Source: Actinomycetota bacterium
GTDB lineage: Bacteria > Actinomycetota > Acidimicrobiia > IMCC26256 > BP-133
Direction of reading: 5' to 3'
Assembly (NCBI GenBank): GCA_030838785.1
Contig: JAUZEY010000111.1
Coordinates: 1-37,405 of the forward strand
DNA length: 37,405 nucleotides
Part shown: one piece after another, positions 1-37,405 of the stretch
Layout: each line of letters starts with the position of its first letter
Numbering within the stretch: position 1 is the stretch's first letter
Program-made: the position numbers and the translations under genes
The notes under the pieces: generated by a model
The model's database searches: none
Seen by the model: only the letters and a program-made list of their open reading frames with translations
Told to the model about the DNA's origin: nothing

Positions 1-39
1 GACGGGACGCCACCGGGCCGGCCCGTACACTTTCCGGCC

Positions 40-822
40 GTGAGCAGGTCTGATCCCGGAGCCGACCCGCTGGTCGAGGCGACCCGCCGTCTCGAGGCCG
101 GGGAGGACGTCGTACTGGCCACGGCCATCCGTACCGACGGCGCCCCGCCGTGCCGCCCCGGGCAGAAGTTGCTCCTCGGGCCCGGCGGTCCGCTGGCCGG
201 CACGCTCGGATGCTCGGAGTTCGACGCCTCCGCCGTCGACGAGACCAAGGGCCTGCTGGCCGCCGGCGAACCGGGCCTGCGGACGTTCACCCACGACCTC
301 GGCTCGGTCGAGGTGTACCTGGAGCCGCTGCAGCCCCGGCCCCGGCTCGTGGTCCTGGGGGCGACCCCGGTGGCCGAGCACCTGCTGCGGGGCGGCGCAG
401 CGCTCGGCTATGCCACGGTGCTGGTCGAGAGCCGGACCGAACGGATCACGGCTGAGCACGAGGCGGCGGCCGGGAAGATCGAGCCGTCACTGGCCGACCT
501 GGCCCTCGGCCCCCGAGTGGACGCCATCCACACCGATCACGACGCCCCCGACATCGTCGACGAGCTGGCCCCGCTCCTGCGGGCCGGGGTGCACTTCGTC
601 GGGGTGATGGGCAGTGCCCGCCACACCGCTCCCCACCTCGCCGCGCTCCGGGCGGCGGGCTGCAGCGACGAGGAGCTGGGCCGCCTGCGCACCCCGGTCG
701 GCCTCGATCTCGGGGCCCGCACCCCGGCCGAGATCGCCCTGTCGATCCTGGCCGGCCTCCTCGCCGCCCGCACCGGCCGCACGGGCGGCTGGCTCGACGC
801 TCGGAGCGCTCCCCCCTCCTAG
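40..822 (+). CDS. XdhC/CoxI-family accessory protein (molybdenum cofactor insertion/maturation type)
   Basis: 260-aa ORF with a GTG start. The N-terminal part (VLATAIRTDGAPPCRPGQKLLL) followed by a Rossmann-like part (PRLVVLGATPVAEHL...VGVMGSARH...LRTPVGLDLGA.TPAEIALSILA) is typical of the two XdhC domains. No partner dehydrogenase lies in the window. Confidence 0.75.
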   Translation: MSRSDPGADPLVEATRRLEAGEDVVLATAIRTDGAPPCRPGQKLLLGPGGPLAGTLGCSEFDASAVDETKGLLAAGEPGLRTFTHDLGSVEVYLEPLQPRPRLVVLGATPVAEHLLRGGAALGYATVLVESRTERITAEHEAAAGKIEPSLADLALGPRVDAIHTDHDAPDIVDELAPLLRAGVHFVGVMGSARHTAPHLAALRAAGCSDEELGRLRTPVGLDLGARTPAEIALSILAGLLAARTGRTGGWLDARSAPPS

Positions 823-845
823 TGGCCTAGCGCACCATCTCGGGC

Positions 846-2126
846 TCAGCCGTTATCCGCCCCGGCCGGCCCTGACGAGCGGGAGGTCATGGGGGACGTC
901 CCGGCTTGGCGGCGCTGGCGGTGGGCCAGGCCTTCGAGGGAGAAGTGGGCGATCGTCGCCGACAGCAGCGCCCACAGGGGGAGCAGGACGAGGAGGATCC
1001 CGAAGCGGCGGGCTCCCGAACCGGCGTAGAGGTCGATGGCGGTGTTCACGCCCAGGAGGCCGACCGTCCGCAGGACGAAGGCGGTGACGAGGAGACTGAA
1101 CCCGAACGCCGCCGCCCACACCAGCGCCCGGAGCACGGTCGGCACCGGCGTGCCGGACCGCGGCGGGGCGAGCCAGCCGAGGGGCGCGCCGGGCGAGGCG
1201 GTGGCCGTTCCCCGGGGGGCGACCGGTGTGCCGGCGGCCCCGGCCGCCGTCGTTCGGGCGCCCGCCACACCGGCGGAACCGGGGGCGGCGGTGCCGGCTG
1301 CCCCCGCCCAACCGCCGGCCGCCCCGGCCGCGGGCCAGTTCGGAGCCGGCGAGGCGCCGGACGAGCCAGCCCCGGACCAGTCACGACCCGACGAACTGCC
1401 GGACGAGCCAGCCCCGGACCAGTCACGACCCGACGAACTGCCGCCCGAACCAGCCGCAGACCACTCACCACCGCCGGATGCAGCCGCAGACCGGTCAGCG
1501 CCCCGCGAAGCACCGCCCGAGCCGGCCGCAGCCCAGTGACTGCCTCTCGGAGGACCGGCGGAGCCAGCGGGACCAGCGGCGCCAGCGCCAGGGCCGGCGG
1601 AGCCAGCGGAGCCGGCGGCGCCAGCGCCAGGGCCGGCGGAGCCAGCGGAGCCAGCGGAGCCGGCGGGACCAGCGGAGCCGGCGGGACCAGCGGAGCCGGC
1701 GGGACCAGCGGCGCCAGCGCCAGGGCCGGCGGAGCCAGCGGGACCAGCGGAGCCGGCAGTGGCAGCGGGCCAGTTGGGGGCCGGCGAGGGGTCGGGGTGG
1801 GCGTCGGAGCCGTGAATCGGCACCATCCGGGTCGCATCGTCGGCGGCGCCGGCGACCGGGGGCTGCCGCGACCCGGCCCGGCCGGCGCGGCGGGCGGCCA
1901 GGCGGGCCGAGCGGGCGTCGCGGCTACCGGCGCCGGGGGGCCCTTCGGCCACCGGGCCCGGCTCGGGAACGGGCGGGCGGGACGAGGGGCGGCCCGTCCA
2001 TCCCTCGGGCACCGACAGCGTGCGGTAGCAGCCGTAGCACCGGAAGGTGGCGTCGCCCCGGACGATCTCGGGCAGCCCCGAGGGGTGGACGTGGCCGCAG
2101 CCCGGGCACTGCAGACCCGACGCCAT
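846..2126 (-). CDS. Zinc-ribbon / Ala-Gly-Ser-Pro low-complexity / two-TM membrane protein (hypothetical)
   Basis: 426-aa ORF. The N-terminus has CPGCG...17 aa...CYGC (a 4-Cys ribbon). About 250 aa of AGS/AGP and GSSSGRDWSGAGSS repeats follow, then two hydrophobic helices near the C-terminus (LVWAAAFGFSLLVTAFVL, ILLVLLPLWALLSATIA). The start ATG overlaps the trpD stop (ATGA at 2123-2126). Confidence 0.6.
   Translation of the reverse strand: MASGLQCPGCGHVHPSGLPEIVRGDATFRCYGCYRTLSVPEGWTGRPSSRPPVPEPGPVAEGPPGAGSRDARSARLAARRAGRAGSRQPPVAGAADDATRMVPIHGSDAHPDPSPAPNWPAATAGSAGPAGSAGPGAGAAGPAGSAGPAGSAGPAGSAGSAGSAGPGAGAAGSAGSAGPGAGAAGPAGSAGPPRGSHWAAAGSGGASRGADRSAAASGGGEWSAAGSGGSSSGRDWSGAGSSGSSSGRDWSGAGSSGASPAPNWPAAGAAGGWAGAAGTAAPGSAGVAGARTTAAGAAGTPVAPRGTATASPGAPLGWLAPPRSGTPVPTVLRALVWAAAFGFSLLVTAFVLRTVGLLGVNTAIDLYAGSGARRFGILLVLLPLWALLSATIAHFSLEGLAHRQRRQAGTSPMTSRSSGPAGADNG
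1359..1442. repeat. Perfect 42-nt tandem duplication inside the CDS (encodes GSSSGRDWSGAGSS x2)
   Basis: ggacgagccagccccggaccagtcacgacccgacgaactgcc occurs twice back to back, with degenerate copies on both sides. Confidence 0.9.
1556..1760. repeat. Imperfect 9/18-nt in-frame microsatellite-like repeats (encode AGS/AGP/GAGAAG tracts)
   Basis: The units ggagccagc / ggagccggc / gggaccagc / ggcgccagc are iterated more than 20 times. Larger blocks (ggcgccagcgccagggccggcggagccagcgg) recur three times. Confidence 0.85.
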
Positions 2127-3178
2127 CAGCCGGCCTCCTCCGCGGCCGCCTCCTGGCTCACCTTCACGAGCTGGTCGAGAGCGGCGGCCGCCCGCCCGCC
2201 GTCGAGGGAGTCCGATGCCGCCTCGATGCCGGCGGCCAGGTCGTCGGCGACTCCGGCAGCCACGAGGGCGGCGCCGGCGTTGAGGACCACGATGTCGCGC
2301 TGGGGGCCCGCCTCACCGTCGAGGACGGCCCGGGCCAGCCGGGCGTTGGCCGTCGGGTCTCCGCCGACGAGATCTTCGGGGACGGCCAACGGGATGCCGA
2401 GCTCGGTGGGGTCGAGGTTCGAGAAGCGGACCTCGCCGCCGATGACCTCCCACACCGCCGACGTCGTCGTCGTGGTGAGCTCGTCGAGCCCGTCGTGACC
2501 GAAGAAGACCAGCGCCCGTTCGGTGCCGAGCTCGACCAGGGTGGCAACCATGCGTTCGGCCATGGCGGCGTCGCCGACGCCGATCGTCTGGCGGCGGGCC
2601 CCGGCGGGGTTGGCGAGCGGGCCGAGGAAGTTGAAGGTGGTGGGCACGCCGAGCTCGGCCCGTACCGGGCCGGCGTGGCGGAGCGCCCGGTGGTAGCGGG
2701 GGGCGTAGCAGAACCCGATGCCCACCTCGTTGATGCAGCGGGCGACGCCGAAGGGCCCGAGGTCGACGGCGACGCCGAGGCGTTCCAGCAGGTCGGCGGA
2801 GCCGCAGGCGGACGAGGCGGACCGGTTGCCGTGCTTGGCCACCCGGGCGCCGGCCCCGGCGGCCACGAACGCCGCCAGGGTCGAGACGTTGATGGTGCAC
2901 GACCGGTCCCCGCCGGTACCGCAGGTGTCGAGCAGCGGGCCGGCGACGTCGACGCGCTCGGCATAGGCCAGCATCGTGCGGACGAGGGCCGCCATCTCGG
3001 CCGGGGTCTCCCCCTTCGCCCGCAGCAGGACGGCGAAGCCGGCGATCTGGGCCGGTGTCGCCCGCCCCTCCAGGATCGTGGCCAGAGCGCCCCCCGCCTC
3101 GTCGGCGGTGAGCTCCTCCCCGCGGATCAGCTTGGACAGCAGCGGCGGCCAGAACGGAGTGTCGGCGTCCATCGACAT
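2126..3178 (-). CDS. trpD: Anthranilate phosphoribosyltransferase
   Basis: 350 aa with family hallmarks: GEELTADEA...ATPAQIAGFAVLLRAKGET, DTCGTGGD, KHGNRSASSACGSADLLE, FLGPLANPAG. Confidence 0.93.
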   Translation of the reverse strand: MSMDADTPFWPPLLSKLIRGEELTADEAGGALATILEGRATPAQIAGFAVLLRAKGETPAEMAALVRTMLAYAERVDVAGPLLDTCGTGGDRSCTINVSTLAAFVAAGAGARVAKHGNRSASSACGSADLLERLGVAVDLGPFGVARCINEVGIGFCYAPRYHRALRHAGPVRAELGVPTTFNFLGPLANPAGARRQTIGVGDAAMAERMVATLVELGTERALVFFGHDGLDELTTTTTSAVWEVIGGEVRFSNLDPTELGIPLAVPEDLVGGDPTANARLARAVLDGEAGPQRDIVVLNAGAALVAAGVADDLAAGIEAASDSLDGGRAAAALDQLVKVSQEAAAEEAG

Positions 3179-3232
3179 GAAGAGGTGAGCGTACCGCCGC
3201 CACGGCCTCGGGCCCGGTTGGGCGGACGGCGA

Positions 3233-3481
3233 TCAGGCCGAGCGGCGGCGCTGGCGGAGTACCCGGCGGCGCTCACGCTCCGTGAGGCCACCCCACACTC
3301 CGTGCTTCTCGCGGGTGGTGAGTGCGAACTCGAGGCAGGGCTGGCGCACGGCGCACATGCTGCAGATCGTCTTCGCCTCTTCGGCGAGACCGTCATCCTC
3401 CGACGGCGGGTAGAACACGAGGGGGTCGCTCCCCTTGCAGAGGCCGGTGGCCCGCCAGTTCTGCGCCATCGCCCCGCTCAT
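3233..3481 (-). CDS. WhiB-family (Wbl) Fe-S transcription factor
   Basis: It has the four-Cys pattern C-x24-C-x2-C-x5-C (CKG...CSMCAVRQPC), a GVWGG turn and a basic tail (RRRVLRQRRR). I placed the start at the ATG at 3481 (MSGAMAQNW) because AGGAAGA lies 5-6 nt upstream. In-frame ATGs at 3520 and 3547 are alternatives. Confidence 0.85.
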   Translation of the reverse strand: MSGAMAQNWRATGLCKGSDPLVFYPPSEDDGLAEEAKTICSMCAVRQPCLEFALTTREKHGVWGGLTERERRRVLRQRRRSA

Positions 3482-3632
3482 GTCTTTCTTCCTGATCGTG
3501 CGCTCCAACACCGTGCTCATGCCGACAGCATCTCCCCGCGCTGGCACCGAAGAAAACTCATCAGGTGCCTATTCCCGGTCCTGTCCCTCGGTATGCCCCG
3601 AATGTCGAATTCGTTCACTTCCCCTCTCCGCC

Positions 3633-3638
3633 TAACAT
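3633..3638 (+). promoter_or_regulatory. Candidate -10 hexamer TAACAT for glpD (possible leaderless transcript)
   Basis: A TANNNT hexamer ends 7 nt before the TTG/GTG start at 3645/3648. No Shine-Dalgarno is visible before glpD. It lies in the lower-GC divergent whiB-glpD spacer. Confidence 0.3.
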
Positions 3639-3644
3639 CCGCCG

Positions 3645-5435
3645 TTGGTGAACTTCGACGCCGACCAGCGGGAGCGGTACCTCGAGCGCCTCGCCTCGGA
3701 GCCCTTCGACGTGCTCGTGGTCGGCGGCGGCATCACCGGCGCCGGGGTGGCCCTCGACGCCGCCGGACGGGGTCTGCGGACGGCCCTCGTCGAACGGGGC
3801 GACTTCGCCGCCGGCACATCGTCGCGCTCGTCGAAGCTCGTCCACGGCGGGCTGCGCTACCTCCAGCAGAAGGAGTTCCGCCTCGTCTACGAGGCGCTGG
3901 CCGAGCGCCAGCGGCTGCTCCGCCTCGCCCCCCACCTGGTCAAGCCCCTGCCGTTCCTGATCCCGATCTTCGCCGCCGGGGTCGCGGGCCAGACCAAGGC
4001 CCGGGCCTACGCCCGGGGGATCGGCATGGCCCTGTGGATGTACGACATGACCGGCGGCGCCCGGATCGGCAAGCTCCACCGGCGGCTCTCCCGGCGGGAG
4101 GCGCTGGAGCTCATGCCCGACCTCGACGGCCGCAAGCTGGCCGCCGGGTTCCTGTACTACGACGCCCGGGTCGACGATGCCCGCCTCACCCTCTCGGTGG
4201 TCAAGACGGCCGCCTCCCTCGGGGCGGTGACCGCCAACCGGGTGGAGGCCACCGGCCTGCTGCGGTCCGGCGGGCTGGTCCAGGGCGCGGTCCTGACCGA
4301 CCGGCTCACCGGCCGGGAGTTCGAGACGCACGCCGCCGTGGTCATCAACGCCGCCGGTGTGTGGGCCGACGAGCTCCGGGCCTTCGACGAGGGCGCCAAC
4401 CCCCGCTCGATCCGTCCGGCCAAGGGTGTGCACATCACGCTGCCGGCCGGGCGGCCGGCCCTCGACATCGCCGCCGTGCTCTCGGTCCCCGGTGACCGGC
4501 GGTCGGTGTTCGTCATCCCCTGGGGCGACCGGATCTACGTCGGCACGACCGACACCGACTACGACGGCCCCCTCGACGACCCGCAATGCACCGCCGCCGA
4601 CATCGACTACCTCCTCGGCGCCCTCAATGCCTGGGTGACCAAGCCCGTCGGGCGCCACGAGGTCCTCGGCGCCTGGGCCGGTCTGCGGCCGCTGGTCGGC
4701 GGGTCGGGGACGCTGGCGGCCGTACCGGCGGGAAAGGCCGGCCGAACCGCCGATCTGTCCCGGCGCCACTCGGTCCGGGTGGCACCGAGCGGCCTCGTCA
4801 CCATCGTCGGCGGCAAGCTCACGACCTACCGGGCCATGGCCGAGGACACGGTCGACGAGGCCGTCCGGGTCATGCGGCTGCAGGGTTCGGGCGGCGGGTC
4901 GGGCCGCCGGGGCGCTGACCGCCGGGGGGGCCGGGTGCCGGACTCCCGGTCGGGGTCGACCCCCCTCTTCGGCGCCGAGGGCTACGAGGAGCTGACCGAG
5001 GACGGGGCGGCGGAGCGGCTCGGCGTGGCGCCCGACGTCCTCGCCCATCTGGCCGGGCGGTTCGGCGGCCACGCCCGGACGGTGGCGGCCATGGTGCGGG
5101 ACCGGCCCGAGCTCGGCGAGCGGCTCGTGCCGGGGCTGCCCTACCTGAAGGCGGAGGCGGTCTACGCCGTCCGGTACGAGATGGCCCTCACCCTGGAGGA
5201 CGTCCTGTCCCGGCGGACCAGGGCCCTGCTCCTCGACGCCGCCGCCTCCGCCGGAGCGGCCGCCTCGGTGGCCGGGCTGATGAGCGCCGAGCTGGGGTGG
5301 AGCGACGAGGAGCGGAGCCGCCAGGTCGATGCCTTCCTGGCGCTGGTCGAGCGGCAGCGGCGGGCCGCCGACCCCGCCGAGGACGCCGTCGAGGCCCGGC
5401 TGCTGGCTCCCCCGGTGCCCGGCGCCGACGCCTGA
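3645..5435 (+). CDS. glpD: FAD-dependent glycerol-3-phosphate dehydrogenase
   Basis: 596 aa with an N-terminal FAD fold (DVLVVGGGITGAGVALDAAGRGL...LVERGDFAAGTSSRSSKLVHGGLRYL) and a GlpD-type C-terminal domain. The start is TTG at 3645 or GTG at 3648. Confidence 0.9.
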   Translation: MVNFDADQRERYLERLASEPFDVLVVGGGITGAGVALDAAGRGLRTALVERGDFAAGTSSRSSKLVHGGLRYLQQKEFRLVYEALAERQRLLRLAPHLVKPLPFLIPIFAAGVAGQTKARAYARGIGMALWMYDMTGGARIGKLHRRLSRREALELMPDLDGRKLAAGFLYYDARVDDARLTLSVVKTAASLGAVTANRVEATGLLRSGGLVQGAVLTDRLTGREFETHAAVVINAAGVWADELRAFDEGANPRSIRPAKGVHITLPAGRPALDIAAVLSVPGDRRSVFVIPWGDRIYVGTTDTDYDGPLDDPQCTAADIDYLLGALNAWVTKPVGRHEVLGAWAGLRPLVGGSGTLAAVPAGKAGRTADLSRRHSVRVAPSGLVTIVGGKLTTYRAMAEDTVDEAVRVMRLQGSGGGSGRRGADRRGGRVPDSRSGSTPLFGAEGYEELTEDGAAERLGVAPDVLAHLAGRFGGHARTVAAMVRDRPELGERLVPGLPYLKAEAVYAVRYEMALTLEDVLSRRTRALLLDAAASAGAAASVAGLMSAELGWSDEERSRQVDAFLALVERQRRAADPAEDAVEARLLAPPVPGADA

Positions 5436-7075
5436 TGGCCGACGGCCCCCGGGGGACGGGGGGTGTCTCCCCGACAAGGGCAGCGGGAGCTGCCGACGAA
5501 CGCGGCGAAGCCGGCACGGCCTCCGGGACGGCCGCTGATCCGGCCGGGACCGCCCGGTCGCGCATCCGGTTTCCGGTCGACCTGCCGGCGGGACCCCGGG
5601 GGGTCCGGCTGGATGTCGCGCCGGCGTCCGTCTCCGATGCCTTTCTCACCGCCCTGGCCGCCCACCTCGGGCCGGAGGGGGTGGCGGTGGCGGACGACGT
5701 CCTCGACGACGCCGGCCGGGACTGGTGGCCGCTGTCGGCCGTGTGGGCCGCCGAGGGGCTCGTCCCGGCCCGGCCGGCGGCGGTGGCCCGCCCGTCCGAC
5801 GCCGACGGGGTGGCCGCCACCATCCGCCTCGCCGCCGAGCACGGCGTCCCCCTCACCCCGGCCGCCGGGCGGTCGGGCGTCTGCGGCGGCGCCGTCCCCG
5901 TCGCCGGCGGGGTGGCCCTCGATCTGACCGGACTGGCCGGCATCGTCGACGTCGACGACACGTCGCTGCGGATCCGGGTCCTCCCCGGTACGTTCGGCGA
6001 CGACCTCGAACGGGGCCTGGCCGACCACGGCGTCACACTCGGGCACTGGCCCCAGTCGATGGCCATCTCCACCGTCGGGGGTTGGCTGGCCTGCCGGAGT
6101 GCCGGTCAGTACTCCACCCGATACGGGAAGATCGAGGACATGGTCGTCGGACTCGAAGTGGTGGACGGGCGGGGCCGGCGGTTCCGGACCGGTGGCCATC
6201 CCCGGGCGGCGACCGGGCCCGACCTCACCCAGGTCTTCGTCGGCAGCGAGGGAACGCTGGGGGTCATCACCGAGGCGACGCTGCGGGTCCGGCCCCGGCC
6301 GTCCGGCCGCGGCTGGGCCGCCTACGGTTTCCAGACCTTCGCCGACGGCCTCGACGCCTGCCGCCGGACGCTGCGCCGGGGAGCCACGCCGGCCGTCCTG
6401 CGCCTCTACGACCGGGCCGAGTCGACCCGGCAGTTTTCCGGCGACCACTTCGACGGGGAGGGCTGCCTGCTGCTGGTCCTCGACGAGGGCGACCCCGAAT
6501 CGGTCGACTGGACCCTGGGCCTCGTCGACCAGGAGTGCCGCCGCACCCCGGGCGCCGCCGGGCGGGACCGGCGCCTCGTCACCCACTGGCTGGAGCACCG
6601 CAACGACGTCTCGGCGCTGGGCATGGTGGTGCGGGCCGGGCTGGTGGTCGACACGATCGAGGTGGCCGGGTCGTGGTCGGTCCTCCCCCGCCTCTACGAC
6701 GACGTCACCGCCGCCATCGGCGCCGTCCCCGGCACCCTGGCCGCCACCGGCCACTGCTCCCACGCCTACCTCGACGGCGGCTGCCTGTACTTCACCTTCG
6801 CCGGGGCGGCGGGCGGCGAGCGGGCGGACAAGGACCGGTACTACCGGGCCGCCTTCGACGCCGCGATGTCCGCCACCCTGGCCGTCGGCGGCGCCGTCAG
6901 CCACCACCACGGCGTCGGGTTCCTGCGGGGGCCGTGGATGGCACCGGCGCTGGGCGAAGGGGCCTTCGGCGTCCTGGGCGACCTGAAGGCGGCGCTCGAC
7001 CCGGCCGGCGTCCTCAACCCCGGGAAGCTCGGCCTGCCCTCACCGTTCGTGCCCGACGGTTGGTCATGGTCCTGA
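5435..7075 (+). CDS. FAD-linked oxidase, alkyl-dihydroxyacetonephosphate-synthase (AGPS)/GlcD-like
   Basis: FAD_binding_4-like region (PAAVARPSDADGVAATIRLAAEHGVPLTPAAGRSGVCGG) and STVGGWLACRSAGQYSTRYGKIEDMV, resembling the AGPS signature. The ATG overlaps the glpD stop (TGATG at 5433-5437). The upstream 5297-5434 part of the ORF is Arg-rich read-through. Confidence 0.8.
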   Translation: MADGPRGTGGVSPTRAAGAADERGEAGTASGTAADPAGTARSRIRFPVDLPAGPRGVRLDVAPASVSDAFLTALAAHLGPEGVAVADDVLDDAGRDWWPLSAVWAAEGLVPARPAAVARPSDADGVAATIRLAAEHGVPLTPAAGRSGVCGGAVPVAGGVALDLTGLAGIVDVDDTSLRIRVLPGTFGDDLERGLADHGVTLGHWPQSMAISTVGGWLACRSAGQYSTRYGKIEDMVVGLEVVDGRGRRFRTGGHPRAATGPDLTQVFVGSEGTLGVITEATLRVRPRPSGRGWAAYGFQTFADGLDACRRTLRRGATPAVLRLYDRAESTRQFSGDHFDGEGCLLLVLDEGDPESVDWTLGLVDQECRRTPGAAGRDRRLVTHWLEHRNDVSALGMVVRAGLVVDTIEVAGSWSVLPRLYDDVTAAIGAVPGTLAATGHCSHAYLDGGCLYFTFAGAAGGERADKDRYYRAAFDAAMSATLAVGGAVSHHHGVGFLRGPWMAPALGEGAFGVLGDLKAALDPAGVLNPGKLGLPSPFVPDGWSWS

Positions 7076-7548
7076 AGCGGTCACGGACCCGGGTGCGGGC
7101 GAAGTCGCGGCCCAGGGCGGCCGGCCCGGCGGCGGAGATCGACCGGCGGGCGCTCACCCGGGGAGCCCTGTGGGGGCTGGCCGTCATCGCCCCCGTCAGC
7201 ATCGGGGTCGAGGTCCTCGACGCCGTCGACGTCCTCGGCAAGGGGCCGGTGGTCTTCATCCCCGCCCTGGCCATCTTCGGGGCCTTCTTCCTGGCCGGGT
7301 TCCAGGCCGGCAAGGCCGCCCCCGGTTCGCCCTACACCCACGGCGCCCTGGCCGGCCTGGCCGCCTTCACCGCCTGGCTCACGCTGCGGATGGCCACCCA
7401 CCTCGTCCTCGGCGAACGGTTGCTGGGCAAGGAGGGCGACACCACGGTCACCGTCGTCCTGACCGTGGCCACGGTGGCGCTGCTGTCGATGTCGGGCGGG
7501 ATCGCCGGCGGGCTGCTGGCCGCCCGCGACCAGAGCGGCTCGCCGTGA
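7066..7548 (+). CDS. Small integral membrane protein (about 4 TM), hypothetical
   Basis: 160 aa with a basic N-terminus followed by hydrophobic segments (GALWGLAVIAPVSI, VVFIPALAIFGAFFLAGF, LAGLAAFTAWLTL, VVLTVATVALLSMSGGIAGGLLA). It overlaps the preceding gene by 10 nt and the following gene by GTGA. Confidence 0.55.
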   Translation: MVLKRSRTRVRAKSRPRAAGPAAEIDRRALTRGALWGLAVIAPVSIGVEVLDAVDVLGKGPVVFIPALAIFGAFFLAGFQAGKAAPGSPYTHGALAGLAAFTAWLTLRMATHLVLGERLLGKEGDTTVTVVLTVATVALLSMSGGIAGGLLAARDQSGSP

Positions 7549-9074
7549 GCGCCGGGGCCGGGTCCCGCCCGTCCGACGGCGCCGCGGTCCTCGCCGTCGA
7601 CGTCGGCACCAGCGGCGTGCGGGCGGCGGTGGTGAACGCCGCCGGGGAGGTCGTCACGTCGTGCTACCGGCCGGCGCTGCCGACGTCGCCGATGGTCAAC
7701 TTCGTCGAGTTCGACCCGGCGGAGCAGGCGGCGGTGGCGCTGGCCGTCGCCAGCCAGGCGCTGGCCGACTGGGGCGGCCCGGTGGCGGCTGTGGGGATCG
7801 CCAACCAGCGGGCGTCGACCATCCTCTGGGACCGGCGCAGCGGGGAACCCGTCGGCCCGGGAGTCGGCTGGCAGGATCTGCGCACCGTCGGGATGTGCAT
7901 GGCCCTCCAGGCCCAGGGGCTGCACCTCGCCCCCAACGCCTCGGCCACGAAGCTGGCCTTCCTCCTCGACCTCGCCGACCCCGACCGCACCCGGTCGGCC
8001 GCCGGCGAGCTGGCCTTCGGGACGGTCGACACCTGGCTGGCCTGGGCCCTCTCCGGCGGTGCCGTCCACGTGACCGACCCCGGCAACGCCGGCGTGACCG
8101 GGCTTGTGGCCGGCGACGGGTCGGGGTGGGATCCGGCGGTGCTCGAGACGCTGCGGATCCCGCTGTCGGTGCTGCCGGCGATCGTCGACTCGGCCGGCGT
8201 CGTCGGCCCGGCCACGACCCTGCCCGGGGCGCCGCCCATCGGGGGGCTGGCCGGCGACCAGCAGGCGTCCCTCCTCGGCCAGGGCTGCGTCGTCCCGGGG
8301 GCGGCCAAGCTGACGCTGGGGACGGGCGGCATGCTCGACGTGTGCACTGGGTCGCTTCACCTGGCCCCCGATCCGCAGAACCCGGCGGTGGCTGCACGGG
8401 GCCCGGCCGGGACGATCCCGATCGTGGCCTGGCGCCGGGCCGGCGTCACCACGTGGGGGGCGGAGGGCATCGCCATCACCGCCGGCACGGCGGTGGAGTG
8501 GATCCGGGACGGGCTCGGGCTCGTGCCCGACTCGGCGGCGTCAGAGGCGGTGGCGGCATCGGTTCCCGACACCGGCGGTGTCGTGTTCGTGCCGGCCCTG
8601 TTCGGGCTCGGCACCCCCCGGTGGGACTACGGCGCCCGGGGCGGGTTCTTCGGGATGACCCGGGGGACGGGCCGGGCCGAGATGGTGCGGGCGGTGCTGG
8701 AAGGCGTGGCGCAGCGGGGCGCCGACCTCCTGGAGGCGGCGGAGTCCGACACCGGCCTTTCGGTGGCGGAACTGCGCCTGGACGGCGGCATGTCGGCCAA
8801 CGGTGTCGTGGTCCAGGCGCTGGCGGACTTCACCGGCCGGCCGGTGGCGGTGTCGCCGGTCACGGAGGCGACGACGCTCGGCGCCGCCTACCTGGCCGGT
8901 CTGGCCGTCGGCGTCTGGGCCGACGAGGCGGAGACGGCGGCGTTGTTCCGTCCGAAGCGGGTGGTCGAACCGGCGATCGATGCCGACGCCCGTTCGGCGG
9001 CCCGGGCCCGGTTCGCGGCGGCGGTCGAAGGCTGCGCCGGCTGGGTCCCGGAGCTCTCGGCGATCAACTTCTGA
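7545..9074 (+). CDS. glpK: Glycerol kinase (FGGY carbohydrate kinase family)
   Basis: It has LAVDVGTSGVRAAV (the FGGY N-terminal phosphate loop), GWQDLRT, GDQQASLLGQGC and LRLDGGMSAN. The GTG start overlaps the upstream stop (GTGA at 7545-7548). The 7170-7544 portion of the ORF is out-of-context read-through. Confidence 0.85.
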   Translation: MSAGAGSRPSDGAAVLAVDVGTSGVRAAVVNAAGEVVTSCYRPALPTSPMVNFVEFDPAEQAAVALAVASQALADWGGPVAAVGIANQRASTILWDRRSGEPVGPGVGWQDLRTVGMCMALQAQGLHLAPNASATKLAFLLDLADPDRTRSAAGELAFGTVDTWLAWALSGGAVHVTDPGNAGVTGLVAGDGSGWDPAVLETLRIPLSVLPAIVDSAGVVGPATTLPGAPPIGGLAGDQQASLLGQGCVVPGAAKLTLGTGGMLDVCTGSLHLAPDPQNPAVAARGPAGTIPIVAWRRAGVTTWGAEGIAITAGTAVEWIRDGLGLVPDSAASEAVAASVPDTGGVVFVPALFGLGTPRWDYGARGGFFGMTRGTGRAEMVRAVLEGVAQRGADLLEAAESDTGLSVAELRLDGGMSANGVVVQALADFTGRPVAVSPVTEATTLGAAYLAGLAVGVWADEAETAALFRPKRVVEPAIDADARSAARARFAAAVEGCAGWVPELSAINF

Positions 9075-9075
9075 G

Positions 9076-9112
9076 CCCGTCCCCGATCCGGCGTTCATTT
9101 CAGACGGACGGG
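9076..9112. terminator. Possible bidirectional hairpin between convergent glpK and the GGDEF-EAL gene
   Basis: cccgtcc ... ggacggg is a 7-bp inverted repeat, but the loop is long (about 23 nt) and only a short T-run is present. Confidence 0.25.
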
Positions 9113-9157
9113 TGTCCGATCAGCACGCCGGTTCGGAAGCGGCGCCGGGTCGAGGAA

Positions 9158-10510
9158 CTACCAGCGGGTGTCGTCTTTGATGAACGTGGTAACCGTCTCG
9201 GGCGGGCCGGGGCGGGCCAGGTGGTAGCCCTGAGCCCAGTGGCAACCGAGGTCGCGCAGGGCGTCGAGCTGCTCGGGCGTCTCGACCCCTTCGGCGATGG
9301 TGGTGAGGCCGAGGGCCTGACCGAGGTCGATGACCGCCCGGACGATGGCGGTGTCGCCGGGGTCGGTGCCGAGGCCGGCCACGAAGGTCCGGTCGATCTT
9401 CAGGAAGTCGGCCGGGAGGCGCCGCAGCCAGGTGAGGGAGGAGTGGCCCGTCCCGAAGTCGTCGATGGCCAGGCGGACGCCGAGCTCCTTCAGCCGCTCG
9501 AGGGTGGTGACGCCGGCGCCGGTGGCGTCGAGGAGCGTGTTCTCGGTGATCTCGAAGCAGAGGTGGGAGGCGTCGGCGCCGCTGCGGGCGATGGCGGCCC
9601 CGACCTCGACGGCGAAGCCGGGAGTGGTGAGCTGGCGGCCGGAGAGGTTGATCGAGACCGTCATCGGCGGGGCGTCGAGCGGCTGGAGGGACCGCCAGGC
9701 GGCGGCCTGGGCGGCGGCTTCGGATACGACCCAGGCGCCGAGGGGAACGACGAGGCCCGTCTCCTCGGCGACAGGGATGAACTCCGCCGGCGGGATGAGG
9801 CCCCGCTCGGGGTCCTGCAGCCGGACCAGCGCCTCGGCGCCGGCCAGGGCGCCGCTGCCGAGGTCGACGAGCGGCTGGTAGTGGAGGCGGAGCCCGTCGT
9901 GGTCGAGGGCGTGGCGCAACATCGCCTCGGAGCGGAAGCGGTCGAGGCTGCCGGCGCGGAGCCCGTCCTCGAAGAGCTGGACCCGGTCGCGGCCGGTGTC
10001 CTTGGCCCGGTACATGGCGACGTCGGCGTCCCATAGGAGCGACGACGGGGTGGCGGCCACGGCACCGGGAGTCGACAGGGCGATCCCGACGCTGGCGGTG
10101 ACCACGACCCGCTGACCGGCACCGACCCGCACGGGGACGGCGATCGCCTCCCGCAGCCGGCGGGCCAGGCTGAGGGCCTCGTCGAGGCCGGCGACGTCCT
10201 CGGCCAGGACGACGAACTCGTCGCCGCCGAGCCGGGCCACGGTGTCGGCTGAGCGCATGGTGCGCTCCAGCCGGCGGGCCACCTCCACGAGGAGGTCGTC
10301 GCCCACGCCATGGCCGAGCGAGTCGTTGACCACCTTGAAGCGGTCGAGGTCGAGGAACAGCACCGCCACGGACCCCGGCCGGCGCCGGGCCCGGGCCAGG
10401 GCCTGGGCCAACTGCTCCATGAGCAGGCCGCGGTTGGCCAGCCCCGTCAACGGGTCGTGCAGGGCGCGGTAGAGCGCCCGCCGGAGCGGGGATTCAGACG
10501 CGAGTGTCAA
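9158..10510 (-). CDS. GGDEF-EAL protein (diguanylate cyclase/phosphodiesterase), no N-terminal sensor domain
   Basis: 450 aa. The GGDEF domain begins about residue 15 (DPLTGLANRG). It has an intact GGDEF motif with RSAD (an RxxD I-site) 5 residues upstream, and an EAL domain with EALVRL, the DDFGTG(H)SSL loop and a QGY motif. Confidence 0.9.
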   Translation of the reverse strand: MTLASESPLRRALYRALHDPLTGLANRGLLMEQLAQALARARRRPGSVAVLFLDLDRFKVVNDSLGHGVGDDLLVEVARRLERTMRSADTVARLGGDEFVVLAEDVAGLDEALSLARRLREAIAVPVRVGAGQRVVVTASVGIALSTPGAVAATPSSLLWDADVAMYRAKDTGRDRVQLFEDGLRAGSLDRFRSEAMLRHALDHDGLRLHYQPLVDLGSGALAGAEALVRLQDPERGLIPPAEFIPVAEETGLVVPLGAWVVSEAAAQAAAWRSLQPLDAPPMTVSINLSGRQLTTPGFAVEVGAAIARSGADASHLCFEITENTLLDATGAGVTTLERLKELGVRLAIDDFGTGHSSLTWLRRLPADFLKIDRTFVAGLGTDPGDTAIVRAVIDLGQALGLTTIAEGVETPEQLDALRDLGCHWAQGYHLARPGPPETVTTFIKDDTRW

Positions 10511-10636
10511 GGGGCCACCGCAGCGGTCACAGACCGGAGTGTGGGGGACAGCCGGGTCAGAGGAAATGACCCGAAGGAACTAGTCCTCCGGTGCGATCGC
10601 CCCAAACCGGACATCGGTGCCGGCCGGCGGGGCCGG

Positions 10637-10642
10637 TAGGAT
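10637..10642 (+). promoter_or_regulatory. Candidate -10 hexamer TAGGAT for rnpB
   Basis: A TANNNT hexamer lies 8-9 nt upstream of the first base of the P1 helix of the RNase P RNA. Confidence 0.4.
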
Positions 10643-10650
10643 GACGGTTG

Positions 10651-11038
10651 GTGGTGAGTCGGCCAGGCGGCCGCGTGCCGGCTTGACCGGCCCGAGGAAC
10701 GTCCGGACTCCACAGGGCAAGGTGCTGGGTAACACCCAGTCGAGGTGACTCGCAGGACAGTGCCACAGAAAACAGACCGCCGATGGCGACACACCCCCGG
10801 GGGTGCCGCACAGGTAAGGGTGCAACGGTGCGGTAAGAGCGCACCAGCGCCCGGGGTGACCCGGGCGGCTCGGTAAACCCCACCCGGAGCAAGGCCAGAC
10901 AGGGGGAGGACGGCCCGTCCGACCAAAACCCCCGGGTAGGCCGCAAGAGCCGTCGGGTAACCGCCGGCCGAGAGGGATGGCCGCCTCAGGCGCTACGGCG
11001 CCGAGACAGAATCCGGCGTACAGGCCGGCTCACCACCA
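10651..11038 (+). ncRNA. rnpB: RNase P RNA, bacterial type A
   Basis: Universally conserved P4 strands are present: GAGGAACGUCCGGACUCCACAGGGCA near the 5' end and ACAGAAUCCGGCGUACAGGCC near the 3' end. Also present are ACAGAAAACA and GGUAAGGGUGCAACGGUGCGGUAAGAGCGCACC. P1 pairs 5' GUGGUGAGUCGGCC with 3' GGCCGGCUCACCAC (one G-U). The ends are approximate, within a few nt. Confidence 0.92.
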
Positions 11039-11144
11039 CACCTGTGACCTGCGGAAACGCACCGAAATGGACAGTACGTTCCGTACAGGCCGATCGATCG
11101 CCTGAAGGGCTGGCTAACTGCAGCGATGCGTCGGACGGTCCGGC

Positions 11145-11184
11145 CCGGGACCACATAGGGACCACAAGAACTCGAGTCGGTGCC
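11145..11184 (+). repeat. Copy A of an intergenic repeated element (core CCGGGACCACATNGGGACCACRAGA)
   Basis: The 25-nt core matches 23/25 with 32953-32977 in the same orientation, and weaker similarity continues (CGAG.CGGT.CC). Internally it is a direct repeat of GGGACCAC with 12-nt period. It lies between the rnpB 3' end and the amidase stop. Confidence 0.6.
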
Positions 11185-11219
11185 CGGACAACCTCGTTTC
11201 GCCGGTTCCCGGGGCGACA

Positions 11220-12734
11220 TCATGGCCGTACACCCTTGTCCCCGAATTCGAAGATGAACGGCCGGGCACGGGGAGTTGAGTTCCCGGGGTCCTCGTGCCC
11301 GACGGCCACTGCCGGGACGCGGGCGGCCCATGGGAAGAGATCTTCGAGCTGGCCGGCAAGTCGGAGGAGCGTCGCCTCATCGGCGAAGCGGCCGACGAGC
11401 TGAACACCGACGGGGAGACCCGTTTCGGTCCAGGCGAGGGGCAGGCTCACGGCGGGTTGGCCGGTGATGTTGAACATGGCGGTGAAGGGGCAGTACTCGT
11501 CGAACAGCTTGCGGATCCAGCCTTCGGCGCTGAGGGAGGCGTCATCCTGGTTGAGCTCTCCCAGCCGCCAGGGCGGGCGGGCAGTCGAGGGCAACACCAG
11601 CACGTCGACCGTCTCGAAGTAGGAACCGACCCCGCGGGCGACGGTGTTGCAGCCGACGTGGCTGTCGAGCAACTCGACCGCCGACGTCACCTGCCCGAGC
11701 TCGATCATGGCCATCGTCATGGCCTCGACGGTGTCCGGTGACGGCGGGCAACCGAGGGCTCGCTCGAGCATGGCCGCACGCTGGGCGAGCGCAGCCGCCC
11801 AGCTCGTCATCAACGCCCGATGGAGCACCTCGGGATCGATCTCCGGTCTTGCTTCGACGACGTCATGGCCGACGCGCTCAAGGGCCTTGGCGGTCCCTTC
11901 AACGGCGGAGCGGCACTCCGGAGCCACGTGACAGCCCGACCACGCCTCGGCCGTCCAGCCGATGCGAAGGCGGCCTGACTCGGCGCCCACCTCCTCAACG
12001 TAGGGCCGGACGGGCGGCGGGATCAGGTACTTGTCTCCCGGGACGGGGCCGTGGAGGGCGTCGAGAGCGGCCGCCACATCGCGCACAGTCCGTGCGATGA
12101 CGAAGTCGTGGGCGAATCCGTGGACGGCCTCCCACGCCCCCGGGGCGATCGGGATGCGAGAGCGCGTCGGTTTCATCCCGACCGCACCACAAAGCGACGC
12201 CGGAATCCGGATCGAACCCGCGGCGTCCGTGGCGTGGGCAATGGGGAGCGCCCGAGCGGCCACGAGCGCCGCCGCTCCCCCGCTCGATCCGCCGGCGCTG
12301 AGACCGACGTCCCAGGGGTTGCAGGTCGCCCCGTGGGCTTTGGGCTCCGTGCTGGCGTTGAAGGCGAATTCCGGCGAGCGGCTGCGGGCGATCGCCTTCA
12401 GGCCGGCGGCATGGAAGCGCCGACCCAGATACGAGTCCTCGGCGGCCCTGATCCCTGTTCGGGTCCAACGGCTTCCGTACTGCACGACCTGGCCCTTCAG
12501 GTGAGGGGCCACGTCTTTGAGGGCGAACGGGACGCCGGCCAACGGTGCATCTCCGGGGGGGCCGGCCCCGCCCGTTGGCTCGAAGAGGTCTCCGACCGTG
12601 GCGTGCAGCGCTGGCTCGACGATCTCGATGGCGCGGCGCGCCGCCTCCTCGAGCTCTCCGGGCGTCACCTCCCCCGCTCGGACGAGGGCGGCCAGCCCGA
12701 CGGCGTCATGGTCGGCGTAGTCGCTCAGGTCCAC
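11220..12734 (-). CDS. Amidase (amidase-signature family)
   Basis: 504 aa with the AS signature GGSSGGAAALVAA...ATDAAGSIRIPASLCG. It has a GTG start, is the last gene of the long minus-strand operon, and starts 15 nt after the thiolase stop. Confidence 0.85.
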   Translation of the reverse strand: MDLSDYADHDAVGLAALVRAGEVTPGELEEAARRAIEIVEPALHATVGDLFEPTGGAGPPGDAPLAGVPFALKDVAPHLKGQVVQYGSRWTRTGIRAAEDSYLGRRFHAAGLKAIARSRSPEFAFNASTEPKAHGATCNPWDVGLSAGGSSGGAAALVAARALPIAHATDAAGSIRIPASLCGAVGMKPTRSRIPIAPGAWEAVHGFAHDFVIARTVRDVAAALDALHGPVPGDKYLIPPPVRPYVEEVGAESGRLRIGWTAEAWSGCHVAPECRSAVEGTAKALERVGHDVVEARPEIDPEVLHRALMTSWAAALAQRAAMLERALGCPPSPDTVEAMTMAMIELGQVTSAVELLDSHVGCNTVARGVGSYFETVDVLVLPSTARPPWRLGELNQDDASLSAEGWIRKLFDEYCPFTAMFNITGQPAVSLPLAWTETGLPVGVQLVGRFADEATLLRLAGQLEDLFPWAARVPAVAVGHEDPGNSTPRARPFIFEFGDKGVRP

Positions 12735-12749
12735 GGCGAGAAGTTTGGT

Positions 12750-13946
12750 TCAGGTCGGTTCGACCCGCACGACGGCGGCGGCGCCGGTGTCGCCGGCAGC
12801 GCAGCCGGTGAACAGGCCGGTACCGCCACCCCGGCGGCGGAGGACCTCGATCAGTTCGGCGACCCCGCGGGCCCCCGTCGGTGCCTGGGGGTGGCCGTAG
12901 ACCAGGCTGCAGCCATAAGGGTTCATCGCCTCGGGGTCAATGCCCATCTGCTGGGCGAACCACAGGTCGTTGACGGCGAATGGGTTGTGGGTCTTGATCA
13001 CGTCGACGGCCTCGATGGTGAGGTCGGCGTCGGAAAGGGCCTGGCGGGCGGCGGGAACGGGCGCCTTGGGCATGCGGCCCTTCTCGACGCGGGCGAAGCC
13101 GGTGGCCAGGATGCGGGCGATGCCGGCGCCACCGGATAGTTCCCGGGCCCGGTCCTTCCCGGCCACGATCATCCCGGCCGTGCCGTCGGCGGGGTGGGTC
13201 TGGCTGCCGAAACTGACGACGCCTCCCGGCGCCACCGGGGCGAGCTTGGCCAGCGCTTCGGCGGTCGTGTCGTGGACGCCCTCGTCGGCCTGGACCACGA
13301 GCGCCGGCCCACGCCGGCGCTCGATGTTGACCGGCACCATCCACGGCCGCTGGAAGGCCCGGCCGTCGGCCAGGGCGTCGCGGTACTGCTGATAGCGGAA
13401 GAGGGTCAGGTCGTCGAGCTCCTCCTTGGTCATCCCGCCCTCGGCGGCCACCGCTTCGGCGGTGGCGACCATCGACGTGCCGCCCCAGGGGTCGCGTTCG
13501 AAGGAGTCGAGCACCCACCGCTCCACGTCGGGCGTCCCGCCGGGCCGGGCGCCGCCGGGGTGGATCAGGACGGGCCCGTTGCTGGTGCGGTCGGTGGTGA
13601 CGGCCAGCACGACGGCGCCCGGTTCGAGCGCCACGGTGGCCGCCGCTGCCTCCAGGCAGGCGACACCGGTGGCGCAGGCCTGCGACAGCATGGCGCCGCT
13701 GACGTCGGTGGCGCCGAGGCGGGCGGCCAGCGTCGGGGCGCCGTAGAATGATTCGCGCTGCGGGACCGTCCAGCCCAAGACGAGCCGCGTGATGACGGTG
13801 GGATCGAGGGCGGCCCGGGCCAGGGCATCGCGGGTGACGGCCGCGGCCAGGTCGAGGCTGCTGACGTCAGCCAGCGATCCCTGCCAGCGGACGAACGGCG
13901 AGGACCAGGCCAGCCCGAGCGGGATGCAGGGCGTACCGAGCTTCAT
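12750..13946 (-). CDS. Thiolase-family acetyl-CoA C-acyltransferase
   Basis: 398 aa with candidate catalytic residues in the expected order: SQACATG (nucleophilic Cys), GHPQAPTG (His) and GCAAGD (C-terminal Cys). The ATG overlaps the ligase stop (ATGA at 13943-13946). Confidence 0.85.
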   Translation of the reverse strand: MKLGTPCIPLGLAWSSPFVRWQGSLADVSSLDLAAAVTRDALARAALDPTVITRLVLGWTVPQRESFYGAPTLAARLGATDVSGAMLSQACATGVACLEAAAATVALEPGAVVLAVTTDRTSNGPVLIHPGGARPGGTPDVERWVLDSFERDPWGGTSMVATAEAVAAEGGMTKEELDDLTLFRYQQYRDALADGRAFQRPWMVPVNIERRRGPALVVQADEGVHDTTAEALAKLAPVAPGGVVSFGSQTHPADGTAGMIVAGKDRARELSGGAGIARILATGFARVEKGRMPKAPVPAARQALSDADLTIEAVDVIKTHNPFAVNDLWFAQQMGIDPEAMNPYGCSLVYGHPQAPTGARGVAELIEVLRRRGGGTGLFTGCAAGDTGAAAVVRVEPT

Positions 13947-15319
13947 CAGCGTTCCTCTTTTCCCGTTTCGCCGTTGGCGCGAACATGAACCAGCGGGGTC
14001 TTGTAGGCGCCGCGGGGCAGCGTTCCGGGAGCCACGACCGACACCACCGCCCGGACCTGGAGGCGGCCGCGCAGCTCGGCCTCGATCCGGCGGGCCAGGC
14101 CGGCGTAGCGGTCGGTCTCGAGGCCTTCGGCGGCTTCGATGTCCACGGGGATGGCATCGTCGAAGCGAACCTGATCAGGGCGGTCCTTCCAGATCCGTAC
14201 GTAGGGTTCGACGGCGTCGCCGACGGCGGAGAGGGCGACGTCGCGGATGGCGGTCGGGAAGACGTTCATCCCCTTGTAGATCAGCATGTCGTCGGTCCGC
14301 CCGATGCAGCGGATCCGCGGTGACGTGCGCCCGCAGCGGCAGTCGACGCCGGTGACCACGACGTGGTCGGACGAGCGGTAGCGCAGCATCGGCGTCGCCT
14401 CCCGGGCGAACGTCGTGTAGACGACCTCGCCGGTGGCGCCCTCCCGCCAGCGGCGCTGCGCTCCGGTGGCGGGATCGATGAGCTCGATGGCCACGCCCCG
14501 CTGGGCGCAGAAGTGCATGCCGCGTTCATCGTCGCACTCCCCCCATACCGCCGACAGCACGTCGGCCAGCCCCATGACCTCCCGCACGTGGTCGAGGCCC
14601 CACCCGGACCGGACCTTCTCCCGGATCTCAGGCTGACCGAAGCCCGGCTCGCCACCGCCGAGGAACTTGGTGATGCCGAGGGAGGCGGCGGGGACGCCGA
14701 TCAGGTCCTCGCAGTGGTCGGTCAGGTACGTGCCGAACGAGGCGGTGGACAGGACGGCGTTGACCTGGAGCCGGGGAAACGAGCGGAGGATGCGTTCGGT
14801 CGGGAACCCGCCGAGCCAGGCCAGGGTGGCGCCGATGGTGCGGAAGCCGTCGGCGTAGGGCAGGCCGCCGGCGACACCGGGGAGGCCTACAAGGTGGGCG
14901 ACGACGTCGTCGGGACGGATGCCGGCGGTGAAGAACACGGCGGCGATCGTCTGACGCCACAGCTCGAGGTCGGCGGCAGTGAGGGCGTAGTGCAGCGGAT
15001 GGCCCGTCGTCCCCGACGACGACACGACCTGGACGATCTCCGACAGCGGCACCGCCTGATGGCGCCCGAACGGCTCGCCCGGCGAATTCTCCTCCTGGGA
15101 GCGGCGCAGCTCGTCCTTGGTGGTGAACGGCAACTCGGCCAGCAGCTCCAGGGACCGGGGGCTCCCCGCCGGCCGGGCGGGCGAGTCGACGCGGTCCTTG
15201 TGGAAATCGGACCGGGCCCGCAGCCCGTCGAGGAAGTGGACGAGGTGACCGGCCTGCCAGGCCTCCACCTCGGACCACGGCGCCGTCTCCAGCTCCTCGT
15301 CCCAATACCGCCGGTCCAT
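13946..15319 (-). CDS. Phenylacetate-CoA ligase (PaaK)/coenzyme F390 synthetase-family adenylate-forming ligase
   Basis: 457 aa with the AMP-binding P-loop SSSGTTGHP and PaaK-like architecture (N-terminus MDRRYWDEE...E.WQ, C-terminal small domain). The ATG at 15319 is preceded by AAGGAG 8 nt upstream. The longer ORF start at 15343 would overlap the upstream gene. Confidence 0.8.
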   Translation of the reverse strand: MDRRYWDEELETAPWSEVEAWQAGHLVHFLDGLRARSDFHKDRVDSPARPAGSPRSLELLAELPFTTKDELRRSQEENSPGEPFGRHQAVPLSEIVQVVSSSGTTGHPLHYALTAADLELWRQTIAAVFFTAGIRPDDVVAHLVGLPGVAGGLPYADGFRTIGATLAWLGGFPTERILRSFPRLQVNAVLSTASFGTYLTDHCEDLIGVPAASLGITKFLGGGEPGFGQPEIREKVRSGWGLDHVREVMGLADVLSAVWGECDDERGMHFCAQRGVAIELIDPATGAQRRWREGATGEVVYTTFAREATPMLRYRSSDHVVVTGVDCRCGRTSPRIRCIGRTDDMLIYKGMNVFPTAIRDVALSAVGDAVEPYVRIWKDRPDQVRFDDAIPVDIEAAEGLETDRYAGLARRIEAELRGRLQVRAVVSVVAPGTLPRGAYKTPLVHVRANGETGKEER

Positions 15320-15332
15320 GGTTGCCAGCTCC

Positions 15333-16136
15333 TTAGGGGACAAGCCCGTCCGTCACCCGACGGCAGGCCTCCAGCACCTCGGCGAACCTGCACGACCCGG
15401 GGACGACGCCAGCCGTCAGCGTCAGTGGCGTTCCCGGCGGCGGCGCCGCCCACTCCTTCGGCTCGGCCGCCAATGTGACGCCCCGCAACCGGTTGGCCGG
15501 ACCGGCGATCGTCGTTCCCTCGGGGCCGCACAACCCGATCGATGGCGGGACGCCGGACAGCGCGTCGGCGGTGGCATGGCGCACGATCATCACCGGCGCC
15601 GCCTGGTGGAAGCGCGTCACATTGACCAGCGGCGTCACCACCGACCGCCAGGCGTCGAGGACGGCGGGGGGAGGCAGCGCCTCCTCCACGACGACGACGA
15701 GGTTGACGCCGGCTTCAAGGAACCGCTTCAGCACTCCCAGAAGCCGCGCTCCCACGTCCTCCAGCACCGCCGCCGCCACCTCGTCGGCCAACGATCCCGC
15801 TTCCGCCTGCTCGGCCATCCGGGCCGGGCCGGTCAGGACGGCGACGAGCACCGGCTCGCCTGCTGACGTCGTGGCCAGCCGGCCGGTGGCCTCCACTGCC
15901 GCCTTCACCGTGTCGCCCGACCAATCACCGCCGAAGACCGTGATGGCGTCGGTGCCGAGCGCCTGGTGCAGCGCCGTGAGGCCCTTGGCCAGCTTCGTCG
16001 GGTCGGTCAGGAAGGCGTCGAGGGGCAGCGCCTCGATTTCGGCCGCCTGGGCCAGCACCAGCGGGGCGAACAACCCGGGCTGGGCCCGGCCGCTCCGAGC
16101 GAGCAACCGGGCCCGGGCACGGGGGGTGGGAGGCAT
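15333..16136 (-). CDS. Hypothetical protein, operon-internal (tentatively a truncated uroporphyrinogen-decarboxylase/MtaA-like TIM-barrel fold)
   Basis: This 267-aa ORF is wedged between the hydantoinase-B-like gene (stop 16149) and the ligase gene. The sequence pattern (AEIEALPLDAFLTDPTKLAKGL...ALGTDAITVF ... FLEAGVNLVVVVEEA) recalls URO-D-like proteins, but the protein is short and I see no clear metal ligands. The fold assignment is weak. Confidence 0.5.
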   Translation of the reverse strand: MPPTPRARARLLARSGRAQPGLFAPLVLAQAAEIEALPLDAFLTDPTKLAKGLTALHQALGTDAITVFGGDWSGDTVKAAVEATGRLATTSAGEPVLVAVLTGPARMAEQAEAGSLADEVAAAVLEDVGARLLGVLKRFLEAGVNLVVVVEEALPPPAVLDAWRSVVTPLVNVTRFHQAAPVMIVRHATADALSGVPPSIGLCGPEGTTIAGPANRLRGVTLAAEPKEWAAPPPGTPLTLTAGVVPGSCRFAEVLEACRRVTDGLVP

Positions 16137-16148
16137 GGCGTCGATGTC

Positions 16149-18209
16149 CTATGGGCGCATGATCGGCTGGAGCGGCCGGGCGTCGGGCCAAGACCCGTAA
16201 TAGGCCAGGATCTCCTCCGGCGGGCGCTTCTGGGACCACTCGGCTTCGAACTCGGCGTAGGGCCGGCCCCGCTGGAGGCGGGCCTGCCGCTCGGCCGCCC
16301 GCCGCTCCTCGGTGGCGACGGGGTCGACCCGCCGGCGCTCGGGGTTCCAGGCGACGTGGTGGATACGCTCGGCCGTCCACTCCGAGATGTTCCCGTTGAG
16401 AAGGTCCTCCTCGACCGCCGCGGGGTCCCGCTCGAGGGGGTCGCCGTAGCCGGCGCCGCCGGTGGCGAAGCCGATGGTGACGATGTCGTTCTGGTTGTAG
16501 GGCCGGACGGAGCGGCCCTGGAACTCGTTGTCCCACTGCCCGTTGATGGAGTGCTCGGCCAGCATCGTGGGCACGTCCATGTCCATGGTGTCGCCGGCGG
16601 CCAGCCGCTCGACGAGGTCGGCGCCCCGGACGCTGATCCCGGGAATGGTGCAAGGGGCGTAGCCGCCGAACAGGGGTTGCGGCGTCTGGATCTTCGAGTT
16701 GTCGGCGATGGCCATCATGTAGACCGCCGGTACGTGGTGGGCCACCCACACCTGGGCGGTCCCGACCCCGCCGCGGTACTTGCCGTGCCCGCAGGAGTCC
16801 TTCCAGTGCTGCGACACCGGGATGAAGAGCGGGAACTCGTTCTCGACGTGTTCCACGTCGGGGGCCCGGCCGGCCGGGCACCATGGGAAGCCGAAGGCAT
16901 TCATGCCGTCGGACGTGGGACGGCCACCCTGCCCTTCGGTGTTGATGGTGTAGGCCAGCATGTCGGCGAAGGGCATCTGCCACTGTGAGAGCCCGGCGAG
17001 CACGAGGGCGTTCCCGCCATTGCCCATCGACGCCCCCGCCTGCTGCCAGGCGGCGGTGGAGAAGAACGCCTTGGCGAAGGTGTTGTGCACCGCGCTCATG
17101 ACGCCGGTGGCGATCATGACTGAGCACGACGTCGCCGCCCGCACGTCGGGGTAGAGGCACGACCCCGGCTCGAAGACGAAGTCGATCGGGGCGAACGTGG
17201 CGTTGCTGATCGGCAGGTCGTGGAAGACGTACTCGTAGACGAAGTTGGCGAAGTGGCCGATCGCCGCCTGGGGATGGGCGTTGTAGGACGACGCCGTCTC
17301 CGGGCCGGTGCCGGTGAAGTCGACGGTCAGGTGGTCGCCGTCCTTCACCAGCGTCATCACGCACGACCGGACGAGACCCTGGTTCATCCCCACCGAGTCG
17401 GCAAAGGTGACGCAGCGGTACTTCCCGTCGGGCCAGGACTGGATCCGCTTGCGGGCTCCCTCCTCGGCGACCTGGAGCATCTTGCGGAACAGGCCGACGA
17501 CGGCGTCGACGCCCTCCCGCTCGCACATCTCCACCACCCGGGTCCGCACCCGGTCGGCGGTGGTGCAGCGGGCCTTGAGGTCGACGGCCACCATCTGCGG
17601 CGCCCGGATCCCGAAGGCCTGGAAGACGTTGAGGATGTCCTCCCGCAGTTCGAAATTCTCACCGATCTTCGTCGGCGGCAGGTTGAGGCCCTCCTCGAAG
17701 CGGGCCGTGGCCGAGACCGGCATGCCGCCGGGTTCCGACGCCCCGGTCTCGGTGGTGTGGACCAGCGCCGCCGTCCAGGCGATGAGCTGGCCCTCGAAGA
17801 AGACCGGCATGGCCACCATCTGGTCGGGGTTGTGGATGCCGCCGTAGACGGCGTCGTTGGCGAACCACAGGTCGCCGTCCTTCACGCCGGGGTTCTTGGA
17901 GTAGTTGGCCAGGATGTACTTGATGATGAGGGGCGGGATGACGGCGTGGAGGTAGCTGCCGCAGGAGCCGTTGACCATGTCGCCGTCGGCGGTGAAGATC
18001 CCCACCAGCGAGTCGCCGGCGATCCCCATGGCGGAGCGGCAGGAACGGACGAAGACGTCCATCCCCTCGTCGAGGATGTCGTTGGTCCGCTGGAAGCCGA
18101 TCTCGAACTCCCCGAGGCCGATCTGCTCCACGCACTTGAGCTCGTGGTCGGTGGCCGGCACCGGCTTCAGCCAGTGAAGCTTCTCCTCCAGCGTGGGGAT
18201 GCCGCTCAC
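16149..18209 (-). CDS. Hydantoinase B/oxoprolinase-family subunit, acetone/acetophenone-carboxylase catalytic-subunit type
   Basis: 686 aa with GDLWFANDAVYGGIHNPDQ, KYRGGVGT and a C-terminus ...EEILAYYGSWPD, all reminiscent of acetone carboxylase alpha. The GTG start overlaps the upstream stop (GTGA at 18206-18209), and GGGAGGGAGG lies just upstream. Confidence 0.88.
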   Translation of the reverse strand: MSGIPTLEEKLHWLKPVPATDHELKCVEQIGLGEFEIGFQRTNDILDEGMDVFVRSCRSAMGIAGDSLVGIFTADGDMVNGSCGSYLHAVIPPLIIKYILANYSKNPGVKDGDLWFANDAVYGGIHNPDQMVAMPVFFEGQLIAWTAALVHTTETGASEPGGMPVSATARFEEGLNLPPTKIGENFELREDILNVFQAFGIRAPQMVAVDLKARCTTADRVRTRVVEMCEREGVDAVVGLFRKMLQVAEEGARKRIQSWPDGKYRCVTFADSVGMNQGLVRSCVMTLVKDGDHLTVDFTGTGPETASSYNAHPQAAIGHFANFVYEYVFHDLPISNATFAPIDFVFEPGSCLYPDVRAATSCSVMIATGVMSAVHNTFAKAFFSTAAWQQAGASMGNGGNALVLAGLSQWQMPFADMLAYTINTEGQGGRPTSDGMNAFGFPWCPAGRAPDVEHVENEFPLFIPVSQHWKDSCGHGKYRGGVGTAQVWVAHHVPAVYMMAIADNSKIQTPQPLFGGYAPCTIPGISVRGADLVERLAAGDTMDMDVPTMLAEHSINGQWDNEFQGRSVRPYNQNDIVTIGFATGGAGYGDPLERDPAAVEEDLLNGNISEWTAERIHHVAWNPERRRVDPVATEERRAAERQARLQRGRPYAEFEAEWSQKRPPEEILAYYGSWPDARPLQPIMRP

Positions 18210-20455
18210 GACGCCCTCCCTCCCGCCGTGGCCAGCGCCTCGGCGTCGATCTTCTGGCTGTGGGTCGAGACCGGCGCGGCGAGCGATTCGAGCACGCCGA
18301 GGCCGTACCGGTCGATGGAGTACCGCATCCCGGGTGGGACGACGATCGTGGTCAAGGGCGCTTCGACGACGGCTGGGCCGGCGATGACGTTGCCGGGCCG
18401 GAGCGAGTCGGCGTCGTACAGCGCGGTCTCCACCCAGTCCCGCGTCTCCGGCCAGTAGGCCTGTCGTGACCCGGTGATGGCCGCCTTGGCGTCCTCACCC
18501 TCGAGAGCCGACTCGGGAAGAACGGGCTTCGGCGTCGGCACCGTCACCTTGAGCACGAAGTTGTCGAGGTACACACCGCCGGGCTTGTTGACCACCAGCG
18601 GGCTGAACGCCTCGGAGAACTCCTTCTCGAAGTCCTCGTAGACCGAGATGACGTCCTTCTCGCTCTCCAGGAACAGGACGGACGAGGCCATGCGCTTCAC
18701 GTTGACCTGGCCGCCGTAGAGCATGTCGAGCTCCAGGCTGAAGGTGGCTCCGTCGGCCGGGAGACCCTCGGCCAGCAGGTCCTGGCGGGCCTGGTCCATC
18801 AGCTGGCGGACGGTGGCGTTGAACGTCTCGTAGTCCTCGGTCCACTTCTGGGTGAGCGACTCGAGGAAGATCATCCTTTTCGACGTCTCGTAGACGTGGA
18901 CGATGTCCATGATCGAGCTGCCCAGCGCGCAGAACACCGGCGCGGAGGGGAACACGACCGCCTTGGCCAGGTCGCCGAGGTAGCCGGACACGTGGGTCGG
19001 CCCGGCGCCGCCGAAGGCGAAGAGGATGAAGTCCTCGGGGTGGTAGCCCCGGAGGTGGATTTCCCGCTTGATGGCCGAGGCCATGTTCTGGTCGACAATC
19101 CGACGGATCAGCGCCGCCGCCTCCTCGACCGGCACACCGAGTGGCTCGGCGATCCGCTCCCGGATGGCCCGTTCCGCCTTGGCCCGGTTCAGCGGCATGC
19201 GCCCGCCGTAGTAGGTGTCAGGGTTGATGTAGCCGAGGACAACGTCGGCGTCGGTGACGGTCGGCTCGGTCCCGCCCTGGTCGTAGCACACCGGGCCGGG
19301 CATCGAGCCGGCGCTGCGGGGCCCGACGTTGAGCTGGTTGCCGATCGGGTTGATCCAGGCGATGGAGCCGCCCCCGGCGCCGATCGACAGGGTCTGCAGC
19401 ATCGTGATGCTGACCATCCAATGGTCGATGATCGGCCGGAACTCGTAGTTGCGGACGGAGTCGCCGACCACCAGGCCGATGTCGAAGCTCGTGCCGCCCA
19501 TGTCGCCGGCCACCACGTTGTGGTAGCCGAGGCTCTGGGCCAGGTGGTACGAGCCCATGAGGCCCGACACCGGCCCCCCGTTGTAGGTCCGGCTGGCGGT
19601 GGTCTTGAACACCTCGCCGGAGCCGCCGGAGTTGTGGATCATGAGGAAGCTGCCCCGGTAGCCGGCCTCCCGCAGCTTGTCCCAGGTGGACGACAGCTCC
19701 GTCTGCATGGCCCGCTGCAGGTAGGCGTCGAGCACGGCCGTCATCGTCCGCTCGTACTCGCCGAGCTTGGCCACCACCTGCGACGACAGCACCACCGGCA
19801 GGTAGCCGATGTGAAACGCCTTGTACTCCTCCCGGATGATCTCCCGGACGCGCCGCTCGTGGGCCGGGTTCATGAAGCTCCACAGCAGCGACACCACGAT
19901 GGCCCGGGCGCCGCGCTCCATGAGGATGCGGAGCTTGCGGCGCACGTCGTCCTCGTCGAGGGGCCGCATGACCGTCCCGGTGGAGTCGACCCGCTCCTTC
20001 ACACCCACGATGAGACGCCGGGGGACGAGCGGCTCGGGCTTGTGCTGGACGGCCAGGTTGCGCCGCTCGGCCAGGCGGGTGCCGTCGGTCCACTGGGCGC
20101 CGCGGCCGATGAGGACGGCGTCCTCGTGGCCCTCAGTGGTGATGAGCCCGACCCGGGGACCCTTCCGTTCGATGAGGCGGTTCATCGCCACCGTCGTCGA
20201 GTAGCGGACGACGTCGATCCGGGGCAGGAGCTCCTCGAGCGTGAGGCCGGCTTCGGCGGCGCCCTCCTCGATGGCGTTCATGAAGCACACCGACAGGTCA
20301 TAGGGCGTGGTCGGCGCCTTGGCAATGGTGCGTTCCCCGTCGAGGGTCAGGACGAAGTCGGTGAACGTGCCGCCGACGTCGATGTCGATCGAGTTGAGCC
20401 GGTTCCCAGCCATGCTCTCGGCAGGGGAAGTCGTCGTCACAGGGCCACTCGTCAC
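18206..20455 (-). CDS. Hydantoinase A/oxoprolinase-family subunit (paralogue 1, ATP-binding type)
   Basis: 749 aa with IDIDVGGTFTDFVL (ASKHA phosphate-1 loop) and DMGGTSFDIG (second ATPase loop). The GTG start overlaps the gamma stop (GTGA at 20452-20455) with GGGAGG upstream. An alternative ATG lies at 20413. Confidence 0.88.
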   Translation of the reverse strand: MTSGPVTTTSPAESMAGNRLNSIDIDVGGTFTDFVLTLDGERTIAKAPTTPYDLSVCFMNAIEEGAAEAGLTLEELLPRIDVVRYSTTVAMNRLIERKGPRVGLITTEGHEDAVLIGRGAQWTDGTRLAERRNLAVQHKPEPLVPRRLIVGVKERVDSTGTVMRPLDEDDVRRKLRILMERGARAIVVSLLWSFMNPAHERRVREIIREEYKAFHIGYLPVVLSSQVVAKLGEYERTMTAVLDAYLQRAMQTELSSTWDKLREAGYRGSFLMIHNSGGSGEVFKTTASRTYNGGPVSGLMGSYHLAQSLGYHNVVAGDMGGTSFDIGLVVGDSVRNYEFRPIIDHWMVSITMLQTLSIGAGGGSIAWINPIGNQLNVGPRSAGSMPGPVCYDQGGTEPTVTDADVVLGYINPDTYYGGRMPLNRAKAERAIRERIAEPLGVPVEEAAALIRRIVDQNMASAIKREIHLRGYHPEDFILFAFGGAGPTHVSGYLGDLAKAVVFPSAPVFCALGSSIMDIVHVYETSKRMIFLESLTQKWTEDYETFNATVRQLMDQARQDLLAEGLPADGATFSLELDMLYGGQVNVKRMASSVLFLESEKDVISVYEDFEKEFSEAFSPLVVNKPGGVYLDNFVLKVTVPTPKPVLPESALEGEDAKAAITGSRQAYWPETRDWVETALYDADSLRPGNVIAGPAVVEAPLTTIVVPPGMRYSIDRYGLGVLESLAAPVSTHSQKIDAEALATAGGRAS

Positions 20456-20847
20456 AGGGACACCTCCCGGCCCTCGGCCACCGCCAGGCGGCCGTCCTCG
20501 ATCCGGATCTCACCGCTGGCCAGGCGGGCCTTCAGCCGGTCGACGTCGAGCTCGATGTCGACGGTGATCGGATGGCCGGGCGGCAGGTACTCCGTTTCGA
20601 CCTGGGCGCCGCAGCCGGGGCAGTAGAACTCCAGGATCCGAACCCAGTCCGGATCAGGCGAGAACGTGAACGCCCCTTCGATGAGCGGCGGATGGACCTC
20701 GCGGGGGTCGCGCTCGTAGACGAGGCACCCTTCCTTGTAGGGCTGCCGGGCTGACACCAGCTCGGTGTCGCACCGGTTGCAGCGCCACGCCTCGGCGTCG
20801 AGGTCGAGGTCGAGGTACTCGGTGAAGCGGATGCGGGTCGCGGTCAT
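20452..20847 (-). CDS. Acetone-carboxylase gamma-subunit-family small zinc protein
   Basis: 131 aa with two CxxC pairs (WRCNRCDTEL and FYCPGCGAQV) and the motif YLPPGHP, as in AcxC/Apc-gamma-type subunits. The ATG at 20847 is preceded by GGGGGAGGA. Confidence 0.82.
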   Translation of the reverse strand: MTATRIRFTEYLDLDLDAEAWRCNRCDTELVSARQPYKEGCLVYERDPREVHPPLIEGAFTFSPDPDWVRILEFYCPGCGAQVETEYLPPGHPITVDIELDVDRLKARLASGEIRIEDGRLAVAEGREVSL

Positions 20848-20855
20848 TCCTCCCC

Positions 20856-22814
20856 CTATGCCTTGCGCAGGACGCCGTTGGCGAATTCGTCGATGGCCAG
20901 TGACCAGCCCGGTGGCACGAGGCACGTCATGGTCTCCCCCACCGCCAGCGCCGGCCCCTCGACTGCGGCGCGCCCGATCAGGCTGGCCCAGTCGTAGACC
21001 GCCGTGTGGTGGCGGGCGCCGCGGAGCATCACCGGACGGCGGACGAGCGGCGGTGGTGCCGTCGATGCGTCCGGCGACGGGTGGCCGACGGGCTCGTAGG
21101 CCCCGACCGGGAAGCGGGCCCGGATCCGGGCGACTTCGACGTGACCGCCCCCGGCGTCGGACAGCGCGTCGTCGATCGTCCCGGCCCGGACGATTCTTCC
21201 GGGGGACGCCCCCGAGCCCCCGGGGCGGGCGGCCGACCCGTTGGCCGCCAGATCGAGCTCGACCTCGATGGTGGCGGCGTCGGGGTCGAACCCCTCGGCC
21301 TCGAGGTCCCGGCGGGCGGTGGCGACGAGGTCATCGGCTGCGGCGCGGGCGTCGGAGATTCCGGCGAGGCTGCGCTCGTAGACGTGCACGACGTCGGCGA
21401 CCGACGACCCGAAGGCGGCGAAGACCGGCCCGAGGCCGAACACCCGGGCGGTGGAGATGCCGAGCCGCTCCGCCACCGGCGCGGCGAACATCGACCCGTT
21501 GCCGCCATAGGCGAACAGTGTGACATCGGCGGCGTCGAGGCCGGCCTTGCCCAGCGTGGAGCTGACGAGGTCGGCCACCATGCCCACCGCCGTGTCGGCC
21601 ACTATGGTGGCCGCTTCCTCCGCCGAAACGCCGAGCGGCTCGGCCAGCTGTTTGGTGAGGGCCTCCTCGGCCCGGGCCAGGTCGAGGGTGCGCCGCCCGC
21701 CGAGGAAGCGGGTGGGGTCGAGGTAGCCGAGGATCAGGAAGGCGTCGGTGACCGTGGCCTGGTCGCCGCCGAGGCCGTAGCAGGCCGGGCCGGGAGCGGC
21801 GCCCATGCTGTCGGGGCCGAGCCGCACGCCGCCGCCGTCGACGGGCCGGGCGACGCTCCCGCCGCCGAGAACGGCGGAACGCAGCAGCGGTAGCGACGCC
21901 CGCACGGAGATGTCGAAGATGTCGCCGTCGCGGGTGAACATCGGTTCACCGCCGAGGACGACGCTGGCCTTGGCGGTGGTCCCACCGACGTCGAGGCAGA
22001 GGACGTCGGACAGGGCGTAGCGGCGGGCCAGGTAGGCCGACGCGTACGTCCCGAACACCGGACCGGACTCGATCGTGTCGAGCGCCTTCGTCTTGCCGAC
22101 CCGGGCGACGCCGCCGTTGATGTGACCGACGAGGAGCGGCCCGTCCCAGCCTTCGTCGTACTTCAGCATGTCCTCGGCCTGGAACAGCGCGGAGGCCAAT
22201 CGGGTGTGGGTGTAGGCGTTGATGAGGGAGCAGTGGGTACGGGTGGCGTCGTCGTGGACCTGGGCCATCTCGCTGCCCATCACGACCGGTACGGCGCCCA
22301 GGTAGTGGTCGGGGTACTGGGCCTCGATGACGCCGGCCACGGTCCGCTCGGACGCGTTGTCGGGGAAGGCGCCGTCGAGGCTCACGCAGATGCGCCGCAC
22401 GCCCTCCTCGAACAGCCTCTTGACAGCGGTGAGGACGTCGACCTCGGTCGGGTTCTCGGGCAGGCCGATCACGTTGTGCTCCGCCACCAGCGTCCCGACC
22501 GCCGGCGATGGACCGGCGCCGTAGAGGTCGCCCTCGTGGCCGTGGCGGACCAGCAGCCCGACCTTCGCCCCCGTTCCCTCGCCCAGCACGTTGGAGGTGA
22601 TCGTCGACGACCACCGGATGAACGACACGTGGTCGAGGAACCCGGCGACATCCTCCTCGTAGCCGAGCAGTCGGGCCGCCTCCACCAGAACCTGACGGAA
22701 CGAGACGGTGAAGTCGTGCGGGGTGGTGTCGACCTTGATGGCGTGGAGCTCGCTGCCGTCGGCCACCAGTCCGTCGGTCATGGTGCCGCCGGTGTCGATG
22801 TCGACCGTGTACAT
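20856..22814 (-). CDS. Hydantoinase A/oxoprolinase-family subunit (paralogue 2)
   Basis: 652 aa starting MYTVDIDTGGTMTDGLV, with a second loop LDVGGTTAKASV and the C-terminus GPALAVGETMTCLVPPGW. The ATG at 22814 is preceded by GGAAGGGGAGG. The upstream 22815-23057 part of the ORF is non-coding read-through. Confidence 0.86.
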   Translation of the reverse strand: MYTVDIDTGGTMTDGLVADGSELHAIKVDTTPHDFTVSFRQVLVEAARLLGYEEDVAGFLDHVSFIRWSSTITSNVLGEGTGAKVGLLVRHGHEGDLYGAGPSPAVGTLVAEHNVIGLPENPTEVDVLTAVKRLFEEGVRRICVSLDGAFPDNASERTVAGVIEAQYPDHYLGAVPVVMGSEMAQVHDDATRTHCSLINAYTHTRLASALFQAEDMLKYDEGWDGPLLVGHINGGVARVGKTKALDTIESGPVFGTYASAYLARRYALSDVLCLDVGGTTAKASVVLGGEPMFTRDGDIFDISVRASLPLLRSAVLGGGSVARPVDGGGVRLGPDSMGAAPGPACYGLGGDQATVTDAFLILGYLDPTRFLGGRRTLDLARAEEALTKQLAEPLGVSAEEAATIVADTAVGMVADLVSSTLGKAGLDAADVTLFAYGGNGSMFAAPVAERLGISTARVFGLGPVFAAFGSSVADVVHVYERSLAGISDARAAADDLVATARRDLEAEGFDPDAATIEVELDLAANGSAARPGGSGASPGRIVRAGTIDDALSDAGGGHVEVARIRARFPVGAYEPVGHPSPDASTAPPPLVRRPVMLRGARHHTAVYDWASLIGRAAVEGPALAVGETMTCLVPPGWSLAIDEFANGVLRKA

Positions 22815-22877
22815 AGCCTCCCCTTCCGGTCGCCGGAACGGATCGAGCCTCGCATTCTGTCTTCCCGACGACCATGT

Positions 22878-22900
22878 ACCGACCGGACAAAAGACCGACC
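22878..22900. promoter_or_regulatory. Direct repeat ACCGACC-N9-ACCGACC in the divergent carboxylase/regulator spacer (candidate operator)
   Basis: The sequence gtACCGACCggacaaaagACCGACCag sits in the 178-bp lower-GC intergenic region between the starts at 22814 (-) and 22993 (+). Confidence 0.3.
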
Positions 22901-22992
22901 AGCCGAATTGTTCAAGGAGTACAGACGTCGGACGGGCGGCGCGGTTTAGGCTGCGTCCCGGGCAGCAGCCATTGGCCCGGGGGGACCAATCC

Positions 22993-24810
22993 ATGGCGGC
23001 CGACATCGAGGAGAGCCAGCGCAGGATCAGCGCCCTCGTGCGGGTGGGCCGGGCCATGGTGTCCGCCGCCGACTACGAGCTGGCCCTCGGGACGCTCATC
23101 GAGACCGTGAGCCGGCTCCTCGACGTGGAGACCGGCGGGTTCCTCGTCTACGACCCGGCCCACGACGAGCTCGTCCTCCAGCAGCCCGCCTTCGGCATCG
23201 AGGATCCGAAGCTCATCGCCGAGTACCACGTCCCGCTGTCCGCCGGAGGGAACGCCGTCCGCGTGTTCCTTTCGCAACGGGCCTACCTCTGCAACGACGC
23301 CGAGCACGACCCCCGGATGATCCACCGGTTCGTGGAGATGTTCGGCGCCCGCAACATCCTGTCGATCCCCCTCATCGTGGAGGACCGACCCATCGGCGTG
23401 TTCCACGCCATCAACAAGCGCAGCGGCGACTTCGACCACGCCGACCTCGACCTCCTCACCCTCGTGGCGCCGCTCATGGCCGTCAGCGTCTCGTCGGCCC
23501 AGATGTTCCGGGAGCTGCGGGAGAAGAGCCGCCTGCTGGAGCGGGCCGTGTTCCTCCAGGCGGAGCTGTCCCGCACCGCCCTCGACGCCCCCGGTATGGA
23601 ACCCCTGGCCGAGCGCCTCGCCGACCTCATCGCCCGGCCGGTCATGGTCCTCGACTCCGCGCTGCGGCCGATGGCCAGCGCCCGGTGGCCGGAGGAGCAG
23701 CTGCCGAACCAGTCGTGGCTCCGCCGCGGGCGCCTGCCCGATCCCGGCGGCACCGGGACCGGCCGCGGCGGGAACACGGCCGGCGACGCCGCCGATCATC
23801 CCGTCGTGACTCCGATCGCGGTCGGGACCCATTTCGGCGGGTACCTGGCCGTGCTGCCGGGCGGGGCCAGCCTCGACGTCCTCGACACCCGGGCGATCGA
23901 GCACGCGGCGGGGATCTTCGCCCTCGAGATGCTCCGGGAGCAGAGCGCCTACGAGGTGGAGTCCCGCCTGAAGGGCGACGTCCTCCAGGACCTGTTCACC
24001 GGCAGCTACCGGGACGAGGACGAGGCCGCCGGGCTGCTCCGCCGGCTGGGCTACACCCTGCCCGGCGCCTACCGGGTCGTCCGGGTGGAGGCCGCCGCCG
24101 CCTCCGGTGACCGGGAGGGCCGCCCCGCCCGCTGGCAGGAGGAGATGCAGGGGCCCCACTCCCGGCTGTACGGCGCCCTCAACGAGGTGTGCGTCAAGGT
24201 CCTCGGCGTGGCGGCGGTCGCGCCGTGGAGGTCGGGGTTCCTGCTGCTGATGCCGGCGCTGAACCCCGAAGGTGACTTCCAGGTCGCCCAGGAGCTGTTC
24301 GAGCACTTCCGATTCGTCGGCGAGCAGGTGCGGCCCGGGCTGAGACTCTCGCTGTGCCTCGGCTCGGCGGTGGCGGCCGTGGGGGCGCTCGGCCAGTCGC
24401 TCGAGGAAGCCGAACGGGCCCTGGCGGTGGCCCGCACGCTGGAGATCGTGGACCGGCCCCTGGCCTTCGAGCACCTCGGCGTCTACCGGGTCCTCCTCGG
24501 CCCCAACAACGCCCGCGACCGGCGCGACTTCGTCGACGAGGCCCTCGGCAGCGTCGTCCGCTACGACCTGGAGCACGGCACCGACCTCGTCGACACGCTG
24601 CGGGCCTGGGTGGCCGCCGACTACAACGTCGGAGCGGCGGCGTCGCGGATGTTCGTCCATGCCAACACCCTCAAGTACCGCCTCAAGCGGATCCGGACGC
24701 TGATCGGTGGGGATCCGTCCCGCGGCGACCTGCGCCTCCAGATCGAGCTGGCCCTCAAGATGCTCGACCTCCCCCGCCTCACCTCGATCGCGCCGCCAGC
24801 CGAGCGCTGA
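22993..24810 (+). CDS. GAF-domain / PucR-family transcriptional regulator
   Basis: 605 aa. The N-terminal region is GAF-like (LIETVSRLLDVETGGFLVYDP..LVLQ...IPLIVEDRPIGVFHAINK). The C-terminus is a PucR HTH (LVDTLRAWVAADYNVGAAASRMFVHANTLKYRLKRIRTLIG). It is divergent from the carboxylase operon. Confidence 0.85.
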   Translation: MAADIEESQRRISALVRVGRAMVSAADYELALGTLIETVSRLLDVETGGFLVYDPAHDELVLQQPAFGIEDPKLIAEYHVPLSAGGNAVRVFLSQRAYLCNDAEHDPRMIHRFVEMFGARNILSIPLIVEDRPIGVFHAINKRSGDFDHADLDLLTLVAPLMAVSVSSAQMFRELREKSRLLERAVFLQAELSRTALDAPGMEPLAERLADLIARPVMVLDSALRPMASARWPEEQLPNQSWLRRGRLPDPGGTGTGRGGNTAGDAADHPVVTPIAVGTHFGGYLAVLPGGASLDVLDTRAIEHAAGIFALEMLREQSAYEVESRLKGDVLQDLFTGSYRDEDEAAGLLRRLGYTLPGAYRVVRVEAAAASGDREGRPARWQEEMQGPHSRLYGALNEVCVKVLGVAAVAPWRSGFLLLMPALNPEGDFQVAQELFEHFRFVGEQVRPGLRLSLCLGSAVAAVGALGQSLEEAERALAVARTLEIVDRPLAFEHLGVYRVLLGPNNARDRRDFVDEALGSVVRYDLEHGTDLVDTLRAWVAADYNVGAAASRMFVHANTLKYRLKRIRTLIGGDPSRGDLRLQIELALKMLDLPRLTSIAPPAER

Positions 24811-24833
24811 ACTTCGGCGTTGCGGCCCGCCCG

Positions 24834-25535
24834 TCAGCTGTTGCCGTTGCCGGCCACTTGGCCGACGTGGGCCTCGGGGCGGTGGTGCAGCGGCCCCCCG
24901 TCCGACAGCAGGAAGATCACGAGGTCGGCGATCTCCTCGGGGGTACGGAACCCGTCGATGCTCACGCCGGCGTCGAGGTCGACCTCCCGGAGGCGGCCCG
25001 GGCAAACGGCATTGACCCGGATCTTGCGCCGTTCGCATTCCAGCGCCGCCACCTTCGTCAGGCCGAGCACACCGTGCTTGGAGGCGGCGTAGCCGCCGAA
25101 GCCGACCGCCCCGACCACCGCCATGTCGCTGGCCATGTTGACGACGGCGCCGCCGTCGCGGACGTGGGGCAGCGTGTGCTTGAGGCCGAGGAACGTGGGC
25201 CGCAGGTTGGCGTCGATCATGGCGTCGAAGTCCGCCTCCGACGACTCCGTCAGCAGCCGGGCGGGCCCCTCGACGTCGACATTGTTGAAGAACAGGTCGA
25301 CGCCGCCCCACAGCTCGCAGGCCCGGGCGACGTAGCCGGCGACGTCCTCCGAGCGGGTGAGGTCGGCGACGAACGTCTCGACGCCGCCGAGGTCGCGGTC
25401 GAGGGCGGCGAGGGCCTCGGCGTCGGGGTCGACCACCAGCAGCGTCGTGCCGCGACTCCACAGCGCCCGAGCCACGGCGGCCCCGACCTCGCCGGCGGCG
25501 CCGGTCACGATGGCCACCTTGTCTGCGAACGGCAT
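24834..25535 (-). CDS. Short-chain dehydrogenase/reductase (classical SDR)
   Basis: 233 aa with TGAAGEVG (TGxxxGxG), NNVD and YAASK (YxxxK). The ATG at 25535 is preceded by GGAGGAG. It starts 49 nt downstream of the preceding gene on the same strand. Confidence 0.85.
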   Translation of the reverse strand: MPFADKVAIVTGAAGEVGAAVARALWSRGTTLLVVDPDAEALAALDRDLGGVETFVADLTRSEDVAGYVARACELWGGVDLFFNNVDVEGPARLLTESSEADFDAMIDANLRPTFLGLKHTLPHVRDGGAVVNMASDMAVVGAVGFGGYAASKHGVLGLTKVAALECERRKIRVNAVCPGRLREVDLDAGVSIDGFRTPEEIADLVIFLLSDGGPLHHRPEAHVGQVAGNGNS

Positions 25536-25584
25536 GGGTCTCCTCCGGGCGCTCGACTGTCGCTCGGTCGGGTCGTCAGGGCCT

Positions 25585-25965
25585 TTAGATGCGGACCTCG
25601 CGCCGCAGATTCTCGGGCGGGACAGGCAGGGCGGCGTCCTCACGCAGCGTCGCCTCCAGCAGCTGGGTCACGTACTCGATCTGCAGCCCCAGCGCCTGGA
25701 ACCGCTCCGCCATCACCTCCTGGGCGGCCTCGAGGTCGACGAGCCGGCGGCGGTTTTCGATGTCGTCCTGCGATCGCACGAGCGCGAGGCCCACGCCGGC
25801 GCAGAGGAGCGCCCCGACGCCGCCGCCCAGCACGTAGGGCAGCTGGATCGACACGAACACCTCGTCGGCGATGCTGGCGTACCCGACGCCGAGCACGACC
25901 ACCGCCGCCACCAGCAGCGTGATCCCGGCCACCAGCCGGCCCCGCTCCCGCATGAGACGCTTCAC
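25585..25965 (-). CDS. Small membrane protein: two TM helices plus a C-terminal coiled-coil-like helix (hypothetical)
   Basis: 126 aa with hydrophobic segments LVAGITLLVAAVVVLGVGYA and GGGVGALLCAGVGLALV, followed by a charged heptad-like tail. The GTG start overlaps the upstream stop (GTGA at 25962-25965) and GAGGAGG lies 6 nt upstream. Confidence 0.55.
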   Translation of the reverse strand: MKRLMRERGRLVAGITLLVAAVVVLGVGYASIADEVFVSIQLPYVLGGGVGALLCAGVGLALVRSQDDIENRRRLVDLEAAQEVMAERFQALGLQIEYVTQLLEATLREDAALPVPPENLRREVRI

Positions 25966-27482
25966 CGTTGTCCTCCTCGACGAGCGCGGCTCGGGCGGAG
26001 GAGCCCGCGGGCCGCAACGATCACGACGATCATGGCGCCGGCCAGGGCGAGGAACATCCGCTGGACCTCGTCGGCGTCGTGCAAACCCATGCCGCTGACG
26101 GCCGCCAAGGCGGCCCGCAGCGCCGGTGTCCGGGCCGAGGTGCCGGCCCGGCGCTCCACCACCAGCGGCCGTTGCGGCGGCGCCGCCGGCGAGGCGGTCG
26201 TCGCCGGCACCTCGGGCGTCACGTCCCGGGTGAAAGTGACAGGTCCGCTACCGGCCTCGGCGAGGTCTCCGGACGGGTCGGTGCTGCCGAGGGCCGCGCT
26301 GTCATCCGCCGCCGGCGCGGGCGCAACCGAGGCGAGCGGGACGGAGCCGGCCGCCTCGCTCTGGCCGTCGGCCGGAGCCGGGGGATTGAACGACAGCCCC
26401 GGGCTCTCACCGGCTCCGGCCGGGCTGGCGCAGGCGGGGTCGCAGCGCTGCCCGACGACACTCACCTCGGCGCCACCGACGGCGAAGCCGCCGCCCTGGA
26501 AGCCCTGCGGGTTCGAGGCGCCGAACTTCGGGTCCCGGTGGATCACGGCCAGCCCGCCGGTCTGGGCGGAGATCTGCTGCTTGTTGTCCGACGCGTTGGC
26601 CAGCGACGGGAGGAGCCGGACGTCGCTGAGCCCGGCCTGGGTCAGGGCGGCGCGCACCTTGTCGGCTGCCGTCGGGTCGCCCTTGTCGGCGACCACGATC
26701 CCCCGGTCGGTCACCATGACCGGGGTCTTGCCGACCATGGCGCCCTCGACCACCGTCGTCGCGACCCCCTTGGGGTCGCCGGGCAACGACGGGACGAACC
26801 CATAGGCCCGCGACGTCAGGCCGTCGATGTGGAGCGGGCCGATGGTGAGGCCATGGAGGACCGACACCGACTCCGCCTCCACCCCGTCGCTCGACGGCCG
26901 GCCGCCGGAGGTGACCACCGCCTGGTCGAGCGCGAAGTATCCCGGCACATCCATCCGCGTCACGGCGGCCTCGGCGGACCCCGCCGCCGCCTCCTCGGCC
27001 TTGGCGTGGAACCGCCCGTCGACCGTGCGGGCCTCACCGGCATTGAGCACCGCCGTCACCGGCCCGGAGAACGTCGTCTCGTGCGGATCCGTCGGGTAGT
27101 AGGCCGGCGCCTCCCCCGGCGGCGGGTCGGGCAGCGCCCCGCTGGTGCCGCCGGGACCGCCGGCCACGCCGTAGACGTAGGTGGCGCCGATGCCGCGCTG
27201 GACGAAGGCGGCGATCTCCCGGGTGTTGACCGGCGGCCCGTCGATCTCCGAGTGGGCGCCGACGAGACGGTTCACCTCGTCGCCGATGGCGAAGAAGTAG
27301 CCGGTGGCGACCTGGCCCTGGGCCGCCGTATTCAGGTGCTGGAATCCGAAGAAGCCCGAAGCGGCCGACGACCCGTCCGGCCCGCCGGCCGCCGGAGGGC
27401 CGAAGTCCTCCGCCGCCACCGGGGGCAGCACGGCGAGGAGGCCCGTGGCCACCGTCGCGGCCAGCACCAGCAGGCGTTTCAT
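25962..27482 (-). CDS. Secreted, C-terminally membrane-anchored protein of unknown function
   Basis: About 506 aa with a signal peptide (MKRLLVLAATVATGLLAVLPPVAA), a globular region with no motif I recognise, a Pro/Ala/Ser-rich linker, then a TM segment plus basic tail (MFLALAGAMIVVIVAARGLLRPSRARRGGQR). The ATG at 27482 has GGAGGTG 8 nt upstream and lies 5 nt after the livF stop. A GTG at 27491 would give a GTGA overlap instead. Confidence 0.6.
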   Translation of the reverse strand: MKRLLVLAATVATGLLAVLPPVAAEDFGPPAAGGPDGSSAASGFFGFQHLNTAAQGQVATGYFFAIGDEVNRLVGAHSEIDGPPVNTREIAAFVQRGIGATYVYGVAGGPGGTSGALPDPPPGEAPAYYPTDPHETTFSGPVTAVLNAGEARTVDGRFHAKAEEAAAGSAEAAVTRMDVPGYFALDQAVVTSGGRPSSDGVEAESVSVLHGLTIGPLHIDGLTSRAYGFVPSLPGDPKGVATTVVEGAMVGKTPVMVTDRGIVVADKGDPTAADKVRAALTQAGLSDVRLLPSLANASDNKQQISAQTGGLAVIHRDPKFGASNPQGFQGGGFAVGGAEVSVVGQRCDPACASPAGAGESPGLSFNPPAPADGQSEAAGSVPLASVAPAPAADDSAALGSTDPSGDLAEAGSGPVTFTRDVTPEVPATTASPAAPPQRPLVVERRAGTSARTPALRAALAAVSGMGLHDADEVQRMFLALAGAMIVVIVAARGLLRPSRARRGGQR

Positions 27483-27487
27483 GTCGC

Positions 27488-28228
27488 TCACCTCCGACCC
27501 GCGGCGGCCGCGGTCCCGGTTGCCGTTCCGAAATAGGCGCCGTGCAGCACGTCGACGTCCTGGCGCAGCCGGCTGGCCGGGCCGTGGTACACGACCTCGC
27601 CCCTCCGCAGCAGGTAGGCCGACCCTGCGATCTCGAGGGCGGCGGTGGCCGCCTGCTCCACCAGCAGGCAGGCCGTCCCGAGTTCCCGGTTGAAGCGGAC
27701 GATCGTGTCGAGCAACGTCTCCACCATGAGCGGCGCGAGCCCCAGCGACAGCTCGTCGATCATGACGACCTTCGGTTCCGACAGCAGCGCCCGGCCGATG
27801 ACCAGCATTTGTTGCTCACCGCCGGAGAGGCTCCCGGCGATCTGGGCCCGCCGCTCGGCCAGCCGGGGGAAGATCGAGAAGATCGGCTCGGCCCGGCGGT
27901 CGAAGTCCCGCCAGGTGCCACCCCTGGGGTACGCGCCCATGAACAGGTTCTCCTCGACACTCATGCGGGGGAAGACCTTGCGGCCCTGGGGCACGAGGGC
28001 CACCCCCCGGCGGACAACCTGCTCGGCGGCCGAGGCGAGCGGCTCCCCGTCGAGGAGCACGTCGCCGCCGCGGGGCAGCATCCCGGCCACGGCGTTGAGG
28101 GTCGTCGTCTTCCCGGCGCCGTTGGGGCCGATCATGGCCACGATCTCGCCGGTGCCGACGGTCAGGTCGATGCCCCGCAGCACGACGACCGGGCCGTAGC
28201 CGGCGGTAAGGCCGCGCACCTCAAGCAC
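27488..28228 (-). CDS. livF: Branched-chain amino acid-type ABC transporter ATP-binding protein
   Basis: It has Walker A GPNGAGKTT, the signature LSGGEQQML, Walker B VVMIDELSLGL and the LivF-typical N-terminus LEVRGLTAGYG. The GTG at 28228 is preceded by GGAAGGAG and overlaps the livG end by 8 nt. Confidence 0.9.
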   Translation of the reverse strand: MLEVRGLTAGYGPVVVLRGIDLTVGTGEIVAMIGPNGAGKTTTLNAVAGMLPRGGDVLLDGEPLASAAEQVVRRGVALVPQGRKVFPRMSVEENLFMGAYPRGGTWRDFDRRAEPIFSIFPRLAERRAQIAGSLSGGEQQMLVIGRALLSEPKVVMIDELSLGLAPLMVETLLDTIVRFNRELGTACLLVEQAATAALEIAGSAYLLRRGEVVYHGPASRLRQDVDVLHGAYFGTATGTAAAAGRR

Positions 28229-29204
28229 GGGCGGCGCTCCTTCCCAGATAGGCGTGGACCACGGTCTCGTTCCGCTGCACATCCTCCGGGGTGCCCTCGG
28301 CGATCACCTGCCCGAAGTCGAGGACGGTGATCCGCTTGCACAGGCCCATGACGAGCGCCATGTCGTGCTCGATGAGGAGGACGGCGAGGCCCATGTCGCC
28401 CAGCTCCCGCATCAGCCCGACGAACGACTGGGCCTGGTCGGCGTCGAGCCCCGAGGCGGGCTCGTCGAGCATCAGCAGCGACGGGGCGCCGCACAGCGCC
28501 CGGGCCAGCTCCACCGTCCGCAGGTCGCCGAACGGGAGGCTGCCCGCCGGGACCGACAGGTCTCCCCGGAAGCCGACGAGCGCCGCGATCCGCTCCGCCC
28601 GTTCAATCTGCGGCAGCCGGCCGAGGCGGGGGTCGAAGACGTAGCGGTGGCCGGACCAGTCGGCCGTCTCGCAGCCGAACAGCAGGTTGTCGAGGACGGA
28701 GAGACTCCTGAACAAGCGGGGGGTCTGGAATGTGCGGCCCAGCCCCCGGCGGGCCCGCACCGACGGCGCCCCGCGCAGCGGGGCGCCGTCGAAGGTGACG
28801 GTCCCGGCGTCGGGCTGGAGGAGCCCCGACAGGCAGTTGAACAGGGTGGACTTCCCGGCCCCGTTGGGGCCGATGACGCCGGTGACCTCGCCGGTGCGGA
28901 CCCGGAGCCGGACGTCGCGCAGCGCCTGGACGCCGCCGAAGTGGATCGACAGGTTCTCGACCGACAGCAGTTCCCGCCCGTCCTCCCGGCCGCCCCCATC
29001 GACCGACCAGGGTGCCAGGGACATCGGCCGGCGCCCGACGGGACCCGGGCCCGAATCGTGCCCGTTGCCGTTGGTTGTGCCGTCGGCGGGGCCCACGGCC
29101 ACGGTGTCGCCGTCGGTCAGGCGATGCCACGCCGCCATCACGTCGCGGCCACGCTGGCGACCGGCAGGCGTGATCCGGCGCCCGAGCGGACCGGCGCCGG
29201 TCAC
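28221..29204 (-). CDS. livG: Branched-chain amino acid-type ABC transporter ATP-binding protein
   Basis: It has LSVENLSIHFGGVQAL, Walker A GPNGAGKST, Walker B LLMLDEPASGL and the LivG-type C-terminus. The start is uncertain: GTG at 29204 (GTGA overlap with the livM stop, GGGGAG upstream) or ATG at 29138 or 29024. The ORF upstream of 29204 is livM read out of frame. Confidence 0.85.
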   Translation of the reverse strand: MTGAGPLGRRITPAGRQRGRDVMAAWHRLTDGDTVAVGPADGTTNGNGHDSGPGPVGRRPMSLAPWSVDGGGREDGRELLSVENLSIHFGGVQALRDVRLRVRTGEVTGVIGPNGAGKSTLFNCLSGLLQPDAGTVTFDGAPLRGAPSVRARRGLGRTFQTPRLFRSLSVLDNLLFGCETADWSGHRYVFDPRLGRLPQIERAERIAALVGFRGDLSVPAGSLPFGDLRTVELARALCGAPSLLMLDEPASGLDADQAQSFVGLMRELGDMGLAVLLIEHDMALVMGLCKRITVLDFGQVIAEGTPEDVQRNETVVHAYLGRSAARA

Positions 29205-30265
29205 GCCGGGCTCCCCTCGACCCGGCGCCAGACGCGGCGTCCGATCTCGGCCAGACCGCCCGGCGCCTTCATCATCACGACGAAGACCACGAGCCCGATC
29301 ACGAACAGGTCGTAGTTGAGGAACTCGCTCTTCGTCAGGGTCTCCAGGTACTTGGGGATGGCGCCGAAGACGGCGCCGGCGGCGAGGGCTCCGGTCACCG
29401 AGCCGAGCCCGCCGGCCACGGCGTAGCCGAAGAACAGGATGGCCTGGGCCGGCAGCAGCAGGTTGGACGGCACCTGCAGCTGCAGGTAGACGAACAGCGC
29501 GCCGGCCACGGTGGCGATGGCGCCGGACAGGCAGATGGCGAAGAACCGGTAGGCGGCCGGCGGGTGGCCCAGGGTCGAGAACGCCATCTCCGACTCCCGC
29601 AGGGCGGTGAAGCGGGCGCCGACGCGGGAACGGTTGATGGCATAGCACACCAGCGCCACGGCGATGAGGACGGCGAGTTCGAGGTAGTACATCGACTCGT
29701 CGGTGCGGACGAAGCTGGGCCGGGCCACCTGGGTGGTGCCGGTCCCGCCGAACGCGCCGTACGTCCCGAGGTACTCGAGGAAGAACGTCTTGTGGGCCAT
29801 GTAGGCGAAGGCCAGCGTGGCGATGGCGAACGACACGCCCTTGAGCCGCAGCGTGAACGCCGCCAGCAGCAGCGAGATCGGCAGCGACGACAGCGCCACG
29901 ATCGGCAAGGTGAACCCGAACGGGATGTGGTGCACCTGGCACACGTTGACGGCGACCACCCCGAAACCCATCTGGGCCACGGGCGCCAGCGAGATCTCGC
30001 CGATCCAGCCGAGCACCGAGATCGACAGCACGGCCATGGCGACGATGAGGCCGTAGTCGACGGCGAACGCCGGCCCGGCCCAGTGCATGGTGAACGGCAG
30101 CGTGGCCAGCAGCGCAGCCAGGACCACTCCGCCGACCAGCCGCGAGAGTCGGGCCCGCCGGGTCAGGGCCGGGGTCGTCGCCGACGAGGCGACGGACGAC
30201 GCAGCCGTGCGGATAGCGCCCTGCACCGCCCGTTCGACGTCGGTCGTGACGTCGGTGATGCTCAT
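29201..30265 (-). CDS. livM: Branched-chain amino acid-type ABC transporter permease
   Basis: 354 aa, polytopic, with LivM-like segments. The ATG overlaps the livH stop (ATGA at 30262-30265). Confidence 0.87.
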   Translation of the reverse strand: MSITDVTTDVERAVQGAIRTAASSVASSATTPALTRRARLSRLVGGVVLAALLATLPFTMHWAGPAFAVDYGLIVAMAVLSISVLGWIGEISLAPVAQMGFGVVAVNVCQVHHIPFGFTLPIVALSSLPISLLLAAFTLRLKGVSFAIATLAFAYMAHKTFFLEYLGTYGAFGGTGTTQVARPSFVRTDESMYYLELAVLIAVALVCYAINRSRVGARFTALRESEMAFSTLGHPPAAYRFFAICLSGAIATVAGALFVYLQLQVPSNLLLPAQAILFFGYAVAGGLGSVTGALAAGAVFGAIPKYLETLTKSEFLNYDLFVIGLVVFVVMMKAPGGLAEIGRRVWRRVEGSPA

Positions 30266-31161
30266 GCCGCCGCCAACGCCTGCTCGTCGAGCGCCTTCGT
30301 CGGGCGGATGAGCCGGATGACGAGGACGGCGACCATCAGGATGAACGGCCAGGCGCTCGGCAGCCCCCGGATGTCAGCGGCATAGATCTGCGTGAACGCC
30401 TCGAGGAGGGCGAGGACGGTAGCGCCGAGGACGGTGAGGGGCAGCGACACGAGCCCCCCGACGAAGGTCACGGCCAGCGCCTTCAGGGTGAAGGCGACGA
30501 TCGACGTGTTCTCCAGCAGGTTGATCGGCGCGATCAGCATCACCGACAAACCGGCGATCCCGAAGGCCATCGCCCACACCACCGGCGCCACCAACTCCTC
30601 CCGCACGCCCATCAGCCGCGACGCCGCCGGGTCATCGGATACCGCCCGCATGGCCATCCCGAGGCGGGTGCGGCGCAGGAGGAACTGGAGCCCGAGGAAC
30701 AGCAGGACGACCGTTCCCACCAGCACGATCTGGTCGTAGGACACCGCGAAGTCAGCGCCCGGAATGCTCACCACCCGGCCGGTAAAGGGCGAGGGAAAGA
30801 CCTGGGCCGAGTTGTTGCTCCACCACGGCACCACGAAAACCACGCCTTGGGCGAGGAGGAACAGTCCGAGCGTCGCCACCGTCCTGCTCCCGGCGTTGGG
30901 CAGGCGCCGCACCACGAACCGCTCGAAGGCCAAGCCGACCAGCACGGCGAACGACACGCCGACCAGGAGCCCGGCATAGTACGGCCAGTGCCGCAACTGG
31001 ACGAGGTCCCAGGCCACGAACCCCGCCATCACGCCGATCCCGCCGTGGGCGATGTTGAGGACCCCGGTGGTGCGGTAGACGAGCACCATCCCGAGTGCCA
31101 GCAACGAGTACAGCGACCCCGTGACGGTACCGATGATGACGGTCTGCAGCAGCTTGCTCAT
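30262..31161 (-). CDS. livH: Branched-chain amino acid-type ABC transporter permease
   Basis: 299 aa with a typical LivH N-terminus (LLQTVIIGTVTGSLYSLLALGMVLVYRTTGVLNIAHGG). The ATG overlaps the binding-protein stop (ATGA at 31158-31161). Confidence 0.9.
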   Translation of the reverse strand: MSKLLQTVIIGTVTGSLYSLLALGMVLVYRTTGVLNIAHGGIGVMAGFVAWDLVQLRHWPYYAGLLVGVSFAVLVGLAFERFVVRRLPNAGSRTVATLGLFLLAQGVVFVVPWWSNNSAQVFPSPFTGRVVSIPGADFAVSYDQIVLVGTVVLLFLGLQFLLRRTRLGMAMRAVSDDPAASRLMGVREELVAPVVWAMAFGIAGLSVMLIAPINLLENTSIVAFTLKALAVTFVGGLVSLPLTVLGATVLALLEAFTQIYAADIRGLPSAWPFILMVAVLVIRLIRPTKALDEQALAAA

Positions 31162-32732
31162 TTGTCGAAGGTGGCGTCGCGGTCGTCGTAGCCAATCGAC
31201 TTCCAGGCGAGCTTGTCGCCCTCCCGCATCAGCTGGACCAGGTGCGTGGCGGTGTTGGCGTGATGCTGGCCGGGCCGGAAGCTGACCTTTGTGCCGAGGC
31301 CGAGGTCGTAGTCGGTCGTCGAGTCGAGCGCGTCCTTCAGCCGCTGGCGGGTCACGTTGAGGCCGAGCTTCTTCAGCGTGTCGGCGAACAGGTTGGCGCC
31401 GACGAAGCTGGTGACCGTCCAGGCCGTGTGGTCGATCTTCGGGTAGTACTTGGTCACGACCTCCCGGTAACGGCGCAACCCCGGAGTGTCCTGGTCATGG
31501 GGTGTCCAGTGGCTCGACGAGATGAGCCCCTCACCGGCCGGCCCGGTCAGCTCCGGCGTGACGTTGAAGTAGTAGAAAGTGGAGCCGGCGAACCCCTTCG
31601 GCGGTTTGTAGCCCTGGCCGGCCGCCTCCCGCATCAGCCGGGCGACGATGCCGCTGTCGGCGTAGATGGCGATCGTGTCGACGTTGGCCGCCCGCGCCCG
31701 GGCCAGCAGCGTGGTCGTGCCGGGGTCGTCGAAGCTGGCCGCCTGGACGACCTCAAGCTTGCCGCCCATCTTCTCCAGCACTTCCTTGTACCCGTCCCGG
31801 AACGACTGCCCGGTGGGGCTGTTGAGGTGGAGCAGGGCCGCTTTCTTCACGCCCTGCTTCTCCACCTGCCATTTGGCCAGCACCCGGGCCTCGGACATGG
31901 CCGGAACGCCGAGCGGCCACGACCACTGCCCCCCATACTGGACAAGACCCCAGCCGTCAGGACCGACGTTGGGCACCTTCTGCTGGTCGGCGTACGCCGT
32001 CAGCGGGTCCGTGGTGCTCACCGACTGGGTGCAACAGATGGCGAACACCTTCTCCCGCTCGACGAGGTCCCGGGCGGCGTTGATGCCCTTGGTGCCGTCC
32101 CAGCCGTCGTCGCGGACGAGCACGTCGAGCTTGCGCCCGTTGACGCCGCCGGAGTCGTTGATCGATTGCAGCGTGGCCCGGGCGGCCAACGACAGGTTCT
32201 GGCCGACGTAGCCGACCGGCCCCGAGTAGATGCCGATGTGGCCGACCTTGATCGACGTGGCGGTGACGCCGACGTCGGTGTTGCCGTTGGCCTGGGCCGG
32301 TGCGGCGCCGGGCGCCGGAGATGCCGCGGAGGCGGCCGAGGAAGCCGCCGCGCCCGGTCGGGCGGCGGGCGCCTGGCCCCCGCCGCCAGACACGGGCGCG
32401 CCGCCCGGCGTCGCCGAGGACGCCGAACGGGAGCCACCCGACGCCGAAGCCCTGCCGCCAGCCGCCGGCGTGCCAAACGACGGCGCCGCACCGGCGGCCG
32501 GGCTGGCACCAACGGAGCCGGGCCCGCCGACGCTGGGAGCTCCGGACGGCACCACGCCCGAGTCGGACGGCACGGCGGCCCCCGTCTGATCGGGGGCCGC
32601 CGAGCCCCCCGTTCCGGCGCCGCCGACGCCGTTCAGTCGGAGCAGCGCATCCCGCTGGGCCGAGCTTCCGTTGCAGGCCGCGCTCACCAGCAGCAGGACA
32701 GCGAACACGACGAGGCCGCGCCAGGATCTCAT
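31158..32732 (-). CDS. LivK/LivJ-like type-I periplasmic substrate-binding (lipo)protein with a long low-complexity tether
   Basis: 524 aa with a signal peptide ending in VSAAC (lipobox-like). About 130 aa of Ala/Gly/Ser/Pro-rich linker follow, then a Peripla_BP_6-like body (IKVGHIGIYSGPVGYVGQ...). GGGGGAGG lies directly upstream of the ATG. Confidence 0.85.
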   Translation of the reverse strand: MRSWRGLVVFAVLLLVSAACNGSSAQRDALLRLNGVGGAGTGGSAAPDQTGAAVPSDSGVVPSGAPSVGGPGSVGASPAAGAAPSFGTPAAGGRASASGGSRSASSATPGGAPVSGGGGQAPAARPGAAASSAASAASPAPGAAPAQANGNTDVGVTATSIKVGHIGIYSGPVGYVGQNLSLAARATLQSINDSGGVNGRKLDVLVRDDGWDGTKGINAARDLVEREKVFAICCTQSVSTTDPLTAYADQQKVPNVGPDGWGLVQYGGQWSWPLGVPAMSEARVLAKWQVEKQGVKKAALLHLNSPTGQSFRDGYKEVLEKMGGKLEVVQAASFDDPGTTTLLARARAANVDTIAIYADSGIVARLMREAAGQGYKPPKGFAGSTFYYFNVTPELTGPAGEGLISSSHWTPHDQDTPGLRRYREVVTKYYPKIDHTAWTVTSFVGANLFADTLKKLGLNVTRQRLKDALDSTTDYDLGLGTKVSFRPGQHHANTATHLVQLMREGDKLAWKSIGYDDRDATFDK

Positions 32733-32952
32733 GCCTCCCCCTCAGAACTTCGATCCCGACGCCCGCCACGAGGGCGCCGGTCCGTTGGCGGAAGTGTGAG
32801 TCCACCCCGGGAAACCGTCGATGTCCGACCTGGACAAAAAGGGCAGCGCGACCGTTGTGGCCCTGGACCACCTCCCGCACCCGGGGCGTCCCAGCCCTAG
32901 CCGCTGAACGGATAGGGACGCTAAGAACTGTTTGAGCGGCCGGGATGAAGCT

Positions 32953-32994
32953 CCGGGACCACATCGGGACCACGAGAGGGCCACGAGCGGTACC
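32953..32994 (+). repeat. Copy B of the intergenic repeated element (core CCGGGACCACATNGGGACCACRAGA)
   Basis: 23/25 identity with 11145-11169 in the same orientation, followed by a third degenerate unit GGGCCACGAG. It lies about 220 nt upstream of the livK-like start, in a lower-GC spacer. Confidence 0.6.
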
Positions 32995-33030
32995 GCACGC
33001 CCACAAATGACAACGATGTCTTTTCGCTGC

Positions 33031-33234
33031 TCAGCGGCGAATCGGCCCGTCGTCGCAGGTCAGCGAGGAGTGTCGGCCGACTTCTTCCGGATCGAAGACC
33101 GCCCCGTTGCCGAGCACCTTCATTCCCGTCCGGGTGCGCATCCCGTCGACGGCGTACGACCGGAAGTTGCGAGCCAACACGTCGTCCAGGCTGGCCAGGT
33201 CTGCGGCGTTCACGGCGTCGAACAGGGTTCGCAC
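33031..33234 (-). pseudogene. Possible SnoaL/NTF2-like N-terminal fragment
   Basis: This 67-aa ORF begins TLFDAVNAADLASLDDVLARNF, the typical opening helix of SnoaL-like proteins, then loses similarity and stops. It overlaps the end of the SDR gene by 25 nt. Confidence 0.3.
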
Positions 33235-34121
33235 GGTCCGGGGTTGGGCGACGGACGCAGACCGAGGAGCTCCATACGGGCCACATCGAGTTCGGCGTCG
33301 GACTTCTCCCGCACCAGCCGCAGGATCTCCTCGGCGTCCGGGCCCACCGGCACCCGGATGGGCGCAGGCGTCTCCTCAGCGGCCTCGATCACCTTCGCCG
33401 CCGCGGCGTCCGCCGGCAGCCCCCGGTCCTGCATGCTGTTCAAGGCGGCGGCAAAGGCATCGAACGCTTCGCCGTACAGGTCTCGCTGCTCGGGGGTCAT
33501 CGACCGGGCGACCTTCTCGAGCTCGGCGGCGGTCTTGCCCGGTCCGCCGGTGACCATGTTGCCCGGTTGGACCATCACGAAATCGACACCGAAGGGCTTC
33601 AGCTCGCCGCGGTAGACGTCAGCGAACGCCTCCAGTGCCGCCTTCGACGCGCTGGAGGGCCCGTTGAACGGCAGCGGAAAGCGACCGGTCAGCGAACCGA
33701 TCTGGACAATGCGGCCTCGAGCCTTGCGCAGCGCCGGCAGGAAGGCGTGGATCACCGAGAGGCTGCCGAAGACGTTGACGTCGAACTCCCGCTTGATCGC
33801 ATCGAGAGACAGCAGCTCGAGCGGACCCGGCGACAGGATGCCGGCGTTGTTGACCACCACATCGAGCCCGTCGTCACCGAGGGTCTCCGACACCTGGTTC
33901 GCCCACCCCTTGACGGCCGCCTCATCGGTCACGTCGCAGACGGTCACGGCGACCTTGCCTCCGGACGCCTGCGCGAGCTCTGGGACGGCCTCCGGCTCCC
34001 GGGCCGTACCGAACACGCGATAGCCCTTCGCTGCCAATCCCAGGGCGATCTCCCGGCCCAGTCCACTGCCTGCACCAGTGATCGCTGCCGCCCGCCGCTT
34101 CTCGGATCCTGCCGTGGTCAT
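33210..34121 (-). CDS. SDR-family protein with the catalytic Tyr replaced by Ser
   Basis: 303 aa with ITGAGSGLG (TGxxxGxG), NNAG and IGSLTG. Where YSASK is expected, the sequence reads GPSSASKAALEAF (codon TCC). It also has a C-terminal extension of about 50 aa. Confidence 0.8.
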   Translation of the reverse strand: MTTAGSEKRRAAAITGAGSGLGREIALGLAAKGYRVFGTAREPEAVPELAQASGGKVAVTVCDVTDEAAVKGWANQVSETLGDDGLDVVVNNAGILSPGPLELLSLDAIKREFDVNVFGSLSVIHAFLPALRKARGRIVQIGSLTGRFPLPFNGPSSASKAALEAFADVYRGELKPFGVDFVMVQPGNMVTGGPGKTAAELEKVARSMTPEQRDLYGEAFDAFAAALNSMQDRGLPADAAAAKVIEAAEETPAPIRVPVGPDAEEILRLVREKSDAELDVARMELLGLRPSPNPGPCEPCSTP

Positions 34122-34123
34122 GG

Positions 34124-34672
34124 TCAGAGCTCCTCGATCGGCGCCATCCGGTACACGAACGGGCCCAGTCCCTCGCCGATGGCGAACACGATCTTGACGA
34201 GCGCTTCCTGGGAGGCGGCGTTCTCGATGGGTCCGGCCCAGACCGGGTCGTACCCGGCATCACGATTCAGCTGCTCGACCGCCTCTCGCGCCTCGGCGTC
34301 CCCGCACCACAGGTTGCTCGGTCGCGCCCGGGCCTTGCTGAGCTCCGGGTACAGCGACGCGAAATTGATGTTGAACGCCTTGGCGGTCGGGCCGTTCGTC
34401 TTCGACTTCACGAACTCCGCATTGGAGGCGAAGCCGGCGGGTGGCACGACGCCGTAGAGGTTCGTGGCATCGATCACCGTCTTGCCTTCGATGCCCCCGA
34501 CCTTTTCCAGCGCCTCGGCGATCGCCCCGCCCGGCACCGCCAGCAGCACCACCTCGGCATCGGAAACATCGCCGCCGTCACGCCCGAGTCGGGTCACGGT
34601 GTGGCCGGCCTGCTCCCACAGATCCGCCAGCCCGCCGCCGACGTTGCCCTTGCCCACCACGGTGATCCGCAT
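34124..34672 (-). CDS. NADP oxidoreductase, coenzyme F420-dependent family (F420_oxidored fold)
   Basis: 182 aa beginning MRITVVGKGNVGGGLADLWEQAGHTVTRLGRD...VVLLAVPGGAI..., a dinucleotide-binding N-terminus typical of the family. AAAGGA lies upstream of the ATG at 34672. The rest of the 399-aa ORF is the propeller repeats read in a wrong frame. Confidence 0.78.
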   Translation of the reverse strand: MRITVVGKGNVGGGLADLWEQAGHTVTRLGRDGGDVSDAEVVLLAVPGGAIAEALEKVGGIEGKTVIDATNLYGVVPPAGFASNAEFVKSKTNGPTAKAFNINFASLYPELSKARARPSNLWCGDAEAREAVEQLNRDAGYDPVWAGPIENAASQEALVKIVFAIGEGLGPFVYRMAPIEEL

Positions 34673-34728
34673 GGCGAAGTCCTTTCGATCGGACCACGGC
34701 CGTCCGGACCGGCCGTGATGGCGCTGGG

Positions 34729-35505
34729 TCAGCTGGACTCCGTGGTGACGGGGAATTCGGTCACCACCCCGGCGGTGGTGATCCGCCCGACCTTGCCGGC
34801 GACCATCTCGGTGAACCACAGGGTCCCGTCCGGACCGGCCGTGATGCCGATGGGTCCGCTCGACGCCGTGGTGACGGGGAACTCCGTCACCACCCCGGCG
34901 GTGGTGATCCGCCCGACCTTGCCGGCGAGGGACTCGGTGAACCACAGGTTCCCGTCCGGACCGGCCGTGATCGCGATCGGTCCGCTCAACGCCGTGGTAA
35001 CGGGGAACTCCGTCACCACCCCGGCGGCAGTGATCCGCCCGACCTTGCCGGCGACCATCTCGGTGAACCACAGGTTCCCGTCCGGACCGGCCGTGATGCC
35101 GATGGGTCCGCTCGACGCCGTGGTGACGGGGAACTCCGTTACCACCCCGGCGGTGGTGATCCGCCCGATCTTGTTGGCGAAGGACTCGGTGAACCACAGG
35201 TTCCCGTCCGGACCGGCCGTGATGCCAGTGGGTCCGCTCGACGCCGTGGTGACGGGGAACTCCGTCACCACCCCGGCGGTGGTGACCCGCCCGATCTTGT
35301 TGGCGACCATCTCGGTGAACCACAGGTTCCCGTCCGGACCGGCCGTGATCTTATCGGGGCCGCTGAACGCCGTGGTGACGGGGAATTCGCTGATCGTGCC
35401 GGTGACGGCAGAGGCGCCAGGCGTCTCGGCGGCGATCAGGCCCAAGGCGCCGACTCCCGCCACCAGCGCGGCTCGCCACGGTCGGATCTTACGTTTGGTC
35501 GCCAT
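34729..35505 (-). CDS. Secreted streptogramin-lyase (Vgb)-like beta-propeller repeat protein
   Basis: 258 aa with a signal peptide (MATKRKIRPWRAALVAGVGALGLIAAETPGASA). Five 42-aa blades follow with the Vgb-type motif ITAGPDGNLWFTE..A.K.GRIT.AGVVTEFPV, plus an N-terminal half blade. GGGAGAGG lies upstream of the ATG at 35505. Confidence 0.8.
   Translation of the reverse strand: MATKRKIRPWRAALVAGVGALGLIAAETPGASAVTGTISEFPVTTAFSGPDKITAGPDGNLWFTEMVANKIGRVTTAGVVTEFPVTTASSGPTGITAGPDGNLWFTESFANKIGRITTAGVVTEFPVTTASSGPIGITAGPDGNLWFTEMVAGKVGRITAAGVVTEFPVTTALSGPIAITAGPDGNLWFTESLAGKVGRITTAGVVTEFPVTTASSGPIGITAGPDGTLWFTEMVAGKVGRITTAGVVTEFPVTTESS
34742..35371. repeat. Five tandem 126-nt repeats (about 90% or more identical), plus a partial sixth to about 35395
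   Basis: The unit gtggtgacggggaactccgtcaccaccccggcggtggtgatccgcccgaccttgccggcg...ggtccgctcgacgcc recurs exactly every 126 nt, in frame with the CDS above. Confidence 0.95.
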
Positions 35506-35683
35506 GTGGTTGCCTCTCCCGCTGCTCGGAACGGCCGGCACGGCGGGGTTCGTAGGCGCAGTAGGTGTCGTAGATCCCGCCGTGGGAAGCGATGCCGTGC
35601 AGGATCAGCAGGGCATGGTCGGCCCTTTCACCCTCGAAGCGGTAGGCGAAGGTCTCGCCCAGAACGTGCTCTTCTCGTCGCAT
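35489..35683 (-). pseudogene. Possible alpha/beta-hydrolase (lysophospholipase/monoglyceride-lipase-like) N-terminal remnant
   Basis: The 64-aa ORF MRREEHVLGETFAYRFEGERADHALLILHGIASHGGIYD... matches the usual N-terminal strand and HG oxyanion region. It then degenerates and runs into the start of the propeller gene. No nucleophile-elbow (GxSxG) region follows. Confidence 0.3.
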
Positions 35684-35690
35684 GGGCCGC

Positions 35691-35719
35691 AGTCTTATGA
35701 TTTTTTCTCCAGCTGTCAA
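35691..35719 (-). promoter_or_regulatory. Candidate sigma-70-type promoter (TTGACA-16/17 nt-TAAGACT) in the TetR divergent spacer
   Basis: The minus strand reads cTTGACAgctggagaaaaaatcaTAAGACt. The -10 ends about 7-8 nt before the ATG at 35683, suggesting a leaderless transcript. This is the AT-richest spot in the window. Confidence 0.4.
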
Positions 35720-35751
35720 GAAATAGTTCCGGGTGCGGGTACGCTGCCGTC

Positions 35752-36402
35752 GTGCCGCCCGAACCCACTGCGCCCACCGAGACCCGAGGCCGTCCCCGCC
35801 TCCGCCGCGACGACGAGATCCTCGACGCCGCGCTGCTCGCCTTCGCCACCCACGGCTACGCCGGCATGTCACTGCGCCAGCTCAACAGCGAGCTCGGCCT
35901 CAGCCACGGCACCATCAGCCACCGCTACGGCTCGAAGGAGCGGCTGTACTACGCCGCCGTCGATCACGGCTTCGGTGGGCTCATCGCCGAAATGGACGAC
36001 GAGATCGGGCGACGCCCGCCCGCGGCGGACGAACTCGCCCAGGTCCGCGAACGCTTCCGGGCCTTCCTGGTCGTCTCCGCCCGCCGCCCCGAACTCGTCC
36101 GGCTCATGAACCAGGAAGGCCTGCACGCCTCCGACCGGCTCAACTACATCTTCGACACCTACACCCAACCCGCCCTCGCCGACACCTTCGCCACGCTGGA
36201 GCGCCTGGCCAGCGCCGGCGTCCTCCGGCCCGTGCCCGCAAGGGCCTTGTTCTTCCTCCTCACCCACGGCGCCGCCGCTCCCTACACCCTGACCGCTCTC
36301 TCAGCCCGCTTCGACCCCGCCGACGGCCCCCTCGACGAACTGGCCCACGCCGAACTCATCACCGACGTGACGATCAACGCACTGCGCCGACCGGGCCCCT
36401 GA
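35752..36402 (+). CDS. TetR/AcrR-family transcriptional regulator
   Basis: 216 aa with an N-terminal HTH (ILDAALLAFATHGYAGMSLRQLNSELGLSHGTISHRYGSKERLY). It has a GTG start and is divergent from the propeller cluster. Confidence 0.9.
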   Translation: MPPEPTAPTETRGRPRLRRDDEILDAALLAFATHGYAGMSLRQLNSELGLSHGTISHRYGSKERLYYAAVDHGFGGLIAEMDDEIGRRPPAADELAQVRERFRAFLVVSARRPELVRLMNQEGLHASDRLNYIFDTYTQPALADTFATLERLASAGVLRPVPARALFFLLTHGAAAPYTLTALSARFDPADGPLDELAHAELITDVTINALRRPGP

Positions 36403-36503
36403 TCGAAGGCGAGCCCTCGCTGAACCGCTTCACCTCGTCGACGATCGGTCGTCCACGGACTCGCCGCCCGTCCCGGGTTCGTCGATGTCCGATTTCGCTG
36501 CAC

Positions 36504-36640
36504 TCAGGTGAAGTCTTGACCGCCGTCGACAAGGATCGTCTGGCCATTGACGTAGGCGCCGTCATCGGACAGCAGGAACGCCACCATCGCAGCGATGTCC
36601 TCCGGGACTCCAAGGCCCCGGTGGCCCCGCCGCGCTACGG
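36504..36640 (-). pseudogene. C-terminal remnant of an SDR gene
   Basis: The ORF ends ...GLGVPEDIAAMVAFLLSDDGAYVNGQTILVDGGQDFT*, a textbook SDR C-terminus. Nothing SDR-like lies upstream of about 36640 (no Rossmann or YxxxK part). Confidence 0.55.
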
Positions 36641-36649
36641 CAACGAGGT

Positions 36650-36905
36650 CAAGGAGACCGTCTCTACGAGGACTGGTCGACCCTCGACAAGTTCCAGCGC
36701 ACGAGGGGTGTGGCCGCCGTCGTCCGCGAGTCATTGGCAAGTGAACTGGCTGATGAAATGCAGAGTGCTATGCCAGCAGTCGAAGAACGCTACCGAGCGG
36801 AGAATGTCGGCCCATGGGACGACTGGGAATGGGGCTTCGTCAATGGCAAACTCTCGGCGCTGCGATGCGTGCTCGTGACTGGGACTTTTTGGACACCTGA
36901 CGAAA
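36650..36905 (+). pseudogene. Lower-GC fragment of an unknown protein, probably frameshifted near its end
   Basis: The open frame reads ...LYEDWSTLDKFQRT..ESLASELADEMQSAMPAVEERYRAENVGPWDDWEWGFVNGKLSALRCVL. There is no credible start or RBS. Another frame terminates immediately as DWDFLDT* (tgggactttttggacacctga). Confidence 0.3.
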
Positions 36906-37107
36906 CCGGGCGGCTTTGGCACCCTACCGAGTGCGCCGGAGGCCGGCGAACGGCGAGTCGGGACGACACGGGGGGGCACATCGATTCGGTGCTCTGTGCG
37001 GGAAAGAGGGGTGGGAGGGATGAGTTTCCTCCTACGACGACGAGGAACTCGACGCCTTCCTCGTAGACCTCCGGGCCTCCCGAGAATCCGGACTTGCCTG
37101 ACGCCTC

Positions 37108-37405
37108 GTGGCGCGCGTTGTCATCGACACCGACGTGGCGTCTGCCATCCAGAAGGGGCGGACCCCCGGCTGGGTCGCTCAGGCGATCCTCGGTCGGGAG
37201 GTGTGGCTGACCTTCGTCGCCGTCGGGGAGCTGGCCAAGTGGGCGGAGGTCCGGAGCTGGGGCGCCCCCGCCCGACGCCGGCTCGACAACTGGCTCGAGG
37301 GGCGTCCGATCATTCCGTACGACCCCAAGGTCGCCCGCACCTGGGGCGTCCTGCAGCCGCCCAACGGCGAGGGCGGCCCCGTCCCCAGAACGACATGTGG
37401 GTGGC
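37108..37405 (+). pseudogene. PIN-domain (VapC-like) toxin gene, frameshifted, running off the window end
   Basis: GTG-ARVVIDTDVASAI...FVAVGELAKWA...IIPYDPKVARTWGVL is read in frame 1. The expected continuation AAAQRRGRPRPQNDMWVA appears in another frame from about 37352, which implies a 1-nt indel. The conserved acidic residues D (IDTD), E (GEL) and D (NDMW) are all identifiable. Confidence 0.55.

Follow-up and report, generated by a model that had tools for sequence, protein, structure and literature searches.

An intact acetophenone carboxylase-type operon with putative benzoylacetate-CoA ligase and thiolase genes from an Acidimicrobiia-like actinobacterium

The window, that is, the whole 37,405-nucleotide stretch of DNA that was analysed, comes from an Acidimicrobiia-like actinobacterium and carries a complete and intact copy of the already known acetophenone carboxylase pathway operon, with genes for the five carboxylase subunits, a benzoylacetate-CoA ligase and a thiolase. 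Judging from their sequences, the products are probably a carboxylase of aryl methyl ketones that uses ATP but no biotin and has the five subunits of the Apc family, together with the next two enzymes of the pathway. Most of the departures from described systems that were proposed earlier do not stand up. The operon represents no new kind of system but a typical case of a widespread family, and its proteins already bear the database names acetophenone carboxylase and benzoylacetate-CoA ligase.

Eight tightly packed co-directional genes occupy positions 11220-22814 of the minus strand, all of them present as open reading frames of the lengths given in the initial annotation, and the Pfam domains found in their products are Hydantoinase_A/Hydant_A_N (twice), Acetone_carb_G, Hydantoinase_B, AMP-binding_C_2, Thiolase_N/C and Amidase. 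The ORF positions and domains thus bear out the earlier description of eight packed genes faced by a divergent GAF-PucR regulator, and its reading of the junctions matches the sequence: read directly, GTGA overlaps lie at 20452-20455 and 18206-18209 and an ATGA overlap at 13943-13946, with gaps of 8 nt between the first two genes, 12 nt between the beta and epsilon genes and 15 nt between the thiolase and the amidase. The gap between the epsilon and ligase genes is 13 nt if translation of the ligase begins with the ATG at 15319, as in a 99%-identical homologue, although this ORF can be extended to a TTG at 15343. Shine-Dalgarno-like sequences (GGAGG or AGGAG) precede most of the starts, but not the GTG of the amidase. 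A scan for terminator-like hairpins returned none within the gene string, and the first on the operon strand lies past the amidase, at 11028-11013; this is weak evidence, as the scan found no more sites than in shuffled sequence. We infer that the eight genes are co-transcribed, the amidase probably among them.

The order alpha'-gamma-alpha-beta-epsilon and the lengths of the first four products (652, 131, 749 and 686 aa) fit the published annotation criteria for Apc (PMC5214803). The first gene (20856..22814, minus strand), with an ATG preceded by GGGGAGG, encodes an ApcA-like alpha' subunit, the proposed bicarbonate kinase, which matches the NCBIfam ApcA model over its full length and PDB 5l9w_b with 723 bits (residues 1-651 on 1-656) and keeps the polar-site residues E248, D274 and K281. 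It is followed by the gene of the ApcB-like Zn-ribbon subunit gamma (20452..20847, minus strand), a true Acetone_carb_G/ApcB homologue as had been claimed (2e-34; 193 bits to 5l9w_C), which retains the equivalents of the four gamma cysteines (Cys22/25/75/78) and is close in length to the gamma of Apc (129 aa), unlike that of acetone carboxylase, Acx (~170 aa). The ApcC-like alpha subunit (18206..20455, minus strand), the proposed ketone kinase, aligns with 5l9w_B without gaps over 713 residues (1200 bits, 71% identity) and contains the alpha fingerprint KERVDSTG; five of the seven residues of its ketone pocket are identical to those of Aromatoleum, the differences being L81M and F281Y. The ApcD-like beta subunit (16149..18209, minus strand; NCBIfam ApcD) scores 1167 bits against 5l9w_A and keeps the metal-site residues D65, H123, D126 and H148. 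Among the metal, ATP-site and pocket positions tested, only these two pocket residues of alpha have changed, both conservatively, and the expected Hydantoinase_A/Hydant_A_N, Hydantoinase_B and Acetone_carb_G profiles were all matched. The NCBIfam scores of subunits A to E, however, are all below the equivalog cut-offs (832/1250, 211/250, 1289/1500, 1248/1500 and 123/450), such that the exact function would not be transferred automatically by NCBI curators.

The 267-aa product of the fifth gene (15333..16136, minus strand), listed earlier as an unknown, URO-D-like orphan, does have a predicted URO-D-like alpha/beta barrel but is no orphan: sequence, profile and modelled fold all mark it as a short form of ApcE, the fifth subunit of Apc. 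It matches NCBIfam ApcE (1.8e-35) and shares 31% identity (E 3e-20) with the ApcE of an Aromatoleum-type reference locus, L077, which encodes an Apc4 with 97% identity to the crystallised protein; the profile of its family finds PDB 9fou_A, the 'acetophenone carboxylase epsilon subunit', at 1.1e-49. The AF2 model (pLDDT 94) has the 9fou chains as its top Foldseek matches (TM 0.80-0.83), followed by MtaA and URO-D. It is shorter than the ApcE of Aromatoleum by about 36-55 residues (267 versus 303 aa). An epsilon gene comes after apc4 in 63 of the 65 loci surveyed.

The ligase and thiolase genes supply CoA activation and thiolysis, as had been proposed, but they are not a special fusion; this is a common architecture of the family, with the ligase gene next in 28 of 61 loci and the full series of epsilon, ligase and thiolase genes present in 15 of 56. 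Ligase and thiolase genes placed in this order after apc1-5 are seen repeatedly in Proteobacteria, Actinomycetota and Chloroflexota, and the taxa with such loci include Acidimicrobiia, Actinomycetes, Burkholderiales, Nevskia, Roseiarcus, Thermogemmatispora and Solirubrobacteraceae. The 457-aa ligase (13946..15319, minus strand; AMP-binding_C_2) is indeed PaaK-type, yet this is no departure from described systems: the ligase after apcE in L077 is likewise PaaK-type (PF14535) and 60% identical over the full length, JGI names the homologues 'phenylacetate-CoA ligase/benzoylacetate-CoA ligase', and on such similarity we assign the protein to the Bal type. The start of the 398-aa thiolase (12750..13946, minus strand), a proposed benzoylacetyl-CoA thiolase, overlaps the ligase stop in the ATGA; its catalytic Cys/His/Cys align with 4dd5, with NPFA in place of the NEAF motif, and orthologues of 49-85% identity hold the same place after the ligase in distant phyla.

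By analogy with the Aromatoleum enzyme, alpha would spend one ATP to form the phosphorylated enol of the ketone, and alpha' a second ATP to activate bicarbonate to carboxyphosphate; this assignment of acetophenone to alpha and of bicarbonate to alpha' is tentative in the source paper too. Beta and the Zn-ribbon gamma would form the structural core, and the URO-D-like epsilon may be needed to couple both half-reactions. The reaction would yield a beta-keto acid, in the case of acetophenone benzoylacetate, which the Bal-like PaaK-type ligase would convert to the CoA thioester, and the operon thiolase might then cleave it to benzoyl-CoA and acetyl-CoA. The Apc family has just one characterised member, and the 2017 structure paper urges caution on the functions of distant members (PMC5214803).

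Upstream, a 605-aa GAF-GGDEF_2-PucR (HTH_30) regulator is encoded divergently (22993..24810, plus strand). Its ORF opens at 22708, but alignment to a 91%-identical orthologue of 600 aa, the divergent regulator of the Acidimicrobiia locus L079, places the true start at the ATG at 22993, and the divergent intergenic region is thus 178 bp (22815..22992), a candidate promoter/operator that shares with L079 and L050 the block GCAGCcTAAACcGC ... GACAAT-N~16-CTTTTGTC..GGTACATGG. Of 48 loci, nine, from Actinomycetota or Dormibacterota without exception, have a divergent orthologue beside apc1, and the protein is likely a ketone-responsive regulator in Gram-positive lineages. The GAF-PucR type was recognised correctly, whereas the sigma-54 activator with which it had been contrasted was not the right reference, as the literature places the apc operon of Aromatoleum under the two-component system AdiRS (PMC4729919). 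Convergent with the regulator lies an SDR oxidoreductase gene (24834..25643, minus strand; adh_short), in an arrangement of SDR, regulator and apc that recurs in close relatives. It is possible, by a weak link, that it serves the pathway as an alcohol-to-ketone dehydrogenase; among its PDB matches none is specifically phenylethanol dehydrogenase-like, the best being generic FabG or 3-hydroxybutyrate dehydrogenases.

At the other end, the co-directional 504-aa amidase (11220..12734, minus strand; Pfam Amidase 8e-79) contains the GGSSGG of amidase-signature enzymes. In the close relative L079 an alpha/beta hydrolase gene comes first, and the 63%-identical orthologue behind it is encoded on the opposite strand; no amidase adjoins the operon in L002, L050 or one further close relative. 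Of the partners proposed earlier, the ligase and thiolase recur in the neighbourhood survey, but the amidase is an accessory, lineage-variable neighbour and not a family-wide partner.

The amidase, together with the generic Hydantoinase_A and Hydantoinase_B assignments of Pfam, could suggest an ATP-dependent amidohydrolase of the hydantoinase, oxoprolinase or lactamase branch that breaks down a cyclic amide, but this is highly improbable, and both the set of subunits and the scores effectively refute it. Enzymes of that type have two subunits, without gamma, alpha' or epsilon (PMC5214803), and a beta of about 570-580 aa, whereas all five Apc subunits are found here and the 686-aa beta is Apc-like; caprolactamase reaches 371 bits for alpha and 109 for beta, and N-methylhydantoinase 323 for alpha, 3- to 10-fold below the Apc scores. 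We give as little credence to an AcxABC-type carboxylase of acetone or another small aliphatic ketone, despite the gamma of the Acetone_carb_G family and the methyl ketone carboxylation common to Acx and Apc. Acx has one alpha-type subunit, its gamma gene comes after the beta gene, its beta and gamma are of about 720-776 and 168 aa, and its chains score 391, 166 and 24 bits for alpha, beta and gamma; gene order, subunit lengths and scores effectively refute this reading as well. Apc models and structures beat every other branch 3- to 10-fold, and the acetophenone type favoured by the initial annotation stands.

More weight, though still unlikely, goes to the same machinery acting on another substrate, in which a Gram-positive-type Apc with the M/Y pocket and short epsilon would carboxylate a different methyl or alkyl ketone (a ring-substituted acetophenone such as a hydroxy-, amino- or methoxy- form, propiophenone, some heteroaryl ketone, or one that the neighbouring amidase frees from an amide), and the ligase and thiolase would then give the corresponding aroyl-CoA. 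Every one of the 29 loci of Actinomycetota, Chloroflexota and Dormibacterota carries both L81M and F281Y, whereas the proteobacterial loci (39+, the Aromatoleum type included) all retain L/F; every subunit scores under its equivalog cut-off in a family with a single characterised member, and the amidase follows by 15 nt in the same orientation, with its orthologue also beside the cluster in L079. However, the changes are conservative, the surrounding sequence is kept without indels, the M/Y split tracks phylogeny and may be drift, and the amidase is inverted or missing in the closest relatives. Moreover, L050 (Apc4 89%), an M/Y locus and, among relatives with long flanks, the nearest at the genome level, has an XRE regulator and then BoxB after its thiolase. 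BoxB is the benzoyl-CoA 2,3-epoxidase (TIGR03225, 786 bits; cut-off 499), which acts on unsubstituted benzoyl-CoA. BoxB is also near the apc cluster in L037; no benzoyl-CoA pathway genes lie within the 37-kb window.

The apcABCDE-bal genes of Aromatoleum aromaticum EbN1 (EC 6.4.1.8; PDB 5L9W, 9FOU) come in exactly the order seen here, from alpha' through to epsilon and then the PaaK-type ligase; against the Aromatoleum chains, alpha, beta and gamma are close and alpha' is more divergent. The thiolase, inside the operon here, is 'so far unknown' in Aromatoleum and encoded elsewhere (PMC4729919; L077 locus), the regulator is GAF-PucR instead of AdiRS, the epsilon is shorter, the pocket is altered, an amidase is appended, and the surroundings lack ebd/ped (ethylbenzene dehydrogenase) genes. 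Whereas Aromatoleum is a denitrifying betaproteobacterium, the present host is an aerobic-type actinobacterium. AcxABC (PDB 5M45, 5SVB) belongs to the same superfamily, with ATP-dependent enol-phosphate chemistry and a Zn-ribbon gamma, but has only three subunits in another order, with longer beta and gamma, hydrolyses ATP to AMP and scores 3- to 8-fold below Apc for the subunits here. CapAB, 5-oxoprolinase and N-methylhydantoinase (PDB 6YRA, 7HK5) share homologous alpha and beta and the ATP activation of a carbonyl, but are two-subunit hydrolases with far lower scores. Apc-like clusters have been annotated in other Actinomycetota, namely Rubrobacter xylanophilus (PMC5214803), Paraconexibacter (PMC11737030) and Rhodococcus ruber Chol-4 (PMC6498646); these and the Acidimicrobiia MAG loci L002, L050 and L079 have the core operon and the M/Y signature in common with the locus described here, and the MAG loci also the regulator, epsilon, ligase and thiolase (55-95% identity). 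What follows the thiolase varies: a Mo-hydroxylase and a MOSC protein in L002, the XRE regulator and BoxB in L050, the alpha/beta hydrolase and inverted amidase in L079, and SnoaL and MarR in another close relative. The features of some interest are the operon-encoded thiolase, the lineage-specific M/Y pocket, the shortened ApcE and the GAF-PucR regulator conserved in the Gram-positive versions.

Eight successive ORFs span positions 11220-22814 of the minus strand, with the sizes reported in the initial annotation. They encode a 652-aa ApcA-like product (20856-22814; Pfam Hydant_A_N/Hydantoinase_A), a 131-aa gamma subunit (20452-20847; Acetone_carb_G), a 749-aa ApcC-like product (18206-20455; Hydant_A_N/Hydantoinase_A/Hydant_A_C), a 686-aa beta subunit (16149-18209; Hydantoinase_B), a 267-aa ApcE-like protein without a Pfam domain (15333-16136), a ligase (13946-15319; AMP-binding_C_2, PF14535), a thiolase (12750-13946; Thiolase_N/C) and an amidase (11220-12734; Amidase). 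Neighboring genes overlap by GTGA at 20452-20455 and 18206-18209 and by ATGA at 13943-13946, and the remaining intergenic gaps in the string measure 8, 12, 13, and 15 nt; the tight co-directional arrangement originally claimed was thus verified in its ORF sizes, Pfam domains, and overlaps. The divergent regulator gene (22993-24810, plus strand) carries GAF, GGDEF_2, and PucR-type HTH_30 domains. By homology, we moved its start to the ATG at 22993 (605 aa) rather than 22708, and the start of the ligase, judged from a 99%-identical homologue, is most likely the ATG at 15319 (457 aa). The divergent intergenic region is therefore 178 bp long (22815-22992). A scan of the sequence found no promoter-like sites and terminator-like sites at chance level only; for an actinobacterium of such high GC, a scan of this kind is not informative.

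We then asked to which carboxylase family the core belongs. The features proposed to separate acetophenone carboxylase (Apc) from acetone carboxylase (Acx) and hydantoinases (Hyd) are gene order, branch membership, subunit lengths, and signature motifs (PMC5214803). The Apc order is apcABCD(E), that is alpha', gamma, alpha, beta, and (epsilon) (PMC5214803), and the minus strand of the window reads 652-aa HyuA (ApcA-like), 131-aa gamma, 749-aa HyuA (ApcC-like), 686-aa HyuB, and 267-aa ApcE-like protein. Apc lengths are about 670-685 aa for beta, about 130 for gamma, and about 730 for alpha, the Acx gamma being about 50 aa longer (PMC5214803); in the window, alpha', gamma, alpha, and beta measure 652, 131, 749, and 686 aa against 658, 129, 732, and 684 aa in the Apc chains of the PDB. 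Branch membership was judged by the separation of scores among Apc, Acx, and Hyd/Cap relatives, not by a tree. The alpha subunit scored 1200 bits with the Apc structure 5L9W, compared with 391 for acetone carboxylase, 371 for caprolactamase, and 323 for N-methylhydantoinase; beta scored 1167 bits with 5L9W, 166 with Acx, and 109 with caprolactamase; gamma scored 193 and 24 bits with 5L9W and Acx, respectively; and alpha', which was compared to the Apc chain alone, scored 723 bits. All four core subunits are far nearer to 5L9W than to any other solved relative compared, and the NCBIfam ranking agrees (ApcC 1289 vs. CapA 496; ApcD 1248 vs. CapB 145). The alignment of the alpha subunit with that of Aromatoleum covers 713 residues at 71% identity without any indel.

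The signature motifs comprise four gamma cysteines, the fingerprint R/KERiDsxG in alpha, and the ASKHA phosphate and adenosine motifs in alpha and alpha' (PMC5214803). In the window, gamma keeps the equivalents of C22, C25, C75, and C78, the alpha fingerprint reads KERVDSTG, and ASKHA-type motifs are found in alpha (DIDVGGTFTD, GDMGGTSFD, SMPGPV) and alpha' (DIDTGGTMTD, LDVGGTTAK, AAPGPACYG); residues D65, H123, D126, and H148 of beta and E248, D274, and K281 of alpha' are conserved as well. As far as can be read from sequence, the cluster sides with Apc rather than Acx or Hyd in every one of the features listed in PMC5214803. An Acx-type enzyme would have three subunits, including a gamma of about 168 aa that is encoded last and a beta-type subunit of about 720-776 aa, whereas here there are five subunits, gamma is second and 131 aa long, and beta has 686 aa. 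The HyuAB/OplAB/CapAB type consists of two subunits and lacks a gamma, whereas the window encodes gamma, alpha', and epsilon. The acetophenone-type inventory proposed from the sequence, as opposed to a hydantoinase or 5-oxoprolinase, therefore agrees with scores, subunit set, order, and motifs, and the 131-aa protein is indeed an Acetone_carb_G homologue (2e-34) with its four cysteines. All five subunits scored under the NCBIfam equivalog cut-offs for acetophenone carboxylase, EC 6.4.1.8 (ApcA 832/1250, ApcB 211/250, ApcC 1289/1500, ApcD 1248/1500, and ApcE 123/450); these cut-offs appear to be tuned to close Aromatoleum/Azoarcus orthologues, and missing them lessens the confidence in the exact substrate and takes none from family membership.

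The 267-aa protein had been described as a URO-D-like orphan with no assigned role. The fold holds, but the protein is no orphan, since sequence, profile, and model identify it as the fifth Apc subunit, ApcE, which is required for Apc activity (PMC5214803). It is matched by the NCBIfam ApcE model (1.8e-35) and is 31% identical to the ApcE of the Aromatoleum-type locus (BLASTP, E 3e-20). A profile built from 39 members of the epsilon family found the "acetophenone carboxylase epsilon subunit" of PDB 9FOU at 1.1e-49 and the URO-D-family methyltransferase MtaA at 8e-4. The AlphaFold2 model (pLDDT 94, pTM 0.92) best matched the 9FOU chains (TM 0.80-0.83), followed by MtaA and uroporphyrinogen decarboxylases (TM about 0.6), and longer members of the family (300-320 aa) match Pfam URO-D directly. 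Compared with the 303 aa of Aromatoleum ApcE, about 36-55 residues are missing after the second beta-strand; the same deletion occurs in the closest relatives of the window, so the short epsilon is a real lineage variant, whose model is still compact and confident and which could serve structural studies as a smaller construct.

To place these genes in context, the window proteins were mapped onto 76 genome loci found via Apc4 alignment, and the survey was repeated with HMMs on translated ORFs after adding four contigs (L077-L080); denominators are the loci with enough flanking sequence. An epsilon gene lies 3' of apc4 in 63 of 65 loci, and epsilon is therefore far more general than stated in 2017, when close ApcE orthologues were recorded only in Nevskia and Rubrobacter (PMC5214803). 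The ligase was present in 28/61 loci, the thiolase in 18/56, and epsilon, ligase, and thiolase together in 15/56, these last belonging to Acidimicrobiia, Actinomycetes, Burkholderiales, Nevskia, Roseiarcus, Thermogemmatispora, and Solirubrobacteraceae. Aromatoleum was absent among the 76 loci of the genome scan, and its type of locus (L077) was reached instead through the Apc4 cluster representative P0058, 97% identical to the crystallized ApcD. This contig carries a response regulator and a PAS histidine kinase, apcA-E, a 464-aa PF14535 ligase, and two SDR genes, an order equal to the published Aromatoleum layout apcABCDE-bal with AdiRS regulators (PMC4729919).

The window ligase is 60% identical over 445 aa, its full length, to the ligase of the Aromatoleum-type contig (L077:10807-12201), and it likewise directly follows the epsilon gene. 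Its PaaK-type character had been taken as a departure from the known system, a view that does not stand, as the ligase of the Aromatoleum-type operon is itself a PF14535 protein. With scores under both PaaK equivalog cut-offs (192/700 and 154/646) it is no phenylacetate-CoA ligase proper, and the JGI name of its family is "phenylacetate-CoA ligase/benzoylacetate-CoA ligase". Judging from the PF14535 architecture, full-length homology, and operon position, we assign it to the benzoylacetate-CoA ligase (Bal) type; the apc-bal literature searched contained no explicit statement on the protein family of Bal.

The amidase does not behave as a conserved partner of the operon. In the neighborhood comparison, the two closest genome loci, L002 and L050, have no amidase after the thiolase, the former having a molybdenum hydroxylase and a MOSC protein at that place; another close relative has SnoaL and MarR genes 3' of the thiolase, and L079 (Apc-alpha 95% identical) has an alpha/beta hydrolase there and then, on the opposite strand, a 63%-identical amidase orthologue. 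We therefore regard it as a recurrent neighbor in part of the lineage rather than a fixed member or general partner of the operon. Within the window, the gap of 15 nt after the thiolase and the lack of a hairpin between both genes suggest that the amidase is probably co-transcribed with the operon. Its GTG start (11220-12734), unlike the starts of most upstream genes, has no Shine-Dalgarno-like sequence. Between it and a GGDEF-EAL gene (9158-10510) lie about 700 bp of lower G+C (10511-11219) that are apparently non-coding. At the other end of the operon, the divergent GAF-PucR regulator was found beside apc1 in 9 of 48 loci, each of them from Actinomycetota or Dormibacterota. The region 22815-22992 shares with L079 and L050 a conserved block, GCAGCcTAAACcGC ... 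GACAAT-N~16-CTTTTGTC..GGTACATGG, a candidate operator or promoter for this regulator.

Five of the seven residues proposed to form the ketone pocket of alpha are identical to those of Aromatoleum, and two are changed, L81M and F281Y (window residues 91 and 291). Among the surveyed loci (L001-L080), the pair is Leu/Phe in all proteobacterial ones, the Aromatoleum type included, and Met/Tyr in all those of Actinomycetota, Chloroflexota, and Dormibacterota, in which Thr345 is often Ser. This lineage split may reflect drift or a shift in specificity, and positions 81 and 281 are candidates for mutagenesis of specificity; Apc is of interest as a biocatalyst that carboxylates inert methyl ketones. 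In locus L050 (Acidimicrobiia MAG123, Apc4 89%; 15694-17943), an XRE-type HTH regulator comes after the thiolase and is itself followed by BoxB, which scores over its equivalog cut-off (TIGR03225, 786 vs. 499 bits), and BoxB also lies near the apc cluster of a Salinisphaeraceae MAG (L037, 12668-14098). BoxB is the benzoyl-CoA 2,3-epoxidase and acts on benzoyl-CoA, so its location beside the cluster fits benzoyl-CoA as the product of the pathway; no genes of a benzoyl-CoA pathway were found within the 37-kb window.

The alternative that the Gram-positive-type Apc enzymes make up a subclass of their own among ATP-dependent ketone carboxylases, different in function and with a natural substrate other than acetophenone, seems to us improbable. 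Such a subclass would be marked by the Met/Tyr pair of alpha, the dedicated operon thiolase, the GAF-PucR regulator, and the epsilon shortened in this lineage; its substrate might then be an aryl ketone that is substituted or heteroaromatic, and the neighboring amidase or alpha/beta hydrolase might help to form it. As L050 combines the Met/Tyr signature with an adjacent BoxB, acetophenone or a close analogue yielding benzoyl-CoA is the substrate favored. With all subunits below the NCBIfam cut-offs and only one Apc characterized so far (PMC5214803), the exact substrate can only be inferred.

With acetophenone or a close analogue as substrate, and by analogy with Aromatoleum, alpha would phosphorylate the enol of the ketone while alpha' would form carboxyphosphate, with two ATP converted to two ADP; beta and gamma would build the scaffold, and epsilon would be needed to couple the two sites. 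The Bal-like ligase would then activate the beta-keto acid, and the thiolase would cleave the CoA thioester. The assignment of this pathway is drawn from homology, conserved residues, gene order, and synteny.

The window, with a G+C of about 72%, contains a WhiB gene and is therefore actinobacterial DNA; the Apc4 proteins nearest to that of the window belong to MAGs of Actinomycetota and Acidimicrobiia (96-97% identity). An SDR gene (24834-25643, minus strand) is convergent with the regulator and is kept at this place in close relatives too, namely L079 and another contig. Its product showed no specific similarity to (S)-1-phenylethanol dehydrogenase, with generic FabG or hydroxybutyrate dehydrogenase matches only, so that its link to the pathway comes solely from that kept position. 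Further to the right, the product of a minus-strand gene (25962-27491) is 509 aa long, carries a signal peptide at its N-terminus and a membrane anchor at its C-terminus, and has no Pfam or NCBIfam match; the signal peptide and the anchor made us prefer this gene over the plus-strand ORF 25357-26805. The ABC ATPase gene before it has a stop that overlaps its start, and the gene for the 509-aa protein seems to close a Liv-type ABC transporter operon, which otherwise comprises a binding protein, two permeases, and two ATPases (27488-32732). The left flank (1-9074) holds unrelated housekeeping-type genes (XdhC, TrpD-like phosphoribosyltransferase, WhiB, glycerol-3-phosphate dehydrogenase, FAD-linked oxidase, and FGGY kinase), and no aromatic-catabolic genes were found in it.

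Apc-like operons are already known in Actinomycetota, namely in Rubrobacter (PMC5214803), Paraconexibacter (PMC11737030), and Rhodococcus ruber (PMC6498646), and public annotation already carries names for these proteins. The current understanding of the enzyme class is unchanged, and the practical value is modest; of use beyond the assignment itself are the thiolase subfamily linked to the operon, the near-universal epsilon, the lineage-specific pocket pair, the short epsilon, and the GAF-PucR regulator.

The thiolase contains Thiolase_N and Thiolase_C with the catalytic Cys-His-Cys residues, and scores under all NCBIfam thiolase cut-offs (best 199/240). At the usual thiolase motif NEAF, the protein (12750-13946) reads NPFA. 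Thiolases at the same operon position in other loci, across phyla, are 49-85% identical to it, compared with roughly 30% by eye (140 bits) for the best solved thiolase, and so make up a subfamily of their own that accompanies apc-bal. The thiolase of the Aromatoleum pathway is "so far unknown" (PMC4729919), and this operon-linked subfamily points to a specific candidate for the benzoylacetyl-CoA thiolase, an enzyme unassigned in that model organism. In Aromatoleum, as in the L077 contig, the apc operon has no thiolase gene, whereas in the window the gene lies inside the operon; outside Aromatoleum, a single apcABCDE-bal-thiolase unit commonly encodes the acetophenone pathway.

Follow-up and report, generated by a model that had tools for sequence, protein, structure and literature searches.

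The window analysed here is a stretch of 37,405 nucleotides from an Actinomycetota genome (assembly GCA_030838785.1, contig JAUZEY010000111.1). Its reverse strand encodes a propeller protein that is preceded by a remnant ORF and followed by a partial sixth repeat unit and an oxidoreductase-fold gene (Table 1). The propeller gene is a 777-nt frame without frameshift or internal stop and has a good ribosome site and leader. The leader, MATKRKIRPWRAALVAGVGALGLIAAETPGASA followed by VTG, consists of a KRKIR n-region, a 15-residue hydrophobic core and an ASA motif (predicted by eye). Inspection by eye and a hydrophobicity window (maximum of 2.4 over 12 residues) indicate that it resembles a Sec signal, in line with the original prediction of a Sec-type leader with an ASA site. 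The composition of the gene fits its host (GC3 0.91), and a foreign origin was rejected since its GC and GC3 resemble those of neighbouring genes. The promoter-like TTGACA/TAAGAC pair sits in the spacer shared with a divergent TetR gene (35752-36402, forward strand) and is kept in a sister strain; a strict consensus promoter scan found nothing, this site included. Exact-protein look-ups retrieved neither the 258-aa nor the 270-aa form. The sole ‘RNA-Seq’ runs carry the label GENOMIC and were therefore not taken as evidence for transcription of the propeller gene.

Table 1. Features of the propeller locus; positions refer to the window.
Feature	Position	Strand	Remarks
NADP/F420-type oxidoreductase-fold gene	34124..34672	-	downstream, 182 aa
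Break-point spacer	34673..34699	-	repeat similarity stops after GGTCCGGACGG
Unit 6 remnant, EFPVTTESS*PSAITAGPDG	34700..34758	-	59 nt, in frame throughout, 83-90% identical to other units
TGA stop	34729..34731	-	replaces Gly codon, GGA in units 2-5; GGT in sister strain
Propeller gene	34729..35505	-	258 aa, ATG at 35505 (translation)
Repeat unit 5	34759..34884	-	6/5 and 5/4 boundaries crossed by independent contigs
Repeat unit 4	34885..35010	-	unit-specific 5' part absent from Logan contigs of runs X1-X4
Repeat unit 3	35011..35136	-	96.8% nt identity with unit 5
Repeat unit 2	35137..35262	-	
Repeat unit 1 (EFPVTTAFSGPDKITAGPDGNLWFTEMVANKIGRVTTAGVVT)	35263..35388	-	most divergent complete unit
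Start codon and predicted Sec-type signal peptide	35404..35505	-	residues 1-34 (...PGASA/VTG), translation
Upstream remnant ORF, alpha/beta hydrolase N-terminus-like	35489..35683	-	weak similarity, E 0.004
Shine-Dalgarno GGGAGAGG	35512..35519	-	6 nt 5' of ATG, read from sequence
Promoter-like TTGACA, 16 nt, TAAGAC	35691..35719	-	faces remnant ORF and propeller gene; by eye

Tandem Repeats Finder (TRF) reported a period of 126 nt at 34700-35385, with 5.4 copies, 90% matches, 0% indels and a score of 1090. The five in-phase units have pairwise nucleotide identities of 85.7-96.8% without indels, units 3 and 5 being the closest pair, and between-unit pS is low (0.06-0.16). This bears out the earlier description of five near-identical 42-aa repeats. 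The motifs are also as described: FTEMVA (blades 1, 3 and 5) alternates with FTES(F/L)A (blades 2 and 4), and blades 1-2 have ANKIGR where blades 3-5 have AGKVGR. Blade pairs are alike at 34-40 of 42 residues (81-95%), which lies above the 60% median used for highly repetitive propellers. In a comparison with 120 homologues and some 95 loci, the best outside blade matched at 32-35 of 42 positions, against an internal minimum of 34-36 of 42; every blade is thus nearest to its sister blades and not to outside ones, with a small margin at the protein level. At the nucleotide level, TRF matches reach 90% here and 86% or less in relatives.

Recent amplification had been suggested before, with a two-blade unit as the amplified element or with ongoing gene conversion. 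Amplification and inter-unit exchange are upheld, as sister blades are closest and the informative sites are in mutual conflict, some separating units 1, 3 and 5 from 2 and 4 and others separating 1 and 2 from 3, 4 and 5. A clean two-blade unit is not upheld: the alternation is limited to codons 27-28, TRF detects no period of 252 nt in this array, and units 2 and 4 do not exceed adjacent units in similarity. These patterns support a scenario in which a single 126-nt (42-residue) blade would recently have been copied in tandem and the resulting units would afterwards have exchanged sequence. The presumed N-terminal ‘half blade’ is actually one strand (TISEFPV), an orphan ‘velcro’ strand formed by the preceding TIS and the first strand of unit 1. 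The variable codons 8, 12, 13, 27 and 28 include repeat positions equivalent to the catalytic residues of virginiamycin B lyase (Vgb), on the ligand face.

At its other end the array is truncated inside unit 6. The protein chain closes with the first 9 residues of this unit, which reads on in frame for 10 codons beyond the TGA, to position 34700. The remnant is 90% identical to the consensus unit, and its HMM match contains ‘1 TGA’. Blade sequence in the flank behind a stop is the mark by which disrupted propellers are recognised, and here it takes the form of this 59-nt remnant. The next gene has its ribosome site, GAAAGGA, within the 27 nt after the break. Contigs from four independent soil samples (X1, X2, X4 and X6; 0-1 mismatch) contain both the break and the stop. 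A 23-nt pattern across the stop codon matched metagenome contigs only twice, by chance and in ABC-transporter genes. The protein ends after a D strand, while in complete relatives strand C of blade 7 is the last. A role of the TGA as selenocysteine codon or readthrough site was rejected, as only 10 more blade codons follow it. The truncation and the in-frame blade sequence past the stop were absent from the earlier reading of this DNA.

The inner unit count of five is taken from one short-read metagenome-assembled genome (MAG), and it could be questioned whether the assembly collapsed a longer array, so that the true gene would have more inner units (e.g. seven) and encode a complete propeller ending at the same TGA. 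The genome is a soil MAG of 604 contigs, no independent contig spans the inner boundaries 4/3 and 3/2, and positions 34984-35040 have zero depth in X1-X4. Logan contigs break at each shared stretch of 31 nt or more and inside the array, and no public Nanopore run was found to contain the locus. Moreover, in X1 a 42-nt unitig expected twice has a depth of 43 where single-copy sequence has 10, a number that has to be read with the fact that its words also occur in other organisms. Against this, the longest exact repeat in the array is 64 nt, which is far under read length, so the units are distinguishable. A 156-nt unitig of the unit 3/5 type reaches a depth of 17.2 in X6, where the single-copy depth is 9.28; this implies two copies and matches the assembly. 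No further copy of the 126-nt unit was found elsewhere in the genome, nor in any leftover contig. Out-of-phase ‘joints’ at 90% likeness were assigned to other genes of the family. We disfavour a collapse and consider it improbable; the 3' break and the absence of the Vgb residues would stand even with more units.

A sister strain, about 95% identical, has the same break in the array, but a glycine codon (GGT) where the stop stands. Since the break is common to both strains and the stop is found in one, the truncation predates the strain split. In the sister strain the oxidoreductase gene is deleted (34164-34681) and the upstream remnant ORF is partly deleted (35547-35676), yet the propeller gene between these deletions is retained. 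The C-terminus is not conserved, because the chain ends at the stop in one strain and continues into an unrelated tail of 29 residues in the other. Within the N-terminal 62 codons the strains differ by five synonymous and four non-synonymous changes (p = 0.07), which is mildly suggestive of purifying selection. A contingency locus with variable blade number had also been suggested; in the Logan contigs, which cannot count units, the strain differences seen concern unit sequence, stop codon and flanks only.

The protein clearly matches the Pfam family PF24684 (Vgb_lyase; 289.2 bits, E 3e-86, gathering cut-off 50 bits), and its best structural match is Vgb at 1.0 Å, as expected from the original prediction of a Vgb-like family. 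Rival propeller families (DUF7133, SGL, NHL) score 37 bits or less. The proposed comparison with NHL and SMP-30 (SGL) was carried out and gave a poorer fit than Vgb, by HMM for both (23.5 and 26.6 bits) and by structure for NHL. The PF24684 match spans model positions 2-222 of 290, short of a full-length seven-bladed protein, and the NCBIfam VgbA and VgbB models (NF000022, NF000096) give 207.4 and 211.5 bits, under their 600-bit cut-off. Relatives reach at most 68% identity, and the top matches are from unrelated phyla; the blades of the propeller simply lie near the family consensus. The homologue searches yielded no full-array orthologue. The modal blade count among 120 homologues is seven, and other repetitive relatives have 6.5-6.9 copies; judged from these relatives, the ancestor was most probably seven-bladed. 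Secretion, which had seemed unusual for this family, is common, with leaders in 96 of the 120 nearest homologues and in both paralogues of the same genome.

The catalytic residues of Vgb, reportedly H228, E268, H270 and E284 (Korczynska et al. 2007; numbering verified with the 2Z2N alignment and the H270A entry title), align past the end of the protein. Their repeat-shifted equivalents are G, I/T/D and V/F/L, and the protein contains no histidine at all. In Vgb, the Mg2+ and substrate site is located in blades 6 and 7 (PMC8916777). Because blades 6-7 are missing and there is no histidine, the propeller is predicted not to be a streptogramin B lyase. It had been proposed that the gene belongs to a small-molecule detoxification unit, i.e. 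that it encodes an exported lyase or esterase of the Vgb type, active on cyclic depsipeptides or other small molecules, in a TetR-controlled operon with the oxidoreductase and a short-chain dehydrogenase-like (SDR) gene. The strong PF24684 match and the 44-45% identity to S. aureus Vgb would agree with this, as would the two reductase-fold genes, which are co-stranded and closely spaced, with the TetR gene divergent. Apart from the missing catalytic part and the low NCBIfam scores, however, the neighbourhood does not fit. The oxidoreductase is absent from the sister strain, and its only same-genus orthologue found has no propeller beside it and has DoxX-like and LLM-type oxidoreductase genes upstream. 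The SDR has SSASK at the expected YxxxK. The propeller gene itself is placed between a hydrolase stump, which overlaps its start and gave no match in a Pfam search with the 64-aa remnant, and its own broken end, and several gene remnants lie in the surrounding DNA. The link of the propeller to the TetR, oxidoreductase and SDR genes is not conserved, and we regard the lyase and operon explanation as highly improbable.

AlphaFold2 (AF2) predicted 20 strands, i.e. five blades, with a pLDDT of 91.5, and left the N-terminal strand (residues 37-43) unpaired. The model superimposes on Vgb at 1.0-1.2 Å over 224 columns, at 4 Å on six-bladed Pizza and at 3.6-4.3 Å on NHL and Pizza structures, although its geometry may derive from the seven-bladed alignment. 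A single-sequence model had moderate confidence (pLDDT 70.6) and no five-bladed structural match. A novel closed five-bladed form, one of the options offered previously, is thus not borne out: since the five blades fit Vgb at 1.0 Å, they would make up an open 5/7 arc instead of a closed ring of five, and the stump would be unable to close a ring alone.

Taken together, the gene probably encodes a Sec-exported propeller of the Vgb lyase-like family that was recently amplified from one blade and then cut in the sixth unit. One 126-nt blade would have been amplified in tandem, after which the units would have exchanged sequence. The array was then cut in unit 6: similarity breaks off abruptly behind the first strand of blade 6, and the present strain has a TGA instead of a Gly codon ten codons before the break. 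As the array is cut inside unit 6, the predicted product has five whole blades of a most probably seven-bladed ring, together with its orphan closing strand.

What has become of this stump is less certain. We lean slightly towards a young gene in decay. That it survives as a binding module in need of self-association is possible but rather doubtful. The five-blade protein could tentatively be seen as a functional and selected exported binder with a stable fold by self-association, e.g. as a 6R60-like dimer, and with the top-face loops as ligand sites. The open frame with intact leader and ribosome site, the retention in two strains about 5% apart despite the flank deletions, the ratio of five synonymous to four non-synonymous changes in the N-terminal part, the position of the variable codons on the ligand face and the confidently folded AF2 blades are consistent with such a role, and oligomeric fragments have experimental precedent (PMC6805158). 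On the other hand, the selection signal is not significant, the C-termini of the strains are unlike each other, the neighbourhood is in decay, and oligomeric propellers are very rare in nature (PMC9218822). An even more specific idea seems unlikely, namely that five blades of a seven-fold propeller form a natural, exported fragment, selected as a self-associating binder with ligand-face loops reshuffled by inter-unit conversion. If true, nature would here provide a counterpart to the engineered fragment assemblies of WRAP and Pizza, and a propeller would have been caught at work before or after it had the ‘right’ blade number. A folded and selected stump would also provide a rare natural test of function in sub-stoichiometric blade fragments.

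The expected annotation, ‘streptogramin/virginiamycin B lyase’, would count the gene as a soil resistance gene. Because the catalytic part is missing, this label appears to be wrong, and the few further exported soil homologues that were inspected showed nothing to back it for them either. The locus is best read as one more case of the published cycle of propeller birth and decay and not a new resistance enzyme. It adds a clean, datable example of amplification, homogenisation and decay in the Vgb_lyase-like lineage, and its two strain alleles show that the broken end is still being remodelled (stop versus Gly; deletions on both flanks).

Highly repetitive, recently amplified beta-propellers were reportedly described by Chaudhuri, Soding and Lupas in 2008. 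A later survey describes many such propellers in which stops or frameshifts interrupt the gene and remnants of blades lie in the 3' flank (Pereira & Lupas 2022, PMC9218822); the main text of this survey leaves the Vgb_lyase-like lineage unnamed. The propeller described here is like those in the survey in that its blades are near-identical in protein and DNA and more alike within the protein than to others, that its blade number is off the one preferred by the lineage, and that an in-frame stop is followed by more blade sequence at the 3' side, in an actinobacterial host. It differs in that a deletion as well as a stop ends the array and in that the remodelling of this end can be seen from two strain alleles. 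Vgb of Staphylococcus (PDB 2Z2N, 2Z2O, 2Z2P, 2QC5) belongs to the same Pfam family and has the same 42-residue blade, with 44-45% identity and a five-blade superposition of 1.0-1.2 Å. However, it is cytoplasmic, with seven diverged blades and a Mg2+ site of H228, E268 and H270 (plus E284) in blades 6-7, whereas the propeller studied here has a leader and 5.25 near-identical blades, and lacks blades 6-7 and histidine. The exported soil ‘streptogramin lyase’ homologues, including the two paralogues of the same genome (contigs C55 and C107), share with it a signal or lipoprotein leader and the blade consensus ITEFPxPTxxSxPxGITAGPDGNLWFTE...IGRITTAG. In some of them, too, the blades are near-identical and their loops alternate (P0053; L026 and L027, 85-86% nt). 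These homologues differ in having about seven blades, the last of which stops after strand C, and often extra C-terminal domains, and none is an orthologue (68% identity or less). The Pizza proteins (PDB 3WW9 and others) also consist of near-identical 42-residue blades, and Pizza6 is detectable by sequence (E 5e-12), but they are designed, six-fold and 4 Å rmsd away from the model. Lastly, fragments comprising five blades of a seven-bladed WD40 propeller can associate into stable dimers (PMC6805158; 6R60). These WRAP fragments are designed, but as a five-blade piece of a seven-fold parent they are the direct experimental analogue of the stump.

The five tandem 126-nt repeats of the original prediction were recovered in the propeller gene both by Tandem Repeats Finder (TRF; period 126 nt, 5.4 copies, 90% matches, no indels, score 1090) and by an in-register cut, in which the full units are 85.7-96.8% identical at the DNA level and have 34-40 of 42 residues in common. 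The described motif pattern was exact: EMV occurs in blades 1, 3 and 5 and ES(F/L) in blades 2 and 4, and NKI is found in blades 1-2 and GKV in blades 3-5. GGGAGAGG precedes the ATG, and by eye and hydropathy residues 1-34 are Sec-signal-like (KRKIR n-region, hydrophobic core, ASA/VTG). The composition of the gene is native to the host genome.

Features of the propeller locus, with the two paralogues of the same genome (G000)
Feature	Position	Strand	Description
SDR gene	33210-34121	-	
Unit-6 remnant	34700-34758	-	59 nt, 83-90% identical to other units
Propeller ORF	34729-35505	-	258 codons, ATG start
Five full units, in register	35263-35388 (unit 1) down to 34759-34884 (unit 5)	-	126 nt each
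Upstream stump	35489-35683	-	64 codons, ..ALLILHGIASHGG.., weakly alpha/beta-hydrolase-N-terminus-like
SDR C-terminus-like fragment	36504-36740	-	78-codon ORF; resemblance limited to last ~35 residues (..DIAAMVAFLLSDDGAYVNGQTILVDGGQDFT)
PIN-domain (VapC-like) toxin gene	37108-37404	+	at contig end
Paralogue, contig C55 (L001)	1369-2397	-	seven diverged blades, lipoprotein-like leader ..LAATAC..
Paralogue, contig C107 (L004)	1449-2717	-	seven diverged blades, lipoprotein-like leader ..LGTAC..

The family had been named correctly as Vgb-type, since Pfam Vgb_lyase scores 289 bits on the protein, versus at most 37 bits for other propeller families including NHL and SGL. The match is confined to model positions 2-222 of 290. 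Identity to S. aureus Vgb (2Z2N) is 44-45%, and the protein scores 207-211 bits with the NCBIfam models Vgb(A) and Vgb(B), whose cut-offs are 600. Counted along the 2Z2N alignment, H228, E268, H270 and E284, which we take to be the Mg2+/catalytic residues of Vgb, fall in blades 6-7, which are absent here. This assignment reportedly comes from Korczynska et al. in 2007 and fits the H270A entry 2Z2P. The Vgb site was located in blades 6 and 7 (PMC8916777). When the alignment is shifted, the catalytic positions face G, I and V/F/L, and by composition the mature protein contains no His, Cys, Tyr or Gln. As the NCBIfam scores stay below cut-off and the blades with the catalytic residues are missing, the protein is, judged by its fold and sequence, a Vgb family member and not a streptogramin lyase, and the proposed lyase or resistance function finds no support.

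The 3' end of the array differs from that of complete relatives. Complete relatives start with one strand (D0) and, because their chains end past strand C of blade 7, D0 closes the ring. The chain encoded here consists of D0 and five full ABCD blades and ends past a D strand. After unit 5, unit 6 reads EFPVTTESS, TGA, PSAITAGPDG in one frame across the stop, with the TGA at the position of GGA (Gly) in units 2-5, and a genome-wide HMM search with Vgb_lyase also detected the remnant, noting one TGA within the match. Repeat similarity breaks off sharply past GGTCCGGACGG, and the next gene begins 27 nt beyond this point, behind a GAAAGGA ribosome site. No further copy of the repeat unit was found elsewhere in the genome. 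The sequence argues firmly that the reading frame ends at no natural propeller terminus and that the array is broken in unit 6.

An AlphaFold2 model with a 59-sequence alignment (pLDDT 91.5, pTM 0.84) arranges 20 strands into five blades and leaves the N-terminal TISEFPV strand unpaired. Its Foldseek superposition on Vgb gave 1.0-1.2 A across 216-224 aligned columns (TM 0.81-0.85 by query, 0.70-0.75 by target); the fit of six-bladed Pizza, an engineered propeller, and of NHL proteins was only about 4 A. The fit to Vgb implies that the five blades keep seven-fold curvature, and the product may therefore be an open arc, a geometry possibly inherited from the alignment. A single-sequence model was weaker (pLDDT 70.6), and a structure search with it found no five-bladed relative. 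The suggested novel five-bladed form is thus unsupported, the predicted structure fitting seven-bladed Vgb as an open arc.

Because the source genome is a soil MAG of 604 contigs, it matters whether the array is an artefact. Logan contigs (k = 31) from independent soil samples served as a check. Four of these metagenomes cover the 3' end (34639-34789 in X1, 34646-34812 in X2, 34536-34781 in X4 and 34000-34789 in X6, with 0-6 mismatches), and all four contain the break and the TGA. The 5' end is covered from 35320 or 35321 (X1, X2) and from 35311 (X4). Both array ends are therefore real. In the inner array the contigs fragment, with zero depth at 34984-35040 in X1-X4. It is improbable that short-read assembly collapsed the array and lost extra inner units, since the longest exact repeat within it is 64 nt, so that 150-nt reads can place every unit, and since in X6 a 156-nt unitig of unit 3/5 type has a depth of 17.2 against 9.28 for single-copy flanks, which gives two copies and matches the assembly. 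One 42-nt unitig in X1 does exceed the expected depth, but its words also occur in other organisms. The broken 3' end would stand even under such a collapse.

Each blade resembles the others of the array more than it resembles any blade from outside, and synonymous divergence between units is low (0.06-0.16; pN/pS 0.4-0.9). Divergence is highest at the array ends, in unit 1 and in the remnant of unit 6, a pattern that homogenisation by unequal exchange would be expected to produce. Informative sites clash, with {1,3,5} against {2,4} at codons 27-28 and {1,2} against {3,4,5} at codons 30 and 32, which points to exchange between units and not to a simple tree. In the X6 strain, unit 3 with its flanks matches unit 5 with its flanks at all 156 nt (34760-34915 and 35012-35167), where the window has 4-5 differing sites; this points to ongoing homogenisation that differs by strain. 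Recent amplification with conversion, as predicted, is therefore supported. A clean two-blade unit is not, since alternation is limited to a single codon pair, the identity of units 2 and 4 (90.5%) does not exceed that of neighbouring units and TRF reported no 252-nt period in the array. The variable codons (8, 12, 13, 27, 28, 30 and 32) include repeat positions of the Vgb catalytic residues (10, 12, 28), on the ligand face.

A single sample (X25 and X26) carries a sister strain that is ~95% identical (about 95-98%). In its contig 34163 is followed directly by 34682; this deletion of 518 nt (34164-34681) removes the entire NADP/F420-type oxidoreductase gene. Five changes in 11 nt (34729 T>A, 34731 A>C, 34735 G>C, 34736 G>A, 34739 T>G) convert TTESS-stop to TTALSG, the wording of unit 4, and this cluster looks like a short conversion tract. 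The stop codon is thus polymorphic between the two strains. The sister-strain frame crosses the same break and continues in frame into the 12 codons at the end of the lost oxidoreductase gene (...AGPDGRGPIESPFVYRMAPIEEL); as the break is common to both strains, it predates their split. On the 5' side 130 nt (35547-35676) are deleted within the upstream remnant, while the promoter-like site and the propeller leader are retained. The 62 N-terminal codons differ from the window by 5 synonymous and 4 non-synonymous changes (binomial p vs neutrality 0.07). Both flanks of the propeller gene are undergoing erosion.

A detoxification unit, as had been read from the gene order, is unsupported, since the sister strain does without the oxidoreductase and the orthologue of this gene in the same genus adjoins other genes. 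The SDR reads ...NGPSSASKAAL..., with SSASK at the expected catalytic YxxxK and Ser replacing Tyr. The upstream stump matches a real hydrolase weakly (E 0.004 to L025) and gave no hit in a Pfam search; its ORF begins right behind a TTGACA/TAAGAC promoter-like site and overruns the propeller gene start. Gene fragments also lie downstream of TetR, where the SDR C-terminus-like ORF appears to be another one.

Vgb-like homologues number thousands in many phyla, chiefly from soil metagenomes. Among the 120 best, the modal blade count is seven and 96 have a hydrophobic leader. Together with the leaders of both paralogues, this suggests that export is normal in this branch, and secretion is not the unusual trait it was taken for. 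Relatives with repetitive DNA (L026, L027, L034, L028 and L062; 80-86% matches) have 6.5-6.9 copies. From these and the modal count, the preferred blade number is seven even in young arrays, and the window array is ~1.6 blades short. Two of these loci, from long-read or large MAG contigs, encode giant proteins in which several seven-bladed Vgb-like propellers follow one another: L034 (1580 aa) and L062 (6969-nt locus wholly open, over 2300 aa), in which the propellers alternate with repeated ~90-residue Cys-containing, perhaps Ig-like, modules. In other arrays 252-nt or 378-nt periods are at least as strong as the 126-nt period (L104 3019-3645, with 83% matches at 252 nt vs 76% at 126 nt; L051 3000-3861; L026 3104-3970), and in the protein P0053 FSANK and WNGDK loops take turns blade by blade. 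Units of two or three blades may therefore have been amplified more than once among Vgb-like relatives; a published survey reported multi-blade amplification once (Pereira and Lupas, PMC9218822).

Taken together, the original observation is confirmed and its interpretation is partly right, namely in family and in recent amplification with conversion; function, significance of secretion, operon logic and five-bladed novelty are wrong or unsupported. When five blades were taken from a seven-fold WD40 protein, the fragment formed an odd nine-blade dimer and no ring (Afanasieva et al., PMC6805158), and by analogy the five-blade stump may still fold. Propellers with >60% blade identity keep arising in every lineage and are frequent among Actinobacteria. 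Their blade counts vary around the number preferred by the lineage, and in a non-trivial share of them stops or frameshifts interrupt the gene, blade remnants being left in the flanks; such genes seem to decay shortly after they arise (Pereira and Lupas, PMC9218822). The propeller locus fits this picture of birth and disruption closely and adds another case to an already described kind of repetitive, disrupted propeller.
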